In this document: in pieces, positions 1 to 64,000 of the stretch
Layout: every line of letters starts with the position of its first letter
How positions within the stretch are numbered: position 1 is the stretch's first letter
IMG/VR virus record: IMGVR_UViG_2597489885_000001
Span: 6,131-70,130 of that record
Strand: one strand, 5' to 3'
DNA length: 64,000 nucleotides
Source: a virus
Lineage: Duplodnaviria; Caudoviricetes
The notes under the pieces: model-generated
The model's database searches: none
What the model was told of the DNA's origin: nothing
Seen by the model: the letters and a program-made list of their open reading frames with translations, nothing else
Translations under genes and position numbers: made by a program

Positions 1-277
1 GCATGCCGTCCGGCAGGTCCGCCAGCTCAAGAACGAACTCGGGCGAGGCCTTCAGCAGGCCACGGTTGCCGCCGTGGAAAAGGTCGCGAAGCGCAAGTTC
101 GGCAAGCAAGGCTTTCGACCGCTCAAGGCCTGGTGCGCAGCCAATGGCGTGCAAGCGCCCAAAGTCCACGATCCGCGTTATGGCTGGGTTCGTTCCTGGC
201 CCGCTGCCGCGTGGATGGACGTTTACCAAATTGACCTGGCAGACCTGTTTGGCGCCGATGGAGATTCGCATGAGTAA
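1..277 (+). CDS. Phage antirepressor-like protein, C-terminal part (5'-truncated)
   Basis: Frame open from base 2: ...ELGRGLQQATVAAVEKVAKRKF...PLKAWCAANG...DPRYGWVRSWPAAAW, typical of BRO/Rha-type antirepressor C-termini. Confidence 0.55.
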   Translation, partial: HAVRQVRQLKNELGRGLQQATVAAVEKVAKRKFGKQGFRPLKAWCAANGVQAPKVHDPRYGWVRSWPAAAWMDVYQIDLADLFGADGDSHE

Positions 278-647
278 GAAACCCTCCAATCACCAGCTCG
301 TTGGTCGTGTCGCTTACCTGTCCATTGAGTGGTATCGGGCCCAGACCATCGCCAAAGCATGCCGAGCTCAATTGAACGATGAGTACTTCCGCTACTTCCA
401 GGTTAACGGCGAGCCAGAACCCAACCGTCGCGGCATCCGTGTCGATGATCCGCGCTATGAGGGCGTGATTAATTTCACGAATGCAGCCTACGAGCGCCTG
501 GTCGCGGCTCAGCGGCAGAAGAACAACGCCAAGCGCCGCCTGGAAACGGCTATCCGTGCACTGATGGCCTTCTCTGGTGACACGGTGCAGGTGCCAAAGA
601 AGCCCTATGTCGCTCGCGCCAATATCCATGGGGAGACCCTGCAATGA
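270..647 (+). CDS. Conserved phage hypothetical protein
   Basis: ATG at 270 after GGAG overlaps the previous stop; MSKKPSNHQLVGRV...; overlaps the next start. Confidence 0.7.
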   Translation: MSKKPSNHQLVGRVAYLSIEWYRAQTIAKACRAQLNDEYFRYFQVNGEPEPNRRGIRVDDPRYEGVINFTNAAYERLVAAQRQKNNAKRRLETAIRALMAFSGDTVQVPKKPYVARANIHGETLQ

Positions 648-1060
648 CTACTCAACCATCCGAACTGTTCGACGCGAATCCGGAACCAGAACTGCCCCCG
701 AATTGGCTGAACGTGGTGGCCCGCAAGAAGCTTGGCCAGCCCCAGGAATGGCGCTGGTGCAAATTCGAAATGATCGGCGACACCGACGACTGCGTGGTGG
801 AGGGCGGCATCCCTAGGCTGCTGCTGAGTGGCAGGCGCAAGGGGCAAGCGACTTGGCGCGACTGCGAGCTGACCAAGTGCGTCGTCACCAAGGCCGAGTA
901 TGACCAGGCCAAGGTCGACTACGAGGTCGAGACAGGGAAGTGCCACGACTGCGCCGGGTCTCGACTACGGCTGGACGGCTGGAGTGCTGACACTGGCAAC
1001 CGCTTCAAGCCGTGCTTGCGCTGCAATGCTACTGGAAAGGCTCCGGAGGTGACGCAATGA
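644..1060 (+). CDS. Hypothetical protein with CxxC pairs (zinc-finger-like)
   Basis: CHDC...CLRC motifs; ATGA-coupled to neighbours. Confidence 0.7.
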   Translation: MTTQPSELFDANPEPELPPNWLNVVARKKLGQPQEWRWCKFEMIGDTDDCVVEGGIPRLLLSGRRKGQATWRDCELTKCVVTKAEYDQAKVDYEVETGKCHDCAGSRLRLDGWSADTGNRFKPCLRCNATGKAPEVTQ

Positions 1061-1527
1061 CCGCGCAAACCATCAAGGGGCTTGTGCCGGCCTGGATGCT
1101 TCCCAGCGCCCCGCACGAAAAGGCGCTGCCTGAGAACAAGAGCTTTGCCGAGTCATTCGTTATCGCTCGAGCTCAAGCAGGTTTAACCCAGCGCGAGCTC
1201 GCGGCAAAGGTCGGTGTTTCTCTGTCTCAGATCTGCCGTTACGAGCTGGGGATTTCCAGGCCAAGACCGCGGGTGCTGCTCGCCCTTGCCGAGGTGTTCG
1301 GCAAGACCACATCGCCTCATGCCCCCCCCCAGGAGGCCCGTACAGCCACGATCGTGACCGGACCCTGGCCGAGCTATGCCCAGTTCAAGGATCTGCCCGA
1401 GCGCGAGCGGTGGGTGCTTTACGGTTCGGCCAAGGCCTACCGCGAGTCGCTGGAAACCCAGAGGTTCGCCATGGCCGAGAGCTACGACGACTTCATCAGC
1501 CGTGTGTGCCGGGAGCTTGAGCTATGA
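1057..1527 (+). CDS. XRE-family helix-turn-helix protein
   Basis: ARAQAGLTQRELAAKVGVSLSQICRYELG HTH_3 signature. Confidence 0.8.
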   Translation: MTAQTIKGLVPAWMLPSAPHEKALPENKSFAESFVIARAQAGLTQRELAAKVGVSLSQICRYELGISRPRPRVLLALAEVFGKTTSPHAPPQEARTATIVTGPWPSYAQFKDLPERERWVLYGSAKAYRESLETQRFAMAESYDDFISRVCRELEL

Positions 1528-1949
1528 GCAGCACATACGGGTTCATCTACATCATGGGCAGCGAGGCGATGCCTGGGGTCTACAAAGTCGGCATGACGGC
1601 CTACTCACCTCGACGCCGCGCCATTGAGTTGTCCCGCGGAACTGGCGTTCCTGCTGAGTATCAGGTGCTCTTTTATGGTGAACATGACAACGCTCTAGCC
1701 TGGGAGCAACTGGTACATACCGCGCTGGCTGATCGGCGCGTTTCTGACAATCGGGAGTTCTTCCGGGGGCCGCTGGCCGACATTATTCGCACCATTTCCG
1801 GGGATGGCGAGTTGCTTTCCGAGTGGCTTTCGGATGAATCGAAAGAGGCGTTGGAGCCGGGCTGTATGAGTTCGCAGCAGCCGCTCTGGTTTGAACAGAA
1901 CCTGCATAGCCCAGGTTACATCGAGCGGGCTCGGAGGGGGCAACTGTGA
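1524..1949 (+). CDS. GIY-YIG nuclease family protein (T5orf172-like)
   Basis: YGFIYIM...YKVGMT...E..VH..L...RV..NREFF motif. Confidence 0.8.
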   Translation: MSSTYGFIYIMGSEAMPGVYKVGMTAYSPRRRAIELSRGTGVPAEYQVLFYGEHDNALAWEQLVHTALADRRVSDNREFFRGPLADIIRTISGDGELLSEWLSDESKEALEPGCMSSQQPLWFEQNLHSPGYIERARRGQL

Positions 1950-2734
1950 GCAATGCAGTCAATGTGGAAAAGGCCACGCCGACGATCTTCTATGCCAAGC
2001 AGGCGCCCTACAGCTCGGTCAGCAACGACGTTGTGGCCATGATTATCAACCCAGATGCCCTGGCTATCTGGACTTACCTACAGACCCGCTCCAGCGATTG
2101 GAAGGTGATCGGGTCGCACCTGCAGGACAGGTTCTCGATTGGTCGCGAGCGTTATTCGAAGGCCATGGCGTGCCTCAAGGACCTGGGGCTGGTTAGCCAT
2201 GAAGTCGTGCGCGAGGAGGGTACCGGCAAGGTGCTTGGCCGCCGTGTAATCGTCCACTACGAACCGAACCTACAGGTTTCCGAATATTCGGTTAACCGAA
2301 GTGTGGGTTTACCGAACTGTGGGGAAACCGACAACTACTTAATAAAGGATTCTATTACTCAATCAATAGAGAAAGAACCAACGGTCGCTAACGCTCCCTC
2401 GGCGTCGAAGAAGAAGGCTTCGAAGTTTGATCCGCAGACAGCCCGGCCGGAAAACGTGTCACCCAAAGCCTGGGCTGATTGGTGCCAGCACCGCAAGGAG
2501 ATCCGCAAGCCACTCACCGCCAAGAGCTGCGAGCAGCAGGCCGAGGCGCTAAAGGGCCATTGCGATCCGGACAAGGTGCTGGCCACGTCGATATCCAACG
2601 GCTGGACAGGGATTTTCCCGGAAAAAGTGCTGCCAGGTGCTGGCGCCAAGAACGGCAAACCTTCCGCCTTCACCAACCTGCCGAACCACACACCCGACAT
2701 GTACCAGGAGACGCCCAATGGCCCCGCATTCTAA
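1946..2734 (+). CDS. Phage replication initiator (lambda O-like)
   Basis: N-terminal HTH-like region, C-terminal AWADWCQHRKEIRKPLT...SISNGWTGIF motif; internal iterons. Confidence 0.8.
   Translation: MSNAVNVEKATPTIFYAKQAPYSSVSNDVVAMIINPDALAIWTYLQTRSSDWKVIGSHLQDRFSIGRERYSKAMACLKDLGLVSHEVVREEGTGKVLGRRVIVHYEPNLQVSEYSVNRSVGLPNCGETDNYLIKDSITQSIEKEPTVANAPSASKKKASKFDPQTARPENVSPKAWADWCQHRKEIRKPLTAKSCEQQAEALKGHCDPDKVLATSISNGWTGIFPEKVLPGAGAKNGKPSAFTNLPNHTPDMYQETPNGPAF
2263..2375. repeat. Putative phage origin: five 16-bp-period iterons followed by an AT-rich tract
   Basis: (A/T)CCGA(A/C) at 2263, 2279, 2295, 2311, 2327, then AT-rich 2333-2375, inside the initiator gene as in lambda O. Confidence 0.7.
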
Positions 2735-3524
2735 TTTCTACCGCCTGCCGGCCGTCCGCACCGTGTCGATGGTCTGCCCGGTTCCGGATCATGACCGCGT
2801 TGAGTGCTCGGAGGTCGAGCAGTTCGACGGCACCTGGGTTTCCCAGGGCTGCCCGCGGTGCCGGTGGGAGGCGCTGCATACCTCGCCAGTCGATAGCGAG
2901 CGGCGCGCCCAGGCAAAGGCACTGCTGCGCGCTGAGGGCCTGAACCTGCTGCTGATCGGCTCGGGCATCACCCCGCGCTTTGCTGATCGCTCGTTCGACA
3001 ACTTCATCACCAATGCCGAGACCGCCAAGGTGCAGGCGCTGCACAAGTGCCAGAGCTACGCGGATAACTTCGGCGAGCACTTCGAGGCTGGGCGCAACCT
3101 GCTGCTGACCGGCAATGTCGGCAACGGTAAGACCCATCTGGCCTGCAGCATCGCCCAGCAGGTGATCCGCCAGCATAAAGCCGTAGCGGTGATCACGTCG
3201 GCCGCGGAGATCATCCGGGTGTTCAAGGGCGCCATGGAGCGCGGCGCCGGATACACCGATCGCGACGTGCTGGCCGAGCTGGCCGGTTTCGACCTGCTGA
3301 TCATCGACGAGGTGGGCGCCCAGGCCGGGACGGCTTTCGAGCTGGCCATGCTGCATGAGGTGATCGACCGTCGGTACAACCTGATCAGGCCCACGGTGGT
3401 GATCTCCAACCTGAACCCCAAGGCGCTGGAGCAGTACATCGGCGAGCGTGCCCTGGATCGCCTGCGGGAGAACGGTTCCCTGCTGGCCGGCTTCACCTGG
3501 GCCTCTGCGCGAGGTGCAGCATGA
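2718..3524 (+). CDS. DnaC/IstB-like ATPase (helicase loader)
   Basis: Walker A GNVGNGKTHLA, Walker B LLIIDEVG, ISNL...DRL motif. Confidence 0.9.
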   Translation: MAPHSNFYRLPAVRTVSMVCPVPDHDRVECSEVEQFDGTWVSQGCPRCRWEALHTSPVDSERRAQAKALLRAEGLNLLLIGSGITPRFADRSFDNFITNAETAKVQALHKCQSYADNFGEHFEAGRNLLLTGNVGNGKTHLACSIAQQVIRQHKAVAVITSAAEIIRVFKGAMERGAGYTDRDVLAELAGFDLLIIDEVGAQAGTAFELAMLHEVIDRRYNLIRPTVVISNLNPKALEQYIGERALDRLRENGSLLAGFTWASARGAA

Positions 3525-4918
3525 ACCAGTTCCGCGAGCTGTACCTTCCTGAGGCTGAGCAGGGTGTGTTGGGGGCAATCCTGCTGGCTTCGCTCGATGG
3601 CGACGCCGCGCTGGCGCAGGACATTGTTTCGCAAATGACCTCGGCGGACTTCTACCACCTGGATAACGCCGCGCTGTTCGATGCGATCGGTGATTGCCTG
3701 GCTCGGGATATGCCGGTCGACCCGGTAACGGTGGGCGTGGTCCAGCGACTGCTGCCGAGTGGCGAGACCACCATGGCCTATGCCGCCGAAATCACCAATA
3801 ACGTGCCCAGCACTGCCAACTGGAGGGCCTACGCCCAGCAGGTCAAGAAGTGGGCCGTGATCCGCCAGATCATCGACGTGGGGCGGATCACGCACGAAGG
3901 TGTCGCGGATGATCTGCCGGCGGACGAGATTATCGCCACCGCCCAGCAGGCCCTGGCCGACCTTCGAGACCTGCAGGATGCTGGCGCCAACTACAAGCGG
4001 CTGAGCGACGTGGTACCGAAGGTGCTCGATGCCATGGACGACGCTGTAAACGATCGAGCACCGCCCAAGCTGTCGACCGGTCTGGTGGACCTGGACAAGC
4101 TGATCGGATACCTACGCCCGAAAACCATGGTCGTGATCGGTGGGCGCCCTGGCAGCGGCAAGACGATGCTGGCCTTGCAGATCATGCAGAGCGTGACGGT
4201 CGCCGGCGGTGGCACTGGCCTGATCTTCAGCCTGGAAATGGCCGAGGAAGAGCTTTGCGTCCGTAGCATCGCATCCTTGGGCGGGGTTGACCTGCGCCGG
4301 ATGGAGAACGCCAAGGATCTTGACGCCGAGGAGTGGAGTCGGGTCGGCGTTGCGGTCGGCAAGATAAAGCAGGCCGAGATCTACATCAACGATACCCCGG
4401 GCCTGGGCATGCGACAGATTCGCAGCATCGCCCGCGAGGTCAAGCGCGACCACAACCTGAGCATCATGATGGTCGACTACGTGGGGCTGGTGGGCAGCGA
4501 CGGCGGTGCCTTCAACCGGACGGATGCAGTCGGCAAGATCTCGACCGCCCTGAAGAACCTCAGCAAGGAGCTCGGTATCCCGATCCTGGTGCTGGCGCAA
4601 CTGAACCGGAATCCCACCAGCAGGGTCGGCAAGAAGCCTCAGGCCAGTGACCTGCGTGACTCCGGCCAGATCGAGCAGGACGCCGATGCGGTGTTACTGG
4701 TGCATCACGACCCTGAATCCGAGGCCGGCCAGAACGGCGTCACCGAGATCATTCTCGACAAAGGCCGACAGGCTCCGGTGGGGTTCTGCCGAGTGCAGCG
4801 ACAGGGCCAGTACGCCCGCTTTGTCGATCTGGTCGGGTACCACGCCTTCAGTGACGAGGAGGTCGAAATGAATCGCCCCTTCGCCAACACCTACAAGGGG
4901 AGAAAGGATCATGCATAA
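3521..4918 (+). CDS. Phage-encoded DnaB-like replicative helicase
   Basis: EAEQGVLGAILL N-terminus, GGRPGSGKT, FSLEM, LAQLNR, DLRDSGQIEQDAD. Confidence 0.95.
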   Translation: MNQFRELYLPEAEQGVLGAILLASLDGDAALAQDIVSQMTSADFYHLDNAALFDAIGDCLARDMPVDPVTVGVVQRLLPSGETTMAYAAEITNNVPSTANWRAYAQQVKKWAVIRQIIDVGRITHEGVADDLPADEIIATAQQALADLRDLQDAGANYKRLSDVVPKVLDAMDDAVNDRAPPKLSTGLVDLDKLIGYLRPKTMVVIGGRPGSGKTMLALQIMQSVTVAGGGTGLIFSLEMAEEELCVRSIASLGGVDLRRMENAKDLDAEEWSRVGVAVGKIKQAEIYINDTPGLGMRQIRSIAREVKRDHNLSIMMVDYVGLVGSDGGAFNRTDAVGKISTALKNLSKELGIPILVLAQLNRNPTSRVGKKPQASDLRDSGQIEQDADAVLLVHHDPESEAGQNGVTEIILDKGRQAPVGFCRVQRQGQYARFVDLVGYHAFSDEEVEMNRPFANTYKGRKDHA

Positions 4919-5102
4919 CCCCGTCGTGATGACCACCAGGGTGTTAGATCGGGGCCTGAACTACCCGGCGCGCACATTGACCGGCGTTAGATTCGGAGAT
5001 TCACAGAATCGCCTACAGGCCGTATCCGGAAAGGGCTTCGGGCCTATTCCGAAAACAACCATACGCGAGGTTTCAAAATCATTATGGAGTGCCGCTCGAT
5101 GA
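4911..5102 (+). CDS. Small hypothetical protein
   Basis: 63-aa ORF overlapping both neighbours; no motif recognised. Confidence 0.4.
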   Translation: MHNPVVMTTRVLDRGLNYPARTLTGVRFGDSQNRLQAVSGKGFGPIPKTTIREVSKSLWSAAR

Positions 5103-5383
5103 ACTACGTAACCGCGGCACTGCCGCGCAAGAACCTGACCGAGGTGGAGCGCAAGTTCCTCAAGGTCGGAAACCGCATGCTGCTGGAACAGACCAATGGC
5201 CGCATTGGCTCGGCGGCGCTCATGGATATCGTGGCCGACTGGCACGGTTCCCGGGCAAGTGTCGGCTTTGAGCAGTTCGCCAAGAACTGGATCGCCGAGG
5301 GCAACGCCAAGAACAAGATCGCCGACAAGCTGCTCCGGGAGTTGTTCGGCATGGATGGACCGAAACCGAGGAAAGCGGCATGA
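5099..5383 (+). CDS. Conserved phage hypothetical protein
   Basis: GGAG RBS, ATG at 5099, coupled to Q. Confidence 0.7.
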   Translation: MNYVTAALPRKNLTEVERKFLKVGNRMLLEQTNGRIGSAALMDIVADWHGSRASVGFEQFAKNWIAEGNAKNKIADKLLRELFGMDGPKPRKAA

Positions 5384-5763
5384 ATACGAGAAAGCCGGCA
5401 CGTTTGCCGCTGGGCGACACTGAGTACATGCTTGAGCAGTGGGGGTTCTGGCGCCTGGATGGGATGGGGGTTCCAAGCTACGTTTCGCCTGCCTGGGCGA
5501 TCATGCGTGACGTGACCCCGTCATCAAGCAAGTCCTACGTCATTACCGACGAACTTGCAGCGGTGGTGGATGGGGCTGTTGCACGGCTGTGCAAGCGAGA
5601 TCCGCAAATGGGGGACTTCGTCTGGCTCTACTACGCAGCGAAGTGGCCAGCCAAGCGCATTGGGACCAAGCACGACATGAGCGAGGCTAGCGCCAGGCAA
5701 CTGATCAAGACTGGCGTAGGCTGGATTGATTGCGCGCTTGAGCGATTTCGTGAGGCAGCGTAA
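5380..5763 (+). CDS. Late-gene antiterminator Q
   Basis: LEQWG.W...ITDE.A..VD.AVARL...GVGWID pattern; position just upstream of promoter and terminator. Confidence 0.85.
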   Translation: MNTRKPARLPLGDTEYMLEQWGFWRLDGMGVPSYVSPAWAIMRDVTPSSSKSYVITDELAAVVDGAVARLCKRDPQMGDFVWLYYAAKWPAKRIGTKHDMSEASARQLIKTGVGWIDCALERFREAA

Positions 5764-5770
5764 AAAATAG

Positions 5771-5815
5771 TTGCACGCGCGGAATAGCCTTGATTTCATG
5801 GCACGGTGTTCAGCT
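5771..5815 (+). promoter_or_regulatory. Putative late promoter pR'/qut region
   Basis: TTGCAC -35-like hexamer immediately after the Q stop, followed by a terminator; -10 element poor. Confidence 0.45.
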
Positions 5816-5837
5816 TTTCAAGCACGACACCAAAGAG

Positions 5838-5866
5838 AAAGCCCGGCCATTGAGTCGGGCTTTTTT
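5838..5866 (+). terminator. Intrinsic terminator (tR'-like)
   Basis: AAAGCCCG-gccattgagt-CGGGCTTTTTT. Confidence 0.85.
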
Positions 5867-5875
5867 ATGCCTATC

Positions 5876-5972
5876 GCTTGGGTAGCTCAGTTGGTTAGAG
5901 CGCTCGGCCTGGTGCTGATGCACCGGTGTACGTGCTGAGAGGTCGGCGGTTCAACTCCGTCACCAAGCATCA
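5876..5972 (+). ncRNA. tRNA-like RNA (or pseudo-tRNA) with an expanded 27-nt anticodon loop
   Basis: Acceptor GCTTGGG/ACCAAGC (6/7 paired), D-arm GCTC-AGTTGGTTA-GAGC, stem CTCGG/CTGAG, variable AGGTC, T-arm GGCGG-TTCAACT-CCGTC, ends A-TCA. Confidence 0.75.
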
Positions 5973-5978
5973 ATTCCA

Positions 5979-6003
5979 AGACCCCGCCATCGAGCGGGGT
6001 TTT
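5979..6003 (+). terminator. Intrinsic terminator after the tRNA-like element
   Basis: AGACCCCGC-catcga-GCGGGGTTTT. Confidence 0.75.
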
Positions 6004-6022
6004 CTGTTTCTGGAGCACAGCA

Positions 6023-6655
6023 ATGCAGAGTCCTGACTTCGTTGAAGGTGTATCTGGCTGGCGGTTGAGCAAGGATCGCCTCGAGCTGTACGGCATGGCT
6101 ACCCCGGTAATCCTGGGCAGGCTCGATGCGCCTGAGCCAGAGAACGGTTCGGCCAGTGATCAGCCAAAGCCCTTCATCGTGGTCGATGGCGTGACCTACA
6201 TCAGCGAGGCCGAAGTAGAGCGCGCATCGATCACCAACGCGAAGATCGTAGCCGGGCTTGCAGAGCCGATCCGGCAGGGCGGCTTTTTCTCTGGCGGCTA
6301 CACCGGCGACGGCCCTGAGAATGGTTCGGGGGTGATTGCTCCGGGCACCGACAGGCTGTCCGATATGTGGTCCGTGAAAATGGAAGCCACGGCTGACGGG
6401 AAATATGTCGCCTCTGGCCTTGGGCTCGGAATCGAATCCCAGTTCCTGGTGGACGCTGGCCGCTTGGCAATCAATAACTCTGCCGAGAATGCCCCGCAGC
6501 CTGGTGATGCGCTGAAGGCTGGCGGCGTGACCTCAATGCTCGACGCCATGGCCAGCACGATCAGCGAAACATCACTCGGCAAGGATCTCGCCGCCCAGAT
6601 CCACGATGTTCTCCGCGCCGAGCTCAAGCAGGGCGGCATGCTGTACCGCGGCTGA
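6023..6655 (+). CDS. Hypothetical protein composed of tail-tip J/DUF1983-like motifs
   Basis: MWSVKM...GLGLGIE...SQFLVDAGRLAI, PFIVVDG and ISETSLGKDL segments align by eye with gpJ of this window. Confidence 0.75.
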   Translation: MQSPDFVEGVSGWRLSKDRLELYGMATPVILGRLDAPEPENGSASDQPKPFIVVDGVTYISEAEVERASITNAKIVAGLAEPIRQGGFFSGGYTGDGPENGSGVIAPGTDRLSDMWSVKMEATADGKYVASGLGLGIESQFLVDAGRLAINNSAENAPQPGDALKAGGVTSMLDAMASTISETSLGKDLAAQIHDVLRAELKQGGMLYRG

Positions 6656-6688
6656 TCACCCCCAACAATTGAAAATGGAGCAAAACCA

Positions 6689-7063
6689 ATGGCCGAACCG
6701 AGCGCCGGCGTGATGGCGGGTACGGCCGTTGTGGGCATGACCACCGCGAGCCTGATCCCTGGTGTAGATGTGAATGCAGTTGTCGGCGCTTTCGCCGGCG
6801 CCATGTTCTTCGTGGTGTTCGCGAAAGAGCTTACTGCCTGGGCACGGCTCGGCTACTTCATCGCTTCCTGGGTGGCCGGCTACTACGTCGCTATCGAAGT
6901 GATGGGCCGGGAGATTGCGAAGGCTTCCGGCCTGGCCGCCTTCTTCGGCGCCATGTTCTGTGTCGCAATCGGTATCAGCCTGCTGGAGTGGGTCGGTGGT
7001 GGAAAAATCCCCGGCTGGCTGCAATGGCTCCTCGATCTTCGTGGAGGTCGCCCAAATGGTTGA
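6689..7063 (+). CDS. Putative holin
   Basis: Multiple TM segments, AVVGAFAGAMFFVV motif, late-operon position. Confidence 0.75.
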   Translation: MAEPSAGVMAGTAVVGMTTASLIPGVDVNAVVGAFAGAMFFVVFAKELTAWARLGYFIASWVAGYYVAIEVMGREIAKASGLAAFFGAMFCVAIGISLLEWVGGGKIPGWLQWLLDLRGGRPNG

Positions 7064-7340
7064 TCCTTGGACTTTGATAGCGGGCGCGCTGTGTGGCGCG
7101 ATCTGCTTCCGCATTGCCGTCTACCGCCGTGATGGTGCCCGCTACCGTGCCGGCGTGTCCTGGCTGGCTTACCTGCTGGCCGTAGGTACTGGCTGCGAAT
7201 CACTGCAAATCACGCTGTCCGCACTGTTGGCCCAGCCTGCGCCGACGGTTTCGCCGTTCCTGCTGATGGTGCTGATTGTCCTGGTGGTGCTGGTGTACCG
7301 CGCCCGGGGAAACGTCGCCCGCATCCTGCGAATGGACTGA
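7056..7340 (+). CDS. Second holin/antiholin-like membrane protein
   Basis: 3 TM segments; YRRDGARYR.GVSWLAYLL and RARGNVARIL motifs. Confidence 0.75.
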   Translation: MVDPWTLIAGALCGAICFRIAVYRRDGARYRAGVSWLAYLLAVGTGCESLQITLSALLAQPAPTVSPFLLMVLIVLVVLVYRARGNVARILRMD

Positions 7341-7343
7341 GCC

Positions 7344-7640
7344 ATGGACTACGTCATCGGTGGTCGAGAGTACTCGGCGAGCTACCAGGAGCTGCGCGAG
7401 GAACACGCCCGCTTTGCCGGGATGACCGACAAGCGCTTCCTGAAGGAGCTGCCCGCGGCGCTGCACTTCGCTGTGTTCGTGTGCTGGTTCAAGGAGCTGC
7501 CGTCGAGCGTTGTCCTGTCGGATGAGGGGATCGTCCACCAGCTGGCCCACCTGATTCACCTGAAGGGCGAGCCGCTGGTGATGACCAGGCTTGGCGAGAT
7601 CCGCGAGCTGTTCAACAAGCAGCTGCAGCTTGCAGCGTAG
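7344..7640 (+). CDS. Conserved phage hypothetical protein
   Basis: 98-aa ORF with host-like codon usage. Confidence 0.7.
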   Translation: MDYVIGGREYSASYQELREEHARFAGMTDKRFLKELPAALHFAVFVCWFKELPSSVVLSDEGIVHQLAHLIHLKGEPLVMTRLGEIRELFNKQLQLAA

Positions 7641-7700
7641 GTCGCGACACGTTTCGCGAATCAACAATTTGTGTCGCGACACGCGGCAAAGGAGAAAGGC

Positions 7701-7988
7701 ATGAGCAGTGGTTACTCGAACCCGGTTTGCAGGGGTGCTATGGCGCTTGGCTCCGGGTGCGGTCGATGCGAGCGCTGTATTGCGAGCGCGTCGGTTACCC
7801 AGATGCGTATAGAGCCAACACTCGACGCCCCGCGCGTCAAGCCTGGCAGGCTGCTGATAGTGACTTTTCCACACCTCCTGACAGATGTGCAGCGGGAAAA
7901 GCAGCGCGCCGAACTCCAGTCTGCTGCTGATCATGCCGGCGCCCGCCTGCTGCTGGTCGATGGTGGCGCGACAGTGGAGATTGCGTAA
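7701..7988 (+). CDS. Hypothetical protein
   Basis: GGAG RBS, ATG at 7701; CxxCxxC at the N-terminus. Confidence 0.6.
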   Translation: MSSGYSNPVCRGAMALGSGCGRCERCIASASVTQMRIEPTLDAPRVKPGRLLIVTFPHLLTDVQREKQRAELQSAADHAGARLLLVDGGATVEIA

Positions 7989-8164
7989 TGAGCAGCACCA
8001 AGGCTGAGTACTACCAGATCAAGGGTGCGGTCACTGAGATGGCCGCCGAGGAGCAGGCTGAAGTGGCGCGGGTAGAGGCCCAGGTGATCGAGATCGCCAA
8101 GGCGTCCCAGTCTGCTGCGCTTGGCGTGATCCTGGCCACCATCAGGCTGTCCCTGGACGAGTGA
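7988..8164 (+). CDS. Small hypothetical protein (58 aa, below the ORF-track cutoff)
   Basis: MSSTKAEYYQIKGAVTEM...LSLDE*, TAATG overlap with the upstream gene. Confidence 0.6.
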   Translation: MSSTKAEYYQIKGAVTEMAAEEQAEVARVEAQVIEIAKASQSAALGVILATIRLSLDE

Positions 8165-8169
8165 CGGCC

Positions 8170-8310
8170 ATGAACAAATTGTTGCCACCAGCACCACCGC
8201 CCATGCGCACGCCGAATGCATCACTAGCCCCGAGTGTCGGCTCGATGCTGGTGGCGGCCGTGTTCCTGCTCGGTGTAGCGCTGGGCGCCAAGATGACCGG
8301 AGGCTGGTAA
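8170..8310 (+). CDS. Small membrane protein (46 aa)
   Basis: MNKLLPPAPPP...MLVAAVFLLGVALGA...; TAATG overlap with HNH. Confidence 0.5.
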   Translation: MNKLLPPAPPPMRTPNASLAPSVGSMLVAAVFLLGVALGAKMTGGW

Positions 8311-8648
8311 TGGTGCGACTGAAGACGCTCGGATCTCGGGTGAAGGAGAGCGCAGGCTCTCGCCTCAAGGTCATCACCCCAGGCAGTTGGAGAAGCGACA
8401 AGACCAGCACCCAGCGCGGCTACGGCTACAAGTGGCAGAAGGCGCGGGAGGTTCATCTTCGTGATAACCCTCTGTGCGTGTACTGCCAAAGAGAGGGCCG
8501 AGTAACAGCGGCATCGGTGGTTGACCATAGCGTCCCGCACCGCGGGGACATGGAGGTCTTCTGGGACCAGAGCCTCTGGGTTTCTCTCTGTGTTCACTGT
8601 CACTCCTCGGTCAAACAGAAAGAAGAGAACCAAGCCCTTCACCGTTAG
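8310..8648 (+). CDS. HNH endonuclease (terminase-associated, HK97 gp74-like)
   Basis: RGYGYKWQKAR...PLCVYC...VDH..PHRGD...LC..CHS. Confidence 0.9.
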   Translation: MVRLKTLGSRVKESAGSRLKVITPGSWRSDKTSTQRGYGYKWQKAREVHLRDNPLCVYCQREGRVTAASVVDHSVPHRGDMEVFWDQSLWVSLCVHCHSSVKQKEENQALHR

Positions 8649-8657
8649 AGGTCCAAC

Positions 8658-9293
8658 ATGTCCCATGCGAACCAGGCAGCTCAGTGCTGTGTACCTGGCT
8701 GCTTTGCCGTGGCCAATCGAAAGGGAGCGCGCATGTGCGAAAAGCACTACACGCGCCACCGTCGAACCGGTACCACTGACAAGATCAGCAGGGTCAAGCC
8801 TGGAGCTCTGACGAATGCCTACGGCTACAAGTTGGCCCACTCGCCCGATCATCCGCTGCGTCGTGTGAGCAGTCGAGTGTATGAACACCGCATCGTCTAT
8901 CACGCTCACCACGGTGATGGACCGTTCAACTGCCATTGGTGCTCATGCGTTGTCACCTGGGATGACATGCACGTCGATCACCTGAACGACTGCACCGATG
9001 ACAATCGCCCAGACAACCTAGTGGCCAGCTGCCCACGCTGCAATCAGAAGCGCGGCATACCCAAGATGACGAAGACCCATCAACTCAAGTCAGCCAGACG
9101 CTACACGGCCCACGGCATGACGATGTGCCTGAGCGAGTGGAGCAGGCACCTCAACCTGTCCCGCACAGCAATCGAGTTCCGACTGGATGCTGGTTGGAGA
9201 CTTGAGGATGTGTTCTCGCCTCGAAAGGGACGGTCAGGACCACCGAGTCGCAGGGTCAAGCAGGCCGAGGAGGCGTCAGGGCTCGCTGGATGA
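8658..9293 (+). CDS. Second HNH endonuclease (homing-type)
   Basis: VYEHRIVY...CHWC...HVDHLN...DNRPDNLVASCPRCN. Confidence 0.85.
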   Translation: MSHANQAAQCCVPGCFAVANRKGARMCEKHYTRHRRTGTTDKISRVKPGALTNAYGYKLAHSPDHPLRRVSSRVYEHRIVYHAHHGDGPFNCHWCSCVVTWDDMHVDHLNDCTDDNRPDNLVASCPRCNQKRGIPKMTKTHQLKSARRYTAHGMTMCLSEWSRHLNLSRTAIEFRLDAGWRLEDVFSPRKGRSGPPSRRVKQAEEASGLAG

Positions 9294-9294
9294 G

Positions 9295-9420
9295 ATTTTG
9301 CACCGTGTTGGTGCGTTTTCGGTCGCCAGACCCCGGGGGGGTCAAATAATAGCGATTCCCACATAGCTAGACCGCCCTCGACCCCACGCACAGATTTTTT
9401 TCCCTCATAGGATTTTTGTT
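9295..9420. other. Probable cos packaging region
   Basis: Non-coding gap between HNH and terS with GGGGGGGTCAAA and AGACCGCCC; position typical of HK97-like cos; cut site not determined. Confidence 0.5.
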
Positions 9421-9422
9421 AA

Positions 9423-9965
9423 ATGGCTTTAACACCCAAGAAGCGCGCCTTCATCGCTGCGCTCAGGGGAGGTGCGTCCAATCGAGACGCAGCCATTGCG
9501 GCCGGATGCCCAGAAAAATCAGCGTCTGCAGCTGGGTCGCGACTGGCCAAGGATCCCGATGTCGTCGCCGAGCTGAACAAGCAGCGGGCGCTCGGCCAAC
9601 TGCCCGGCGATGTTAAAGCTGATGTTAAAGAAAGTGTTAAAGGTGGCGGCTCCGCTCCCGCCGATGACACACCGACCGCTCAACCTGCTGAGGCCTCGCA
9701 GAGCTTGGAGGGTGAGTGGGAGTCGGCCGGCTTCGACCTCTCCCGCGCGCTATTTCACAAGGACCCGAAGGACTTCCTGCTCGCGGTCGTGAACGACCTG
9801 GAGATGGATGCCAAGTTGCGCGTCGATGCAGCCAAGGCCCTGATGCCCTTCGTGCACCCTCGGAAAGGGGAGAGCGGGAAGAAGGAGCAGGCGAAAGAGA
9901 AGGCTGCCGATGCAGCGTCCGGTAAGTTCGGTGCCCGCCGCGGCCCACTGCGAGCGGTGAAATGA
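9423..9965 (+). CDS. Terminase small subunit
   Basis: N-terminal HTH (AAIAAG...ASAAGSRL), LRVDAAKALMPFVHP; upstream of terL. Confidence 0.85.
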   Translation: MALTPKKRAFIAALRGGASNRDAAIAAGCPEKSASAAGSRLAKDPDVVAELNKQRALGQLPGDVKADVKESVKGGGSAPADDTPTAQPAEASQSLEGEWESAGFDLSRALFHKDPKDFLLAVVNDLEMDAKLRVDAAKALMPFVHPRKGESGKKEQAKEKAADAASGKFGARRGPLRAVK

Positions 9966-11650
9966 TGGAGTGGACCACTGCATGCCCTGACTGGGAACAA
10001 CGCATCGTCGCCCGCCAGAGCTTGATCCCGTTCGACCCGCTGTTCCCGACCGAGGCCGAGGAGGCCCTGGAAGTGTTCGGCGCACTGCGAATGGTCGACG
10101 CCACTGGTAGCCCGCTGATGTGCGAGACGGTTCGCGACTGGGTCAACCAGTTCGTGGCCGCCATCTTCGGCGCCTATGACCCTGATGAGGGGCGGCGCCT
10201 GGTCAGCGAGTTCATGCTGCTGATCAGTAAGAAGAACGGTAAGTCGACCATTGCCGCGGGAATCATGCTCACGGCGCTGATCCTCAACTGGCGGCCGTCC
10301 GGTGAGTTCATCATCCTGGCCCCGACCAAGGAGATCGCTGACAACTCCTACATCCCGATCCGCGACATGGTGCGGGCCGATGAAGAGTTATCCGCTCTCT
10401 TGAAGGTGCAGGACCACCTCCGCACGGTGACGCATCACCAGACCAACGCCACCTTGAAGGTGGTAGCGGCCGACAGCGAGACGGTATCAGGCAAGAAGGC
10501 CATCGGCGTCTTCATCGACGAGCTATGGGTGTTCGGTAAGCGCGCCAACGCGGAGGCGATGCTGCGGGAAGCCACTGGTGGCCTGGCCTCTCGCCCCGAG
10601 GGTTTCATCATCTGGGCAACCACCCAGTCTGATGCGCCGCCGGCTGGGGTGTTCCGGCAGAAGCTGATGTACGCCCGCAAGGTTCGGAACGGAGAAATCG
10701 TCGACAAGTCGTTCTTGCCGGTGCTCTACGAGTTCCCCAAGGCAATGCTTGACGCCGGGGCGCATCGGGATTTCGCCAATGCCTACATCACCAACCCCAA
10801 CTTGGGGCTGTCGGTAGACGAGCCGTTCATCGAGCGCGGGTATGCGCAGGCCCAGATGGACGGTGAAGAGTCGTTCCGCGGCTTCCTAGCCAAGCACCTC
10901 AATGTCGAGATCGGCCTGGCACTGCTGTCGGACCGCTGGGCTGGTGCTGACTACTGGGAGCAGCAAGCCTCAGATGACTGCCGAACGCTTGAAGACCTGA
11001 TTGAGCGTTGCGAGGTGATAGACATCGGTATCGACGGTGGCGGCCTCGACGACTTGCTCGGCTTCGCTGCCGTGGGGCGCGAACGGGACACCAGGCGCTG
11101 GCTGACCTGGACGCACGCCTGGGCGCATCCGTCTGTGCTGGAGCGCCGGAAGGCTGAAGCGCCGCGCATCCGTGACTTTGCAAACGACGGCCACCTGACC
11201 CTGGTTGAGCGCATCGGTGATGACGTGGACCAGATCGCCGAACTGGTTGCCCAGGTAGAGGAGGCCGGCCTTCTCGATCAGGTGGGCCTAGACCCGGTCG
11301 GCATCGGCGCAATTCTTGACGCCCTGGAGGCCCGAGGCATCCCCCGCGAGAAGATCGGCGGCGTGAAGCAGGGCTACACCCTGGGCGGCGCGATCAAGAC
11401 AGCGGAGCGGAAGCTTGCCGAGGGCGGCCTTTGGCATGGCGGCCAGCCCATGATGGCGTGGTGCTGCGGCAACGCCCGCGTTGAGCCTCGCGGCAACGCA
11501 ATCCTCATCACCAAGCAGGCCAGCGGCTCGGCAAAGATCGACCCGCTGATGGCGCTGTTCAACGCCGTAACGCTCCTGGCTCTCAACCCAGAGGCTCAGG
11601 GCGGAATGGCTGACTACCTGGATAACGGGTTCTTTGGACTTATAGGCTGA
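9962..11650 (+). CDS. Terminase large subunit
   Basis: ISKKNGKST Walker A, FIDELW, GIDGGGLDDL, KIDPLMA. Confidence 0.95.
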   Translation: MMEWTTACPDWEQRIVARQSLIPFDPLFPTEAEEALEVFGALRMVDATGSPLMCETVRDWVNQFVAAIFGAYDPDEGRRLVSEFMLLISKKNGKSTIAAGIMLTALILNWRPSGEFIILAPTKEIADNSYIPIRDMVRADEELSALLKVQDHLRTVTHHQTNATLKVVAADSETVSGKKAIGVFIDELWVFGKRANAEAMLREATGGLASRPEGFIIWATTQSDAPPAGVFRQKLMYARKVRNGEIVDKSFLPVLYEFPKAMLDAGAHRDFANAYITNPNLGLSVDEPFIERGYAQAQMDGEESFRGFLAKHLNVEIGLALLSDRWAGADYWEQQASDDCRTLEDLIERCEVIDIGIDGGGLDDLLGFAAVGRERDTRRWLTWTHAWAHPSVLERRKAEAPRIRDFANDGHLTLVERIGDDVDQIAELVAQVEEAGLLDQVGLDPVGIGAILDALEARGIPREKIGGVKQGYTLGGAIKTAERKLAEGGLWHGGQPMMAWCCGNARVEPRGNAILITKQASGSAKIDPLMALFNAVTLLALNPEAQGGMADYLDNGFFGLIG

Positions 11651-11652
11651 CC

Positions 11653-12864
11653 ATGGCATTTCGTTGGTACAACCCCAGCACCTGGCGGTTCTTCGGCTAC
11701 ACCGATCCGACCACGGGCGACTATGTCGAAGTCGACATGGAGGTCGGCGGCAAGCGCACCAAAGCGGGTGTGCGTGTCACCGTCAAGACGGCCCTGTCCA
11801 TCAGCATGGTCTGGTCCTGCGTCAAGATTCTCTCTGAGTCCCTGAGTGGCTTGCCGCTGAAGCTGTACGAGGACAAGCAGGGGGGGCGAGCGTTGGTAAC
11901 CGGCAACGACCGGATGCTCAAGCTGCTGCGCAAGCCGAACCCCTACATGACCATGCTGAACTTCCTCAAGTTCGTGGTCGTGAACATGGCGCTGCGCGGT
12001 AATGCGTTCGCCCTCATTGAGCGCAACATCCACGGCGATCCGATAGGCCTTGTGCCACTGGATGGCAGGGCCGTGAAGATCGATACCGATGACGACTTGA
12101 TCTATCTGGTCACCCCTGGAGAAGGGGACCCGTTCCCCGTGTCGCCGGAGAACATGCTGCACTTCAAGCTGTTCAGCCTGGATGGCATCGTCGGGCTGTC
12201 CCCGATTGAGCACCAGGCAGAGACCATGGGCCTAGCCAAGGCTGGTCAGCAGTGGTCGGCGCGCTTCATGCGTAAGGGCGGCTTCACCGGTGGCTACGTC
12301 ATCTATGAGCAGTTCTTGACCAAAGCCCAACAGGCCCAGGTCATGGAAAAGTTCCCAGATGTGCGCAAGGCCGATGCCGACGACATCGGCAAGATGGCGA
12401 TCCTGCAGGGCAACCCCAAGATCGTCCCGGCCGGCATTAGCCAGAAAGATGCCCAATTCATCGAGTCGCAACAGTTCCAGGAGGAGGCTCTGGCGGGCAT
12501 CTATGGCGTCCCGCTGTGGCTGGCCAACCGCGCCGGCAAGACCTCAATCATGGGCTCCAACCTGGAGCAGCAGCTGACCGGTTTCATCACCTTCGGCCTA
12601 AAGCCCTACATCGACACCGTTGAAGACGAGCTCAACAACAAGCTGTTCGGCTCCGGCGTCCGCTTTGTGGAGTTCGTGGTCGAGGGGCTGCTGCGAGCCG
12701 ACAGCGCCGGCCGCGCCGCCTACTTCCAGGCTGCCCTGGGTGGTTCTGGCGGCTCAGGCTGGTTGTCGATCGACGAGGTACGCGAAAAGGAAAACTACCC
12801 GCCGCTAGGCGGCGACTACGCCCGGGTTACCCGGTGGGAGATGCAAAAAAATGGCGAATCTTGA
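11653..12864 (+). CDS. Portal protein (HK97 family)
   Basis: VWSCVKILSES, LRGNAFALIER, GLSPI, YGVPLWL. Confidence 0.95.
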   Translation: MAFRWYNPSTWRFFGYTDPTTGDYVEVDMEVGGKRTKAGVRVTVKTALSISMVWSCVKILSESLSGLPLKLYEDKQGGRALVTGNDRMLKLLRKPNPYMTMLNFLKFVVVNMALRGNAFALIERNIHGDPIGLVPLDGRAVKIDTDDDLIYLVTPGEGDPFPVSPENMLHFKLFSLDGIVGLSPIEHQAETMGLAKAGQQWSARFMRKGGFTGGYVIYEQFLTKAQQAQVMEKFPDVRKADADDIGKMAILQGNPKIVPAGISQKDAQFIESQQFQEEALAGIYGVPLWLANRAGKTSIMGSNLEQQLTGFITFGLKPYIDTVEDELNNKLFGSGVRFVEFVVEGLLRADSAGRAAYFQAALGGSGGSGWLSIDEVREKENYPPLGGDYARVTRWEMQKNGES

Positions 12865-13492
12865 AGTTCCGTTTGAGCTCAAGTCTGTTGATGACGCTGG
12901 CAACTTCGAGGGTTACGCCGCGGTATTCAACAACGTAGACCTGGGCGACGACGTAATCCTCCCTGGTGCCTTCACCCGGGTGAAGGCTACCCGCGGCGGC
13001 AAGCTGAAGCTGGCGCTGTACCACGACTTAACCCGCCTGGTCGGTGCTGCGGACTACACCCAGGATGACCACGGCCTCCTGCTGAAGGGCCAGGTCAACC
13101 TCAACGTCAGCTATGCCCGCGACGCCTACGAACTGATGAAGGCCGACATCCTCGACAGCATGTCGATCGGCTTCAACACCATTAAGGCAGATTTCGAGGA
13201 TCGCGCCGGGCGGCGCGTTCGCCTCATCAAGGAGGCCGAACTGTGGGAGGCCTCCTTCGTACCGTTCGGCATGAACCCCGAGGCCCAGGTCCTCAGCGTC
13301 AAGTCGGACATCAGGCTTTTCGAGAACGCCCTGCGCGAACGCATGGGCTTATCGCAGAAGGAGGCGGCGGCAGTCGCTTCGCTCGGCTACTCCGCGCTGC
13401 GCCGTGATGGCAGCAGCGAGGCCACGGTGATCGTGGAAGAGCTGAAAGAAATTTCCACCCTGTTCACCCACCATTTTGGAGTATCGCCATGA
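12851..13492 (+). CDS. Prohead protease (HK97 family)
   Basis: FEGYAAVFNNVD...PGAF...HD...SMSIGF...LWEAS.V.FGMNPEA. Confidence 0.95.
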   Translation: MANLEVPFELKSVDDAGNFEGYAAVFNNVDLGDDVILPGAFTRVKATRGGKLKLALYHDLTRLVGAADYTQDDHGLLLKGQVNLNVSYARDAYELMKADILDSMSIGFNTIKADFEDRAGRRVRLIKEAELWEASFVPFGMNPEAQVLSVKSDIRLFENALRERMGLSQKEAAAVASLGYSALRRDGSSEATVIVEELKEISTLFTHHFGVSP

Positions 13493-14688
13493 GCGAAGTA
13501 AAAGAACTGAAGGACTCTCTGGAGCTGCAACTGAAAAACGGCTTCGACGGCCTGCAGAAAAAGTACGACGCGGCCATTGCCGAGGTCGAGAAAGGCAATC
13601 AGGTCACCACTGACCTGAAGTCCCAAATCGAGAACCAGAAGGGCGAGCTGCAGCGAGTCATCGACCAGGTTCAGGATCTGGAGCAGAAGGGCGTTAAGCT
13701 CCGAGGCCAGCCGGGCGAGGGCAAGAGCTTTATCGACCTCATCAATGGCGATGAGAGCTACAAGGCGTTGAAGAAGGGCGGCGCTCTCGCTGAGATCGAT
13801 GTGACCAAGTCCGACATGGCCAGCATGAAGGAGATGAAGGTCACCAGCGCCGGTATCGTCGTGCCGAACTACGATCCGGTGATTCAGCCAGGCATCCGTC
13901 AGGAGCTGCGCATCCGCGACCTTCTGACTGCGATCCCGGTTTCCGGCCAGAACTACACCTACTTCCGGGAGAACGTACACACCCACGGCGCTGCGCCGGT
14001 GGCTGAAGGCGGTCTGAAGCCGACCAGTAACGTGACCTTCACCACCGAAACTGACCGGGTGAAGAAGATCGCAGTCTGGATGCCAGTGACCGACGAAGCG
14101 CTGGATGATGTGCCACAGCTGCTCGCGTACCTGCAGCAGTTGCTGCGCTACGACCTCAAGCTCGAGGAGGAGGCACAGATCCTCAAGGGCGACGGCACCG
14201 GCGAGAACCTGAACGGCCTGATGACCCAGGCGACCAGCTACAACGCCGCGCTGAGCAAGGCCGGCGATACAGCGATCGACCTGGTGCGTCGTGCGATCTA
14301 CCAGGTGCGCAAGCAGTCGAAAATGTCTGCCGACGGCGTGACGATGACCGAGCTGGACTGGATGAACATCGAGCTTCAGAAGGACGGTGAGAACCGCTAC
14401 TTGTTCGCCAACCTGCAGGGCCTGGTAACCCCAATTCTGTGGGGGCGTCCAGTGATCACCTCGGACAGCATGGACGAAGGCGACGCTGATACCGGCGGCG
14501 AGTTCCTGGTGGCGAACTTCGCCCGCTCCACCACGCTATTCGACCGCATGTCGTTCCTGTTCAAGATGGGTCTGATCAACGATCAGTTCATCAAGAACGA
14601 ACGCGCGCTGCTGGTCGAGGAGCGCCTGGGCCTCGGCGTGCGCCGTAAGGAGGCACTGGTCAAGGGCACCTTCCCAGTCGCCCCATAA
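13489..14688 (+). CDS. Major capsid protein (HK97 fold with delta domain)
   Basis: Coiled-coil N-terminus, EEEAQILKGDG, ERALLVEERL. Confidence 0.95.
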   Translation: MSEVKELKDSLELQLKNGFDGLQKKYDAAIAEVEKGNQVTTDLKSQIENQKGELQRVIDQVQDLEQKGVKLRGQPGEGKSFIDLINGDESYKALKKGGALAEIDVTKSDMASMKEMKVTSAGIVVPNYDPVIQPGIRQELRIRDLLTAIPVSGQNYTYFRENVHTHGAAPVAEGGLKPTSNVTFTTETDRVKKIAVWMPVTDEALDDVPQLLAYLQQLLRYDLKLEEEAQILKGDGTGENLNGLMTQATSYNAALSKAGDTAIDLVRRAIYQVRKQSKMSADGVTMTELDWMNIELQKDGENRYLFANLQGLVTPILWGRPVITSDSMDEGDADTGGEFLVANFARSTTLFDRMSFLFKMGLINDQFIKNERALLVEERLGLGVRRKEALVKGTFPVAP

Positions 14689-14701
14689 TTCAAACCCACT
14701 G

Positions 14702-14730
14702 AAGGCCGGCCCATCGCCGGCCTTTTCGTT
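14702..14730 (+). terminator. Intrinsic terminator
   Basis: AAGGCCGGC-ccatc-GCCGGCCTTTT. Confidence 0.75.
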
Positions 14731-14742
14731 TCTGGAGGCAGC

Positions 14743-15009
14743 ATGAAAATCAAGACTCTGTGGGGGTTCATCGGCAATGGCGCGCTGTTGGGCGCCGGCT
14801 CGAACAAGATCAAAGCCAACGTGGTGTTCGACGATGCCGATGATGAGTACGCCCACACCCTGATCGGCAAGGGCCTGGCCGTCGAGGTCGACGCCAATGG
14901 CAAGCCTCGGGTAGCCAAGCCCAAGGAAAACAAGCCTGCGGCTCCGAAGGAAGACAAGGGCGCTGCAGAGAAAGCAGCTGCTGACAAAGCTGCCGGTGAG
15001 GACAAGTAA
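14743..15009 (+). CDS. Small head-region hypothetical protein
   Basis: GGAGG RBS; K/A-rich tail. Confidence 0.7.
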   Translation: MKIKTLWGFIGNGALLGAGSNKIKANVVFDDADDEYAHTLIGKGLAVEVDANGKPRVAKPKENKPAAPKEDKGAAEKAAADKAAGEDK

Positions 15010-15309
15010 ATGCTCGACCTGGCCCGCGTGAAGATCCACCTGAAGGTGGATGACGATGAGGAGGACGCGCTCATCCTGGGCTACCTCGAGTCGGCCAAGT
15101 CTCACGTGGCCATGCATTGCGACCGGGTGCTGGTCGAGACCGACCCGGTGGAGCCCGAACAGATGGGGCTTACGCCGGATGTCGAGCAGGCCATCCTGCT
15201 GCTGGTCGGGCACTGGTACGCAAACCGCGAGGCCGTGGTGGTCGGGACGATTTCCTCGGCCACTCCGCTCGCAGTCGAAAGGCTGCTTTGGTACAGGAAG
15301 CGTTTCTGA
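15010..15309 (+). CDS. Head-tail connector (gp6-like)
   Basis: VKIHLKVD...ED.LI..Y..SA...AILLLVGHWYANRE. Confidence 0.9.
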   Translation: MLDLARVKIHLKVDDDEEDALILGYLESAKSHVAMHCDRVLVETDPVEPEQMGLTPDVEQAILLLVGHWYANREAVVVGTISSATPLAVERLLWYRKRF

Positions 15310-15635
15310 TGAGAGCAGGACCGATGCGCCACCGTTGCCGATTGAGCAAGTACGAGCGGGTGCAGAACAACACGGGCGGCTACGACCAGGTGTGGGTGCC
15401 GGCCGGCGAGGTCTGGGCGGAAATCACCCTGCCTACCGGTCGAGTCGCGCCGATGGCCGAGCAACTGGAGGCGGTCGTCAGCGCGGAGATCCGCATTCGC
15501 CCCCGGGCTGACATCGCCGCTGGCTGGCGGCTGACCGACAAGCGCACCGGCGTGACCTACAAGGTCGAGGCGCCGCTGCTCAACAACGAACGGGACATGC
15601 TGCGTCTGCTGTGCTCCAGCGTCCCCAACCCATGA
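15309..15635 (+). CDS. Head closure protein
   Basis: MRAGPMRHR...VWAEI...IRIRPR..I.AGWR. Confidence 0.85.
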   Translation: MRAGPMRHRCRLSKYERVQNNTGGYDQVWVPAGEVWAEITLPTGRVAPMAEQLEAVVSAEIRIRPRADIAAGWRLTDKRTGVTYKVEAPLLNNERDMLRLLCSSVPNP

Positions 15636-15643
15636 GGTGAATC

Positions 15644-15832
15644 ATGAAGATTCGTGCATTGGGCGTCCTCACCGGCGCCTCTGGCGATCGCGAGAAGGGC
15701 GAGGAGTTTGTCGTCGACAAGGAGTACGGCGCTGGCTTGATCAGCCGCGGTTATGCCGTTGAGGTGGTAGAAGTCGCTGCTACCACCGACAAGGCCGACA
15801 AGCCAGGCAAGACAGACCTGGCCAAGGAGTAG
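15644..15832 (+). CDS. Small hypothetical protein
   Basis: GAGGTG RBS; 62 aa; resembles 14743-15009. Confidence 0.7.
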   Translation: MKIRALGVLTGASGDREKGEEFVVDKEYGAGLISRGYAVEVVEVAATTDKADKPGKTDLAKE

Positions 15833-15835
15833 GGC

Positions 15836-16336
15836 ATGGCCAGGCGCTCGAGTATCCGGGGCGATATCCGATTGCGCCGAACGCTCCGTAACATCCACAA
15901 GTTTATGGACAACGAGCTAAAGCCGGCGATGGAGACGGCGGCGAACCGCATCCTTGAGACCCAGCGTCAGCTGATCCCGAAGGACACCGGCGAAGCGGCC
16001 GCAGCGCTCAAGGTCTACGTTTCGCCCAGCGGCCTGGATGCCCAGATCGGGATCCGCGGAAAGCGCGACAACCGGAAGTTCTTCTACCTGCGCTTCATCG
16101 AGTACGGCACGAAGGGCTATATCGGCAACAAGCGTGCGGGCAACCGGAATCGCCAGGCCAAGAACAAGAGCGATGGCCAGAACTTTTTCGGCAAGCACCC
16201 GGACATCCCGGCGCGCCCGGCGCATCCATGGTTGCGGCCCGCCATGCAAGTCAACAGGGAGTATGTGATGGCAAATATCGAGGCTGCGGTGCGGCGAACG
16301 CTGCGCAAGGCGAGCCAGGGGGTAGGCAATGGCTGA
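15836..16336 (+). CDS. HK97 gp10-like tail component
   Basis: P.DTG...YLRFIEYGT...PAHPWLRPAM. Confidence 0.85.
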   Translation: MARRSSIRGDIRLRRTLRNIHKFMDNELKPAMETAANRILETQRQLIPKDTGEAAAALKVYVSPSGLDAQIGIRGKRDNRKFFYLRFIEYGTKGYIGNKRAGNRNRQAKNKSDGQNFFGKHPDIPARPAHPWLRPAMQVNREYVMANIEAAVRRTLRKASQGVGNG

Positions 16337-16715
16337 TCCATCTGTGGCGCTGCAAGCGGCGCTGTTCGCCCGGCTCCGGGCTGAGGTCAGCTGTCCAGTC
16401 CACGACGGCGCCGACATCAACACCCCGAAGCCCTATGTGTCGATCGATCGTGAGATCTCGACCAACATCCGGCCCATCGCTGGCCGCAAGCGCGAGGAGC
16501 GCCTGCTGTACCTGTCAGTCTGGTCAGACGCCGTCGGCCAGGCCGAGGTGAAGCGCATCAATGGTGAAGTGGTCGCCGCCCTTGACGAGCGCCGCTTGCC
16601 GCTGGAGGAAGGTCGCGCAGTGTCCGTCCGCGTGCAACAGGCTGATGCCCAGCGGGACGCCGACGGCATCACGTACCAGGGATCGATCACCGTCCGCGTG
16701 ATCACCACCCACTGA
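16329..16715 (+). CDS. Tail terminator (DUF3168-like)
   Basis: ALQAALFARL...PYV...LSVWS; position before the tail tube. Confidence 0.8.
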   Translation: MADPSVALQAALFARLRAEVSCPVHDGADINTPKPYVSIDREISTNIRPIAGRKREERLLYLSVWSDAVGQAEVKRINGEVVAALDERRLPLEEGRAVSVRVQQADAQRDADGITYQGSITVRVITTH

Positions 16716-16770
16716 TCAACCCAACCGGCCGCCTCGCGGCTTTATCCAATGTGCCTTTGGAGGAACCCCC

Positions 16771-17271
16771 ATGGCCGAAGACAACCTCAACACAGCCGCC
16801 GGATGCCGCCTCGCGATTGGCGGCAAGACCGGTGCCGACACCGAAACCGAGTACAAAGCCGACACCTACGTCGATGTGGGCGAGATCGAAGACCTGGGCG
16901 AGTTCGGCGACACCTTCAACCCGGTGAACTTCACTTCCCTGGCCGATGGGCGTGTTCGCAAATACAAGGGCACTGCCGACGCCGGCAACATGACCCTGAC
17001 CGTGGGGCTGGACAACGGCGACCTCGGCCAGAAGGCCGTCGCTGCCGCGCACAAGGACCGCACCAAGGGGAACTACAACATCAAGGTCACGCTCAACGAT
17101 GGCGACCCTGGCGCGACTCCGGCGATTCTGCCGACCACGTTCTACTTCTCGGTGAAGGTGATGAACAACACCGTAGCCCCGGGCTCCGCTGACAACGTGG
17201 TGCGCCGTAACATCACGCTCGGCATCAACACTGCCATCCTCGAAATCGTGGCCGGTCCGGCCGCCCCGTGA
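16771..17271 (+). CDS. Major tail tube protein
   Basis: VGEIEDLGEFGD...KYKGTADAG. Confidence 0.85.
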   Translation: MAEDNLNTAAGCRLAIGGKTGADTETEYKADTYVDVGEIEDLGEFGDTFNPVNFTSLADGRVRKYKGTADAGNMTLTVGLDNGDLGQKAVAAAHKDRTKGNYNIKVTLNDGDPGATPAILPTTFYFSVKVMNNTVAPGSADNVVRRNITLGINTAILEIVAGPAAP

Positions 17272-17311
17272 TCTATGGGGCTTCGGCCCCATCTTCTGTT
17301 GAGAGAACCTC

Positions 17312-17656
17312 ATGAGCGAAGCCCTGTATGGCACCACCACCCTGGTGGTCGGTGCACGAACCTACACCCTGCAGCCCACCCTAGAAGCGGCGCTGCGTAT
17401 CGAAACCCGGTTTGGCGGCCTGCGCGGGGCGCTGGAATCCATGCGCCTGATGAGTATTGCGGCCAGCGCGGACATCATCGTCGCCGGCGCCGGGCTCAAG
17501 CCTGATCAGCACGCCGAGGTTGCTACTGGCGTGTTTCAGACTGGCGTAGCGAAGGTCTCAGCCGAGCTGACCGATTACCTCACTGTGCTGCTCAACCCGG
17601 TGCCGCCGAGTATCGTCGCCCGGGGAAAGCCCGAGGCGGACAGCACAGCGCAGTAA
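17312..17656 (+). CDS. Tail assembly chaperone (gpG-like)
   Basis: Position between tube and TMP; slippery GGGAAAG near the 3' end. Confidence 0.85.
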   Translation: MSEALYGTTTLVVGARTYTLQPTLEAALRIETRFGGLRGALESMRLMSIAASADIIVAGAGLKPDQHAEVATGVFQTGVAKVSAELTDYLTVLLNPVPPSIVARGKPEADSTAQ

Positions 17657-17880
17657 GGAACGGCAGCTACGTCGACTATCTGTTCGGCGTGGCGACTGGC
17701 TGGCTTGGCTGGCCGCCTGAAACCGCATGGCGCACGCCGGTTCCGCAGATCATGTTGGCGCTCGATGCGCGCCTCGACTGGACGGGGCGCGGGCAGGCAG
17801 TACCACAGGCCGCACCCCAGAAGCGCGAAAGCGTTGCGGACAAGCTGAAGGCCTTCCTGCGAGGGCGACCGAAAGAGTGA
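17623..17880 (+). CDS. -1 frameshift extension (gpGT-like)
   Basis: In-frame G GGA AAG at 17623-17629; -1 frame open to 17880 (...YLFGVATGWLGWPPETAW...). Confidence 0.85.
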   Translation, partial: GKARGGQHSAVRNGSYVDYLFGVATGWLGWPPETAWRTPVPQIMLALDARLDWTGRGQAVPQAAPQKRESVADKLKAFLRGRPKE

Positions 17881-17922
17881 CCATCAACCGCCCAGGCGGT
17901 TTTTTTATGCGTGGAGAAAGGC

Positions 17923-20900
17923 ATGGCCGATCAACAAGTCCAGGGGATGCTGGTTCAGATCGAGGCGACAACCGCCCAGCTGCGCCGCGAGCTGGCGAGC
18001 GCCGATCAGGTGGTTGCGCGTAGCAGCCAGGCGATCGACCGCAACCTGGCGACCGTGGACACGGCCTTCGACAGGGCTGGGGCTGCGGCACAAGGCGCGG
18101 GCACGTTGATCCGTGGCGCCCTGGCAGCGGTAGCCGGTGCCGGCGTGATTGGCGGAATCATCAAGCAGGTCGATGCCTACGGGCAGATGGCCGACCGGAT
18201 GAAGGCCGCCGCAGGGAGTACCGCCGAGTATCAGGTGGTGCAGGAGCACCTGCTGCGTACTGCCCAGGAGACCTACCGGCCTCTGGCCGAGGCCCAGGAG
18301 CTTTACATCCGCACCGCGGACGTGATGAAGACCTTGGGCTTCAACACCCAGCAGGCACTGGAGATCACCGACAGCTTCAGCTTTCTGCTGGTGACCAACG
18401 CCGCCACGGCCGACAAGGCAGGCTCGGCGCTGGACGCCTATTCCAAGGCGTTGCAGACAGGCAAGGTCGAGGCTGACGGGTGGATCTCCATCCAGACGGC
18501 CATGCCGACCATTGTCGATGCGATCGCCAGCGCGACCGGCAAGAGCGCGAAGGAAATCCGCAAGTTCGGCGTCGAGGGCAAGCTGTCGCTTGATGACCTC
18601 AACACCGGCCTGCTGCGTACTGTCGAGGTCAACCGCAAGGCAGCCGCCGACATGTCGACCAGCGTCCAAGACGCCATGGTCAACATCAACAACGCCATCA
18701 GCACCTTCCTCGGCAACATGGAAGAACGCACCGGCATCGTGGGCGGCCTGTCGAAAGTCCTGCTCGCCCTGGCGGATAACGTCAACCTGGTCGCTGTCGC
18801 CATGGGGAGCGTGGGCGCTGCTGCCCTGACCAACTACGTTGCGAAGGCTGGCCTGGCCCTGAAAGCCGCGCTGGTCCAACGTGCCGCCGAGGTCGAGAAC
18901 GCCCGCGCTGCACTGCGCGCCGCGGACGCCCAGCGCATCTACGCACAGGCGCAGCTGCAGCAAGCCCAAGCCTCGGTGGCTGCCGCCACCGGCATGCAGC
19001 GCCTGTCGCTGGTGCAGACGCAGCTTATCCCCAAGCAGGCGGCGCTCAAGGCTTCCACGGACGCCCTCGCGATTGCTCAGGGAAACCTGACGCGCATTGC
19101 GACTGGCGGTTTGTTGGCCGCCCTAGGCGGTCCGATGGGGCTTGCCTTGCTCGCCGGTACGGCGGCGGCCAGCTTCCTGCTTCTGGGCGACAACGCCGAC
19201 AAGGCCAGCGTCAGCATCGAGGACCTGCAGAAGCCGGTTGCTCAGCTGCGGGAAGAGTTCGCCAAGCTGAACCGCGACCAGCGCGAAGCCTCTCTGGTGA
19301 AGTGGCAGCAGGAGCAGATCAATGCCACCGACAAGGTGAAGGACGCCTACGGCGACCTGGCCCAGTCAATCCGGCAGGCGGTGGTCACTGCTCCAGCAAG
19401 AGATTCTGGTGGTCAGTACGGCCAGCAGCTGCGTGCTTTCCAAGAGGTGGTCGACAAGCTGAAAGAAGCCAGGGCGACCGGCTCTGACTTATCGCCAGTA
19501 CTTCGTGAAGTGGGCGATCGCCTGAACCTGCCGTCCAGCACAGTGCAACAGTGGATCACCCAGGCCGGCGCGGTCAGCGATGCCGACCAGCGTTCTGTGA
19601 TGATCGCTGAAACCCTGCGCGTGCTGACGGGGGTCACAAACGAAAACACCGCCTCGACGCAGTCGAACAATGCCGCGAAGGCCGGCATGACCACCGCAGG
19701 CCAGTCGTACCTGGACACCCTGCAGAAGCAGTTGGCAGGCCTGCAGGACAACGGCGACGCGATCAAGATTGCCAACCGGCACATTGCGGAAAATGCCAGC
19801 CTCAGCGAGACCGACCGGCAAGCGATCCTGTCTGCTGCCAACGCGATCGAATCGCAGAAGAAGGCCAACAAGGACGCCACCGACGGCAGCAAGGACAGGA
19901 CCAAGGCGCTCAAGGATGAGGTCAAGGCGCTGGACGCCATCATCGACAGGGCGCTTCCCGAGAAGAAGCGCCTCGAGGACCTGGCCGAAGGCGTGAAGGG
20001 TCTGCGCAAGGCCCAGGCGGAGGGAAGGATTACCGCTGCCGAGATGGAGCTCGGCATCAAGAACCTCAACCAGGCCTATGCCGATCCGGTCCTGCAAAAA
20101 CGCGCCGAGGAGGAGCGCAAGCTGGCCGAGCAGCGCCGCAACAGTGCTGAGGCCTACCGCAAGGCGATGGAGGTCGTGCTGCAGACCCGGCAGGACGCGA
20201 TTAATGCGGATGTGGCCGGTGTAGGCATGGGCGACGATCAGCGCGAGCAGGCCGACCGCCTGAACGTCGTGCGGCAGAAGTACGCCGATGCCCGCCGGCA
20301 GCTGGAGGAGCAGCAGGAGGACGTGTCTCGCCGGCTGAGCCAGTCAGCCTACGAGACACGCCTGGCTGATCTGGCCGACTACCAGGCGCGCGAGCTGCAG
20401 ATGGAGGTCGACGGCCACGAAGCCAGACTCCAAGCGCAGCGCGACTACCGCAATGGCGCCAAGCGGGCCTGGGCCAACATCCAGGCCGATGCCGCGGATA
20501 TCGCAGGCGCGACGGACCGCACGCTGTCTGCGGGTTTCGACTCGGCCAGCACCGCCCTGTCGAACTTCGCCATGACCGGCAAGATGAAGTTCAAGGACTT
20601 CGCCACCAGCGTCATCAGCGACATGGCCAGGATCGCCAGCCAGCAGGCCGCGAGCTCTCTGCTCAGCAGCTTGATCGGGATGGGGGTATCTGCCGCTGGC
20701 AACTACTTCGGCGGCACGGCGTCGTCAAACCTGGGCGCGTCCCAAGCCGGGTACAGCAATGCCTACTTCCCGCAGGCGCTCGGCGGTGCGTGGAGCGGTG
20801 GCGTGCAAATGTTCGCCAAGGGTGGCGCCTTCACCAACAGCGTGCTCAACCAGCCAACGGCATTCGGCATGGCCGGCGGCAAGCTGGGGGTCGCCGGCGA

Positions 20901-21174
20901 GGCAGGGCCGGAGGCGATCATGCCGCTTGCCCGCGGCTCCGATGGTTCGCTGGGTGTGCAGGTCGTGGGTGGCAACCAGGGCGGCGGGACAGTGGTGCAG
21001 GTCAGTGCACCCATGAGCATCACTGTGGAAGATCGCAGCTCGGAGGGCATGCAGCTCGATACAGCGGCGCTTGAGCAGAACCTGCGGCAACAGATGCAGG
21101 GTGTTGCGGATAGTGCAATCGCGGCTTCCTGGCGTCCAGGCGGCTCCAGTTTTCGAAACATGAAGGGGAGGTAG
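17923..21174 (+). CDS. Tape measure protein (lambda H-like)
   Basis: 1083 aa, tape-measure N-domain, C-terminal GEAGPEAIMPL. Confidence 0.95.
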   Translation: MADQQVQGMLVQIEATTAQLRRELASADQVVARSSQAIDRNLATVDTAFDRAGAAAQGAGTLIRGALAAVAGAGVIGGIIKQVDAYGQMADRMKAAAGSTAEYQVVQEHLLRTAQETYRPLAEAQELYIRTADVMKTLGFNTQQALEITDSFSFLLVTNAATADKAGSALDAYSKALQTGKVEADGWISIQTAMPTIVDAIASATGKSAKEIRKFGVEGKLSLDDLNTGLLRTVEVNRKAAADMSTSVQDAMVNINNAISTFLGNMEERTGIVGGLSKVLLALADNVNLVAVAMGSVGAAALTNYVAKAGLALKAALVQRAAEVENARAALRAADAQRIYAQAQLQQAQASVAAATGMQRLSLVQTQLIPKQAALKASTDALAIAQGNLTRIATGGLLAALGGPMGLALLAGTAAASFLLLGDNADKASVSIEDLQKPVAQLREEFAKLNRDQREASLVKWQQEQINATDKVKDAYGDLAQSIRQAVVTAPARDSGGQYGQQLRAFQEVVDKLKEARATGSDLSPVLREVGDRLNLPSSTVQQWITQAGAVSDADQRSVMIAETLRVLTGVTNENTASTQSNNAAKAGMTTAGQSYLDTLQKQLAGLQDNGDAIKIANRHIAENASLSETDRQAILSAANAIESQKKANKDATDGSKDRTKALKDEVKALDAIIDRALPEKKRLEDLAEGVKGLRKAQAEGRITAAEMELGIKNLNQAYADPVLQKRAEEERKLAEQRRNSAEAYRKAMEVVLQTRQDAINADVAGVGMGDDQREQADRLNVVRQKYADARRQLEEQQEDVSRRLSQSAYETRLADLADYQARELQMEVDGHEARLQAQRDYRNGAKRAWANIQADAADIAGATDRTLSAGFDSASTALSNFAMTGKMKFKDFATSVISDMARIASQQAASSLLSSLIGMGVSAAGNYFGGTASSNLGASQAGYSNAYFPQALGGAWSGGVQMFAKGGAFTNSVLNQPTAFGMAGGKLGVAGEAGPEAIMPLARGSDGSLGVQVVGGNQGGGTVVQVSAPMSITVEDRSSEGMQLDTAALEQNLRQQMQGVADSAIAASWRPGGSSFRNMKGR

Positions 21175-21176
21175 CG

Positions 21177-21515
21177 GTGGCTATCGAGACATTCACTTGG
21201 GAGCCTGATGACGAGGCCAGTGGCGAAAGCACGCTGAAGACCCGGAAGTCGCAATTCGGCGACAACTACGTCCAGGTGGTGGGCGACGGAATTAACGCAG
21301 AGACCGACACCTGGACGATGTCATTTGGTGGTGTTGCTGAGGAAGTGCAGCCCATTGTCGACTTCATCCGCGCCCACCGCGGCTACCGCTCCTTCCTGTG
21401 GACGCCACCCGGCGGTGAGTTGGGCCTGTATCGCTGCGAAACAATTGGGCAGCAGCGCCGCCCCGGCGGCATCGTTGTTATTAATCTGACCTTCGAGAGG
21501 GCGTATCACCCATGA
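21177..21515 (+). CDS. Minor tail protein (lambda M-like)
   Basis: FGDNYVQ...DGIN...F...H.GY.SFLWTPP. Confidence 0.9.
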   Translation: MAIETFTWEPDDEASGESTLKTRKSQFGDNYVQVVGDGINAETDTWTMSFGGVAEEVQPIVDFIRAHRGYRSFLWTPPGGELGLYRCETIGQQRRPGGIVVINLTFERAYHP

Positions 21516-22261
21516 GCCTAGTTTCACAGATCCAGAAGCTGGAGCCGGGCGCCGAGGTGCTGCTGTTCGAGCTGGATGGCTCGGACTTCGGCGCCGATGT
21601 GCTGCGGTTCCACGGCCACGCCATCCCGCATACGCCCGAGGAGCTGCTGGCGGCGGGGCCAAACGCCGACCAACTGCCTGCCAAGTCGATCTGGTGGCAG
21701 GGTAATGAATACGGTGCTTGGCCGTTGCAGGTGGATGGCATCGAGGCGAACTCGGACGGTACTGCTGTGCGCCCGACGCTGTCGGTCGGCAATGTCAATG
21801 GTCGCATCACTGCCTTGTGCCTCGCCTTCGATGACCTGCTCGAGTTCAAGTTGACCATCCGTAACACGCTCGGCCAGTTCCTGGACGCGGCCAACTTCCC
21901 AGGCGGCAACCCTGAGGCCGACCCGACCCAAGAGAGCATCGAGGTCTGGTACATCGACCAGAAGGTGTCGGAGAACGGCCAGACGGTGACCTGGGAGCTG
22001 GCTAGCCCCGGCGACGTAGGTGGCGAGACCATCGGCCGGCAGATGACCACGTTGTGTCACTGGGCCATGACCAATGGCTACCGCGGCCCCAACTGCGGGT
22101 ACACAGGACCGTACCGCGACAAGGACGGCAACCTCACCGACAACCCAGAACTGGACGAATGCGACGGCTGTATGGGAACCGGGTGCGTGCCGCGCTTCGG
22201 TGTAGGCAACCCGCTGCCGTTCGGCGGCTTCCCCGCCGTATCTCTTATTGCCCGGAGCTGA
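21512..22261 (+). CDS. Minor tail protein (lambda L-like)
   Basis: LFELDG...RPTLSV.N...CHW...YRGPNCGY...C..C...C.PRFG. Confidence 0.9.
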   Translation: MSLVSQIQKLEPGAEVLLFELDGSDFGADVLRFHGHAIPHTPEELLAAGPNADQLPAKSIWWQGNEYGAWPLQVDGIEANSDGTAVRPTLSVGNVNGRITALCLAFDDLLEFKLTIRNTLGQFLDAANFPGGNPEADPTQESIEVWYIDQKVSENGQTVTWELASPGDVGGETIGRQMTTLCHWAMTNGYRGPNCGYTGPYRDKDGNLTDNPELDECDGCMGTGCVPRFGVGNPLPFGGFPAVSLIARS

Positions 22262-22263
22262 TC

Positions 22264-23019
22264 ATGCGCAAACACATCCTCGCCGCCGTGCAAGAGCACG
22301 CTGCGGCGGAATACCCGCGCGAGTGCTGCGGGCTGCTGCTGGCGGTGGACCGCAAGCAGATCTACTACCCGTGCACCAACGTGGCCACTGAGCCAACCGA
22401 GGAATTCCGCATCGCGCCTGAGCAGTACGCTGAAGCGGAAGACCTGGGCGAGGTGATCGGCATCGTGCATTCGCACCCGGACGCTACCAGCCGGCCGTCG
22501 CCCCGTGACTTGGCAATGTGTGAGGCCACGGCGCTTCCCTGGCACATCCTGAGCTGGCCCGAGGGGGATCTCAGGGCGATCACGCCAACTGGTGCCACGC
22601 CGCTACTGGGCCGGCCATTCGTGCATGGCGCCTGGGACTGCTGGCAGGTCTGCGCCGACTGGTACAAGCGCGAGTGGGGGGTGGAGTTTGAAGCCTTCCA
22701 GCGTGCTGATGGCTGGTGGGAAGACCCGGCCGGGCCGAGCCTCTATGAGCAGGCCTATGAAGCGGCGGGATTCGTTCAGGTCGACCAGCCGCGGCGTGGC
22801 GACATGATCGTCATGTCCGTGGGCCGCACCGCGCACCCGAACCATGCAGGGATCTACCTCGGTGCCGATCCGCAGCTGCCCGGGGAGTCCGCCGAGGTTT
22901 TTGGCCCTGGTCCTTTCCTGCTGCACCACCTGTACGGCCGGCCAAGCGAAATCATCGTTTTCGGCGGACCGTGGCTCCACCGAACGCGCCTGGTGCTGCG
23001 TCATCGCGAGGCTCGGTGA
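22264..23019 (+). CDS. Tail assembly protein (lambda K-like, JAB + NlpC/P60)
   Basis: PRECCG...HSHPD...DCW...HAGIY. Confidence 0.9.
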   Translation: MRKHILAAVQEHAAAEYPRECCGLLLAVDRKQIYYPCTNVATEPTEEFRIAPEQYAEAEDLGEVIGIVHSHPDATSRPSPRDLAMCEATALPWHILSWPEGDLRAITPTGATPLLGRPFVHGAWDCWQVCADWYKREWGVEFEAFQRADGWWEDPAGPSLYEQAYEAAGFVQVDQPRRGDMIVMSVGRTAHPNHAGIYLGADPQLPGESAEVFGPGPFLLHHLYGRPSEIIVFGGPWLHRTRLVLRHREAR

Positions 23020-23052
23020 TATCGTTGGCTCCTTTCCACAGGAGTGACCGGC

Positions 23053-23397
23053 ATGAGATTTTTCGTAGGGGCGTTGGCGGTGGCGATGTTGGCGGGGTGT
23101 GTCTCGCCAAGTGACCTTAAGAGCAACGCCCCGACTACGACGGCTACAACCAAGAAATCCCCAAGAGATTATGCGGTTTGTGTTTTCCCGAAATGGCAGG
23201 ACGCTCGCTCTGAAGCGGTTATGTCAGAAACTGAGAACGGGTATCGGCTTGTCATTGGCGCGATGCAGATGACTGATGAATTGCTTGAGGTGAAGCAAGC
23301 CGCTAGTGGCAGCTCGGTGGTCTTTTATCAGCGTGTTGCCTGGATGCCCGGAGTCGGGCGAACTGCTATCGAGAAAGCAGTGAAATCCTGTCTCTAG
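23053..23397 (+). CDS. Lipoprotein moron inserted between K and I
   Basis: Lipobox LAGC; own RBS and downstream terminator; more AT-rich by eye. Confidence 0.8.
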   Translation: MRFFVGALAVAMLAGCVSPSDLKSNAPTTTATTKKSPRDYAVCVFPKWQDARSEAVMSETENGYRLVIGAMQMTDELLEVKQAASGSSVVFYQRVAWMPGVGRTAIEKAVKSCL

Positions 23398-23416
23398 TTG
23401 CTCAAATTGAATACAG

Positions 23417-23438
23417 CCGCCACTTGGCGGCTTTTTAT
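23417..23438 (+). terminator. Intrinsic terminator
   Basis: CCGCC-actt-GGCGGCTTTTT. Confidence 0.7.
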
Positions 23439-23454
23439 TGTCTGGAGGAAAGTC

Positions 23455-24048
23455 ATGTCCACAGCAGTCCATTACTCACCAATGACAACCATTAAGCTGT
23501 CCAGTCCTTTATCCAGGCGGCTCGGGAGGCTTCATCGTCGCTTTCTGGATAGCGGGAGTGTGAGGGAGGTTTTTGCCGCCCTAAGAGCCACGCTTCCCGG
23601 ATTTGCCGAAGAGGTCAGGCGACTAGACCAGCTCGGTATGCGATTTGCCATTTTTCGGAACGGCAAAAATGTTGGCGAGAATGACTTTGACCGAAACGGC
23701 GTCAACGAAGTGCGAATTGTTCCTATCGTCGCCGGTAGTAAGCGTGCCGGACTCCTTCAAACGATCATTGGAGCCGTAATTTTTGTTGCTTCATCTTTTG
23801 TTCCTGGCATGCAAGGCTGGGGGCATTCGCTTGGCGCATCTTTGGCGTTGGGAGGAGTAATTCAGATGCTCAGCCCCCAGGCAAAGGGGCTGTCCATGAG
23901 CGGAGCGCCGGAGAACATGCCGTCATACGCTTTCGGGAGCGCAAAGAACACAACCGCCAGCGGCAACCCCGTCCCGATCTGTATCGGCAAGCGCCGCTGG
24001 GGCGGGGCGATCATCTCCGCATCGATCTACGCTAAAGACAAGGCATAG
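23455..24048 (+). CDS. Tail assembly protein (lambda I-like)
   Basis: IRIVPIVAGSK.AG..QTI.GA...SYAF...G.PVP...G. Confidence 0.9.
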   Translation: MSTAVHYSPMTTIKLSSPLSRRLGRLHRRFLDSGSVREVFAALRATLPGFAEEVRRLDQLGMRFAIFRNGKNVGENDFDRNGVNEVRIVPIVAGSKRAGLLQTIIGAVIFVASSFVPGMQGWGHSLGASLALGGVIQMLSPQAKGLSMSGAPENMPSYAFGSAKNTTASGNPVPICIGKRRWGGAIISASIYAKDKA

Positions 24049-24108
24049 CACCCAGCACGAAATATCACCAACCGCCTCCTGGCGGTTTTTTATTGCCCGG
24101 AGGAAAGT

Positions 24109-27100
24109 ATGGGCGCAGCACTCCTGCCAGATGTAAACGGCGCCAAGGGTGGCGAGAAGAAGCCCAAGGCTCCCTACGAGGCCCCCGACAGCCTGCGGTC
24201 TACCAACATCGCCAAGATCCTGCTGGCAGTTGGCGAGGGCGAGTTTGACGGCACGCCGACCGACCGTGATATCTACCTCGACAACACACCGATCAAGGAC
24301 GCGAGCGGGAACATCAACTTCCCTGGCGTGAAGTGGGAGTGGCGCCCTGGATCGATCGAACAGGACTACATCCAGGGCATCCCTGCGATCGAGAACGAGA
24401 CGACGGTAAACGTCGAGCTACGGAGCGACAACCCCTTCACCCGAACCCTGAGCAATACCCAGCTATCCAGATTTCGCGTGCGCTTTTCCTGGCCGCGGCT
24501 GGTCAGCCAAGACAGTAGCGGCAACACCAATGGCTACCGGATCGAGTACGCCATCGACGTTTCTACCGACGGCGGGGCGTTTGTAGAGTCCCTTCGTAGC
24601 GCTGTGGACGGCAAGACCACCAACGGCTATCAGCGCTCGGATCCCGTAAGCCTTCCGCCGGCCACATCCGGCTGGGCTTTCCGTGTTCGCCGCATCACGC
24701 CAAACGCCAACAGCGGCACTATTGCCGACACGATGACCATCGCCGGTTACACCGAGATCATCGACCAGAAGCTGCGCTACCCGAACACCGCGCTGCTGTA
24801 CATCGAGTTCGATGCCGAGCAGTTCCAGAACATTCCGGCCGTGACTGTGGACTGCAATGCGCAGCGCTGGCCTGTGCCGAGCAACTACGACCCGGTGACC
24901 CGCACCTACACTGGCGTGTGGGACGGTACGTTCAAGCAGGCCTGGACCAACAATCCGGTATGGGCAACCTACGGCTTGTGCGTTAACGATCGGTTCGGTC
25001 TGGGCAAACGCATCCAGCCCTGGATGGTCGACAAGTGGGAGATGTATCGCATCTCCCAGTACTGCGACCAGCAGGTACCAAACGGCGTGGGCGGCATGGA
25101 GCCGCGCTATCTGTGCGACCTGAACCTGCAGGGTAAGGCCGAGGCCTGGACGCTGCTGCGCGACCTCTCGGCGATCTACCGGGGGATGGTCTATTGGGCA
25201 CAGGGCTCGCTGTACATGCAGGCCGACATGCCGCGCGCGCAGGACATTGACTATGTCTTCACTCGGGCCAACGTCATTGACGGCGATTTCGTTTACGGCG
25301 GCGCCGGCCGCGACACGCACTACAGCCGCGCGCTGGTGAGCTACGACAACCCGGCTAACAACTACGATACCGACGTGGTCCCGGTTACAGACATAGCGCT
25401 ACAGCGCCGGTACCGGGATCGCCCCATCGAGATCTCGGCCATTGGCTGCACGCGAGCCAGTGAAGCCCAGCGCCGCGGTAAGTGGGCGCTGCTGAGCAAC
25501 AGCCAGGACCGCACCGTCTCGTTCAAAACTGGCATGGAGGGGGCGAATGTGCTGCCGGGCTTCGTCATCCCCGTGGCTGACGAACTGGTGGCGGGCAGGC
25601 CGAACGGCGGTCGCATCTCGGCCGCAGCTGGCCGGGTGATTACTCTTGACCGGGACACGCCAATCAAGGCTGGTGATCGCCTGATCATCAACCTGCCCAA
25701 CGGCACCGCCCAGGGCAGGACCGTGCAGTCGGTCAGCGGCCGCGCCGTGACTGTGACCACCACCTACGCCCTGCAGCCCGAGCCTGAACTGCAGTGGGCG
25801 ATCGACTACGAAGACCTGGCCATCCAGCTGTTCCGCGTCCTAAAGCGCGTGCGCACGACCGAGGGCGAGTACGAGTTCACCGCCTTGGAGTTCAACCCGA
25901 GCAAGTTCGCCGCGATCGACACCGGCGCCAAGCTTGAGGAGCGGCCAATCAGCGTCATCCCGGTGACTACCGTGCCGCCGCCGGCGAGCGTAACTCTGAC
26001 CTCCGGCTACGCCGTTGACCAGGGCCTGGCGGTCAGCACCATGACCATTGCATGGCCAGCGGTGGAGGGGGCAGTGGCGTATGACGTTGAGTGGCGCAAG
26101 GACAGCGGCAACTGGATCCGCCTGCAGCGCACCGGTACAGCCTCGGTCGATGTTGTTGGCATCTACGCTGGCGCCTACCTGGCGCGGGTGCGGGCGGTGA
26201 GCGCCTTCGATATCTCGTCGATCTGGAAGGCGTCCAACCTGACCCAGCTCAACGGCAAGGAAGGCCTGCCGCCGTCGGTGTCGTTCCTGACACCGACGAG
26301 CCTTGTCTACGGCATCCGCCTGGATTGGGGCTTTCCCGCGGGCGCCGAGGACACCCAGCGCACCGAGATCTGGTACAGCAAGACCACGTCACTTGCTGAC
26401 GCGATCAAGCTGGGCGACTTCGCCTATCCGCAGGCCCGGCACGAAATGCAGGGCATCCTGGCGGGTGCCTCGTTCTTCTTCTGGGCTCGCCTGGTCGACC
26501 GCACCGGCAACGTCGGCCCGTGGTACCCGACCGGGATTGGTGTCAACGGCCAGGCCAGTTCTGACCAGTCAGAATACGAGGAGTACTTCGCCGGCCAGAT
26601 CGGCGAATCTGCCCTCGGCCAGCACCTGGGCGAGCGAATCAACCTGATCGACGGCCCGGCCGACCTTCCTGGGTCGGTCAACAACCGCATCCAAGTGGTT
26701 TCGGGTGAAGTGTCAGCGATTTCGGAAAAGGTCGACGGCGTGTTTGCCCAGGTGAACCCGCCGATGGCCGGTTCCACCGAAGATCTGGCCGGCTCGACGG
26801 AAAGCTTCGTTGGTGTCTGGTCGGTGCAGTCGGCGGTGATCGAGGGCGACGTGGCCATCGGCAAGCGCGTAGATACCGTCCAAGTCCAGATGGGCCAGAA
26901 TACCGCTGCAATCCAGGAGGTGAGCCAGGCCCAGGTGGACCTGAACGGTAAGGCCTCGACCATGTGGTCGGTGAAGATGCAGATCGATGCTGCAGGGCGT
27001 TACGTGTCCGCGGGCATCGGGCTCGGCATTGAAAACCAGAACGGGGTATTCCAAAGCCAGTTCCTGGTGAGTGCCGATCGCTTCGCCGTTGTGAATGGCA

Positions 27101-27387
27101 TGGGCGGTGGTGCGCTTGCTGTGCCGTTTGTTGTTCAGGACGGCCAGGTCTTCATCAACCAGGCGTTTATCAACCAGGCCTTTATCAAGGAGCTGGTGCT
27201 CGGTATGACGCTCAGGTCAGCAGCACTCAACAGCGAAGGCTTGCCGTTGCTGGAAATCAACATTCCAGCAGGGACGTTGACGCTGCGCGGCCAGTCGGCG
27301 GAAGGCTCTACGTTGCTGAACAACAACGGCATCTTCGTTTACGACCTGAACCATACAGAGCGTGCTGCCCTGGGGAGGCTTTCGTAA
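24109..27387 (+). CDS. Tail tip / host-specificity protein (lambda J-like)
   Basis: 1092 aa; EGE..G, W.NNP.W, FN3-like middle, DUF1983-like MWSVKM...SQFLV.ADRF. Confidence 0.95.
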   Translation: MGAALLPDVNGAKGGEKKPKAPYEAPDSLRSTNIAKILLAVGEGEFDGTPTDRDIYLDNTPIKDASGNINFPGVKWEWRPGSIEQDYIQGIPAIENETTVNVELRSDNPFTRTLSNTQLSRFRVRFSWPRLVSQDSSGNTNGYRIEYAIDVSTDGGAFVESLRSAVDGKTTNGYQRSDPVSLPPATSGWAFRVRRITPNANSGTIADTMTIAGYTEIIDQKLRYPNTALLYIEFDAEQFQNIPAVTVDCNAQRWPVPSNYDPVTRTYTGVWDGTFKQAWTNNPVWATYGLCVNDRFGLGKRIQPWMVDKWEMYRISQYCDQQVPNGVGGMEPRYLCDLNLQGKAEAWTLLRDLSAIYRGMVYWAQGSLYMQADMPRAQDIDYVFTRANVIDGDFVYGGAGRDTHYSRALVSYDNPANNYDTDVVPVTDIALQRRYRDRPIEISAIGCTRASEAQRRGKWALLSNSQDRTVSFKTGMEGANVLPGFVIPVADELVAGRPNGGRISAAAGRVITLDRDTPIKAGDRLIINLPNGTAQGRTVQSVSGRAVTVTTTYALQPEPELQWAIDYEDLAIQLFRVLKRVRTTEGEYEFTALEFNPSKFAAIDTGAKLEERPISVIPVTTVPPPASVTLTSGYAVDQGLAVSTMTIAWPAVEGAVAYDVEWRKDSGNWIRLQRTGTASVDVVGIYAGAYLARVRAVSAFDISSIWKASNLTQLNGKEGLPPSVSFLTPTSLVYGIRLDWGFPAGAEDTQRTEIWYSKTTSLADAIKLGDFAYPQARHEMQGILAGASFFFWARLVDRTGNVGPWYPTGIGVNGQASSDQSEYEEYFAGQIGESALGQHLGERINLIDGPADLPGSVNNRIQVVSGEVSAISEKVDGVFAQVNPPMAGSTEDLAGSTESFVGVWSVQSAVIEGDVAIGKRVDTVQVQMGQNTAAIQEVSQAQVDLNGKASTMWSVKMQIDAAGRYVSAGIGLGIENQNGVFQSQFLVSADRFAVVNGMGGGALAVPFVVQDGQVFINQAFINQAFIKELVLGMTLRSAALNSEGLPLLEINIPAGTLTLRGQSAEGSTLLNNNGIFVYDLNHTERAALGRLS

Positions 27388-27683
27388 TGGCGTTTTATGG
27401 AGCCAGAACAAGGAATGCCGCCGGCGTTGAAACGCTCAACACGTCGACCATGGGTATTCGCTCGATCGTGACTGTGAAGGTCACGGTCCCGCCGATCACT
27501 AGCGACTTCACCAGCTTCATCAATATGCCGGAGATCACTGCGACTTCGTTCGTTTGCGTCACGCTTCAGGACGCCTCGAACAGCTCCTCGGCGCTCCCTG
27601 CTGTGTTCTGGTCTACCGGCCAGCTCAGGGTTCGCCGCGGCGCTGGCATCGCCTTGAACGTTTTCATCCTGACTTATCAATAA
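27387..27683 (+). CDS. Tail-tip accessory protein
   Basis: Coupled to J (TAATG); beta-rich 98 aa. Confidence 0.65.
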   Translation: MAFYGARTRNAAGVETLNTSTMGIRSIVTVKVTVPPITSDFTSFINMPEITATSFVCVTLQDASNSSSALPAVFWSTGQLRVRRGAGIALNVFILTYQ

Positions 27684-27692
27684 GGGGGAGGC

Positions 27693-28418
27693 ATGGACTA
27701 CGGATTCAGGTCGCGCAACGGTCTGAACTTCTTTCAGATTGACAGCGTGAACAGGGTTCTCGGGGTCGCTGCCAGTGGCAGCTACGTGATCGGCAAGCCG
27801 CCTGGCGCCCCGCTCACAATCACTTCAGCAACCATCACTTATCCGGCGGCGATCACCACAGCCGATCCTCCCATGGTGTTCTTAAACCCGACGAATCAGG
27901 GCATGTATCACACCCTGGAGAACCTCGGTAGCTCAGGAAACTGGACCGGCTTTCGTTTTCAGCTGCAGCTGATGTCGCCTTTCAATAGCTCAGACTGCAG
28001 TGGTAAGTGGCTGGTGGCGACGTTCCGTTCAGTGGGACCTCCCAGTGAATACGACATCAGGCTGAGGTCCGCGACTGGAGAGACGATATTTGTAGGCGCG
28101 GATAACCTGCTTTCAATGAGAGGGTTTCCGGTCAATGAAGGGTGGTCGCTCGATAACCGAGGCGAGCAGGTGGGCGCGGTCTACTGGTCAGGCTGCCAGA
28201 TGCCGTGGACTGGCGACTATGCGGATTACTTCCTGGCGTCGACCCTGATTGGCGGGAAAATCTATAACGGCAACTCGACGCTGGAAACACCGTGCGGGTT
28301 TCACGCCGGCATCCGCTCCACTCTAAACGGTTACGTCGGGGCGCTGGTCAGCTCTGAGGGTGGCACGGCTAAGAACGGGCGAACCACTTTTGCCGTAAGA
28401 CCGATGCGACCCCTGTAA
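27693..28418 (+). CDS. Tail-tip accessory / putative receptor-binding protein
   Basis: MDYGFRSRN...FQID; position after J. Confidence 0.6.
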   Translation: MDYGFRSRNGLNFFQIDSVNRVLGVAASGSYVIGKPPGAPLTITSATITYPAAITTADPPMVFLNPTNQGMYHTLENLGSSGNWTGFRFQLQLMSPFNSSDCSGKWLVATFRSVGPPSEYDIRLRSATGETIFVGADNLLSMRGFPVNEGWSLDNRGEQVGAVYWSGCQMPWTGDYADYFLASTLIGGKIYNGNSTLETPCGFHAGIRSTLNGYVGALVSSEGGTAKNGRTTFAVRPMRPL

Positions 28419-28474
28419 TCAAATCCCTACTACCAAAGCCCTCCTTTTGAGGGCTTCTTTTTTGGAGCAGCCGA

Positions 28475-28981
28475 ATGGCTAAGCAGGTAATTCAGCTCGG
28501 TACAGCGCCCACCGGTGTGGGCGGCGACACTCCGCGCAGTGCCAACATTAAAATCAACTCCAACTTTGACGAGCTGTACGCGGCTGATGCGGTGAACTAC
28601 AAGAAGGGCAACATTGTTGGCCCTGTCTCGCAAAGCGGCGGGGTTCCCACCGGCGCGATCATAGAGTCTGGAAATGGGGTGAACGGGCGGTACGTGCGCT
28701 GGGCTGACGGGACCCAGCACTGCTGGATCACCATGAACTACTACACAGCGATCGATGCCCCGCAGATGGGTGTGTATGTGTCTGGATGGATTACCTGGAG
28801 TTTCCAGGCTCCCTTCATCGCCCGGCCGAATGTGCTCATCACTGCTCGCGACGACACGTTCCTTTTCGGCTCAAGCGTAAGCGGGACCACTGCGGGGGAG
28901 GTCGTGAGGTTTGCATCGGCAACCCCGCTTGCGGCGGGCGCAAAGCTTGCGACTCTTTTTGCCGTTGGGAGGTGGTTCTGA
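28475..28981 (+). CDS. Short tail-fibre-like protein
   Basis: G.GGDTPRSAN.KIN.NF.ELY N-terminus; NGRYVRWADGTQ.CW C-domain. Confidence 0.75.
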   Translation: MAKQVIQLGTAPTGVGGDTPRSANIKINSNFDELYAADAVNYKKGNIVGPVSQSGGVPTGAIIESGNGVNGRYVRWADGTQHCWITMNYYTAIDAPQMGVYVSGWITWSFQAPFIARPNVLITARDDTFLFGSSVSGTTAGEVVRFASATPLAAGAKLATLFAVGRWF

Positions 28982-29691
28982 TGATTATCAAACTCTGTCC
29001 ACAGCGCGGCGATGAGCCGTACAACGTGGTGAAGGATGGCAACACGCTGACGATCAACGGGGCTCTTTTCGATTTCTCGAGGATCAAGCCGGGCGACACG
29101 CTGCCCGGTGAAGCTGTTGACTCAATGTGGTTCAAGCCCGGCCCGGTCGAGATGATCGACAGTGAGCTGGTGGTCACACTGCGTTTCCCATTCCCTGCGA
29201 ACTTCAGCCATGAGCAGATGTTTCCGCGAGACCTGATTGCTGTACCGGACGGGAAGGTTGCATTCCCTGAGCCGCTGCCAGGTGGCGAGCCCGTGGCTGT
29301 AGATGACACGTCGACACCATCAGTTGGGCAGATTGATTGGTCCCAGCTGGTCACCGCAGAAATGAAGGCAGCGGAGGCCCTGGCGGAGCGTCTGGCTGAA
29401 TCTAAGGCGCAGCTGGCTGCAAGAAACGCCACGGCCGCGGCGCAGATCGACCGCATCACTGATCGGATCGAAACCCTTGGCTACGGTATCGAGGCCGGCG
29501 AAGCCACGCCAGAGGACGCCGCCGAGCAGGCCGCCCTGGCTGTGAACCTGAAAACCTGGAAGGCCTACAAGTTTGCCCTGGGCAAAGTCACCGCCCAGAC
29601 GACCTGGCCGGCCGCGCCGGTCTGGCCCGTAGAGCCACCTATCCCTGAAATCATCGCCGCCCCGATGTTTGCCGACGAAGAAATGGCCTGA
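28981..29691 (+). CDS. Tail fibre assembly chaperone
   Basis: W..Y...L.KV..Q..WP..P.WP.EP C-terminal motif. Confidence 0.75.
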   Translation: MIIKLCPQRGDEPYNVVKDGNTLTINGALFDFSRIKPGDTLPGEAVDSMWFKPGPVEMIDSELVVTLRFPFPANFSHEQMFPRDLIAVPDGKVAFPEPLPGGEPVAVDDTSTPSVGQIDWSQLVTAEMKAAEALAERLAESKAQLAARNATAAAQIDRITDRIETLGYGIEAGEATPEDAAEQAALAVNLKTWKAYKFALGKVTAQTTWPAAPVWPVEPPIPEIIAAPMFADEEMA

Positions 29692-29749
29692 CCCATACCG
29701 AACGAAAGCGCCCGCCTTGAGCGGGCTTTTTATTGCCTGGAGAAAAGTG

Positions 29750-30175
29750 ATGACTGCAACCGAGAAAGACCGAGACATCCTCGCACGCACGCTGTGGGGT
29801 GAGGCCCGCGGCGAGGGTTTGGCCGGCCAGATCGCCGTGGCCTGGACGATCCGCAACCGCGTGAACGACGGGAAGACCAAGTCCTGGTGGGGTGAGGGTT
29901 ATGTCGGCGTGTGCCAGGCGCCGTACCAGTTCAGCTGCTGGAACAAGAACGACCCGAACTTTCCGTTCCTCAGCGGCGCCAAGCCGATTCCGGCCGGCCA
30001 GTTCGCCCAGGCCCTGCGTGCTGCTGATCAGGTGATCGCCGGCGCAGTGCCTGACCCCACCGACGGCGCTACGCATTACTACGCGACCACCATGGCCAAG
30101 GCCCCGGCCTGGGCGGCGAAGGCCAAGCAAACGGTGCGCATCGGGCAGCACGTCTTCTTCAAGGACGTGCCGTGA
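29750..30175 (+). CDS. Endolysin (SleB/Hydrolase_2 cell-wall hydrolase)
   Basis: LARTLWGEARGEG...VAW.I.NRV...YQFSCWN...DPT.GATHYY. Confidence 0.9.
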   Translation: MTATEKDRDILARTLWGEARGEGLAGQIAVAWTIRNRVNDGKTKSWWGEGYVGVCQAPYQFSCWNKNDPNFPFLSGAKPIPAGQFAQALRAADQVIAGAVPDPTDGATHYYATTMAKAPAWAAKAKQTVRIGQHVFFKDVP

Positions 30176-30546
30176 TGACGCCGGCGCAGAAACTGATCGG
30201 CTGGCTGGTGCTGGCCGGCCTGCTGATTGCCTCCGGCGCCGGGCTGGGGGCCTGGCTTGCTGCTGGTCACTACCGGCCGTTGCTCGACGCCGCCCAGGAT
30301 GACCTGGCCACCACCAAGGCCGGCCGGGCCAGCCTGGAAGCGCTGGTGGTGGAGCAGGGCAGGAAGCTCGGCGATCTGGTGCTGGCCGGTCAGGAGCGGG
30401 AGCAGCGCGCCGCCCAGGCCCAGGCCGACGCCCGGGAGCTAGCCAAGACCGACTATGCCGCGGCAAACCGTCTGCTGCAGGAGCGAACCGGTGGCGACCA
30501 GTGCGCGGCCGCCACGGCTATTATCGATCAGGAGCTTGGATTATGA
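30172..30546 (+). CDS. i-spanin (Rz-like)
   Basis: N-terminal TM plus coiled coil, after the endolysin. Confidence 0.8.
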   Translation: MMTPAQKLIGWLVLAGLLIASGAGLGAWLAAGHYRPLLDAAQDDLATTKAGRASLEALVVEQGRKLGDLVLAGQEREQRAAQAQADARELAKTDYAAANRLLQERTGGDQCAAATAIIDQELGL

Positions 30547-30800
30547 AGTTGCTGCTGTTGGGGTTTGTGGTGCTGCTGGCGGGATGCGCGGGCCGGGAGG
30601 CGGAGGTGCGCACTGTGCGAGTTGAGGTGCCCGTGCAGGTGCCGTGCCGGACGCAGGAGGTGGCGGTGCCACCTTGGGCAACTGCTGGCCTGAAGAAGGT
30701 CGACAGCCTGGAGCTGAAGGTGCGGGCGCTGCTGGCAGAGCGTCGGCAGCGCATCGCTTACGAGCGCGAGCTGGTTGCTGTAATGGGTGCCTGTAGGTAG
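30543..30800 (+). CDS. o-spanin (Rz1-like lipoprotein)
   Basis: Lipobox LAGC, VEVPVQVPC. Confidence 0.85.
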   Translation: MKLLLLGFVVLLAGCAGREAEVRTVRVEVPVQVPCRTQEVAVPPWATAGLKKVDSLELKVRALLAERRQRIAYERELVAVMGACR

Positions 30801-30809
30801 TTCCAAAAT

Positions 30810-30915
30810 CTGTCTAAAACTAGCTCAACCTATCCCGGTTTTGCTGGCTTAAAACCGCATCAAATGGCATGAGAGTTTTAGACAGGAAAACTCTGAAAGC
30901 CACGTAATACGTGGC
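30810..30915. repeat. Candidate att-arm sites at the prophage right end
   Basis: Perfect 12-bp inverted repeat CTGTCTAAAACT (30810-30821)/AGTTTTAGACAG (30874-30885); palindrome GCCACGTA-A-TACGTGGC (30899-30915). Confidence 0.55.
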
Positions 30916-30922
30916 GTATGCA

Positions 30923-30988
30923 CTACTCAAGCCCATACTGCTGCATCATCGGCGTGTGGGAGGACAGATCGGTGAGCGCTTTATTCAT
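30923..30988 (-). pseudogene. mutS: 5' fragment of mutS interrupted by the prophage (att junction)
   Basis: Minus strand translates MNKALTDLSSHTPMMQQY-GLE*; the first 18 aa match the Pseudomonas MutS N-terminus (HTPMMQQYW); divergent from prtR as in mutS-cinA loci. Confidence 0.9.
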
Positions 30989-31124
30989 CGGGTCGTCAGG
31001 TTGATTCGTTGAAAGGGTGGGCAAAAGCAGAGGGCATGGGCCCGGCTTTTTCGCGATGGGCGCAAGGTTACCATGGGCGGTCCGACCTTCGCAGGGATGA
31101 ACCCGGCTGGATTTCGGGTGTTTT

Positions 31125-31184
31125 ATGCATGAATATGCATTTTAGCATTTGTCATCGGCGAAAATAACCCGCAATATGCGCGTT
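31125..31184 (+). promoter_or_regulatory. Putative prtR promoter (leaderless) and ATGCAT operator pair
   Basis: TTGTCA (31149-54), 17 nt, CAATAT (31172-77), ATG 7 nt later with no SD; ATGCAT at 31125 and 31135. Confidence 0.55.
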
Positions 31185-31910
31185 ATGCAAAAGCGCAACG
31201 TTTCTACCGTCTTAAGAGAGCTGCTCGATCGCGATGGCATTTCCCCCACGGAACTCCATCGGCGTACCGGCGTGCCTCAATCCACCCTTTCGCGGATCCT
31301 CAGCGGCAAGATTGTCGATCCATCGGACAAACACATCTCGCGGATCGCCGAGTACTTCCAGGTGAGCACCGATCAACTGCGCGGGCGCGCGGCAGTCGCC
31401 TCTGCCCGGTCGGCCGATCCGCATTCGGAACTCAAGGACATAAGTCTGTGGGACGACGATACCCCCGTCGATGACGACGAGGTGTCGGTCCCCTTTCTTC
31501 GCGAGGTTGAATTGGCTGCGGGATCAGGAAGATTCGTCATCGAGGAAAGCGAGCGTTCCAGTCTGCGCTTCGGCAAGCGCAGCCTGCGGCACAATGGCGT
31601 GCAGTTCGACCAGGCCAAATGCGTGACGGTACGCGGCAACAGCATGTTGCCGGTGCTGCGCGACGGTGCCACGGTGGGGGTCAATGCCGGCAAATGCGGT
31701 ATCGGCGACATCATCGACGGCGACCTGTATGCCATCAACCACAACGGCCAACTGCGGGTGAAGCAGCTCTATCGCCTGCCTTCCGGCATTCGCCTGCGCA
31801 GCTTCAACCGCGACGAACATCCGGATGAGGACTACAGCTTCCAGGACATGCAGGAAGAGCAGATCGTCATCCTCGGTCACGTCTTCTGGTGGGGCATGTA
31901 CGCCCGCTAA
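31185..31910 (+). CDS. prtR: PrtR-like tailocin repressor (CI/LexA-type, S24 peptidase)
   Basis: HTH (TELHRRTGVPQSTLSRILSG), AAG cleavage site, VRGNSM catalytic Ser, RVKQL Lys; beside mutS. Confidence 0.9.
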   Translation: MQKRNVSTVLRELLDRDGISPTELHRRTGVPQSTLSRILSGKIVDPSDKHISRIAEYFQVSTDQLRGRAAVASARSADPHSELKDISLWDDDTPVDDDEVSVPFLREVELAAGSGRFVIEESERSSLRFGKRSLRHNGVQFDQAKCVTVRGNSMLPVLRDGATVGVNAGKCGIGDIIDGDLYAINHNGQLRVKQLYRLPSGIRLRSFNRDEHPDEDYSFQDMQEEQIVILGHVFWWGMYAR

Positions 31911-31927
31911 CCGCAGCCCATAACGCC

Positions 31928-31954
31928 AAAGCCCGCCATCGAGCGGGCTTTTTT
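31928..31954 (+). terminator. Intrinsic terminator
   Basis: AAAGCCCGC-catcga-GCGGGCTTTTTT. Confidence 0.85.
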
Positions 31955-32005
31955 GTGCCCGCGGAAAACCCTCCACGCCTTTATTTATGCGGACTTCATG
32001 CGCCT

Positions 32006-32070
32006 ATGCATTTCTTGCGCATAAATAAATGCATTTATGCATTGACTGTATATGCATCCATGCATATTAT
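32006..32070 (+). promoter_or_regulatory. Sigma70 promoter of the tailocin operon overlapped by five ATGCAT boxes
   Basis: TTGACT (32042-47), 17 nt, TATTAT (32065-70); ATGCAT at 32006, 32029, 32037, 32052, 32060. Confidence 0.8.
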
Positions 32071-32076
32071 TCGTTC

Positions 32077-32358
32077 CAAGCCGCCCGACAGCGGCGAGCG
32101 ACACCGCTCTTTAGTGGCAAAAGCAAAGGCAGCGATGAACCGGCCTCGACGGTTCAGAGGGTTGGCAACTGACCCGGGTGTGCAGCGTAAAGCACCGTGA
32201 ACAGTTATCCGGCGGGCAGGGACCGCGGTCGGAAAAACAATTTGAATAGACTCGTACCGCGCCAGTAGCGCCGAAAAGTCAGCTTCCTTTTTGTTCACAG
32301 GATGAAAGGAAGGCGAAGGATCGCATTCTGAAAAGCCCGGCGGATTGCCGGGCTTTTT
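32077..32358 (+). ncRNA. Putative structured 5' leader RNA ending in a terminator
   Basis: At least five hairpins, boxA-like CGCTCTTTA (32105-13), terminator AAAAGCCCGG-cggattg-CCGGGCTTTTT (32331-58). Confidence 0.5.
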
Positions 32359-32453
32359 GGAATGCCTACCTGAAGCGCACAGGCACATCAGGCTTCATCC
32401 CAGGATGGCCAATGCAAAAGGAAGGATCCGATGAACATCACAAGGCATTGCAG

Positions 32454-32642
32454 ATGTTGAAAGATTGCCGATGTGGACATTGCAAGAGACTGCTCGCCCT
32501 GATCGGCGAGTATGCAGAGCTCCAGATCAAATGCTCCCGATGCGGAACGCTGAATCATGTGAGGGCCGCGAGCCCCGAGCGATCGCCTGTGAGCGACATG
32601 AGTGCTGCTTCGGTAGCACGACCCAATCCATCACAGCCATAG
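32454..32642 (+). CDS. Com-family zinc-finger regulator (Mu Com-like)
   Basis: RCGHCKRLL...LQIKCSRCGTLN. Confidence 0.85.
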   Translation: MLKDCRCGHCKRLLALIGEYAELQIKCSRCGTLNHVRAASPERSPVSDMSAASVARPNPSQP

Positions 32643-32650
32643 GTGAACAC

Positions 32651-33232
32651 ATGAAAGTCTTGAAAAAATACGTCGCTCCCATTCTGGCCGCCGCTGTGCT
32701 GCTGGGCTCCGCAGCCAATGTCGTTGCGGCCAACCTGCTGGTCAACGGCAGCTTTGAACAGCCCGGTTGCAGTGGTAGCTGTATTCTGGATACCCCGGCA
32801 AAAACCAACTTCATTACCGGCTGGACGACATTCCTGTCCGGTGCCGAGTACTTCAACGTGCCGGCTTCGATTGGCGGCTCCGTAGCCGCGGATGGCCTGG
32901 TGATTGTTGACCTGGCGAACTATGTCTATGGCAACGGCGGGGGCATTCAACAGAACTTTGCCACTGTCGTTGGCGCCAAGTACCGACTGACGTTCAGTGC
33001 CGGTAACTCGAAGTTCGCCGGTCGTTCGGGCGACGGGGTGGTACAGGTCAAAGTGGCCGGCCAAACCGCCACTTTCAATACGCCGACCGCCAAAGGCGTT
33101 GCGATCGAGTGGAGCACCCTGACCTACGACTTCACCGCCACTACCACGCAAACGACCCTGGCGTTCTCCAACGAGCAGAATCCGTACGCCAACTTTGCCT
33201 TTATCGACAACGTCATTGTTGAACGTCTGTAA
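32651..33232 (+). CDS. Secreted DUF642/galactose-binding-like protein (cargo)
   Basis: Sec signal peptide; NLLVNGSFEQP...GW...VDL...GIQQ.FAT..GA.YRLTF...FIDNV. Confidence 0.7.
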   Translation: MKVLKKYVAPILAAAVLLGSAANVVAANLLVNGSFEQPGCSGSCILDTPAKTNFITGWTTFLSGAEYFNVPASIGGSVAADGLVIVDLANYVYGNGGGIQQNFATVVGAKYRLTFSAGNSKFAGRSGDGVVQVKVAGQTATFNTPTAKGVAIEWSTLTYDFTATTTQTTLAFSNEQNPYANFAFIDNVIVERL

Positions 33233-33334
33233 CTCCCGTTCAGCGGACTTTTCCAGGGTTGAAGACAGCGCCGGTGACTCGGTGCTGTCTTGCCCTCAAT
33301 CCCTGCACTCATCAACGCTCCCAGGAGGCGTGAC

Positions 33335-33682
33335 ATGACAAACGAGCAACAAGCGTTGCTGGACATGCCGATCTGGCTTGTCATCGTCCTCGCCCTGGTG
33401 GGCGGGGTGTCCGGCGAAATGTGGCGCGCCGACAAGGAGGGCGCCCGCGGCTGGTTGTTGCTGCGGCGCCTGGCACTGCGCTCCGGGGCCTGCGTGATCT
33501 GCGGGGTCTCGACCATCATGCTGCTGTACGCCGCCGGCGTATCGATCTGGACCGCTGGCGCCTTCGGCTGCCTGACCGCCATGGCGGGCGCTGATGTAGC
33601 CATCGGGCTCTACGAGCGCTGGGCGGCCAAGCGGCTGGGTGTGTGCGAAGTGCCGCCCAAGGATCCCCGCTCGGACTCCTGA
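33335..33682 (+). CDS. Tailocin holin
   Basis: MTNEQQALLDMPIW...GGVSGEMWRADK, 3 TM segments. Confidence 0.85.
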   Translation: MTNEQQALLDMPIWLVIVLALVGGVSGEMWRADKEGARGWLLLRRLALRSGACVICGVSTIMLLYAAGVSIWTAGAFGCLTAMAGADVAIGLYERWAAKRLGVCEVPPKDPRSDS

Positions 33683-33848
33683 ATAACCACCAAAACAGAT
33701 CGTCGATTCATTGAGTCGACGCTGCCGTGATACCCGCCTGACGCAGGACGCGTACTCGTATTGAACGAGCTCAATCGGCCCTCCCGGCAGGGAGGCGCCA
33801 GGTACGGCCCAGCGCCGTCCATCCATCCGTTTCAAACAGAGGCAAACC

Positions 33849-34613
33849 ATGATCCCAATCGACTACAACAGCTATCGCACCCTTGCGCCCTACAACAAGC
33901 GGGTGCGGTTCCTGGTGCTGCATTACACGGCCCTGAACTTCGAGGCATCGGTCAAGGCCCTGACCACCGGCGCGGCGAGCACCCATTACCTGATTCCGGC
34001 GGTGCAGGATCCGACCTATCAAGCCGCGGGTTTCCAGGAACAACGAATCTTCAACCTGGTGGCCGAAGCAGACCGCGCCTGGCATGCCGGTGTCAGTGAC
34101 TGGGCCGGTCGCAGCGGCTTGAACGACACCTCCATCGGCATCGAGATCGTCAACGAAGCCACCGACGTCAATGGTGTCTTCACCTTCCCGGATTACGAAC
34201 GCTCCCAGGTCGAGGCGCTCAAGCAGCTGGCCCTGAATATTCTCCAGCGTTATCCGGACATGTCGCCGAAAAACGTGGTGGGCCACTCCGATATCGCGGT
34301 GGGCCGCAAATCCGATCCGGGCCCCAAGCTGCCCTGGAAAGAACTCTACAAGGCCGGTATCGGCGCCTGGTACGACGAGCCGACCAAGAAGAAATACGTC
34401 CAGCAATTCCGCACTGCCGGGCTGCCCGAGCGTGCCGAAGTGCTCAAGGCCTTCGCCACCTACGGCTATGGCGTGCCGGCCCAGGCAACGGATGACTTCT
34501 TCCAGTCGCTGGTGCGGGCGTTCCAGATGCACTTCAGGCCGAAGAACTACACCGGGAAACTGGATGTGGAAACCTGCGCGATTCTTTATGCGCTGAACGA
34601 GAAGTACGCCTGA
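33849..34613 (+). CDS. N-acetylmuramoyl-L-alanine amidase (Amidase_2/AmpD-like)
   Basis: LVLHYT...STHY...RAWHAG.S...NDTSIGIEIVN...VGHSDIA..RK.DPGP; C-terminal AFQMHFRP PG-binding; no signal peptide. Confidence 0.9.
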   Translation: MIPIDYNSYRTLAPYNKRVRFLVLHYTALNFEASVKALTTGAASTHYLIPAVQDPTYQAAGFQEQRIFNLVAEADRAWHAGVSDWAGRSGLNDTSIGIEIVNEATDVNGVFTFPDYERSQVEALKQLALNILQRYPDMSPKNVVGHSDIAVGRKSDPGPKLPWKELYKAGIGAWYDEPTKKKYVQQFRTAGLPERAEVLKAFATYGYGVPAQATDDFFQSLVRAFQMHFRPKNYTGKLDVETCAILYALNEKYA

Positions 34614-34834
34614 TTCGGCGAAATCAGGGCTGAGGTCTCCATCGAAGGTGATGCCGGACCTCAGCAAAGTCTCGTGAGTCATTCGTTGCATCACCCAGCT
34701 CTTCGCGATGTCGCGCACCGATCTGGCGAGCCAGAGCCCTGCTCAAACCGACGTTCACCGCTCCTCCAGCTCGCACCACATCCGCAGCACCCCAGCGCAA
34801 TCTCAACCCTGATATCCGAACAGGAAGCCCCCCT

Positions 34835-35359
34835 ATGCCCACAGTCATCGACAAGCCGTCGCAGCTGTTTTTTGCCATTGCCGAGACCCTGCGAGGGGCG
34901 GGCCTTGGTCTCAAGGTTGGCAGTCACCAGAACTTCGATGGTCTGCTCGACCAGGCCTGGGTGCTGATGGCGATCGAGCGCGATGCCCCGGGCATGCGCA
35001 GCCAGGAAGGGCGTATCGCCCATGTCCTGACGATCTCGCTGCAAGCCGTGGCGGCTGTGGGGAGCGAGCGTTCCGGGTTCGAGGCCTGCGATCTGGCGAG
35101 CGTGCTGAAGGATCTGGCTACGGATAACCGTTGGGGCCTCCCGGCAGCGCAGTGCGACCTGCCCATGAACCTCGAGGGCCTGCCCTCGACCCTGATTCGC
35201 GGCGAGCAGCAATACGCCGCCTGGACGCTGTCGTTCACTCAGACGCTGTACCTCGGCCAGCCATTGCTGGACGACCCGACCGGCATACCGAAGTTCGCCC
35301 GCACCTGGGAAGTCTCGAATATCGATGACCCCGACCAATACCAAGCACTTGAGGGCTGA
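34835..35359 (+). CDS. Tailocin hypothetical protein (possible tail completion protein)
   Basis: First ORF of the P2-like block. Confidence 0.65.
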   Translation: MPTVIDKPSQLFFAIAETLRGAGLGLKVGSHQNFDGLLDQAWVLMAIERDAPGMRSQEGRIAHVLTISLQAVAAVGSERSGFEACDLASVLKDLATDNRWGLPAAQCDLPMNLEGLPSTLIRGEQQYAAWTLSFTQTLYLGQPLLDDPTGIPKFARTWEVSNIDDPDQYQALEG

Positions 35360-35362
35360 GCC

Positions 35363-35971
35363 ATGTTTGACGAGCTGCTGCGCATGCAGCTGGGCCCGAT
35401 CATCGAGCGACTGGCCGAAATGGAAACCGAACTCGATGACTTGCACCGGCGCGCGGAAAACCATTGCCGTATTGGCGTGTGCCAGTCGGTCGATGCGGCC
35501 AGCAACACCTGCCAGGTCAGCCACGGAGAGCTGCTGACGCCGGCAATCAGGTTCTTCAACCCCAGCGCCGGCGCGCAAAGCGAATCGCGCATTCCTTCCG
35601 TGGGCGAGCAGTGCCTGCTGCTCAACTACGGTGGCGGCGACGGCGGGGCCCAGTCGGTGGCGCTGTTCGGCCTCAACTGCGACCGCTTTCCACCGGTGTC
35701 GACCCTGGCCGCGCTGACCCGCCGCCAATACGCCGATGGCACCCAAAGCAGTTATGACGATGCCGGCCATGTCTTGAACTGGAGCAACGGCCCGACCGCG
35801 CTCACTGCCTCCCGCGAGGCGGTCGAGTTGAGCATCGGTCCTGCCCGGCTGGCGATGAGGCCCGAGGCGATCGAGCTGCGGCTGGGTGCGGTGGGCATCT
35901 TGCTCGACAGTGCCGGCATTCACTTCAGCGGCCCCTTGGTGGAGCACCAGGGCCGCGTTATCAGTCCTTGA
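35363..35971 (+). CDS. Baseplate spike (P2 V-like)
   Basis: RIGVC..VD...PSVGEQ.LL...G...YADG. Confidence 0.85.
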   Translation: MFDELLRMQLGPIIERLAEMETELDDLHRRAENHCRIGVCQSVDAASNTCQVSHGELLTPAIRFFNPSAGAQSESRIPSVGEQCLLLNYGGGDGGAQSVALFGLNCDRFPPVSTLAALTRRQYADGTQSSYDDAGHVLNWSNGPTALTASREAVELSIGPARLAMRPEAIELRLGAVGILLDSAGIHFSGPLVEHQGRVISP

Positions 35972-35984
35972 TAAGAGGCTTCCC

Positions 35985-36317
35985 ATGATTGGAGTCGATA
36001 GAAACACCGGTGCCGTGGTCGATGACTGGCTGCAGTTCGTGCAGCGCGCGACCCGTGCCCTGACCACGCCGTTGGGCACCCGGCAGAAGCGCCCTTTATA
36101 CGGCTCGTTGATTCCCGACCTGCTGGGCCAGAACCTCGGCGACGACCTGCTGATCCTCGCCCAGAGCCATGCCGCGCAGGCGTTCTACAACGAGCAGAAC
36201 GGCATCGGCGATTTCGAGCCGCAGGTCATAGTCGCCAGCCGGCGCGGCGCCGGGCTGCTGTTGCGTTTCGCCGGCACCTGGAAAAACCGCCAACAGACGT
36301 TCGAGGTCGTGACATGA
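35985..36317 (+). CDS. Baseplate wedge (P2 W-like)
   Basis: MIGVDRNTG...LTTPLGTR..RP.YGS.IPDL. Confidence 0.85.
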   Translation: MIGVDRNTGAVVDDWLQFVQRATRALTTPLGTRQKRPLYGSLIPDLLGQNLGDDLLILAQSHAAQAFYNEQNGIGDFEPQVIVASRRGAGLLLRFAGTWKNRQQTFEVVT

Positions 36318-37309
36318 GCATGCTGATACCCGGTGAACACCAGTTGGCCGAGCCGGCCATTGTCACAGTCGATGAATTCGAGACGCTGCTTGCCGAGTTC
36401 AAGACCTTCGTCATCGATTACGTGGCCCAGCGTTCCCCCGCCCATGCGCAGAAACTGCAGGCCAGCCTGGCCAACGAAAGCGAGCTGCTGACCCTGGCGC
36501 TGGAAGCCTTCTGCCTGCGCCTGCAGACCCATGAGCGCAAGTACAACGCCCGCATCAAGCAGATGCTGGCCTGGTGGGCCACCGGCAGCAATCTCGATGC
36601 GCGCCTGGCGGACATGGGCCTGGAGCGGCAGTTGCTTGACCCGGGCGATCCGGCGGCCTTTCCACCGGTCCCCGCGGTCTATGAAAGCGACCAAGATGCC
36701 CGCCTGCGCTACTACCTGGCGCCCCATGCGCCGGCCGCCGGTTCGCGCATGCAGTATCGCCGCGAGGTGTTCACCCTCGGCGAGCGGCCGACGGTGAAAG
36801 TGGACTCCACCGATGCGGGCGTGGTGACCGTCACCTACACCTTCGATCCGGACGGCTTCGCCGCTCAGGTCAAGGATGGCAACGGCCGCCGTACCGCACC
36901 GGGAGAAGTGCAGGTCACCGTGCTCTCGCGGGAAGGCGACGGCACGCCGTCCGAGGACCTGCTCGAAGGCGTGCGCCGACACTTTGCCCGACCGGACGTG
37001 AAACCGGAGACGGATCGGGTGACGGTGCAGGCGGCACAGATCAAACCCTACAAGATCCGCGTGGTGGCCAAGATCAACCCGGGCCCCGATTCCGGACTGA
37101 CCCAGGTCGCCACACAGCGGCAACTACAGGCCTACGCGGACAGCTGTCATCGCCTGGAAGGGCGGGTGGATCCGAGCTGGATCGATTACACGCTGCATGC
37201 CGCGGGTGCGGTGCAGCTGGAAATTCTCGAACCCTTGGCGCCGATCGTCACGACGGCTTTCCAGGCGCCGTATTGCACGGATGTCGAGGTGGAGGTGCTC
37301 ACGCTATGA
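36314..37309 (+). CDS. Baseplate J-like protein
   Basis: ATGSNLD...ESD..R.R...PG.V.VTVLS. Confidence 0.9.
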   Translation: MSMLIPGEHQLAEPAIVTVDEFETLLAEFKTFVIDYVAQRSPAHAQKLQASLANESELLTLALEAFCLRLQTHERKYNARIKQMLAWWATGSNLDARLADMGLERQLLDPGDPAAFPPVPAVYESDQDARLRYYLAPHAPAAGSRMQYRREVFTLGERPTVKVDSTDAGVVTVTYTFDPDGFAAQVKDGNGRRTAPGEVQVTVLSREGDGTPSEDLLEGVRRHFARPDVKPETDRVTVQAAQIKPYKIRVVAKINPGPDSGLTQVATQRQLQAYADSCHRLEGRVDPSWIDYTLHAAGAVQLEILEPLAPIVTTAFQAPYCTDVEVEVLTL

Positions 37310-37941
37310 AGGATGAAGCCGTTCACCCGAGTCTCCTGCCGGTCAACAGCTCGCCTCTGGAAAGAGCGCTCGACCTGGGTTTTGCCCGGTTGCTCGAACG
37401 CATCGCGCCGCCGTTTCCGGAGCTGATGAGCCCCGCCGAAACACCGGTTGAATTCTTGCCTTATCTCGCGGCTGATCGGGGTGTCGGCGAGTGGCGCTCC
37501 GAAGCGCCCGAGGCCGAAAAACGTTTGACGGTCGAGCTGGCCTGGCCCACCGCGCGTCAGGCCGGCACACGAAAGGCGCTGGAAAATGCCGCCAAGGGTT
37601 TGCAATTGATGCCCGAGGTTCGCGCCTGGTATGAGCAGACCCCACCGGGGGCGCCTTACAGCTTTTCGGTCAGGGCCTTCACCGAGCGGCCTTACAGCGA
37701 AGAGATCGACGCGCGCCTCGATCGGCGCCTGGCGGATGCCAAAAGCGAACGCGACACCTTGACTGTATCCGTGGGCCTGAGCGCATTCGGTTCCCACTCC
37801 ATCGGGGCGGCGACCGTCTGCGGCGAGTTGACCACCATCTACCCGATCGTCGTCGAGGGCCTTGAAGCCTCGGGCCAGGCCTTCATGGCCGCCGGACTGT
37901 ACAGCGTCGAAACATCCACTATTTATCCTCAGGGGTCCTAA
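37306..37941 (+). CDS. Tail protein I (P2 I-like)
   Basis: LLP.NSS.LE...FLPYLA...GTR.AL. Confidence 0.9.
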   Translation: MKDEAVHPSLLPVNSSPLERALDLGFARLLERIAPPFPELMSPAETPVEFLPYLAADRGVGEWRSEAPEAEKRLTVELAWPTARQAGTRKALENAAKGLQLMPEVRAWYEQTPPGAPYSFSVRAFTERPYSEEIDARLDRRLADAKSERDTLTVSVGLSAFGSHSIGAATVCGELTTIYPIVVEGLEASGQAFMAAGLYSVETSTIYPQGS

Positions 37942-39483
37942 ATGGCCGACTATTACACCCTGCTCACGAATGCGGGGATCGCCTACGAAACCGCCTGCAA
38001 GGCAGCAGGCGTACCGATCAAGCTGTCGCAGATTTCCGTCGGTGACGGAGGTGGCGCGGTTTACAACCCGGCTGCGACCGACACTGCCCTCAAGCGCGAA
38101 GTCTGGCGCGGTCCGCTCAATGCCCTGTTCCAGGACGAGAAAAACCCCAGCTGGCTGCTGGCCGAAGTGACCATCCCACCTGAAGTCGGTGGTTGGTATG
38201 TGCGTGAAGCGGGGCTGTGGACCGACACCGGTATTCTCTACGCCATCGTCAAGTATCCGGAGTCGTTCAAGCCGGTGCTGGCAACTTCGGGATCGGGGAA
38301 AGAGTTCTATATCCGCTCGATTTTCGAGACCAGCAATGCTTCGCTGGTGACCTTGCTGATCGACGATACGGTGGTCAAGGCGACGCGGGCTTGGGTGGCG
38401 GGTTATGTCGCCGATGAATTGGCCAGGCTCGACAGTAAACAATCGGTGCGGGTCGCTACCACCACCAATATCGTTTTAAGTGGTGCTCAAGCGATCGATG
38501 GCGTAGCTGTGGTTGCCGGGGACCGTGTGCTGGTCAAGGCGCAATCGCTGGCGAAGGACAATGGCATTTATGTTGTTGCCAACGGTGCCTGGACCCGTTC
38601 GAAGGACGCTGATGCAAGCGTCAAGGTTACGTCTGGGCTGATCGTTTCCGTCGAGGAAGGAGCCTTGTTGGCCGACACTATCTGGCAACTGGTTACAGAC
38701 GGCTCCATCGTTCTCGGCACTACGGCCCTGACCTTCCAGAACATAACCAAAGGATTTGCGCCGCTCAACTCACCGGTGCTGACCAACCCAACGGCGAATA
38801 CCGCGCCGCAGTTCGACAATTCAAAGGCACTCGCCACTACGGAATTCGTTGCGCGTGCGCTCGGGAGCTTCAGAGGCGGTACCGGCATTTCAGCAAGCCG
38901 GACATTGACTGGCGATGATCTTGGTAAGCGCCTGGAGCTGGCCGCCGGTGTCACGGTGGCAATGCCAGCAACTTCGTCTGTACCTGATGGGGCTGCGATG
39001 TTGATATCGGCGGGGCCGCAGTCCACAAGCTCGCGGGTGACTGTCGCCGAGGGGGATCAACTGGCAATGAACAACTTGGCTGTGACAGTTCCCTACACGC
39101 TGTCGCCTGGTGGGGACTTCATTGCGATACGAGAGGCGAATGTGTGGCGCTGCCACTCCGGCAGTGAAACCCTACGGACATCCCCATTATTCGGTGCCTC
39201 ACTGTTCGCAACGGGCTATCAGAAGCTACCAAGCGGCGACGTCGATCAATGGGGCGTGTATGTTGGGATTGCTTCGGGGGCTGAGGTGACTATTACATTA
39301 CCCGTCGCTCTTTCTGCCGTTCCAAACAATATTCAACTGACGTTTGCTAACTTCTCCAATGGCGAAGCCGTCGGAAGCTCTCCTGTATTGCAAGCAAGGG
39401 GTTCAACTTTAGGAACTTTTACTGTGCGTAACTTGTTCGGGGCGACGGCGTCGTTCTTCTGGAGAGTGAGGGGGAGAGCATGA
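37942..39483 (+). CDS. Tail fibre of tailocin 1
   Basis: YYTLLTNAG...GGWYVREAG N-domain; GYQKLPSG..QWG C-domain. Confidence 0.9.
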   Translation: MADYYTLLTNAGIAYETACKAAGVPIKLSQISVGDGGGAVYNPAATDTALKREVWRGPLNALFQDEKNPSWLLAEVTIPPEVGGWYVREAGLWTDTGILYAIVKYPESFKPVLATSGSGKEFYIRSIFETSNASLVTLLIDDTVVKATRAWVAGYVADELARLDSKQSVRVATTTNIVLSGAQAIDGVAVVAGDRVLVKAQSLAKDNGIYVVANGAWTRSKDADASVKVTSGLIVSVEEGALLADTIWQLVTDGSIVLGTTALTFQNITKGFAPLNSPVLTNPTANTAPQFDNSKALATTEFVARALGSFRGGTGISASRTLTGDDLGKRLELAAGVTVAMPATSSVPDGAAMLISAGPQSTSSRVTVAEGDQLAMNNLAVTVPYTLSPGGDFIAIREANVWRCHSGSETLRTSPLFGASLFATGYQKLPSGDVDQWGVYVGIASGAEVTITLPVALSAVPNNIQLTFANFSNGEAVGSSPVLQARGSTLGTFTVRNLFGATASFFWRVRGRA

Positions 39484-39911
39484 CTGTTTTTTTCAGCCCG
39501 GCCACCGGGTTCTTTTACGATGATCAAGTGTGTGAGTTCATCCCTAGCGACGCAATTGGATTTAGCGCTGAAGAGCGTGATGCACTGCTATTCGCCCAAG
39601 GAAATGGGAAATACGTCGGCGTTATGCCGGATGGCCGCCCTGGCCTTATCGACTCACCACCGCAGTCACCTGAACAACTCGCGGAAGTTGAACGCTATTG
39701 GCGCTCTCGTCAACTTTCTACAACTGACGGAGTTGTGACACGTCACCGCGATGAATTGGAGGAGGGTATTGCAACCACTCTTTCAACAGATCAATACACG
39801 GAGCTTCAAGTCTATCGTCGAGCGCTCCGCAACTGGCCGGAGGCTGGTGAGTTCCCGTTGAGTGAACATCGTCCCCCCGCACCGCTGTGGCTGGCTGACC
39901 AGCTCCAATAA
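39480..39911 (+). CDS. Tail fibre assembly chaperone
   Basis: FFS..T.FFY...RHRDE...YRRALRNWP...RP.AP. Confidence 0.85.
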   Translation: MTVFFSPATGFFYDDQVCEFIPSDAIGFSAEERDALLFAQGNGKYVGVMPDGRPGLIDSPPQSPEQLAEVERYWRSRQLSTTDGVVTRHRDELEEGIATTLSTDQYTELQVYRRALRNWPEAGEFPLSEHRPPAPLWLADQLQ

Positions 39912-39937
39912 ACGCCCCGCACCGACGGGGCGTTTTC
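39910..39937 (+). terminator. Intrinsic terminator
   Basis: AAACGCCCCG-caccga-CGGGGCGTTTT. Confidence 0.75.
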
Positions 39938-40010
39938 TTATCCGCAAAGCAATACACAACACCCAACAGCCTCACTCACCTGGGGCTTTTTCGTATCTGG
40001 AGAGACTGAA

Positions 40011-40232
40011 ATGGCTAACCGCCAAACCTACACCGTCCTCGTGCCATTCCCCACCGGCGGCGGCCACTGGTCGAGCATCGGCCAGCAACTGGAACTGCTC
40101 GATGTCGAGGCCAGTGCCCTGCGTGCCGCCGGCCGCCTGGAACTGACCAGCGTCCTTGAAACGCGCCAACAGGCCGAACCGGCCACCCCATCCACCGCGG
40201 CCAAAAAGGCCGCTGCCAAGAAGGCTGAATAA
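40011..40232 (+). CDS. Small hypothetical protein before the sheath
   Basis: GGAG RBS; K/A-rich tail. Confidence 0.65.
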   Translation: MANRQTYTVLVPFPTGGGHWSSIGQQLELLDVEASALRAAGRLELTSVLETRQQAEPATPSTAAKKAAAKKAE

Positions 40233-40234
40233 CC

Positions 40235-41401
40235 ATGGCTGAGGTTCTGAACTTCGAGCACAACGGCATTACCGTCAATGCCACCGAATCCCCCGAGGCC
40301 ATGGGTGGCCTGGGTGACAACGTCATCGGTCTGGTCGGCACCGCGCCGAAGGCCGACCCGCTGATTCCGCGCAATGCGCCGTTCCGCATCAACAGCTTCA
40401 CCACCCAGGCCTTGCTGGACCCGACCGGTGCCGAGTCGGGCACTCTGTTCCAGGCGGTGTACCAGATCCTCAAAGTGGTCAAGGTTCCGGTCTATGTGGT
40501 GATCGTCGAAGAGGGCGCGACCCCGGCCGACACCGTCAATAACGTGATCGGCGGCGTCGATGCCACCACCGGCCGCAAGCTCGGCCTGGCTGCCCTGGGC
40601 AGCGTCCCGGAAGACCTGACCATCATCGGCGCGCCGGGCTTCACCGGCACCAAGGCCGTGGCTGGCGAGTTCGCCTCGTTCGGCAAGCGCATCAAGGCCC
40701 GTGTGGTGCTGGATGGCAAGGACACCTCGGTCGCCGACCAGGTGACTTACAGCAAGGAGCTGGGCGGCGCGGACCTGGGCTTCGACCGTTGCCTGGTGGT
40801 GCACAACATGCCGGCCGTGTACTCCAAGGCGGCCAAGAAGAACGTGTTCCTGGCGCCGTCGAGCCTGGCCATCGCTGCGCTGGCCAAGGTCAAGCAGTGG
40901 GAGAGCCCGGGCAACCAGGTGACCTACGCCGAAGACGTTTCGCGCACCGTGGAATACAACATCCTCGACACCTCGACCGAGGGCGACCTGCTCAACCGCT
41001 ACGGCGTCAGCTACTACGCCCGCACCGTGCTCGGTGGCTTCTCGCTGCTGGGTAACCGCTCCATCACCGGCAAGTTCATCAGCTATGTCGGCCTGGAGGA
41101 TGCCATCAGCCGCAAGCTGGTCAAGGCCGGGCAGAAAGCCATGGCCAAGAACCTGACCAAGTCCTTCATGGACCAGGAGGTCAAGCGCATCAACGACTGG
41201 CTGCAGACCCTGGTCGCCGACGAAACCATCCCGGGCGGCAGCGTGTACCTGCACCCCGAGCTGAACAGCGTCGAGAAGTACAAGAACGGTACCTGGTACG
41301 TGGTCATCGACTACGGCCGCTACGCGCCGAACGAGCACATGGTGTATCAGCTCAACGCCCGCGATGAAATCATCGAGCAGTTCCTGGAGGATGTTCTCTA
41401 A
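40235..41401 (+). CDS. Contractile sheath (tailocin 1)
   Basis: HNGITV...IGLVGTAP...LLGNRS...ETIPGG. Confidence 0.9.
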   Translation: MAEVLNFEHNGITVNATESPEAMGGLGDNVIGLVGTAPKADPLIPRNAPFRINSFTTQALLDPTGAESGTLFQAVYQILKVVKVPVYVVIVEEGATPADTVNNVIGGVDATTGRKLGLAALGSVPEDLTIIGAPGFTGTKAVAGEFASFGKRIKARVVLDGKDTSVADQVTYSKELGGADLGFDRCLVVHNMPAVYSKAAKKNVFLAPSSLAIAALAKVKQWESPGNQVTYAEDVSRTVEYNILDTSTEGDLLNRYGVSYYARTVLGGFSLLGNRSITGKFISYVGLEDAISRKLVKAGQKAMAKNLTKSFMDQEVKRINDWLQTLVADETIPGGSVYLHPELNSVEKYKNGTWYVVIDYGRYAPNEHMVYQLNARDEIIEQFLEDVL

Positions 41402-41907
41402 TGTTTACCAACCGCGTAAGACAGGCCATCGCGGCCACCCTGCAAGGCCTGCCGTTGTCGGCGACCGTGGAAGAGTTCACCCCGCCGAAGATCGAATTCG
41501 AAATGGAAGAGATGCGCGGCGGGCGCTTCATCGCCGAAGAAATGGCCAAGGGCGGCAAGGTGCTCAATGCCAAGCTGACCCTCCAGGGCGTAGGTCCGGA
41601 AATCATGCTCGCCCTCGGCGTGAGCGTGGGCGACGACATTCTGCTGAATGTGCGTGAAGCCGGCCAGGACCAGGATGGCAACACCTACTTCACCTACCAC
41701 ACGGTCGGCGGCAAGTTGAAATCCCTGGAAGAGACGATGCTGAAAATGGGTGAAAAGCCCAAGACCAATCTGGAGCTCAGTTGCCGCACCTACAACCGCC
41801 TGGAAAACGGCGTGCCGGTGATCGACATCGACGTGCGCACCCAGAAGTTCATGTTCAACGGCGTCGACATCCTCGGTGATGCCCGTCGCGCCGTACTGAT
41901 GCCGTAA
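41401..41907 (+). CDS. Tail tube (tailocin 1)
   Basis: PPKI...RGG...IDID......NGVD P2 FII-like. Confidence 0.9.
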   Translation: MFTNRVRQAIAATLQGLPLSATVEEFTPPKIEFEMEEMRGGRFIAEEMAKGGKVLNAKLTLQGVGPEIMLALGVSVGDDILLNVREAGQDQDGNTYFTYHTVGGKLKSLEETMLKMGEKPKTNLELSCRTYNRLENGVPVIDIDVRTQKFMFNGVDILGDARRAVLMP

Positions 41908-41925
41908 CCCGCGACACCTCCCTCT

Positions 41926-42012
41926 GTAGGGGTGAGCCGGCTCGTGATGACGGCCTGACAGCCTACATCAAAAACGCTGTGCATCTCCTATCGCGAGCCT
42001 GCTCGCTCCTAC
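41926..42012. repeat. REP doublet (REPIN), left arm degenerate
   Basis: GTAGGGGTGAGCCGGCTCGTGAT ... ATCGCGAGCCTGCTCGCTCCTAC inverted pair. Confidence 0.75.
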
Positions 42013-42033
42013 CTTTTACATAGGAATTCATTC

Positions 42034-42615
42034 ATGTCCTGGACGCCTCCGATCCATGTCCTGCTGTGCCCGATCACCGCCGACGACGAGTCGCAGATCG
42101 CGCAGATTCAGCTCAAGCCATTGTTCTACGCCGCGCAGAAAGAAGCGCTGGCCCGCGCCGGCGACGATGAGGACGATCAGTTCTTCGAGCTGGCCAAGCT
42201 GGCCACCGGCCTGTCGGTGAAAGAGCTGGATCAGCTCAAGCGACCGGATTACGTGAGCATTGCGCAGTACGTTCACAAGATGTCGACCCGTCCGACCGCC
42301 CACTTCCTCAAACAGGCCGAGGAGCAGATCAACGAGGACAACCCGGATCAGGTGCAACTGCTGCTGCCGCTGGCCGTGGCCGGCCAGGACGTGACCTCGC
42401 TGACCCTGGAAATGCCGGCGCTGCGGGCGACCAAAGCGATGAAAAAACTCAAGACGGCCAAGGAGCGCGCTGAGTTCATCACCGCCCATTGCACTGGCCT
42501 GATGATTCCCGATCTTGCCCAGCTGACGGTGCCCGACTGGACCCAGCTGCAGGTACGCATCGACGATTTTTTAAACAAACCGGCGGCCTTCTTTCGGAGC
42601 GCGACATCGAAGTGA
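42034..42615 (+). CDS. Tail assembly chaperone (P2 E-like)
   Basis: Between tube and TMP; T TTT TTA slippery site at 42567-42573. Confidence 0.8.
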   Translation: MSWTPPIHVLLCPITADDESQIAQIQLKPLFYAAQKEALARAGDDEDDQFFELAKLATGLSVKELDQLKRPDYVSIAQYVHKMSTRPTAHFLKQAEEQINEDNPDQVQLLLPLAVAGQDVTSLTLEMPALRATKAMKKLKTAKERAEFITAHCTGLMIPDLAQLTVPDWTQLQVRIDDFLNKPAAFFRSATSK

Positions 42616-42737
42616 TACTCGATGTGGTGCCGCTCATTTACTCGGTGAGTGAAGCGGAAATCCTGGAATGGGACGCCGGCAAGGCATTACGCCGTTACGA
42701 CATCGCGATCACTCGCCTTGGCGTGAAACAGGAGTAG
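42567..42737 (+). CDS. -1 frameshift extension (E+E'-like)
   Basis: -1 frame open: FFKQTGGLLSERDIEVILDVVPLIY...LEW... Confidence 0.8.
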   Translation, partial: FFKQTGGLLSERDIEVILDVVPLIYSVSEAEILEWDAGKALRRYDIAITRLGVKQE

Positions 42738-42743
42738 AGCGGG

Positions 42744-45008
42744 ATGGCGGACGATAAGTTTTCGCTCAAGTTCACCGCCGTCAAGGAAGGCTGGTTGACG
42801 TTCGGTGACATCAGGTCGGTCGACCTGAACACGCCCGTCGCGAGCATCGCGCCGTCGGGTGGATTGGCAGCCCAGCCCAAGGATCGGCTACCCGGTCTTG
42901 ACCGGGCACTGGATACCCTCAGCGTCGATATCGGGTTGCTGGTGACCAGCCTCGACGCCCTGAACCTGACCCTGTCGTCGCAACGTCTGCGGCAGGTGAT
43001 TACGGTTAGCCAGGCTGCCGGCGCCAAGGGCGAGCAAAAAAGTGCGGGCAAGGCAGGCGGCGGCATCGAGCCGCCGGACCTGCTCAAGCCTGCGATCAGC
43101 ATGGACTCGGCGATGGCCGACCTGGGGCGCCTGGTCGATTTCCAGGGGCGCGATCGCCAAACAATGGCCGTGGAAAACCAGCGAATGGCTGCGCTTCCAC
43201 AGATTGCTGCCGGGGGAACCAAGGCGGTCGATCTGGTAAGGATCGAATACACGGCGGCCAAGGCGGGGATCGGTAGCGATCAAGGCTCGGGCGAAGCCAG
43301 GCAAAAGGCGTTGCTGGCCTTTGCCGATGCTGCCGCAATCACCGCGACGGCATTCAAGATGTCGGGCACGGATGCCGGGGAGATGATGGCCGGCTGGCGC
43401 ACATCGATGAAGCTCAACGCCGACCAGGCCATGGATCTGGCGGATGCGACCAATCACCTGGGTAAAGTCCCCGGTGACGCCGAGGCGGCTGATATCGGCG
43501 CCATCCTCCAGCGTCATGGTGGTGCGGCGACCTCGGTTGGCCTGGCGCCGGTGCAGGCCGCGGCCCTCACGGCGGCATTGCTCAACAGCGATACGTCTAA
43601 GGCCGATGCCGGCAGTGCGCTCAAGAACATCACCACGACCCTGGGTAAGGGTGATCAGGCAACGGCGACTCAGCAAGCGGCCTGGAAGGCGCTGGGACTG
43701 GACCCCGGGAAAGTGGCCGGGGGCTTGCGCGAGGATGCTGGGGGAACTGTGGCATCGGTGCTGCAGGCGCTGAACAGGCAGCCCGCCGAGAAGCGGTCGA
43801 CGCTGGCCACGGCATTGTTTGCCGAGGGCGATCAGGCGGTGCTGCGTCTGGCGCAGAATCTCGATGACGTCAAGCAGACCTTCTCCCGGGTAGCCGGCTC
43901 GGATCCAGACGTCCCCTCGGAGTCGAATTACCAGGGCTCGGTACGGGAGTCGGCGCTGGCGCAGTCAAAGACCCAGAAAGCCACCTGGGACACCTTCGAG
44001 GCCCGCACCGAGCGATTGTCCACTGCCGCGGGCAACGCGTTGGCACCGGTAGTCGACAGTACGCTTACTCCTCTTGGCGAGTTGGTGGATGGCCTCAGCG
44101 AACTGGCCGAAACCTTTCCCAAGGTCACGGCCGGCCTCGTGCTGCTCGGTGCGGCGCTGAGGTTGCTGGTCAGCAAGCAGGGCAAGGCGGTGGTAGACGA
44201 GGTGTTCAACCGCGGTGCCAAACGCATCCTCGACGGTGCAGGCACTCGCCAGCCCGGCGCTCCAGGTCCTTCGGGCGGTCCAAGTGCACCGAGTATCCCG
44301 AGCGGTCCGAGCATCGATGTTCCACAGGAACAACGTGCCAAAGGCAAGGCCGCAAGGAGGGCCGCAAAAAAACAGGCTGCCCAGAAAGCACTGAAAGCCA
44401 CGGCCGCTGTTCCAGGTGCGGGTTCGTCCTTTGCTTTCGGTCTGTCCGGGTCGCAGGCCTCGGTTCGTTCCTTGAGCCGCAGGGCTCCTGGGCCGGCGAA
44501 GTACCTCGGCGCCGCGGTGGATGTCGCCGAAGGCCTGGTGACCGGCGATACCCAGATGCTCGCTTCTGGCCTGGGAACCGCCGGTGGCGGCTGGGCGGGG
44601 GCTTCCGCGGGGGCTGCCTTGGGGGGGGCGATCGGCAGTGTCGTGCCCATCATCGGAACGGCTCTCGGTGCGGCCGTCGGTGGACTGTTCGGTGGCTATT
44701 ATGGCGGTGACTACGGCGCCAGCCTGGGCGACAAACTCGGCGCCCTGGTCGATCGCCTCGGCTCGCCGGAGCAGGTCAAGAACGACCTGGTGGGCGGCCA
44801 GCCGGCGAACCCGGCGGGTGCCGGTCAGGCAGTCAGCCCGCCGATCACCTTCGCCCCGGTCATTCAGATCAGCGGTCCCGATCAAGCCAGCTCCCAGCAT
44901 ATTGCCGACCTCGTGCTGCAACAGCTCAGGGCGCAGTTCATACCCTTGATGATGACCGACCCACTCGCGGTAAGACGCGGTGCCGCCCTGAGCGATGGAG
45001 GTGTTTGA
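42744..45008 (+). CDS. Tape measure protein (tailocin 1)
   Basis: A.MDSAMADL...ADATNHL, PhageMin_Tail-like; Gly-rich C-terminus. Confidence 0.85.
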   Translation: MADDKFSLKFTAVKEGWLTFGDIRSVDLNTPVASIAPSGGLAAQPKDRLPGLDRALDTLSVDIGLLVTSLDALNLTLSSQRLRQVITVSQAAGAKGEQKSAGKAGGGIEPPDLLKPAISMDSAMADLGRLVDFQGRDRQTMAVENQRMAALPQIAAGGTKAVDLVRIEYTAAKAGIGSDQGSGEARQKALLAFADAAAITATAFKMSGTDAGEMMAGWRTSMKLNADQAMDLADATNHLGKVPGDAEAADIGAILQRHGGAATSVGLAPVQAAALTAALLNSDTSKADAGSALKNITTTLGKGDQATATQQAAWKALGLDPGKVAGGLREDAGGTVASVLQALNRQPAEKRSTLATALFAEGDQAVLRLAQNLDDVKQTFSRVAGSDPDVPSESNYQGSVRESALAQSKTQKATWDTFEARTERLSTAAGNALAPVVDSTLTPLGELVDGLSELAETFPKVTAGLVLLGAALRLLVSKQGKAVVDEVFNRGAKRILDGAGTRQPGAPGPSGGPSAPSIPSGPSIDVPQEQRAKGKAARRAAKKQAAQKALKATAAVPGAGSSFAFGLSGSQASVRSLSRRAPGPAKYLGAAVDVAEGLVTGDTQMLASGLGTAGGGWAGASAGAALGGAIGSVVPIIGTALGAAVGGLFGGYYGGDYGASLGDKLGALVDRLGSPEQVKNDLVGGQPANPAGAGQAVSPPITFAPVIQISGPDQASSQHIADLVLQQLRAQFIPLMMTDPLAVRRGAALSDGGV

Positions 45009-45391
45009 TGCGACAGCAAATGGTGCTGGGCAGTTTTATTTTCGGCCAGTCGCGAGGGTTCGCTTACAGCTCCCTGGTGCGCAAGTCGGGTGGTGGTTGG
45101 GTGAGCCTGGAGATTCTCACCAGCAAGCCTAAATCCAGCCAGACCGGTCAGGGCCTGCAAGGGCTGACAATCAGTGGCAAGTCCATGCGTGCGATCGCCA
45201 TGACGCGGCTCGATGAGTTGCGTGCCTTGCAGGCGTTGCGGGTGCCGCTGCCGCTGGTCGATGGCATCGGCCGCAACTGGGGCCTGTGGCGAATCGACAG
45301 TGTGTCCGAGAGCCAAAGCTACGTGATCGATGACGGCACGGCGATGGTCAACGACTGGGTCATAGAACTGACGGAGTTCATCAATGCGTAA
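45008..45391 (+). CDS. P2 U-like tail protein
   Basis: MVLGSFIF...LVDG.GR.WG.W.I. Confidence 0.85.
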   Translation: MRQQMVLGSFIFGQSRGFAYSSLVRKSGGGWVSLEILTSKPKSSQTGQGLQGLTISGKSMRAIAMTRLDELRALQALRVPLPLVDGIGRNWGLWRIDSVSESQSYVIDDGTAMVNDWVIELTEFINA

Positions 45392-45596
45392 GGTCAGAAG
45401 CATTGCTGGCGATTCGGTGAACCTGTTGCTCTACCGCGAGCTTGGTCGCAACGACGATGCCGCCGAGGAAGCGCTCTGGCGGCTCAATCCAGGGCTGGCC
45501 GAGCATGGGCCGGTGCTGCCGGCGGGGCTCTGGGTGAAACTGCCCGAGCTTGAGACCCGGCCGGTACTCGCAACGCCGGTATCGGTCTGGGATTAA
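45384..45596 (+). CDS. P2 X-like (LysM-like) tail protein
   Basis: GDSVN.L..R...NPGLA..GPVLPAG..V.LP. Confidence 0.9.
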   Translation: MRKVRSIAGDSVNLLLYRELGRNDDAAEEALWRLNPGLAEHGPVLPAGLWVKLPELETRPVLATPVSVWD

Positions 45597-45605
45597 GGAG
45601 GCGAC

Positions 45606-46625
45606 ATGGCACTTGGATTTACGCCGTCGGTAGAGATCTACGGCGCCAACGCGGCGCTGCTCAATGAGCGTCTGGTGCAATGGCAGCACATCGACGCGGC
45701 CGGGATCGAATCCGATCAACTGACCCTGACCCTCGATACCGAAGGGCTCGACGGATTGCCCAGCCTGGGCGGCCGCATCGGCTTGCGGGTCGGTTACCTG
45801 GAGTCGGGCATGGTGGACAAGGGGCAATTCATCATTGCCCGGCGCACACCCTTCCTGTACCCCATGCGCCTGGTGCTGGTGGCCACCGCCGCGCCGTTCA
45901 AGGAGAGCGACGAGACGGGTTTCAGGCGTCGCCGATCCGCCAGCCATGGGCCGATCACCCTTGGCGCGCTGTTTCGTCAACTGGTCACCCGCCACGGGTT
46001 TTCGCCGCGGGTGGCGCCGGAGCTGGATGGGGTACAGATCGCTCATGTCGATCAGTCCAACGAAACCGACATGAGTTTTCTGACGCGCCTGGCCAGGGAG
46101 TACGGCGCGGTGACCAAACCGGTGAACGGCCTGTATGTGCTGGCTCGCAGCGGTCAGGTCAAGTCTTTGTCGGGACAAACGCTGCCGGATGTGCGCTTGT
46201 CGGTGACCCGGGATAACCGCCCGGGGGATTCGGCCTTCATTTCGGCCAAGGTCGATGAGGAAAGTCGCTCGAAATTCCAGGGCTGCCAAAGCACCTGGTG
46301 GGACAGCGCCGCCGCCAAGGAGCGAGTGGTGCAAGTCGGTAGCGCGCCCTTCAACAAGTTGGGCAAGCGCCGGGCCAGCGAGCAGGAAGCCCTGGCCGCG
46401 GCCATCAGCGAGATGCGCAGGCAGGAGCGTGAGGCGCGCAATATCCAGATCGAGTGCCCTGGCAACCCGGCGTTGTCGGCCGAGGGGCTGGTCCTGCTTG
46501 ACGATACCTGGCCCGGCTTCATGCGGGGACGCTGGTCGATCAAGAAGGTGACCTCCAGCGGCTCCCGTACCCAGGGCTATCGCTGCACCCTCTCGGCCAA
46601 ATGCCTGGAGCCCCAGCCGGACTGA
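45606..46625 (+). CDS. P2 D-like baseplate hub / late control protein
   Basis: ESDQLTL...HVDQSNETDMSFLTRLA. Confidence 0.9.
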   Translation: MALGFTPSVEIYGANAALLNERLVQWQHIDAAGIESDQLTLTLDTEGLDGLPSLGGRIGLRVGYLESGMVDKGQFIIARRTPFLYPMRLVLVATAAPFKESDETGFRRRRSASHGPITLGALFRQLVTRHGFSPRVAPELDGVQIAHVDQSNETDMSFLTRLAREYGAVTKPVNGLYVLARSGQVKSLSGQTLPDVRLSVTRDNRPGDSAFISAKVDEESRSKFQGCQSTWWDSAAAKERVVQVGSAPFNKLGKRRASEQEALAAAISEMRRQEREARNIQIECPGNPALSAEGLVLLDDTWPGFMRGRWSIKKVTSSGSRTQGYRCTLSAKCLEPQPD

Positions 46626-46805
46626 GTTTGCCCGGCGCAACGGCGGCCTGATCTCTCTGGCGTCCGCAACCTTCCTCCTGTCACCCCCCTGATAAAGCTC
46701 AAGCGCATGTTGGGGGGAGGGGAGCGTTCGCCCTTTGCGCATCCGCCAAGGGCTGCTGGGTATCGCCCTCGGTTTTCTTATCTCATTCGATTCTGGAGCT
46801 TCTTC

Positions 46806-47390
46806 ATGAAGATCACTCCGATCCTCACGCAGCTGCGCGATCACTGCCCCGGCCTGGCCAATCAGGTGGCCGTCGGCGTCGATCTCGCGCTGCTGCAAAG
46901 CAATACCGCGTTGCCCACCCCCAGTGCCCATGTGACGCCGATCGCCGATCTGGCCAGCCCGAGCACCGGGCAGAACGTCACCCGCCAGGCCATCCGCGAC
47001 CGCTTTGTGATCACCCTGGTGCTGGATGCCAGCGATGCCCGGCAGGCGCTGGAGCAACTCGAAAGCCTGCGGGCCGAGTTGTGGCGGGCGCTGGTGGGGT
47101 TCAAGCCGGGCGCGGACTACAACCCGATCGAATACGACGGTGGCGAGCTGGTTTCGCTCAGTGCCACGCGGTTGTTCTATCAGCTGCGCTTTTTTGCCGA
47201 GTTCCAGCTGGGACGCAACCTGGCCAGCCAGCCGGCGGAAACCTGGCGTGAGCGTGAACTGGACGGCCTGCCGTTCTTTACCGGGGTCACGGTGCGGGTC
47301 GATGCCATCGATCCGGCGGACCCCAACCTGCAACACCCGGGGCCCGACGGGCGCCTGGAACTGACTTTCTCTGGAGACGTAACGCAATGA
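46806..47390 (+). CDS. Mu gp37-like tail terminator
   Basis: LRAELWRALVGF.P...IEYDGG; ATG at 46806 after GGAG. Confidence 0.8.
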   Translation: MKITPILTQLRDHCPGLANQVAVGVDLALLQSNTALPTPSAHVTPIADLASPSTGQNVTRQAIRDRFVITLVLDASDARQALEQLESLRAELWRALVGFKPGADYNPIEYDGGELVSLSATRLFYQLRFFAEFQLGRNLASQPAETWRERELDGLPFFTGVTVRVDAIDPADPNLQHPGPDGRLELTFSGDVTQ

Positions 47391-47569
47391 GCAAACGCAT
47401 CACTGTGCTGCCGGCCGCGGGCCGCGCCGTGCCGGACCCCGAAGCCGGCGACCTGCTGCCGCTGGAAGGCCGTGAAGTCGACGACAACGCCTGGTGGCGC
47501 CGGCGTCTGGCCGATGGCGATATCACCCTCAAGGCCGCGAAGGCGGCCAAACCACAAGGAGCCAAATAA
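47387..47569 (+). CDS. DUF2635-like small protein (Mu gp38-like)
   Basis: P..GRAVPDP...LP..G..V....WW.RRL.DGD. Confidence 0.85.
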   Translation: MSKRITVLPAAGRAVPDPEAGDLLPLEGREVDDNAWWRRRLADGDITLKAAKAAKPQGAK

Positions 47570-49065
47570 TGGCGATCGGATTCAGCAATATTCCGGCGGA
47601 CATTCGTGTACCGCTGTTCTACGCCGAGATGGACAATTCGGCGGCCAATAGCGCGTCTTCGGCCATGCGCCGACTGATCGTGGCCCAGGTCAACGACAAC
47701 GTCGCGCCGGCCGAAACCGGCAAGCTGGTGCTGGTGTCCAGCGTCGCGCTGGCCAAGAGCATCGGCGGTCAGGGCTCGATGCTCGCCTCCATGTACGAGA
47801 CCTGGCGCAAGACCGACCCGATCGGTGAAATCTGGTGCCTGCCGCTGCACAACGTCGAAGGCAGCGTGGCCAAGGCCGAGCTGAAGTTCACCGGCACCGC
47901 CAGCGAAAGCGGCGTGCTCAACCTGTATGTCGGTGGTGTGCGGGTTCAGGCCGCCATCGTCAATGCCGCCACCGCGGCGCAGGCCGCCAGCGCGCTGGCG
48001 CTGAAAATCAACGCCGCCGCCGACCTGCCGGTGAGCGCCGCCGCGGTCGAAGGCACCCTGACCCTGACCGCCAAGTGGACCGGCGACAGCGCTAACGACA
48101 TCAGCCTGCAGCTCAACCGCCTGGGCAAGAGCAATGGCGAAGAAACCCCGGCTGGCCTGAGCGTGACGGTTGGCAAAATGGCCGGCGGCGCCGGCGTGCC
48201 GGATCAGGTCGCTGCCCTGGCGGCCCTGGGCGATGAACCGTTCGAGTTCATCTGCATGCCGTGGACCGACACCGCGACCCTCAACGCCTGGCAAGCCGTC
48301 ATGGATGACAACACCGGTCGCTGGTCCTGGGCCAAGCAACTGTTCGGTCATGTCTACAGCGCCAAGCGCGGTACCGTCGGCACCCTGGTGGCGGCCGGTC
48401 AGGCCCGCAACGACCAGCACATCACCATCCAGGCCCTGGAGACGGGCGTACCGCAACCGTTCTGGGTGCAGGCCGCCGCACTGGCCGCGCGCACCTCGGT
48501 GTTCATCTCCGCCGATGCCAGCCGTCCGACCCAGAGCGGCAGCCTGCCGGGTGTCGATCCGGCGCCGGCCAGCGAGCGTTTCACCCTGACCGAGCGTCAG
48601 TCGCTGCTCAGCTACGGCATCGCCACCGCCTACTACGAAGGCGGTTACGTGCGCATCCAGCGTTCGATCACCACCTACCAGAAGAACGCCTACGGCCAGG
48701 CCGACAACTCCTACCTGGACAGCGAAACCATGCACCAGTCGGCCTTTATCGTGCGCCGCCTGCAAAGCGTGATCACCAGCAAGTACGGGCGCCACAAACT
48801 GGCCGCCGACGGTACCCGCTTCGGTGCCGGCCAGCCGATCGTGACCCCGAGCACCATCCGCGGCGAGCTGATCGCCCAGTACGCCAAGCTGGAACTGGAA
48901 GGCCATGTGGAGAACGCCGAGCTGTTCGCCGAGCACCTGATCGTCGAGCGCGACAGCCAGGACCCGAGCCGGGTCAACGTGCTGTTCCCGCCGGACTACA
49001 TCAACGGCCTGCGAGTGTTCGCGCTGCTCAACCAATTCCGTCTGCAGTACGACGCGGCGGCCTAA
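47569..49065 (+). CDS. Contractile sheath (Mu L-like)
   Basis: IP.DIRVPLFYAE.DNS.A...GQGSML...RVNVL.PPD.IN.LRVFA. Confidence 0.95.
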   Translation: MAIGFSNIPADIRVPLFYAEMDNSAANSASSAMRRLIVAQVNDNVAPAETGKLVLVSSVALAKSIGGQGSMLASMYETWRKTDPIGEIWCLPLHNVEGSVAKAELKFTGTASESGVLNLYVGGVRVQAAIVNAATAAQAASALALKINAAADLPVSAAAVEGTLTLTAKWTGDSANDISLQLNRLGKSNGEETPAGLSVTVGKMAGGAGVPDQVAALAALGDEPFEFICMPWTDTATLNAWQAVMDDNTGRWSWAKQLFGHVYSAKRGTVGTLVAAGQARNDQHITIQALETGVPQPFWVQAAALAARTSVFISADASRPTQSGSLPGVDPAPASERFTLTERQSLLSYGIATAYYEGGYVRIQRSITTYQKNAYGQADNSYLDSETMHQSAFIVRRLQSVITSKYGRHKLAADGTRFGAGQPIVTPSTIRGELIAQYAKLELEGHVENAELFAEHLIVERDSQDPSRVNVLFPPDYINGLRVFALLNQFRLQYDAAA

Positions 49066-49131
49066 GCCGAGCCTCTTTCACTGCGCTTTTCCAGCCCGCC
49101 TGGTGCGGGCTCATTTTTTGGGAGAAACACC

Positions 49132-49479
49132 ATGGGTCAACTGATTGCGGGCACCTGCTACGTCAAAGTGGACGGCGCTCAACTGACCATCAACGGCGGC
49201 TGCGAAGCACCGCTGATGTCCGTGAAACGGGAAACCATCGTGCCGGGTTTCTACAAGGAAACCGACATTGCCCCGTCCTTCAAGGTCACGGCGCTGCACA
49301 CCCCGGACTTCCCGCTCAAGCAGCTGGTGGCCGGTTCCGACATGACCGTCACCTGCGAATTCAGCAACGGCAAGGTCTACGTCCTGGCCGGCGCCTACCT
49401 GGTGGAAGAGCCGGTTTCCAAGGGTGACGACGCGAGCATCGAACTGAAGTTCGAAGGCATCAAGGGGACCTGGCAATGA
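49132..49479 (+). CDS. Tail tube (Mu M-like)
   Basis: IAGTCYVKVDG...L.FEG. Confidence 0.9.
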   Translation: MGQLIAGTCYVKVDGAQLTINGGCEAPLMSVKRETIVPGFYKETDIAPSFKVTALHTPDFPLKQLVAGSDMTVTCEFSNGKVYVLAGAYLVEEPVSKGDDASIELKFEGIKGTWQ

Positions 49480-49772
49480 GCGATAGCGTAAAGCTGCGTG
49501 TGGCCATCGAAGCCCACGGCGAACCGCTGACCGAACTGACCCTGCGCCGCCCGACGGTGCAGGAAGTGCGGGCGATCAAGGCGCTGCCGTACAAGATCGA
49601 CAAGAGCGAAGAAGTCAGCCTCGACATGGACGTCGCGGCCAAGTACATCGCGGTCTGTGCCGGCATTCCTCCGTCCTCGGTCAACCAGCTGGACCTGGCT
49701 GACCTCAACGCCCTGAGCTGGGCGGTCGCGAGTTTTTTCATGAGTGCGGCATCGGAGCCATCAGCGACCTGA
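49476..49772 (+). CDS. Tail assembly chaperone
   Basis: LTLRRPTV...IPPSSVNQLD..D; T TTT TTC slippery site at 49733-49739. Confidence 0.85.
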   Translation: MSDSVKLRVAIEAHGEPLTELTLRRPTVQEVRAIKALPYKIDKSEEVSLDMDVAAKYIAVCAGIPPSSVNQLDLADLNALSWAVASFFMSAASEPSAT

Positions 49773-49903
49773 TCGCGGTTGCCTATGACCTGGCCTGGTT
49801 CTGGAAGGTTGACCCCGAACAGATGATGGCCAGGCCACTGGATGTGCTCCGGGAGTCCCTGGAGCACGCGCAACGGATCAATGCGATGCAGCAGGTGCAG
49901 TGA
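49733..49903 (+). CDS. -1 frameshift extension of the chaperone
   Basis: -1 frame: FFHECGIGAISDLIAVAYDLAWFWKVDPEQMMARPL...QQVQ*, ending at the TMP start. Confidence 0.8.
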   Translation, partial: FFHECGIGAISDLIAVAYDLAWFWKVDPEQMMARPLDVLRESLEHAQRINAMQQVQ

Positions 49904-51978
49904 TGGCGAACATCAATCAAAGCTTGAATCAGACGAGCATCAAACAGCGCCTGAGCGTGACCCATGTGCAGACCACGGTGAACATGCTGGTGGTCATGCA
50001 AGGCATGCAGAAACTGGACGCCGAGCTGGGCGAGGTTCGTTCGAAAGTCAGCAACTTCAAGAAAAGCATCGAAGACAGCGGCCTGGGCGGGCTGGATTTT
50101 TCCGGCCTGATCAAGGGCGGTGGCCTGGCCGCGCCCTTCGTGGCGGGGGTCAATTCCGCCATCGAATTCGAGAACCAGGCGGCGCGGGCCAAGCTGGTGG
50201 CGCAGGGCATCGAACCGCCCAAGGATGTGCTGGGCGAGACGGGCACCAACCTGAAGGCCTTCAGCGACAGCGTCGACGATATTTCGCAAAAGTTCGGCAG
50301 TGCGCTGCTGCCGGCGGTCAACTCGGTAGTGACCGCCGTGCAACCGCTGCTGGGCTTTGTGGCGAAGGTCATTGAAAGCAACCCGCAACTGGTCCAGGGC
50401 CTCGCCGCCGGCGCCTTGGCCTTCACCGCGATCCGCGGCGCCATGACCCTGGCTTCGTCCGCCGTGACCCTGTTCAGCAGCGGCCTGCTGGCCTCGCCCA
50501 TCGGCCTGGTCGCCCTGGGGATCGCGGTGGCGGCTGGCCTGATCGTGGCCAACTGGGAGCCGCTGTCGGCGTTTTTTGTCACCCTCTGGGCAAGCATCAA
50601 GGACGCCGCCACGCAACTGATGGCGGGGTTGAGGACTGTCTTCGGCTGGACCCCGCTGGGCATGGTGATCGCCAATTGGGGATCGATCACCGGCTTTTTC
50701 GCCGGTCTCTGGGAACAGCTCAAGACGATGGCCGCGTCAGTGGTCGACTTCTTCAAGCAGGTGTTTTCCTGGACGCCGTTGGGGCTGGTGATTGAGAACT
50801 GGACGCCCCTGAGCGGCCTGTTTTCGGCGCTCTGGGAGTTGCTCAAGGCGTTGTCCGTTCCGGCGATGGATTTCCTCAAAGGCCTGTTCGACTGGACACC
50901 GCTGGGGATGGTGATCAACAACTGGGGAGCGATCAGCGGTTTCTTCGCCTCGCTCTGGGCTGACCTGCAAGGTCCGGCGCAACGGGTCAAGGCCTTCTTC
51001 ATCGGGCTGTTCGACAGCTCGCCGCTGGGGCTGGTGATCAATAACTGGGGCGCCATCAGCGCCTACTTCGCTTCGCTCTGGGCCGGCCTGCAAGGTCCGG
51101 CGCAACGGCTCAAGGCCTTCTTCATCGGGCTGTTCGACAGCTCGCCACTGGGGATGGTGGTCAACAACTGGGGCGCGATCAGCGCCTACTTCGCTTCGCT
51201 CTGGGCCGGCCTGCAAGGTCCGGCGCAACAGGTGAAGGACTTCTTCGTCAGGTTGTTCGATACCTCGCCACTGGGGATGGTGATCAACAACTGGGGTGCC
51301 ATCAGCACCTACTTCGACTCCATCTGGGCCACCCTGAAAAGCGCGGCACAGGTCATCAAGGACTTTTTTGTCACCCTGTTCGAGTGGTCGCCCGTGGGGC
51401 AGGTCATCGCCAACTGGCAGCCCATCAGCGACGTGTTCGCGGCCCTCTGGGAGGTGTTGAAAGCCCTGGCGGCGCCGGCCATCGAGTTTATGCGCGGTAT
51501 GTTCGAGTGGTCGCCCCTGGGGCAGATCATCAAGAACTGGGAGCCGATCACTGAGTGGTTCAGTGGCCTGTGGCAACGGCTGCAGGCGGTGATCGCGCCG
51601 ATCAGGGAACTGTTCGACGGTGGGTTCGCCGGCTTCGTCGCTCGCGTCACCGGCAAGGTGGAAAACCTCACCGAGGCGCAGCGGCAAACCAATGCCGAAG
51701 GCAAAGGTGCGCTGGCGCCGGCGTTTTTCGGTGGTGGCCAGCCGGCACCGGGTTCTTCGGCGCTTTCCGGCAGCCTGCCGCAAAGCTCCACCTCGCTGCT
51801 GCAACAGAGCGCGGCCAACAACCGCACGCAATTGCAGGGCGGGCTGACAGTGAGTTTCGAAAACGCCCCGGCGGGCCTGCGTACCAGCGCGCCGCAAATC
51901 AACCAACCCGGCGTGGCGCTGTCGTCGCGTGTCGGCTATCGCTCACTTTCGCTAGGAGGTTCCAATGAGCTGGCGTGA
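49903..51978 (+). CDS. Tape measure protein (tailocin 2)
   Basis: Trp-periodic 41-aa repeats. Confidence 0.85.
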   Translation: MANINQSLNQTSIKQRLSVTHVQTTVNMLVVMQGMQKLDAELGEVRSKVSNFKKSIEDSGLGGLDFSGLIKGGGLAAPFVAGVNSAIEFENQAARAKLVAQGIEPPKDVLGETGTNLKAFSDSVDDISQKFGSALLPAVNSVVTAVQPLLGFVAKVIESNPQLVQGLAAGALAFTAIRGAMTLASSAVTLFSSGLLASPIGLVALGIAVAAGLIVANWEPLSAFFVTLWASIKDAATQLMAGLRTVFGWTPLGMVIANWGSITGFFAGLWEQLKTMAASVVDFFKQVFSWTPLGLVIENWTPLSGLFSALWELLKALSVPAMDFLKGLFDWTPLGMVINNWGAISGFFASLWADLQGPAQRVKAFFIGLFDSSPLGLVINNWGAISAYFASLWAGLQGPAQRLKAFFIGLFDSSPLGMVVNNWGAISAYFASLWAGLQGPAQQVKDFFVRLFDTSPLGMVINNWGAISTYFDSIWATLKSAAQVIKDFFVTLFEWSPVGQVIANWQPISDVFAALWEVLKALAAPAIEFMRGMFEWSPLGQIIKNWEPITEWFSGLWQRLQAVIAPIRELFDGGFAGFVARVTGKVENLTEAQRQTNAEGKGALAPAFFGGGQPAPGSSALSGSLPQSSTSLLQQSAANNRTQLQGGLTVSFENAPAGLRTSAPQINQPGVALSSRVGYRSLSLGGSNELA
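50638..51621 (+). repeat. Eight tandem 123-bp (41-aa) units within the TMP
   Basis: Unit starts 50638, 50761, 50884, 51007, 51130, 51253, 51376, 51499; central units near-identical in DNA. Confidence 0.9.
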
Positions 51979-53203
51979 TCGTTTGTTGCCGGCGTCGTTT
52001 CGTGGCGTCGGGTTCTGGGTCGACCAGGCGAAAACCCCGGTCGGCCACAAGGGCCAGTTGCACGAGTACCCGCAGCGTGACCTGCCGTTCTACGAGAGCC
52101 TGGGGCGGCAGGCGCGGACCCACGACCTGACGGCGTTCATCGTCGGCGCCGATTGTCTGGAGCAGCGTGACAAGCTGCTCCAGGCGCTGGAGCAGGGCAG
52201 TGGCGAGCTGGTGCATCCGTGGCTGGGGCGCCTGCAGGTCAAGGTCGGTGAATGCGAGATGACCCAGAGCCGCCAGGACGGCGGCCTGGTGACCTTCACC
52301 CTGAAGTTCTACCCCGACCAGCCGTTGCAGTTCCCCAGCGCCACGGTCAACACCCGCCAGTTGTTGCTGGTGTCGGCCGACAGCCTTATCGGCTCGGCGG
52401 TGCGCCGCTTCGAGGAGGCCATGACCCTGGTCAAGGCCGCGCGCATCGGCATCGCCGATCTGCGCAACAGCCTCAAGGAGGTCTACCAGACCATCGAGCA
52501 GGAGCTCAAGCCGCTGATCGACACCTACCGCGATCTCAATCTGCTGGTGCGGGCGATCAAGGACTTGCCCAAGGAAGTCAGCGCCGAGTTCAAGGGCTTG
52601 CTGGGGGACATCAAGGACCTCAAGGACTATGCGCGCAACGGTTATCGCGGCGTGCTGGCCAACGTTTCGCAGCAGGTCGAGGCGGTGAAGAAGATCGACA
52701 CGCCGAAACTCACCACCGGCAAGGACACCACCGCCGCGGCGCAAGCCATGGCGGACCTGGTGCAGGACGCCGTGCTGGTGCGGATCGCCCAGGCCGTGGC
52801 GTCGCTGCCGGTGGCGACCCCGGCGGTCAAGCTGAGCGGCACGCCGTCGCTGGCCAAGCAGGCGATCCAGCCGGTGACCCGTGCGGAAGTGCCGGTGGCC
52901 GATGAGGTGCTGGCGCTGCGCAACTCGATCAACGAAGCGATCTGGCAGGCGGCGGAAAAAGCCGATGCTGTGCACTACGAGGTGCTCAACGGCTTGCGCC
53001 AGTTGGTCTACGGCCACCTCACCGCGGTGGCTTCGTCCGGTGTGCGGCTGGTGGTGAAGAACCCGATGCAGAGCCTGCCGACGGTGGTGCTCGCCTACCG
53101 GCTGTTCGGCGACGCCACCCGGGCGCCCGAAGTGCAGCAGCGCAACGGCGTGGCCCATCCCGGTTTCCTGCCGCCGACCAACGTCAAAGTGGCGGGGGAG
53201 TGA
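51965..53203 (+). CDS. Mu N/gp43-like 'DNA circularisation' tail protein
   Basis: WRDRL.PASFRGV.F...HEYP.RD...E.LG...L.HPWLG. Confidence 0.9.
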   Translation: MSWRDRLLPASFRGVGFWVDQAKTPVGHKGQLHEYPQRDLPFYESLGRQARTHDLTAFIVGADCLEQRDKLLQALEQGSGELVHPWLGRLQVKVGECEMTQSRQDGGLVTFTLKFYPDQPLQFPSATVNTRQLLLVSADSLIGSAVRRFEEAMTLVKAARIGIADLRNSLKEVYQTIEQELKPLIDTYRDLNLLVRAIKDLPKEVSAEFKGLLGDIKDLKDYARNGYRGVLANVSQQVEAVKKIDTPKLTTGKDTTAAAQAMADLVQDAVLVRIAQAVASLPVATPAVKLSGTPSLAKQAIQPVTRAEVPVADEVLALRNSINEAIWQAAEKADAVHYEVLNGLRQLVYGHLTAVASSGVRLVVKNPMQSLPTVVLAYRLFGDATRAPEVQQRNGVAHPGFLPPTNVKVAGE

Positions 53204-53206
53204 GCC

Positions 53207-54247
53207 ATGAGCAACTTCGATAACCGGGTGCTGTTGACGGTGGACGGCCAGGATTACGGCGGCTGGAAAAGCGTCGAAATCAGCGCCGACCTGGAGCGGC
53301 AGTTTCGCACCTTCAAGCTCGACGTGACCTGGCAATGGCCCGGGCAGACCCTGGACCAGCGCATCCGTCCCGGCGCCAAGTGCCAGGTGCGCATCGGCGC
53401 CGACCTGTTGCTCAGCGGCCATGTGTTCAAGGCGCCGATCAGCTATGACGGTCGGCAGATCGGCCTGAGCATCGAGGGCAGCTCCCTGACCCAGGACCTG
53501 GTGGATTGCGCGGCGATCAACCAGCCCGGCCAATGGCGCGAACAGAGCCTGTTGAAAATCGTCCAGGCCCTGGCCGCGTCCTACGGCGTTGGTGTAGTCA
53601 GCGAGATCGCGGAAACCACGCGGCTGAGCAGCCACAGCATCGTGCCCGGGGAAACCGTGTTCCAGTCTATCGACCGCCTGCTGACGTTGTTCCGGGTGTT
53701 CTCCACCGACGACGCCGAAGGCCGGGTGCTGTTGGCCCGGCCGGGCAGCGGCGGGCGCGCGGTGGATGTGCTGGAGCTGGGCCAGAACATCCTTTCGGCC
53801 AGTGCGCCGATGGACTTCAGCCAGGTGTTTTCCGAGTACCGGGTGATCGGCCAGCACAAGGGCAACGACCAGAAAAGCGGCGCCGCGGTCAGCGAAGTGT
53901 CGGGCGTGGCCAGCGACAGCACGGCCAAGCGCAAGCGGGTCACGGTGATCAACGAGCCGGCCCAGCTGACCCAGGAACTGGCCCAGCAACGGGCCGACTG
54001 GGAAAGCGCCATCCGTACCGGCAAGGCCCTGACCAGCACCTACAAGGTGCAGGGCTGGCGCCAGAGCAACGGCGAGCTGTGGCGCCACAACACCCTGGTG
54101 CGGGTGATCGACCCGGTGCTGGGTTTCGACCAGGACCTGCTGATTTCCAAGGTCACCTACTCGCTCTCCGAGCAGGGCTCGATCACCACCCTGCAGGTGG
54201 CGCCGCCCCATACCTTCGACGCCAGCCCCGTGCCCCCCAAAACCTGA
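53207..54247 (+). CDS. Baseplate hub (Mu gp44/P-like)
   Basis: L.VDG..Y.GW.SV...T.DLVDC.A...GETVF. Confidence 0.9.
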   Translation: MSNFDNRVLLTVDGQDYGGWKSVEISADLERQFRTFKLDVTWQWPGQTLDQRIRPGAKCQVRIGADLLLSGHVFKAPISYDGRQIGLSIEGSSLTQDLVDCAAINQPGQWREQSLLKIVQALAASYGVGVVSEIAETTRLSSHSIVPGETVFQSIDRLLTLFRVFSTDDAEGRVLLARPGSGGRAVDVLELGQNILSASAPMDFSQVFSEYRVIGQHKGNDQKSGAAVSEVSGVASDSTAKRKRVTVINEPAQLTQELAQQRADWESAIRTGKALTSTYKVQGWRQSNGELWRHNTLVRVIDPVLGFDQDLLISKVTYSLSEQGSITTLQVAPPHTFDASPVPPKT

Positions 54248-54267
54248 CGTCGTTCCCCTTATGCATG

Positions 54268-54346
54268 TGTGGGAGCGAGCTTGCTCGCGATAGCGCTCCG
54301 CCTGACACCCCGTGCTGCCTCCATCGCGAGCAAGCTCGCTCCTACA
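54268..54346. repeat. REP doublet (REPIN)
   Basis: GTGGGAGCGAGCTTGCTCGCGAT ... ATCGCGAGCAAGCTCGCTCCTAC. Confidence 0.9.
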
Positions 54347-54363
54347 GAGGTCAAGGAAAAACC

Positions 54364-54873
54364 ATGAGCCTACTGACACGCCTGTTGGCGCGCGGCACCG
54401 TCGTGCTCGCCAACTCGGCCAACAAACTGCAATCGCTGCAAATGCGCCTGACCGCCGGCGAAGTGAACGACGACATGGAGCACTTCGAACCCTACGGCTT
54501 CACCAGCAACCCGCTGGCCGGCGCCGAAGGCATCGCCACCTTTCTCGGCGGCGATCGCTCCCATGCCGTCGTGCTGGTGGTCGCCGACCGCCGTTTTCGC
54601 CTCAAGGCCCTGGCCCCCGGCGAAGTGGCGATCTACACCGACGAAGGCGACAAGATTCATTTCAAGCGCGGGCGGATCATCGACATCGAGACCGCCACCC
54701 TCAATATCCGCGCCAGCAGCGCGGTGCACATCGACACCCCGACCCTGACCCAGACCGGCAAGATCGTCTCCCAGGGCGATCAGGTCGCTGGCGGCATCAG
54801 CCAGATCCAGCACGTGCATGGCGGCGTGCAGTCGGGTAGCGGGCAGACCGGCGCGCCGGCGGGAGGCCAATGA
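54364..54873 (+). CDS. Baseplate spike (Mu gp45-like)
   Basis: EPYGFTS.P..GAE...GGDRSH...HVHGGV. Confidence 0.9.
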   Translation: MSLLTRLLARGTVVLANSANKLQSLQMRLTAGEVNDDMEHFEPYGFTSNPLAGAEGIATFLGGDRSHAVVLVVADRRFRLKALAPGEVAIYTDEGDKIHFKRGRIIDIETATLNIRASSAVHIDTPTLTQTGKIVSQGDQVAGGISQIQHVHGGVQSGSGQTGAPAGGQ

Positions 54874-55271
54874 TGTTCATCAGCCAAGACCTGCATCGCG
54901 CACTGACCCGTGCCGTGCTGATCAGCCTGTTCACCTGGCGCCGCGCGGCAGACGACGACCCGCTGGATGACGAGGAGCGCTTCGGCTGGTGGGGCGACAG
55001 TTTCCCCACCGTGGCCGACGACCGCATCGGCTCGCGGTTGTGGCTGCTGCGGCGGGTCAAGCTCACCCGCCAGACCCAGCTCGACGCCGAGTTCTATGCC
55101 CGCGAAGCCCTGCAATGGCTGATCGACGATGGCCATTGCAGCGCCGTCGAGATCATCAGCGAACGTCTCGACGACCAGCGCCTGAACCTGCGCACGACGC
55201 TGGTCCTGGCCAACGGTGAACGCCTGGACATCAACCCCGATAACAGTTGGCAGGTGACCTATGCCCTTTGA
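54870..55271 (+). CDS. Mu gp46-like baseplate protein
   Basis: AVLISLFTWRRA...GWWGD...GSRLWLL.R.K. Confidence 0.9.
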   Translation: MMFISQDLHRALTRAVLISLFTWRRAADDDPLDDEERFGWWGDSFPTVADDRIGSRLWLLRRVKLTRQTQLDAEFYAREALQWLIDDGHCSAVEIISERLDDQRLNLRTTLVLANGERLDINPDNSWQVTYAL

Positions 55272-56301
55272 TACCCCTTCGCTGCCGGTGCTGATCAAGC
55301 GCACCCAAAGCGACCTGGCCAGCGATGCGCTGCGCCAGTCCGATGCGCAAGTGCTGGCCCGCGCCCTCGGTGGCGCCGCCTATGGCCTCTACGGCTACCT
55401 GGACTGGATCGCCGATCAGATCCTGCCGGACAAGGCCGACGAGTCGACCCTGGAACGCATCGCCGCGCTGCGCCTCAACCAGCCACGCAAGGCCGCCCAG
55501 GCGGCCAGCGGTTCGGTGAGCTTCAGCGCCGCGGCGGGCGCCGTACTGGACGTCGATACCCTGCTGCAGGCCAGTGACGGCCGCACCTACAAAGTCACCG
55601 CCGCCCGCACCACCAGCGCCGGCAACAACAGCACCACCGTCCAGGCCCTCGACGCCGGCACCCTGGGCAATGCCGAGGCCGGCCTGGACCTGATCCCGGT
55701 GCAACCGATCCAGGGCATCGGCAACAGCTTCACCGTGCTCGCCCCCGGCCTGAGCGGCGGCGTCGCCGCGGAAAGCCTGGAATCGCTGCGCGCGCGGGTG
55801 ATCCGCTCCTACCGCATCATCCCCCACGGCGGCTCGGCCCAGGACTATGAAACCTGGGCGCTGGAGTGTCCGGGGATTACCCGCGCCTGGTGCCGTGGCA
55901 GCTACCTGGGGCCGGGCACCGTGGGCCTGTTCGTGATGCGCGACGACGATGCGCAACCGATCCCGAATGCCGAGCAACTGGCGGAGGTAAAGGCCTACAT
56001 CGAACCGCTGCGCCCGGTGACGGCCGAGTTGCATGTGCTGGCGCCGCAGCAATTGCCGGTGACCTACAGCCTGCGGCTGTCGCCGGACACCAGCGCGGTA
56101 CGCGCGGCGGTCGAGGCGCAGTTGCGCGATCTGCACAACCGCGAGGCCGGCCTGGGCGACACCTTGTTGATCAGCCATATCCGCGAGGCCATCAGCAGTG
56201 CCGCCGGCGAGAACGATCACCGGCTCAGCGCGCCGGCCGCGGATGTCCCCGCCGCCAGTAACCAGTTGCTGACGTTCGGAGGTTGCGTATGGCTGGAGTA
56301 A
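55261..56301 (+). CDS. Baseplate J-like (Mu gp47)
   Basis: PHGGS..DY..WALE.PG.TRAW. Confidence 0.9.
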   Translation: MPFDTPSLPVLIKRTQSDLASDALRQSDAQVLARALGGAAYGLYGYLDWIADQILPDKADESTLERIAALRLNQPRKAAQAASGSVSFSAAAGAVLDVDTLLQASDGRTYKVTAARTTSAGNNSTTVQALDAGTLGNAEAGLDLIPVQPIQGIGNSFTVLAPGLSGGVAAESLESLRARVIRSYRIIPHGGSAQDYETWALECPGITRAWCRGSYLGPGTVGLFVMRDDDAQPIPNAEQLAEVKAYIEPLRPVTAELHVLAPQQLPVTYSLRLSPDTSAVRAAVEAQLRDLHNREAGLGDTLLISHIREAISSAAGENDHRLSAPAADVPAASNQLLTFGGCVWLE

Positions 56302-56888
56302 GAACCGCCGCGCAGTACCAGAGCCAACTGCGCAGTCTGCTGCCCAGCGGCCCGGCCTGGGACCCGGAGCGGGTGCCGGAACTCGAGGAGGTGCTCGAAG
56401 GCGTCTCCCAGGAACTGGCCCGCCTCGACGCCCGCGCCGCCGACCTGCTCAACGAAATGGACCCGGCGGGCGCCAGCGAGCTGGTACCGGACTGGGAACA
56501 GGTGATGAACCTGCCCGATCCCTGCCTGGGTGCGACCCCGCTGTTCGACGACCGCCGCCTGGCCGTGCGCCGGCGGCTGCTGGCCGTCGGCAGCCAGGCG
56601 CTCGCCTACTACATCGAGATCGCCCGTAGCCAGGGGTATCCGAACGCCACCATCACCGAGCACGAAGCCCCGCGCATGGGCCGCGCACGGTTTGGTGACG
56701 AGCATTTCGGCACTTGGCAGGCGCAATTCATGTGGACGCTCAACACCGGTGGACGACTGCTCCTGGGCCGGCGCTTTGGCGCGAGTTACTGGGGCGAGCG
56801 TTTCGGCATGAACCCGGGCTCCGCCCTGGAATGCCAGATCCACCGCAGTGCACCGGCCCATACGCGGGTGCACATCAATTATGACTAG
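56289..56888 (+). CDS. YmfQ/DUF2313 (Mu gp48-like) baseplate protein
   Basis: L..LLP.GPAW...WE....LPD.C...LEC......PAHT. Confidence 0.9.
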   Translation: MAGVRTAAQYQSQLRSLLPSGPAWDPERVPELEEVLEGVSQELARLDARAADLLNEMDPAGASELVPDWEQVMNLPDPCLGATPLFDDRRLAVRRRLLAVGSQALAYYIEIARSQGYPNATITEHEAPRMGRARFGDEHFGTWQAQFMWTLNTGGRLLLGRRFGASYWGERFGMNPGSALECQIHRSAPAHTRVHINYD

Positions 56889-56899
56889 GGGATAGACCG

Positions 56900-57757
56900 A
56901 TGGATTATCCGAAGAGTGTGCCCAGTGCCGGGTTGGTCAACGGCAGGTTCGTCGATGAGAACCCGCTGACCGGCACCCCGGGATCGCTGATTCCGGCGGA
57001 CTGGGGCAATGGGGTGACCCAGGAACTGCTGGCCGTGATCACGGCGGCTGACCTGACACCCAGCGAGGCGAACCTGACGCAGCTGCTGAGCGCGATCCGC
57101 AGCATCAGCCGCAAGAGCGCGGGGCTGGGCATTCAGCGCTTTACCGCCAATGGCAGCTTCACCGTGCCGGAGGGCGTGACGAAGATCTGGCTCAGTGGGT
57201 GTGCGGGTGGGGGTGGTGGCGGTTCGTGTCCAGCTGGAACGACCGGATCCGCATCCGGCGGCAGCGGCGGTGGTGCTGGCCAGCCGGCCATCAAGGTACC
57301 CGTCACCGTCACTCCTGGCCAAGTGATCCCCATCACGATTGGAGCGGCGGGTGTGGGGGGCGTCAGCGGAGTCAGTAACCCGACAAGCGGAGGAAACACG
57401 CTCGTGGGTGTGGGGGGTGCTTTGTTGGTGCTGAGTGGCGGAGGCGCCGGTAACTCGGGGGCAAATCTTCCTGTAGACCGTGTGGCCGGTCCCAGAGGGG
57501 GAGAGGGATTTCCCGCCGGTGGCGATGCTACTGACTCTCAGGCCCAGGTGACGGCAGGACTGTCGGGGGCTGGCGCAAGCGGGCCATTTGGTGGCGGTGG
57601 TAGCGCCTGTCGGTATGGAACATCGGGAGGGTATGCGGCACGGGATGCCTACGGCTTCGGGGCTGGCGGCAGCGGCGCGGGAGGCTGGTATATATCTGGT
57701 GCTTTGGCCGTCTCGGGGGGGCGTGGTGCTCCTGGTCTGATGATCATTGAGTGGTGA
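56900..57757 (+). CDS. Tail fibre A (short, Gly-rich)
   Basis: MDYPKSVP N-terminus; FTVP.GVT...GGGGGG glycine-rich domain. Confidence 0.8.
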   Translation: MDYPKSVPSAGLVNGRFVDENPLTGTPGSLIPADWGNGVTQELLAVITAADLTPSEANLTQLLSAIRSISRKSAGLGIQRFTANGSFTVPEGVTKIWLSGCAGGGGGGSCPAGTTGSASGGSGGGAGQPAIKVPVTVTPGQVIPITIGAAGVGGVSGVSNPTSGGNTLVGVGGALLVLSGGGAGNSGANLPVDRVAGPRGGEGFPAGGDATDSQAQVTAGLSGAGASGPFGGGGSACRYGTSGGYAARDAYGFGAGGSGAGGWYISGALAVSGGRGAPGLMIIEW

Positions 57758-57761
57758 ACAT

Positions 57762-58403
57762 ATGACTAAGCAAGTTCTTTACTGCCTTGCGTCCGGGGTG
57801 GTCATCGAGTGGCAAGACACTGAAGTACTGGCCTACGCGGCGACAGCCGAGGGCAATAGTGTCCTGCAGGTGACGGCCGAGCAATGGAAGCAGAAAGATG
57901 CGCTGCATTTCGTGCTGGATGGCGAACTGACTCGGGCCGATGGAACTCCACCCTCTGCAGCTCACTACTGGGACGGTAGTCAGTGGTCGTTGGACGCCTC
58001 GAAGGCCGCGGCAATCGCCGAACAGGAGGCGGAGCAACTTTGCCGGCGAGTGGACGCGGAGGCTGACGCCGCCCGGCAGATGCTCGGCGGCGACCCGCTG
58101 CGTGCCATGGAGTATGCCCAGGCCGCCAGCGACGCCCAGGCGTTCAAGGAGGCCGGCTACCCGAAAAAGGCAGTGCCCCTCGCGGTAAGCGCCTGGGTAG
58201 TGAAAGGCCGTACCGCCAAGGCAGCGGCCGACCAGATTCTCGACAAGGCGGCTGAGCTCAACAGCAAGCTGCTCGCACTTCGCACGCTGCGCTTGCAGGC
58301 AAAAGAGCGCATCCGGGCCCAGGCCGGCAAGGGCAAGCAGGAGGCTGCGAAAGACGCCTGCGAGGCAGCGATTGAGGCGATTCGCAAGGTTGCCGGCAAC
58401 TGA
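57762..58403 (+). CDS. Chaperone/accessory protein for fibre A
   Basis: Follows the fibre; YWDGSQW, helical C-terminus. Confidence 0.7.
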   Translation: MTKQVLYCLASGVVIEWQDTEVLAYAATAEGNSVLQVTAEQWKQKDALHFVLDGELTRADGTPPSAAHYWDGSQWSLDASKAAAIAEQEAEQLCRRVDAEADAARQMLGGDPLRAMEYAQAASDAQAFKEAGYPKKAVPLAVSAWVVKGRTAKAAADQILDKAAELNSKLLALRTLRLQAKERIRAQAGKGKQEAAKDACEAAIEAIRKVAGN

Positions 58404-58404
58404 A

Positions 58405-58775
58405 CTGGAACGCCGTGTTGCGTTTGCAGCCGTCCAGTCCAAGGCCGCCCAGGCGGCCAACGGTTTGGTGAGTTTCAGCGTTGCGGTGCCTGCTCGCCAG
58501 AGGCAATCAGAGCGCGGCGTACTTCGTCAAAATTGCCCGCAGCCTGGATTATCCGAGCGCTTCTGTTATCGGGCTCCATGCGCCTTGCATGGGGCGCTCG
58601 ATCATTTCGGCACCTGGAGGACGTAATTCACTTGACCCCTCAGCGCCGGCGGATGGCTGTCGCTGGGCCGGCGTTTCGGCCCCAGCACTTCGTGAAAGGC
58701 GCCGGCAGCGCTCTGCAATACCTGATTCAACACAGTGCTCCGGCCCATGGGCTGGTGAACATCAATCATGACTAG
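58405..58775 (+). pseudogene. Decayed duplicate fragments of gp47 and gp48
   Basis: 58405-58488 matches 55450-55536 (KAAQAA.G.VSFS); 58500-58775 matches the 3' half of gp48 with frameshifts. Confidence 0.85.
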
Positions 58776-58786
58776 AGAATAGAGCA

Positions 58787-60340
58787 ATGGATTATCCAAA
58801 GAGCGTGCCCGGGGTCGGGCTGCTGAATGGGAAGTTTGTCGATGAAAACCCGGTGGCAGGTACTCCGGGATCATTGATTCCCGCTACCTGGGGCAATGCG
58901 GTTACCCAGGAGATCCTGAACGTCATCAAATCGGCCGGCCTGGTCCCCGACGAGGCATCGACCACTCAGTTGCTGCAGGCGATCCAGAGTTTCGCTGCCC
59001 GGGATTTCAAGGACTCTGTGCGTGTCGCCACCACGGGCTCCGTTGCCTTGAGCGGTCTGCAAGCCATCGATGGCGTGCAGCTCACAGTCGCCGATCGTGT
59101 GTTGGTCAAGGACCAGGCGAATGCGGCGCAGAACGGGCTTTATATCGTTTCGGCCGATTCCTGGTCGCGAGCACCGGATGCGGCGCTGGATTATCAGGTG
59201 ACCTCTAACTTTATTGTCGGGACGGATGAAGGGCAGGTTAACAAGTCGCGTATCTGGCAAATGACCACTCCAGGGCCGATTACCGTCGGCGCCACGCCCC
59301 TGGTTTTCGAACTGATGGCCGGGCCCACCGGTGTGGCTGCCGGGGAGTATCGGAAAGTAGTGGTCAATGCACGCGGCCAGGTCACATCGGGATCGAACCC
59401 GACCACCCTGGACGGTTATGCGATTACTGACGCTTACAGCAAAACGGCGGCGAACAATGCCTTCGTCAAGCAGGGTGGGGTCGGTACCCAACTAACCAAC
59501 GCTGTTTATATCGGTTGGGATGGGCAGAACGTTCTTATCCAGGTCGATGCCACCAACTTTGGCAGCCTGTGGTGTTCGCGAAACTTCGACCCTGCCAAAA
59601 AGGCCGATGTTTCCGAGGTGTACAACAAAACAGCAGCCAATACTTTGCTGGATGCAAAAATCAGTTCCGATGCTTGTTCCATTGCCGGTTTTGCCAGCGG
59701 TAACTCGGCAACGCCTTATATGCGCAATAAAAATAATAACGAGTATGTGGGGCTGGCCAGGGCTGCGACTACTCTGGGTGGTTATGGCATTACCGACGCA
59801 TATACCGCGACTCAGGTTAATTCCTTTTTAGGTGAACGTGTTCTAAGGGATGGGATTACCTATGCCGGTTTTGCAAGTAATGACCCGAACACTCCCTACT
59901 TCAGAAGGGCTTCCGATAATGGTGTTTATGCTCTTCAACTTAAGCTCGGCTATACCCCTGTACGCCAGGGGGGAGGGAATGCTCAGGGCTCCAATCAGGT
60001 CATGCTGGGCTGGGCTACTGACGGCTCGGGTCTCAGGGCGCAAGTAGATGCTTTCGATTTGGGAACCATCTGGACTGATCACATCGGTAACGGGAGGGCA
60101 GTAGCTGCGCAGTCCACGGCCGGCACGGGCGCGGTAGGCTCCTATGCACTCCTGCTTGTTGGTGGCGGTGGCGGTACCGGACCTAGCTCACTTGTAGCGG
60201 GTGTGAATTGCAGATACGCAGCTGCGGATGGCAATGACTGGGGCGGCGCACCTGCTGGCACCTGGCGAATTATGGGTGGGGTCAGAAATACAGACGGCGC
60301 GAGCTCCGACTCTACAACTCTATGCTTGAGGGTTTCTTGA
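58787..60340 (+). CDS. Tail fibre B
   Basis: MDYPKSVP N-terminus; VRVATT..., TTL.GYGITDAY repeats. Confidence 0.9.
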   Translation: MDYPKSVPGVGLLNGKFVDENPVAGTPGSLIPATWGNAVTQEILNVIKSAGLVPDEASTTQLLQAIQSFAARDFKDSVRVATTGSVALSGLQAIDGVQLTVADRVLVKDQANAAQNGLYIVSADSWSRAPDAALDYQVTSNFIVGTDEGQVNKSRIWQMTTPGPITVGATPLVFELMAGPTGVAAGEYRKVVVNARGQVTSGSNPTTLDGYAITDAYSKTAANNAFVKQGGVGTQLTNAVYIGWDGQNVLIQVDATNFGSLWCSRNFDPAKKADVSEVYNKTAANTLLDAKISSDACSIAGFASGNSATPYMRNKNNNEYVGLARAATTLGGYGITDAYTATQVNSFLGERVLRDGITYAGFASNDPNTPYFRRASDNGVYALQLKLGYTPVRQGGGNAQGSNQVMLGWATDGSGLRAQVDAFDLGTIWTDHIGNGRAVAAQSTAGTGAVGSYALLLVGGGGGTGPSSLVAGVNCRYAAADGNDWGGAPAGTWRIMGGVRNTDGASSDSTTLCLRVS

Positions 60341-60341
60341 G

Positions 60342-60812
60342 ATGATGAAAGTACTAAGTGCTCACACACCTTGCTGGAATGACGTGGCACATACAACGCT
60401 TAACCTGTATGTGACATTTGAAGATACCAAGGACTCTCTTGGCGAAATCATATTTACTGCCTCTCCAAATGACCCGGAATCTCATGGTCGGGACTTATTT
60501 GATCGTGCAGTGGCTTTGGAATTTGGTGATATCGCCGAACCGGGGGTTGATGTGATTAAGAGCAATATGCTGCTACAACGCGCCGAGTTGACGGCTGTCG
60601 CCAACTCCGTGATCGAGAAGTTACAGGCCGACGTGAATATCCTGCAGGATTCCGTGGAACTTGAAATTGCCACGGATAAGGAAATCGCAGCCTTGGCTAC
60701 CAAGAAGGTCTCCCTGAGTGCCTGGAAAAAGTACCGGGTGCTGCTATCGCGAGTGCAGGAGCAAGAGGGGTTTCCAACGGTTGTCGAGTGGCCCGAGGCT
60801 CCTGGTGAGTGA
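60342..60812 (+). CDS. Tail fibre assembly chaperone B
   Basis: FTASPND...GR.LF...AWKKYRVLLSRV..Q.GFP..VEWP. Confidence 0.85.
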   Translation: MMKVLSAHTPCWNDVAHTTLNLYVTFEDTKDSLGEIIFTASPNDPESHGRDLFDRAVALEFGDIAEPGVDVIKSNMLLQRAELTAVANSVIEKLQADVNILQDSVELEIATDKEIAALATKKVSLSAWKKYRVLLSRVQEQEGFPTVVEWPEAPGE

Positions 60813-60870
60813 GGCTAGTTTGCAGATATTTGCGATGGAGGACTTTCATCCATGCTGATTACTGAACCCG

Positions 60871-61023
60871 CTTTGCGAACGCCATATTGATGAACAGCTG
60901 ATTAATCGAAATACAACGTTTTCCGAGGCTCAGTCTCACGAGTTTCTGAATTGTATTCAGTCTTTACGTGACTGGCCCACTCCCAGTTTTTCCAACTCCA
61001 GAAAGTCACCCAGCGCCACCTGA
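60871..61023 (+). pseudogene. Decayed fragment of a fibre-assembly chaperone
   Basis: LCERHIDEQLINRNTTFSEAQSHEFLNCIQSLRDWP aligns with RHRDELEEGIATTLSTDQYTELQVYRRALRNWP (39480-39911). Confidence 0.65.
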
Positions 61024-61204
61024 GTGGTTGTCGGGATATTAGTATTTTTATAGAAACTATTTTTGGACTTTCTACCCAAGTGTACTACTTGAATCGTTTT
61101 TATTCGACGGTATTGCTGGGTTGAAGCATGTTTCATGCGTGTCATCTCTAGTGGAGGGGGAGTTGTGGGTAAGATCAATCATGTTCGAGGTAGAAGGTTA
61201 AGTA

Positions 61205-62287
61205 ATGGATTATCCGATTAGTGTTCCAAGTGTTGGCTTGGTAGATGGTCGATTTATTGATGAAAATGCAGTTTCTGGTGTTCCAGGATCATTGATCCCT
61301 GCGGCATGGGGCAATGGTGTAACTCAAGAAATACTCTCGGTAGTAAAAAGCGCAGGTATAGCACCGGATGAGAACGATAACGCTCAGTTGCTGAAGGCAT
61401 TGAAAGTTATTGTTGGTAAAGCAAGCCCGATGCTTTCAGTCGTGAAGAATATTGCAGTTTCCAGATTGCTGGAGTCTGACGAACTGGGTTTGCTACTCAT
61501 CAATGGTGCAGCAGATACAGTGTCGATAACGCTTCCTCCCAGCAACGCAAGTTTAGGTGTGCGTGACGTTATTGTGCGTCGCGTGGACAACAGCGGTAAC
61601 CGCTTGGTAGTGCAATGTTCGGGGACCGACAACATCAAGTTCCACACTCATTTGCGTTCTGCCGGTTATCCCTTCCTGGTGCTTATGGGGGCTGGTGACT
61701 GGTGGCATTTACGCAGCGATGGGAGCGGTAGTTGGTGGCCGGTCGGACGATTTGATGGCACCGCTCTGGGGCGACCTGTATTTGAAACTACGGTGGTTCT
61801 GGCCCCTGGTGGATATGGTGCCTTGAATGGATCAACCCTGAAACGTACGGAATGGCCCTGGTTGTGGGATCACGCCCAGCAGTCTGGAATGTTACGTCCT
61901 GAAAGTGACCGAGCTGGGGCTTGGTCTCCCGGGGATGGGGTTACTACTTTCCGGACACCCGAGGCGCGTGGTGAGTTTCTGCGGGTCTGGTCCGAGGACA
62001 ATACAGTCGACTCCGGTCGTACTCCAGGTTCATGGCAGGCGGGGTCCCTAGTGCATGGGGATAATGGCATAGGAGACAACATCATATTTGCTACCGACAT
62101 GCTTAATCAGAGAAAGCAACTGGGCTTCGATATTGGCAATTTGGCTGCATATCCGGGATGTACTGTTAAGTACATCTGGCCGGATGCCTCTACTGTGACA
62201 AGACTACCTGATTCTGAATTGATGAATCATAGCGGCGTTGCTCGTCCCAGAAACATTGCCTATCCGGGGCGAATCAAGCTTATTTAA
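61205..62287 (+). CDS. Tail fibre C (tail-collar domain)
   Basis: MDYPISVP N-terminus; FRTPEARGEFLR...DSGR..GSWQ. Confidence 0.85.
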   Translation: MDYPISVPSVGLVDGRFIDENAVSGVPGSLIPAAWGNGVTQEILSVVKSAGIAPDENDNAQLLKALKVIVGKASPMLSVVKNIAVSRLLESDELGLLLINGAADTVSITLPPSNASLGVRDVIVRRVDNSGNRLVVQCSGTDNIKFHTHLRSAGYPFLVLMGAGDWWHLRSDGSGSWWPVGRFDGTALGRPVFETTVVLAPGGYGALNGSTLKRTEWPWLWDHAQQSGMLRPESDRAGAWSPGDGVTTFRTPEARGEFLRVWSEDNTVDSGRTPGSWQAGSLVHGDNGIGDNIIFATDMLNQRKQLGFDIGNLAAYPGCTVKYIWPDASTVTRLPDSELMNHSGVARPRNIAYPGRIKLI

Positions 62288-62294
62288 GGTTTTT

Positions 62295-62897
62295 ATGGCT
62301 AATTATCTAATCAATCAAGTACAAGCCTTAGTGGGGCCGGTGACGTTTCCAGCTGTTCCCGGTCTCGGTGTGCAGTTACCGAGTAACGCGGTGGAGCTGC
62401 CTCATGAACTTCCGGAACCTGAAAGTGGTTACGTATGGGCGTGGATAGATAATGCCCCAATACAGTTACCTGATCGGCGCGGCACGATCTACCACATACA
62501 AACGGGCACATTGACGCAGTGGACAGAACTCGGGGAGTTACCTGTTGGTTTTACCGACAAGCCTTGGCCGGGTAAGCACTTTATATGGGTAGAGGGTGAC
62601 TGGAAGCTGGATGAAGAGGCGAAATCTGCTGCTGAGAGTAAAAGCACCCAGGCGGAGCGCGATAGTCGTTTACGTGAAGCGTCGTTACGCATAGCCCCAC
62701 TTCAATACGCCCTTGAGCTGGGAGAGGCCTCGTCCGAGGAGCAATCCACCTTGCTGGAGTGGAAGCGCTACTGCGTTGCCTTGAACCGTATCGAGCAGCA
62801 GCCGGGCTATCCCTTTGAAGTTGAGTGGCCAGTGCTCAACCTTGAGGCCCCCCGCGGCCCGCTGAAAACACTGCGCTCCTTCTTCCGTAGTAAATGA
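62295..62897 (+). CDS. Tail fibre assembly chaperone C
   Basis: PDRRGTIY...PWPG...W...LRIAPLQYA...WKRY..AL.RI..QPGYP..VEWP. Confidence 0.85.
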   Translation: MANYLINQVQALVGPVTFPAVPGLGVQLPSNAVELPHELPEPESGYVWAWIDNAPIQLPDRRGTIYHIQTGTLTQWTELGELPVGFTDKPWPGKHFIWVEGDWKLDEEAKSAAESKSTQAERDSRLREASLRIAPLQYALELGEASSEEQSTLLEWKRYCVALNRIEQQPGYPFEVEWPVLNLEAPRGPLKTLRSFFRSK

Positions 62898-62918
62898 ACC
62901 CAAGTCAGGGAGAGACTA

Positions 62919-63482
62919 ATGTCTGTGACCGAGGGACAACTCCTCAAGATCATGCCCAACGCCCGCTCCCAAGCGGGCGTTTTTGTTTCTGCGCTTAACA
63001 CCGCCATGGCGCACCGCTATATCAACACCCCCAAACGCATGGCCGCCTTCCTCGCGCAGGTCGGTCATGAGTCGGGGCAGTTGCGTTATGTGCGGGAGCT
63101 GGGCAATGACCAGTACCTGAGCAAATACGACACCGGCAGCCTGGCGGCCCGTCTGGGCAATACCCCGGAGGCCGATGGCGACGGCCAGAAATACCGGGGC
63201 CGTGGTCTGATCCAGGTCACCGGTCGCGACAACTACCGGCAATGCAGCCTCGGACTGTTCGGCGACGAGCGTTTGCTGGCGTTGCCGCAATTGCTGGAAC
63301 AACCGCAGTGGGCCGCCGAGTCGGCCGCCTGGTTCTGGCAGCAGAACGGCCTTAATGAACTGGCCGACCGTGACCAGTTCAACAGCATCACCCGTCGTAT
63401 CAACGGCGGCTTGAACGGGCTGGAGGACCGCCTGCAACTCTGGGCGCGGGCGCGGGAGGTGTTATGCCAGCCTTCGGCCTGA
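62919..63482 (+). CDS. GH19 endolysin (tailocin lysin)
   Basis: AAFLAQVGHESG, YRGRGLIQVTGRDNY, TRRINGG.NG. Confidence 0.95.
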   Translation: MSVTEGQLLKIMPNARSQAGVFVSALNTAMAHRYINTPKRMAAFLAQVGHESGQLRYVRELGNDQYLSKYDTGSLAARLGNTPEADGDGQKYRGRGLIQVTGRDNYRQCSLGLFGDERLLALPQLLEQPQWAAESAAWFWQQNGLNELADRDQFNSITRRINGGLNGLEDRLQLWARAREVLCQPSA

Positions 63483-64000
63483 TGCCGCTGTCTTACCGGG
63501 CAATGGCTGTCGTCGTGCTGCTGGCCGTGGTGGCCGGCGTTGCGGGGACGCTGGCCTGGCAGGCCCAGGAGTGGCGTTTTGGCCGGCAGCTGGCGGAGCA
63601 GGCCAGGCTGCACGATGAAGCGCTGAATCAACTGAACCTGGCGGCCGCTGCCCGGCAGCGGGACGAACAGGACAAACACCTGGCCCTGGAGCAACAGCTG
63701 CAAGCCAGCGATCAAACCCACTATCGAGCCTTGAGCGATGCACAACGTGATCAAGGTCGCCTGCGCGACCGTCTTGCCACTGCTGATCTGCGCCTGTCAG
63801 TCCTCCTCGACGCCCACGACAGCGCCGCCGACTGCTCAGTGCCTGCCACCGCCGCCACCGGCGGCCTGGTTCATGGAGCCCCGCGAGCCCGACTTGACCC
63901 GGCGCATGCTCAACGAATTGTCGGCATCACCGATGCCGGCGACCGGGGACTGATCGCCCTGCAGGCCTGTCAGGCCTACGTCAGGGCGTTGAACCGCTAA
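63464..64000 (+). CDS. i-spanin (Rz-like)
   Basis: N-terminal TM, coiled coil, RLSV...ARLDPA.AQRI...GD.GL.AL.ACQ.YV. Confidence 0.85.
   Translation: MPAFGLMPLSYRAMAVVVLLAVVAGVAGTLAWQAQEWRFGRQLAEQARLHDEALNQLNLAAAARQRDEQDKHLALEQQLQASDQTHYRALSDAQRDQGRLRDRLATADLRLSVLLDAHDSAADCSVPATAATGGLVHGAPRARLDPAHAQRIVGITDAGDRGLIALQACQAYVRALNR
63738..63953 (+). CDS. Embedded o-spanin (Rz1-like lipoprotein)
   Basis: Alternate frame inside Rz; lipobox LICAC, Pro-rich. Confidence 0.7.
   Translation: MHNVIKVACATVLPLLICACQSSSTPTTAPPTAQCLPPPPPAAWFMEPREPDLTRRMLNELSASPMPATGD

Follow-up and report, generated by a model that had tools for sequence, protein, structure and literature searches.

The window analysed here, a 64,000-nt part of a 70-kb provirus record, carries behind its late antiterminator gene a gene for a tRNA-like RNA in which the body of a tRNA is intact and the anticodon arm has been rebuilt around an internal hairpin. 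Homologues of this RNA in other phages keep its structure by compensatory change, and it travels as part of a small cassette. We consider it likely that the RNA is a selected tRNA mimic that does not decode. As a full account, the best explanation we can offer is a functional mobile phage RNA gene whose product is a tRNA-derived mimic unable to decode, which in our judgement falls just short of an even chance; the further proposal that the RNA acts as a decoy is a tentative one. We found no description of such an RNA in the literature, and the family appears to be undescribed. The features on which the analysis draws are as follows.

5380-5763, + strand: gene for a Q-type late antiterminator (Pfam PF06530, Phage_antitermQ, E 2.3e-11).
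5764-5837, + strand: pR'-type leader with the putative late promoter and Q-loading region (conservation in 15 close Q relatives).
5838-5866, + strand: first intrinsic terminator, tR'-like, with an 11-bp stem and a U run (-17.4 kcal/mol, z -4.2).
5876-5969, + strand: tRNA-like RNA gene, from position 1 to discriminator A73 (ARAGORN, Rfam, covariation, and our own covariance model R1 at 112.6 bits).
5876-5995, + strand: mobile cassette of about 120 bp, comprising the RNA, a short trailer and most of the terminator (related soil-phage contigs).
5903-5939, + strand: rebuilt anticodon arm, a 6-bp stem with a stacked 7-bp hairpin (MFE folds, RNAalifold, covariation).
5927-5933, + strand: 7-nt 3' bulge UGUACGU, with the family consensus NN-(U/C)-A-C-G-U (gap-free alignment of eight lineages and of a ninth, L194).
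5978-6003, + strand: second intrinsic terminator, part of the cassette (terminator scan; -16.4 kcal/mol, z -3.95).

The original prediction, made from the letters of the sequence, described a tRNA-like RNA with a 27-nt anticodon loop and proposed tRNA-finder and covariance-model searches as a check. Every feature that it listed is present in the sequence, and ARAGORN and Rfam each place a tRNA at 5876-5969. This gene, called as tRNA-???, is the only one that ARAGORN reports in the 64-kb window, where it finds no tmRNA. In an Rfam search of the whole window, RF00005 (tRNA) matched the gene with 46.4 bits, compared to a gathering score of 29 (E 1e-06), and no other family, intron families included, rose above threshold. 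The RF00005 alignment covers 71 of 71 model positions and accommodates a 26-nt insertion within the anticodon loop. Outside that loop the window copy reads as a tRNA: its D-arm (GCUC/AGUUGGUUA/GAGC) and T-arm (GGCGG/UUCAACU/CCGUC) are canonical, the variable loop has 5 nt (AGGUC), and U8, A9 and G26 are present. The acceptor stem consists of six pairs and a G7.A66 mismatch, and A73 is followed directly by TCA (5970-5972), so that CCA is not encoded in this copy.

We scanned viral contigs with patterns built on the D-arm, the 3' half or the tRNA frame with a 27-nt loop, and recovered eight further distinct versions of the gene: L033 (=L034), L017, L023 (=L163), L164, L165 (=L170), L166 (=L168), L167 and L194. 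All eight align to the window copy without gaps over 94 nt, giving nine related lineages, drawn from viral contigs plus one isolate run. The isolate run contains an identical copy, with 0 changes in 97 nt versus six in about 300 nt of flank, a difference that is not significant. Among the homologues that were scanned with ARAGORN, which did not include L194, only L023 was called, and that without an anticodon. We detected no copy of the element at the 80 closest Q-gene loci, where a few instead hold an ordinary gene for tRNA-Ser, tRNA-Met or tRNA-Gly, and no homologue in GenBank phages or E. coli genomes. The pattern used for genomes and metagenomes requires TACGT, and the CACGT subfamily escapes it; within this limit to the TACGT form, no chromosomal tRNA among 185,579 species genomes carried the insert, and the genome and metagenome scans together returned only the source contigs of L023 and L138, and no new members.

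The L138 sequence (L138:12576-12663, =L160) comes from an AT-rich phage and has a 19-nt anticodon loop composed of UU, a 3-bp hairpin, AU and UACGU. It has a D-loop without GG and an acceptor stem of 9 bp. As its score of 45.5 bits with the family model R1 is no better than that of ordinary tRNAs, we treat it only as a possible distant member, which may be a distant relative or a convergent form.

Alignment of eight lineages showed that the bases that make tertiary contacts in tRNA are invariant (U8, A14, G15, G18, G19, A21, G26, G46, C48 and G53), as are T54, T55, C56, A58 and C61, and that the R15:Y48 contact is kept throughout. The cloverleaf of RF00005 is likewise complete, with covariation behind every helix that varies. 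What is missing is a 7-nt loop with U33 and a readable anticodon, since the loop has 27 nt in the GC-rich members and 19 nt in L138.

In the window copy, the 5-bp stem CUCGG/CUGAG encloses 27 nt (5908-5934) that include a 7-bp hairpin (5909-5926). To this picture, which is that of the original prediction, we add a sixth stem pair, 5908:5934, which covaries among the lineages. Because this pair exists, the arm forms a continuous 13-bp helix, in which a 6-bp stem (5903-5908 with 5934-5939) is stacked on the 7-bp hairpin (5909-5915 with 5920-5926) and a 7-nt bulge is left on the 3' side. RNAalifold, run unguided, returned the same 13-bp helix and 3' bulge, and single-sequence MFE folds agree on the arm in three lineages. 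The geometry is constant in the GC-rich members, with 6 bp, 7 bp, a 4-nt loop and a 7-nt bulge. Within this fixed frame, the tetraloop (UGAU at 5916-5919 in the window) and the 2-nt spacer that begins the bulge (UG, AA, CA, UA or UU) change in nearly every lineage, whereas the ACGU that ends the bulge is invariant in all nine GC-rich lineages, a conservation that is inflated in appearance because these lineages share ancestry. Directly 5' of ACGU, four lineages have U and five have C. The two nucleotides that open the hairpin are always Y-U, resembling positions 32 and 33 of a tRNA. In sequence, the bulge strand resembles a Val-type anticodon loop over its 3' two-thirds (N34-A35-C36-G37-U38).

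To assess selection on this structure, we used the alignment of eight sequences, with L194 left out. Standard pairs fill 95.3% of its cells, and 13 of the 29 pairs have changed on both sides, a number that is reached in 0 of 500 shuffles and that slid controls come nowhere near. Three pairs of the inserted hairpin carry double changes and two carry single compatible changes; in the anticodon stem, the second pair (29:63) switches from U-A to G-C, and the sixth pair (33:59) is C-G, G-C or U.G depending on the lineage. The D stem is invariant, covariation is seen in every other helix, and the wobble G.U pairs at 31:61 and 35:50 never vary. In the close pair L033 and L017, pairing is kept at all three stem substitutions. 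These comparisons bear out the proposal that the insert is structured and under selection, and they supply the covariation across homologous phages by which it was to be judged.

The same data remove plain decay, which the original prediction had allowed as a possible reading. A decaying tRNA pseudogene or a chance fold would account for the TCA in place of CCA and the G.A at 7:66 in the window copy, and for the rarity of the element in the genome and metagenome pattern scans (TACGT form only). However, nine lineages of identical length, the paired state of their stems and the Rfam E-value leave this explanation extremely improbable. As the homologues retain the hairpin and all arms through compensatory changes and do not decay at random, we conclude that, as far as the sequences tell, a decay product is effectively excluded.

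The position of the gene is that of the first RNA of a Q-dependent late transcript, as had been predicted, with the Q gene upstream and a strongly folding intrinsic terminator on either side. Relatives of this Q number 129 in viral contigs. The leader that follows Q holds TTGCAC (5771-5776) and TTTCAT (5794-5799) separated by 17 nt, and it probably contains the late promoter, although a consensus promoter scan made no call in it. It is 82% identical to that of Pseudomonas phage PseuP_224, and the large terminase shares 65% identity with its counterparts in Pseudomonas phages; judged by these two features, the phage backbone is Pseudomonas-like. The tRNA-like gene begins 9 nt past the first terminator, and this terminator is also present in soil relatives without the gene. 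Past the second terminator lie a tail-tip-like ORF, a holin, an HNH gene and a terminase. The first ORF past the cassette (6023-6655, 210 aa) matches the tail-tip fibre family PF09327 and is located far from the tail genes.

Related soil-phage contigs can be aligned with the window as far as 5876 and from 5996 onward, and unrelated DNA fills the interval. The element is always sense to transcription, and every family member is succeeded by an intrinsic terminator, in the other lineages behind a related trailer. Its surroundings otherwise differ: in other lineages it follows the Q-like phrog_3373 and precedes HNH and terminase genes, follows phrog_3412 and precedes holins, or is found between a terminase and a head gene or after head-completion genes. 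Overall, the cassette stands behind three different late-regulator families and once within a head-gene block, and in L194 the flank upstream is that of one lineage and the flank downstream that of a second. The gene past the terminator also differs by lineage (a tail-tip-like ORF, holins, unknown ORFs or a head protein), and an all-versus-all comparison of ORFs from all carrier loci found no specific gene common to the carriers, only ordinary phage genes. Taken together, these flanks indicate that the RNA is a horizontally mobile cassette present in several unrelated phage backbones. The site behind the tR'-like terminator (5867-6022 in the window; about 3480-3700 in L058-L073 and others) is a cargo slot. 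Fifteen close Q relatives have the leader and terminator in common and different DNA beyond in each, including tRNA-Ser(UGA), tRNA-Met, tRNA-Gly, small ORFs and AT-rich DNA.

This placement would also suit a cis-acting punctuation mark, in which RNase P and 3' processing split the pR' leader from the late mRNA, leaving behind a hairpin-protected mRNA end, and the RNA has no role in trans. In favor of this, the element stands after the leader terminator and ahead of the first late genes, with which it would be co-transcribed; the use of tRNA-like folds as processing signals is an established device, and the acceptor and T arms that the processing enzymes need are intact. These enzymes, however, ignore the anticodon arm, where the arm lengths, the sixth pair, the two G.U pairs and ACGU are strictly kept. 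In addition, close relatives do without the cassette or hold ordinary tRNAs or unrelated cargo in the slot, and L167 and L023 have the element in other parts of the late operon. We therefore regard punctuation as an unlikely explanation, and as the arm would be free to vary if the RNA were only a processing signal, we favor a non-decoding mimic.

A signal that acts as DNA is a further way to explain a small palindromic insert in a mobile segment. Here, the hairpin and YACGTR would be a recombination or protein-binding site, or a palindromic insertion in a dead tRNA gene; anticodon loops are classical integration sites, and the YACGTR motif is palindromic as DNA. In a dead host gene, however, one would not expect four arms and the tertiary-contact bases to be kept by compensatory change, and the conserved G.U pairs at 31:61 and 35:50 function in RNA and not in duplex DNA. 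As there are no target-site duplications at the element and it is always transcribed in the sense direction and has its own terminator, we consider a DNA-level site highly improbable.

To ask what amino acid, if any, such a gene could serve, we compared its body with 374 tRNAs from the fetched loci and E. coli, and found Ile, Asn, His, Val and Met tRNAs to be about equally similar. When introns are allowed, ARAGORN reads the gene as tRNA-Val(UAC) with a 6-bp stem and the loop C-U|intron|U-A-C-G-U. This raises the possibility of a tRNA-Val(UAC/CAC) whose 18-nt intron between positions 33 and 34 is cut out by an endonuclease and the halves joined by a ligase such as RtcB. The body is without flaw for a tRNA. 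Y32-U33 and A35-C36 do not vary, the wobble base is U or C, either of which gives a Val anticodon, and ordinary phage tRNA-Val genes in the same frame have the loops UUUACAC and UUCACAU. An alternative reading as tRNA-Arg(ACG), with a 20-nt insert at 32/33, was rejected, as it would place C at position 33 in five lineages, U at position 37 and a covarying Watson-Crick pair at 32:38.

Several observations argue against splicing. The insert has no group I core, and 18 nt is far too short for one. Neither is there a bulge-helix-bulge, as the unbroken 13-bp helix with one 7-nt bulge places the formal 5' junction inside the helix, and we know of no archaeal splicing endonuclease from bacteria. The spliced product would have a 6-bp anticodon stem and G37, where Val tRNAs (phage examples compared) carry A37, and to our knowledge its loop, Y-U-Y-A-C-G-U, occurs in no natural tRNA. 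The discriminator base A73 is a major determinant for ValRS in the identity of E. coli tRNA-Val, and this determinant is not kept, since the discriminator is A, G or C across lineages and is A in only two of them (the window and L164). CCA is encoded in about half of the lineages, the pair 7:66 is mismatched in six of eight and 49:65 in three of eight. Finally, no enzyme gene accompanies the cassette in the comparison of carrier ORFs, and the TACGT-form scan of species genomes described above is also evidence against an insert of this kind in host tRNAs. From these data, we regard a spliced tRNA-Val as unlikely, although it ranks first among the alternatives to a non-decoding mimic, followed in falling likelihood by punctuation of the late transcript, a base-pairing or dimerizing RNA, and a DNA-level site. 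Of the roles that had been proposed earlier, a mimic or decoy is what we infer to be the best fit, a processing signal alone leaves the exact conservation of the arm unexplained, and an unusual spliced tRNA is the one we favor least.

The acceptor end carries a further peculiarity. In L023, L033, L165, L166 and L167, positions -1 and 73 form a Watson-Crick pair (C:G or G:C) that covaries, and L023 lengthens this pairing by three more pairs; in the window (5875/5969) and L164 the two bases are C and A and are unpaired. The additional pair recalls the one found in tRNA-His. It could displace the site of RNase P cleavage, and the mature ends of the RNA are therefore only predicted.

The bulge can also be compared with a motif known from tRNA editing: the TadA substrate motif, derived from E. 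coli editing sites, is U-A-C-G in the loop of tRNA-Arg(ACG). Four of the GC-rich lineages, and also the distant L138, have UACG, and the other five have CACG; in each case the motif lies within the bulge and not in a 7-nt loop. Separately, the genome contigs L144, L157 and L158, from Thermodesulfovibrionales and Clostridia, encode tRNA-Arg(ACG) with the loop CUACGUA, which has U at position 37 in place of the usual purine.

As the 27-nt loop with its built-in hairpin leaves no usable anticodon, the tRNA-like RNA would not be expected to decode. Based on the layout of the late region, we propose that it is transcribed from the late promoter, in small amount by leakage through the first terminator and in much larger amount once Q renders the polymerase terminator-resistant. 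Because all nucleotides required for the L-shape are canonical, host tRNA enzymes would be expected to excise and stabilize the RNA, with RNase P acting at the 5' end, followed by 3' trimming and CCA addition. The product would offer a tRNA body and an anticodon-like strand on a rigid 13-bp helix to a protein that recognizes anticodon loops. Its side hairpin would keep the RNA off the ribosome and may block its cleavage. A partner that reads the anticodon region is suggested by the constant arm geometry and the unvarying bulge, and the variation at the acceptor end makes a synthetase or EF-Tu less plausible in this role. The most likely partner would be a tRNA-targeting nuclease of the host or of a competitor, for example a defence-system anticodon nuclease or a tRNase bacteriocin. 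Enzymes that modify tRNA are also candidates, though less likely ones. In such an interaction, the RNA could serve as a decoy or a tight-binding inhibitor, helping the phage or the lysogen. Any decoy must compete with cellular tRNA, which is in large excess and would outcompete it unless the decoy were bound far more tightly, and we found in the literature no demonstration of decoy or inhibitor action by any tRNA-like RNA.

A single-stranded bulge on a rigid helix could instead act on nucleic acid, as a regulatory RNA in which YACGU(G) is a seed for a target RNA or a kissing dimer and the body is a scaffold. tRNA scaffolds do stabilize RNAs, and when the base that follows the bulge is included, five lineages show the perfect palindrome CACGUG and three show UACGUG. 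A seed of four to six nucleotides is very short for specificity, however; L023 and L138 have UACGUC, in which the ends of the palindrome are broken, and the last G is taken up by the covarying sixth stem pair. We consider this function quite improbable.

Phage tRNA-like genes with altered anticodon arms recur in our set. L002:5269-5354 (=L030) and L048:2474-2556 share the same D- and T-arm and have an anticodon arm of the form UGAUCC-hairpin-GGGGAG, possibly kink-turn-like, and they make up a family distinct from the window element. Further genes with rebuilt arms are found at L015:4570-4665, L042:5575-5670, L039:2266-2348, L016:4082-4186, L040:2232-2320 and L047:6732-6834, with anticodon loops of 14 to more than 40 nt; the L039 gene, with a 10-bp arm and the loop UGCGCAC, is embedded among 20 clustered ordinary tRNA genes. 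The window family is distinct among these in its small insert and its retained anticodon-like strand. The recurrence of such genes suggests that phage tRNA-like genes with enlarged or rebuilt arms form a broad, poorly annotated class, and, as annotation pipelines (ARAGORN) miss them, the class may be much larger than is apparent. For the window family, the RNA would be a small, readily synthesized probe with which to fish out a host factor. We think it rather doubtful that it represents the first natural decoy or inhibitor RNA directed at a tRNA-targeting nuclease, its hairpin converting a cleavage-prone anticodon loop into a non-cleavable bait on a cassette exchanged among phages, or, less likely, that it contains the first protein-spliced mini-intron (33/34) of a bacterial-virus tRNA.

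Among known systems, bacterial tRNA genes with group I introns in the anticodon loop (PMC3984707; 10.1101/2020.01.27.920355) resemble the element in that an otherwise normal bacterial-type tRNA gene is interrupted in this loop. Those introns, however, are hundreds of nucleotides long (usually >200) and contain a catalytic core (P3-P9), whereas the insert of the element has 18-20 nt and no ribozyme fold. The spliced tRNAs of archaea and eukarya have two 3-nt bulges around a 4-bp helix and are cut within these bulges, a pattern that is absent from the element. YrlA Y RNAs (Rfam RF02553) are, like our proposed mimic, non-decoding tRNA mimics of bacteria and phages, but they are permuted, with a sealed acceptor end and a Ro-binding stem, while the ends of the element form an acceptor stem and there is no Ro helix; the Rfam search gave no Y RNA match, even at E up to 1. 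The RNAs of type III toxin-antitoxin systems (ToxI-like) differ in their tandem repeats and conserved toxin gene, as the element is single-copy and its next gene is variable. Phage T4 makes two stable tRNA-like RNAs, species 1 and 2, from its tRNA gene cluster, and their function is unknown. As small, stable, non-tRNA phage RNAs made via tRNA processing they are similar to the element, but by description they are set apart, being longer and lacking a cloverleaf with one rebuilt arm.

Closest in position are the phage tRNAs of the lambdoid slot, which share with the element the site after Q and tR', the strand, a full tRNA body and the expected processing by the host. They differ in that their 7:66 pair and discriminator are those of a charged tRNA, which the element does not keep. 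In recent work, the view of phage tRNA genes has been shifting from codon helpers to an arms race with tRNA-cleaving immunity. The T5 tRNA-Lys counters PARIS (PMC11464382), the T5 tRNA-Tyr counters retron Ec78 (10.1101/2023.03.15.532788), and phage tRNAs with nuclease-insensitive anticodon loops have been proposed to act against anticodon nucleases (PMC10264068). The element is like these anti-defence tRNAs in having an anticodon loop unlike that of the host and a proposed benefit against nucleases that read the loop. They, however, function in decoding, have loops of 7 nt and stand in for host tRNAs that have been cleaved, whereas the element, being presumably unable to decode, would have to act as a decoy or inhibitor. 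If so, this mimic would extend the picture of the arms race from replacement tRNAs to RNA decoys.

Follow-up and report, generated by a model that had tools for sequence, protein, structure and literature searches.

At positions 30923-30988 of the DNA analysed here, a stretch of 64,000 nucleotides from an IMG/VR virus record (hereafter the window), the start of a bacterial mutS gene runs into phage DNA and a stop. This raises the question of whether the phage has turned mutS into a mutator switch by disrupting it, or whether it carries a replacement for the part of the gene that it displaced. A sequence-only reading of the locus had offered both outcomes, in this order. We are confident that a lambdoid temperate phage of 39.3 kb has its attR junction at this site, and that its integration preserves mutS and is not a mutator switch of the knockout type.

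The orphan mutS start at the junction

On the minus strand, 30988-30923 encodes the start codon and 17 further codons of native MutS, ending in HTPMMQQY, followed by Gly-Leu-Glu and a stop. This bears out the sequence-only reading, which had seen 18 native codons continuing into phage DNA. The features recognized at the junction were:

30923..30988, minus strand: orphan open frame of 18 native MutS codons and three codons from the phage, closed by a stop
30936..30949, minus strand: attR copy of the 14-bp recombination core, with an identical 14-mer at attL
30950..30988, minus strand (start codon at 30988-30986): first 13 codons of native mutS, host-derived and now severed from the gene
30989..31148: native mutS upstream region, common to the divergent tailocin repressor gene and conserved in other Pseudomonas species ahead of their intact mutS
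30899..30915, minus strand: phage-borne hairpin with a 7-bp stem and a 3-nt loop, located just past the orphan stop, with a T-rich stretch behind it

With the 226 nt at 30923-31148 (minus strand) as query, 72 of 81 Pseudomonas species genomes gave a match, the lowest E-value being 4e-52. In the matching genomes the native start (MNKA[L/V/I]SDLSS...) continued uninterrupted into full-length mutS, and in nearly all of them the match stopped at query position 213. This position corresponds to 30936 in the window, the last base of the 14-bp core. The end of the similarity to native mutS starts at 30936 indicates a true junction, with host DNA to the right and foreign DNA to the left. The core extends over four MutS codons, Met-Met-Gln-Gln, and takes in the first two bases of the following Tyr codon, so that the junction lies inside the HTPMMQQ(Y) motif. 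It occurred a single time in the window, versus 0.01 occurrences expected.

The conserved upstream region probably contains the native mutS promoter, which would now drive only the orphan frame. The hairpin, with a fold of -26 kcal/mol over 81 nt (z = -2.6), was partly conserved in related attR arms, and may terminate transcripts from the stranded promoter.

The rebuilt mutS at the far prophage end

The sequence-only reading had placed the remaining part of mutS beyond the left end of the prophage, and there it was found. We reached this end by an identity look-up of a phage protein, which led to the host contig CM001490.1 of Pseudomonas chlororaphis O6 (locus L002 in the coordinates below). 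The contig was identical to the virus record at 6400 of the 6400 bases compared. It carried a second copy of the core (L002 13198-13211), 39,291 bp from the attR copy. A duplicated core at attL had been predicted, but it lay in the host contig, outside both the window and the record. The cores of attL and attR were identical over 14 bp, with mismatches immediately flanking both sides. A second core copy was found neither in the window nor in the 70-kb virus record, and the record also had no MutS_I or other MutS domain and no integrase gene. The missing core and MutS_I domain are explained by the record ending 2.2 kb short of attL.

In the left arm, an excisionase gene (DUF4224, phrog_4764) was followed by a gene for a 325-aa tyrosine integrase (Phage_integrase) and then by mutS. 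The new in-frame start sought at attL was present as a phage-supplied start codon 51 nt after the integrase gene. No obvious Shine-Dalgarno sequence was seen near this start. The gene encoded an intact MutS of 855 aa, with six Pfam domains (MutS_I to MutS_V and the C-terminal domain), and its translation kept the GDFYE mismatch-binding motif and the Walker A motif. Upstream of the core, the DNA at attL was phage-derived and encoded the start codon plus eight host-identical residues (TDLSSHTP). Nine of the 24 bases in these eight mimic codons differed from the host, and every difference was synonymous, a signature of selection for an unchanged protein. Compared with native MutS (859 aa), the lysogen protein missed four N-terminal residues and had no other difference.

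These results bear on a knockout of mutS, which would leave the lysogen without MutS until the prophage excises. Such a reading could draw on the native start in the window, which reaches a stop after 21 codons, and on the absence of MutS_I from the 70-kb virus record. It is contradicted at the sequence level by the full-length 855-aa MutS, which begins at the other prophage end on the same contig, and we consider it hardly credible. The mutator switch by disruption proposed in the sequence-only reading runs into the refuting condition set there, full-length MutS being restored at the level of the reading frame, while the replacement start that it had offered as a second outcome gains support from the attL sequence.

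Excision in silico gave an in-frame native MutS of 859 aa and an attP with a 17-codon mimic ORF. As read from the sequence, both the integrated and the excised states encode full-length MutS. Mobile elements in the HTPMMQQ motif of mutS were described by Chu et al. 2017 (mBio 8:e02045-16, PMC5296598), and in Vibrio splendidus 12B01, the founding case, excision deletes 2 bp and yields a hypermutator. If the O6 phage excised with such a scar, its loss would produce a small mutS deletion and hypermutator descendants. This is very improbable, because attL and attR share the same 14-bp core in the same frame, and any crossover in it would give the in-frame native gene. In addition, excision in Escherichia coli 536, P. 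putida F1 and Burkholderia multivorans CF2 proceeds without a frameshift and keeps mutS in frame (PMC5296598).

In the mechanism that we propose, the tyrosine integrase would act at codons 14-18 of mutS, recombining within the 14-bp core there. The attP, directly after the integrase gene, would imitate the 5' end of mutS with a start codon, eight recoded codons and the core. Integration would orphan the host promoter and the first 13 codons at attR, and would fuse the phage-borne start at attL to the remaining mutS, giving the 855-aa MutS. On excision, recombination within the core would bring back the native gene, in frame.

Gene content of the prophage and its attachment arms

The prophage part of the window comprised:

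1..30935, plus strand: right-hand 30.9 kb of a 39,291-bp lambdoid prophage, recognized by PHROGs and Pfam matches
29669..30800, plus strand: lysis end, with a cell-wall hydrolase (endolysin, 29669-30175) and small ORFs at 30172-30546 and 30501-30800
30876-30884 (plus strand) and 30811-30819 (minus strand): two copies of WWTAGACA on the attR phage arm, with no further match in 64 kb (0.13 expected)

The prophage genes in the window encoded a DnaB helicase, a Q-like antiterminator, the small and large terminase, a portal protein, a protease and a major head protein. They were joined by a 1087-aa tape measure protein, lambda-type tail tip and minor tail proteins, a 1092-aa J protein and tail fibres. 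The last phage ORF (30501-30800) was weakly Rz-like or spanin-like. The left 8.4 kb of the prophage, with the integrase, the excisionase and the CI/Cro region, lay outside the window. The gene set of a lambdoid temperate siphovirus was complete as open frames (immunity, Q, head, tail, lysis, integrase and excisionase), and the CheckV completeness of the virus record was 92%. A complete-looking lambdoid prophage in the HTPMMQQY motif of mutS, as had been claimed from the window, is confirmed.

Two more WWTAGACA copies were found on the integrase-side arm (L002 13121-13128 and 13143-13150). The four copies, two per arm, lay within ~125 nt of the core and were conserved across relatives. They are probably arm-type binding sites of the integrase.

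Several genes stood apart from this set. Three or four minus-strand ORFs (152, 244 and 159/264 aa) at 6656-8936, opposite to the late genes, were flanked by the Q region on one side and the HNH/terminase genes on the other and had no Pfam matches. The single ORF of this group queried against PHROGs (7200-7934) gave no match. The group could be a moron or defence cassette. A 210-aa ORF early in the late region (6023-6655) gave a match to phrog_18217 and weak ones to J-related and tail-fibre families. In the immunity region, outside the window, a gene for a HigB-type toxin and, next to it, a small ORF that may encode the antitoxin were found beside the CI repressor gene (L002 8029-8686, equal to 2261-2957 of the record).

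Relatives with the same layout

Among GTDB species genomes, four had a relative of the integrase, with 61-84% identity: P. fungipugnans, P. parakoreensis, Pseudomonas sp. ANT_H4 and Azotobacter beijerinckii. All four genes were located directly upstream of a full-length mutS frame. The same was true for a fifth relative from the genus sample (genome G014), and the spacer before mutS was conserved in all five. Overall, the mutS frame was intact in 6/6 lysogens examined. The orphan native start was retained in three Pseudomonas lysogens, either 42-55 kb away or on another contig, and the pattern search in the Azotobacter lysogen gave only the attL copy. The Gly-Leu-Glu continuation after the core was also present in three other lysogens and in the free phage phiAH14a.

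Phage phiAH14a (KU708004) is mitomycin C-inducible and packaged (Dziewit and Radlinska 2016, PMC4936722). Its integrase was 82% identical to that of O6, and it shared with the O6 phage the spacer with WWTAGACA repeats, the right-arm elements and a mutS-mimic ORF directly after the integrase gene. Its free genome holds a contiguous attP, consisting of the integrase stop, the spacer, the mutS mimic, the core and the right arm. This speaks indirectly for excision of the O6 phage to a circular form. The two phages differ in that phiAH14a has a genome of 55 kb and other cargo. The phiAH14a paper (PMC4936722) and the P. protegens phage papers make no mention of mutS or att sites.

Variation was also seen at this site. 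In genome G014 (L044 740-800; L049), the orphan start left the mutS sequence already after MMQ, a few bases sooner, which agrees with a published statement that crossover does not always occur at the same point of the motif. Two other Pseudomonas genomes, G006 (L041) and G057 (L042), had a second copy of the mutS start ~41 kb from the first, with no co-oriented integrase directly upstream. Their gene-proximal start, apparently element-supplied, keeps the host-type MNKA/MNKQ. The elements in these two genomes look like a different family at the same site.

Transcription of the rebuilt gene

With the reading frame restored, the effect of the prophage on mutS depends on transcription. The entire left phage arm, including the excisionase and integrase genes, is oriented toward mutS, and no same-strand terminator was predicted between the integrase gene and mutS. 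Read-through transcription into mutS is therefore possible. In the mechanism proposed above, an adequate MutS level would come from this excisionase-integrase read-through or from a phage-side promoter. A promoter consensus scan from the excisionase gene to mutS found none. A second scan, over 450 nt upstream of the rebuilt mutS, found nothing conserved, and had low power, as it misses the native promoter too.

The same arrangement would also suit a switch at the level of expression, in which the frame is intact and the swap of promoters lowers MutS or ties its level to the state of the prophage. For example, mutS would be transcribed only by read-through from the excisionase-integrase region, making the lysogen a mutator, though a mild or conditional one, until excision restored native control. 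The native upstream region is 39.3 kb away from the gene, the co-oriented left arm is separated from mutS by just 51 nt after the integrase gene, with no predicted same-strand terminator, and the spacer yielded no consensus promoter. The last point comes from scans without power. Against such a switch, the intact mutS frame in 6/6 lysogens and the synonymous-only changes of the mimic codons point to selection for a working MutS. Moreover, the integrated state is the non-mutator state in V. splendidus, and P. putida F1 keeps the frame in both states (PMC5296598). We thus regard an expression-level switch as unlikely. We would give equally little credit to the more specific claim that mutS in lysogens is transcribed from the leftward excisionase-integrase transcript or a phage-controlled promoter and that the swap is not neutral. 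If it were true, MutS level and the rates of mutation and recombination would follow the regulatory state of the prophage, for example during SOS induction alongside the tailocin locus. The question of whether the promoter swap affects MutS level had been posed in 2017.

The neighbouring tailocin locus and the record boundaries

To the right of the junction, the window contained:

31149..31910, plus strand: LexA-like repressor (HTH and S24 peptidase), an analogue of PrtR/PtbA and the first gene of the tailocin locus
33290..63482, plus strand: tailocin body, with a holin (33290-33682), an amidase, baseplate J, a tail-collar fibre, a tape-measure-like protein and a GH19 enzyme (62919-63482)

The repressor gene and the orphaned native mutS start point away from each other, with 160 nt between them. 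The tailocin locus reported next door in the sequence-only reading is thus indeed there, as an S24-repressor, holin and tail locus adjoining the prophage. The mutS-cinA region of fluorescent pseudomonads is a known tailocin locus (Mavrodi 2009; Ghequire 2015). In O6, Loper et al. 2012 (Table S13) listed for this region a "prophage 1" of 72.3 kb with an intact integrase. It is the same DNA as here, treated there as a single prophage between mutS and cinA. "Prophage 1" consists of the 39.3-kb phage in mutS and, apart from it, a tailocin locus of ~33 kb with its own repressor and lysis genes.

The 70,130-bp IMG/VR provirus record, made up of the window and 6130 nt to its left, likewise fuses the phage with the adjoining tailocin locus, and it omits the last 2.2 kb of the phage, with the integrase, the excisionase and attL. 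This shows that the record boundaries are wrong at both ends. The main value of our analysis lies in the correct annotation: a mutS start with a stop beside a prophage resembles a mutator genotype and here is not one, and the 72-kb "prophage 1" and the 70-kb IMG/VR record are each really two units.

Comparison with known systems

Chu et al. found hundreds of Beta- and Gammaproteobacteria with elements in the mutS motif, some of them prophages, including ones of ~40 kb, and in V. splendidus 12B01 the element provides a new promoter and start (PMC5296598). The O6 phage resembles this class in being an integrase-bearing element in the same motif, with an orphan host start at its far end and an element-supplied start that holds mutS in frame. 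The class features found in O6 were the integrase next to mutS, the orphan start, the HTPMMQQ junction and the in-frame replacement start. With respect to excision, O6 differs from 12B01, since its 14-bp core predicts scarless excision, and is similar to P. putida F1, for which scarless excision was reported.

P. chlororaphis O6 is itself listed in Table S2 of Chu et al. 2017 (PMC5296598). Its row has no coordinates and no mark for a confirmed orphan start; the coordinates are supplied by the present analysis. As O6 appears in this BLAST-derived table, its integrase may be related to that of 12B01. More than one integrase lineage may target the mutS motif: a BLASTP comparison of the mutS-adjacent ORF of E. 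coli 536 with the O6 integrase showed no similarity. This ORF (L047 18977-19726) encodes a 249-aa DUF4102 protein and is divergent from mutS.

Another excisable phage-like element in a mismatch-repair locus is SpyCIM1, at the mutS-mutL junction of Streptococcus pyogenes. When integrated, it interrupts the expression of the repair operon and acts as a growth-phase mutator switch (PMC13492144). SpyCIM1 blocks repair expression, whereas the O6 phage rebuilds the gene. A disruption like that of SpyCIM1 would abolish the reading frame of the repair gene or its expression in the integrated state, and the frame at attL is intact.

Replacement of a displaced gene segment by attP is known from phage 21 and e14 in the icd gene of E. 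coli, and from many tRNA-targeting integrases. As in O6, the target gene survives integration by means of a phage-borne segment. In those cases the 3' end is replaced, whereas the O6 phage replaces the 5' end, including the promoter and the start codon. The O6 element is a fully resolved example of an already described class, known since 2017.
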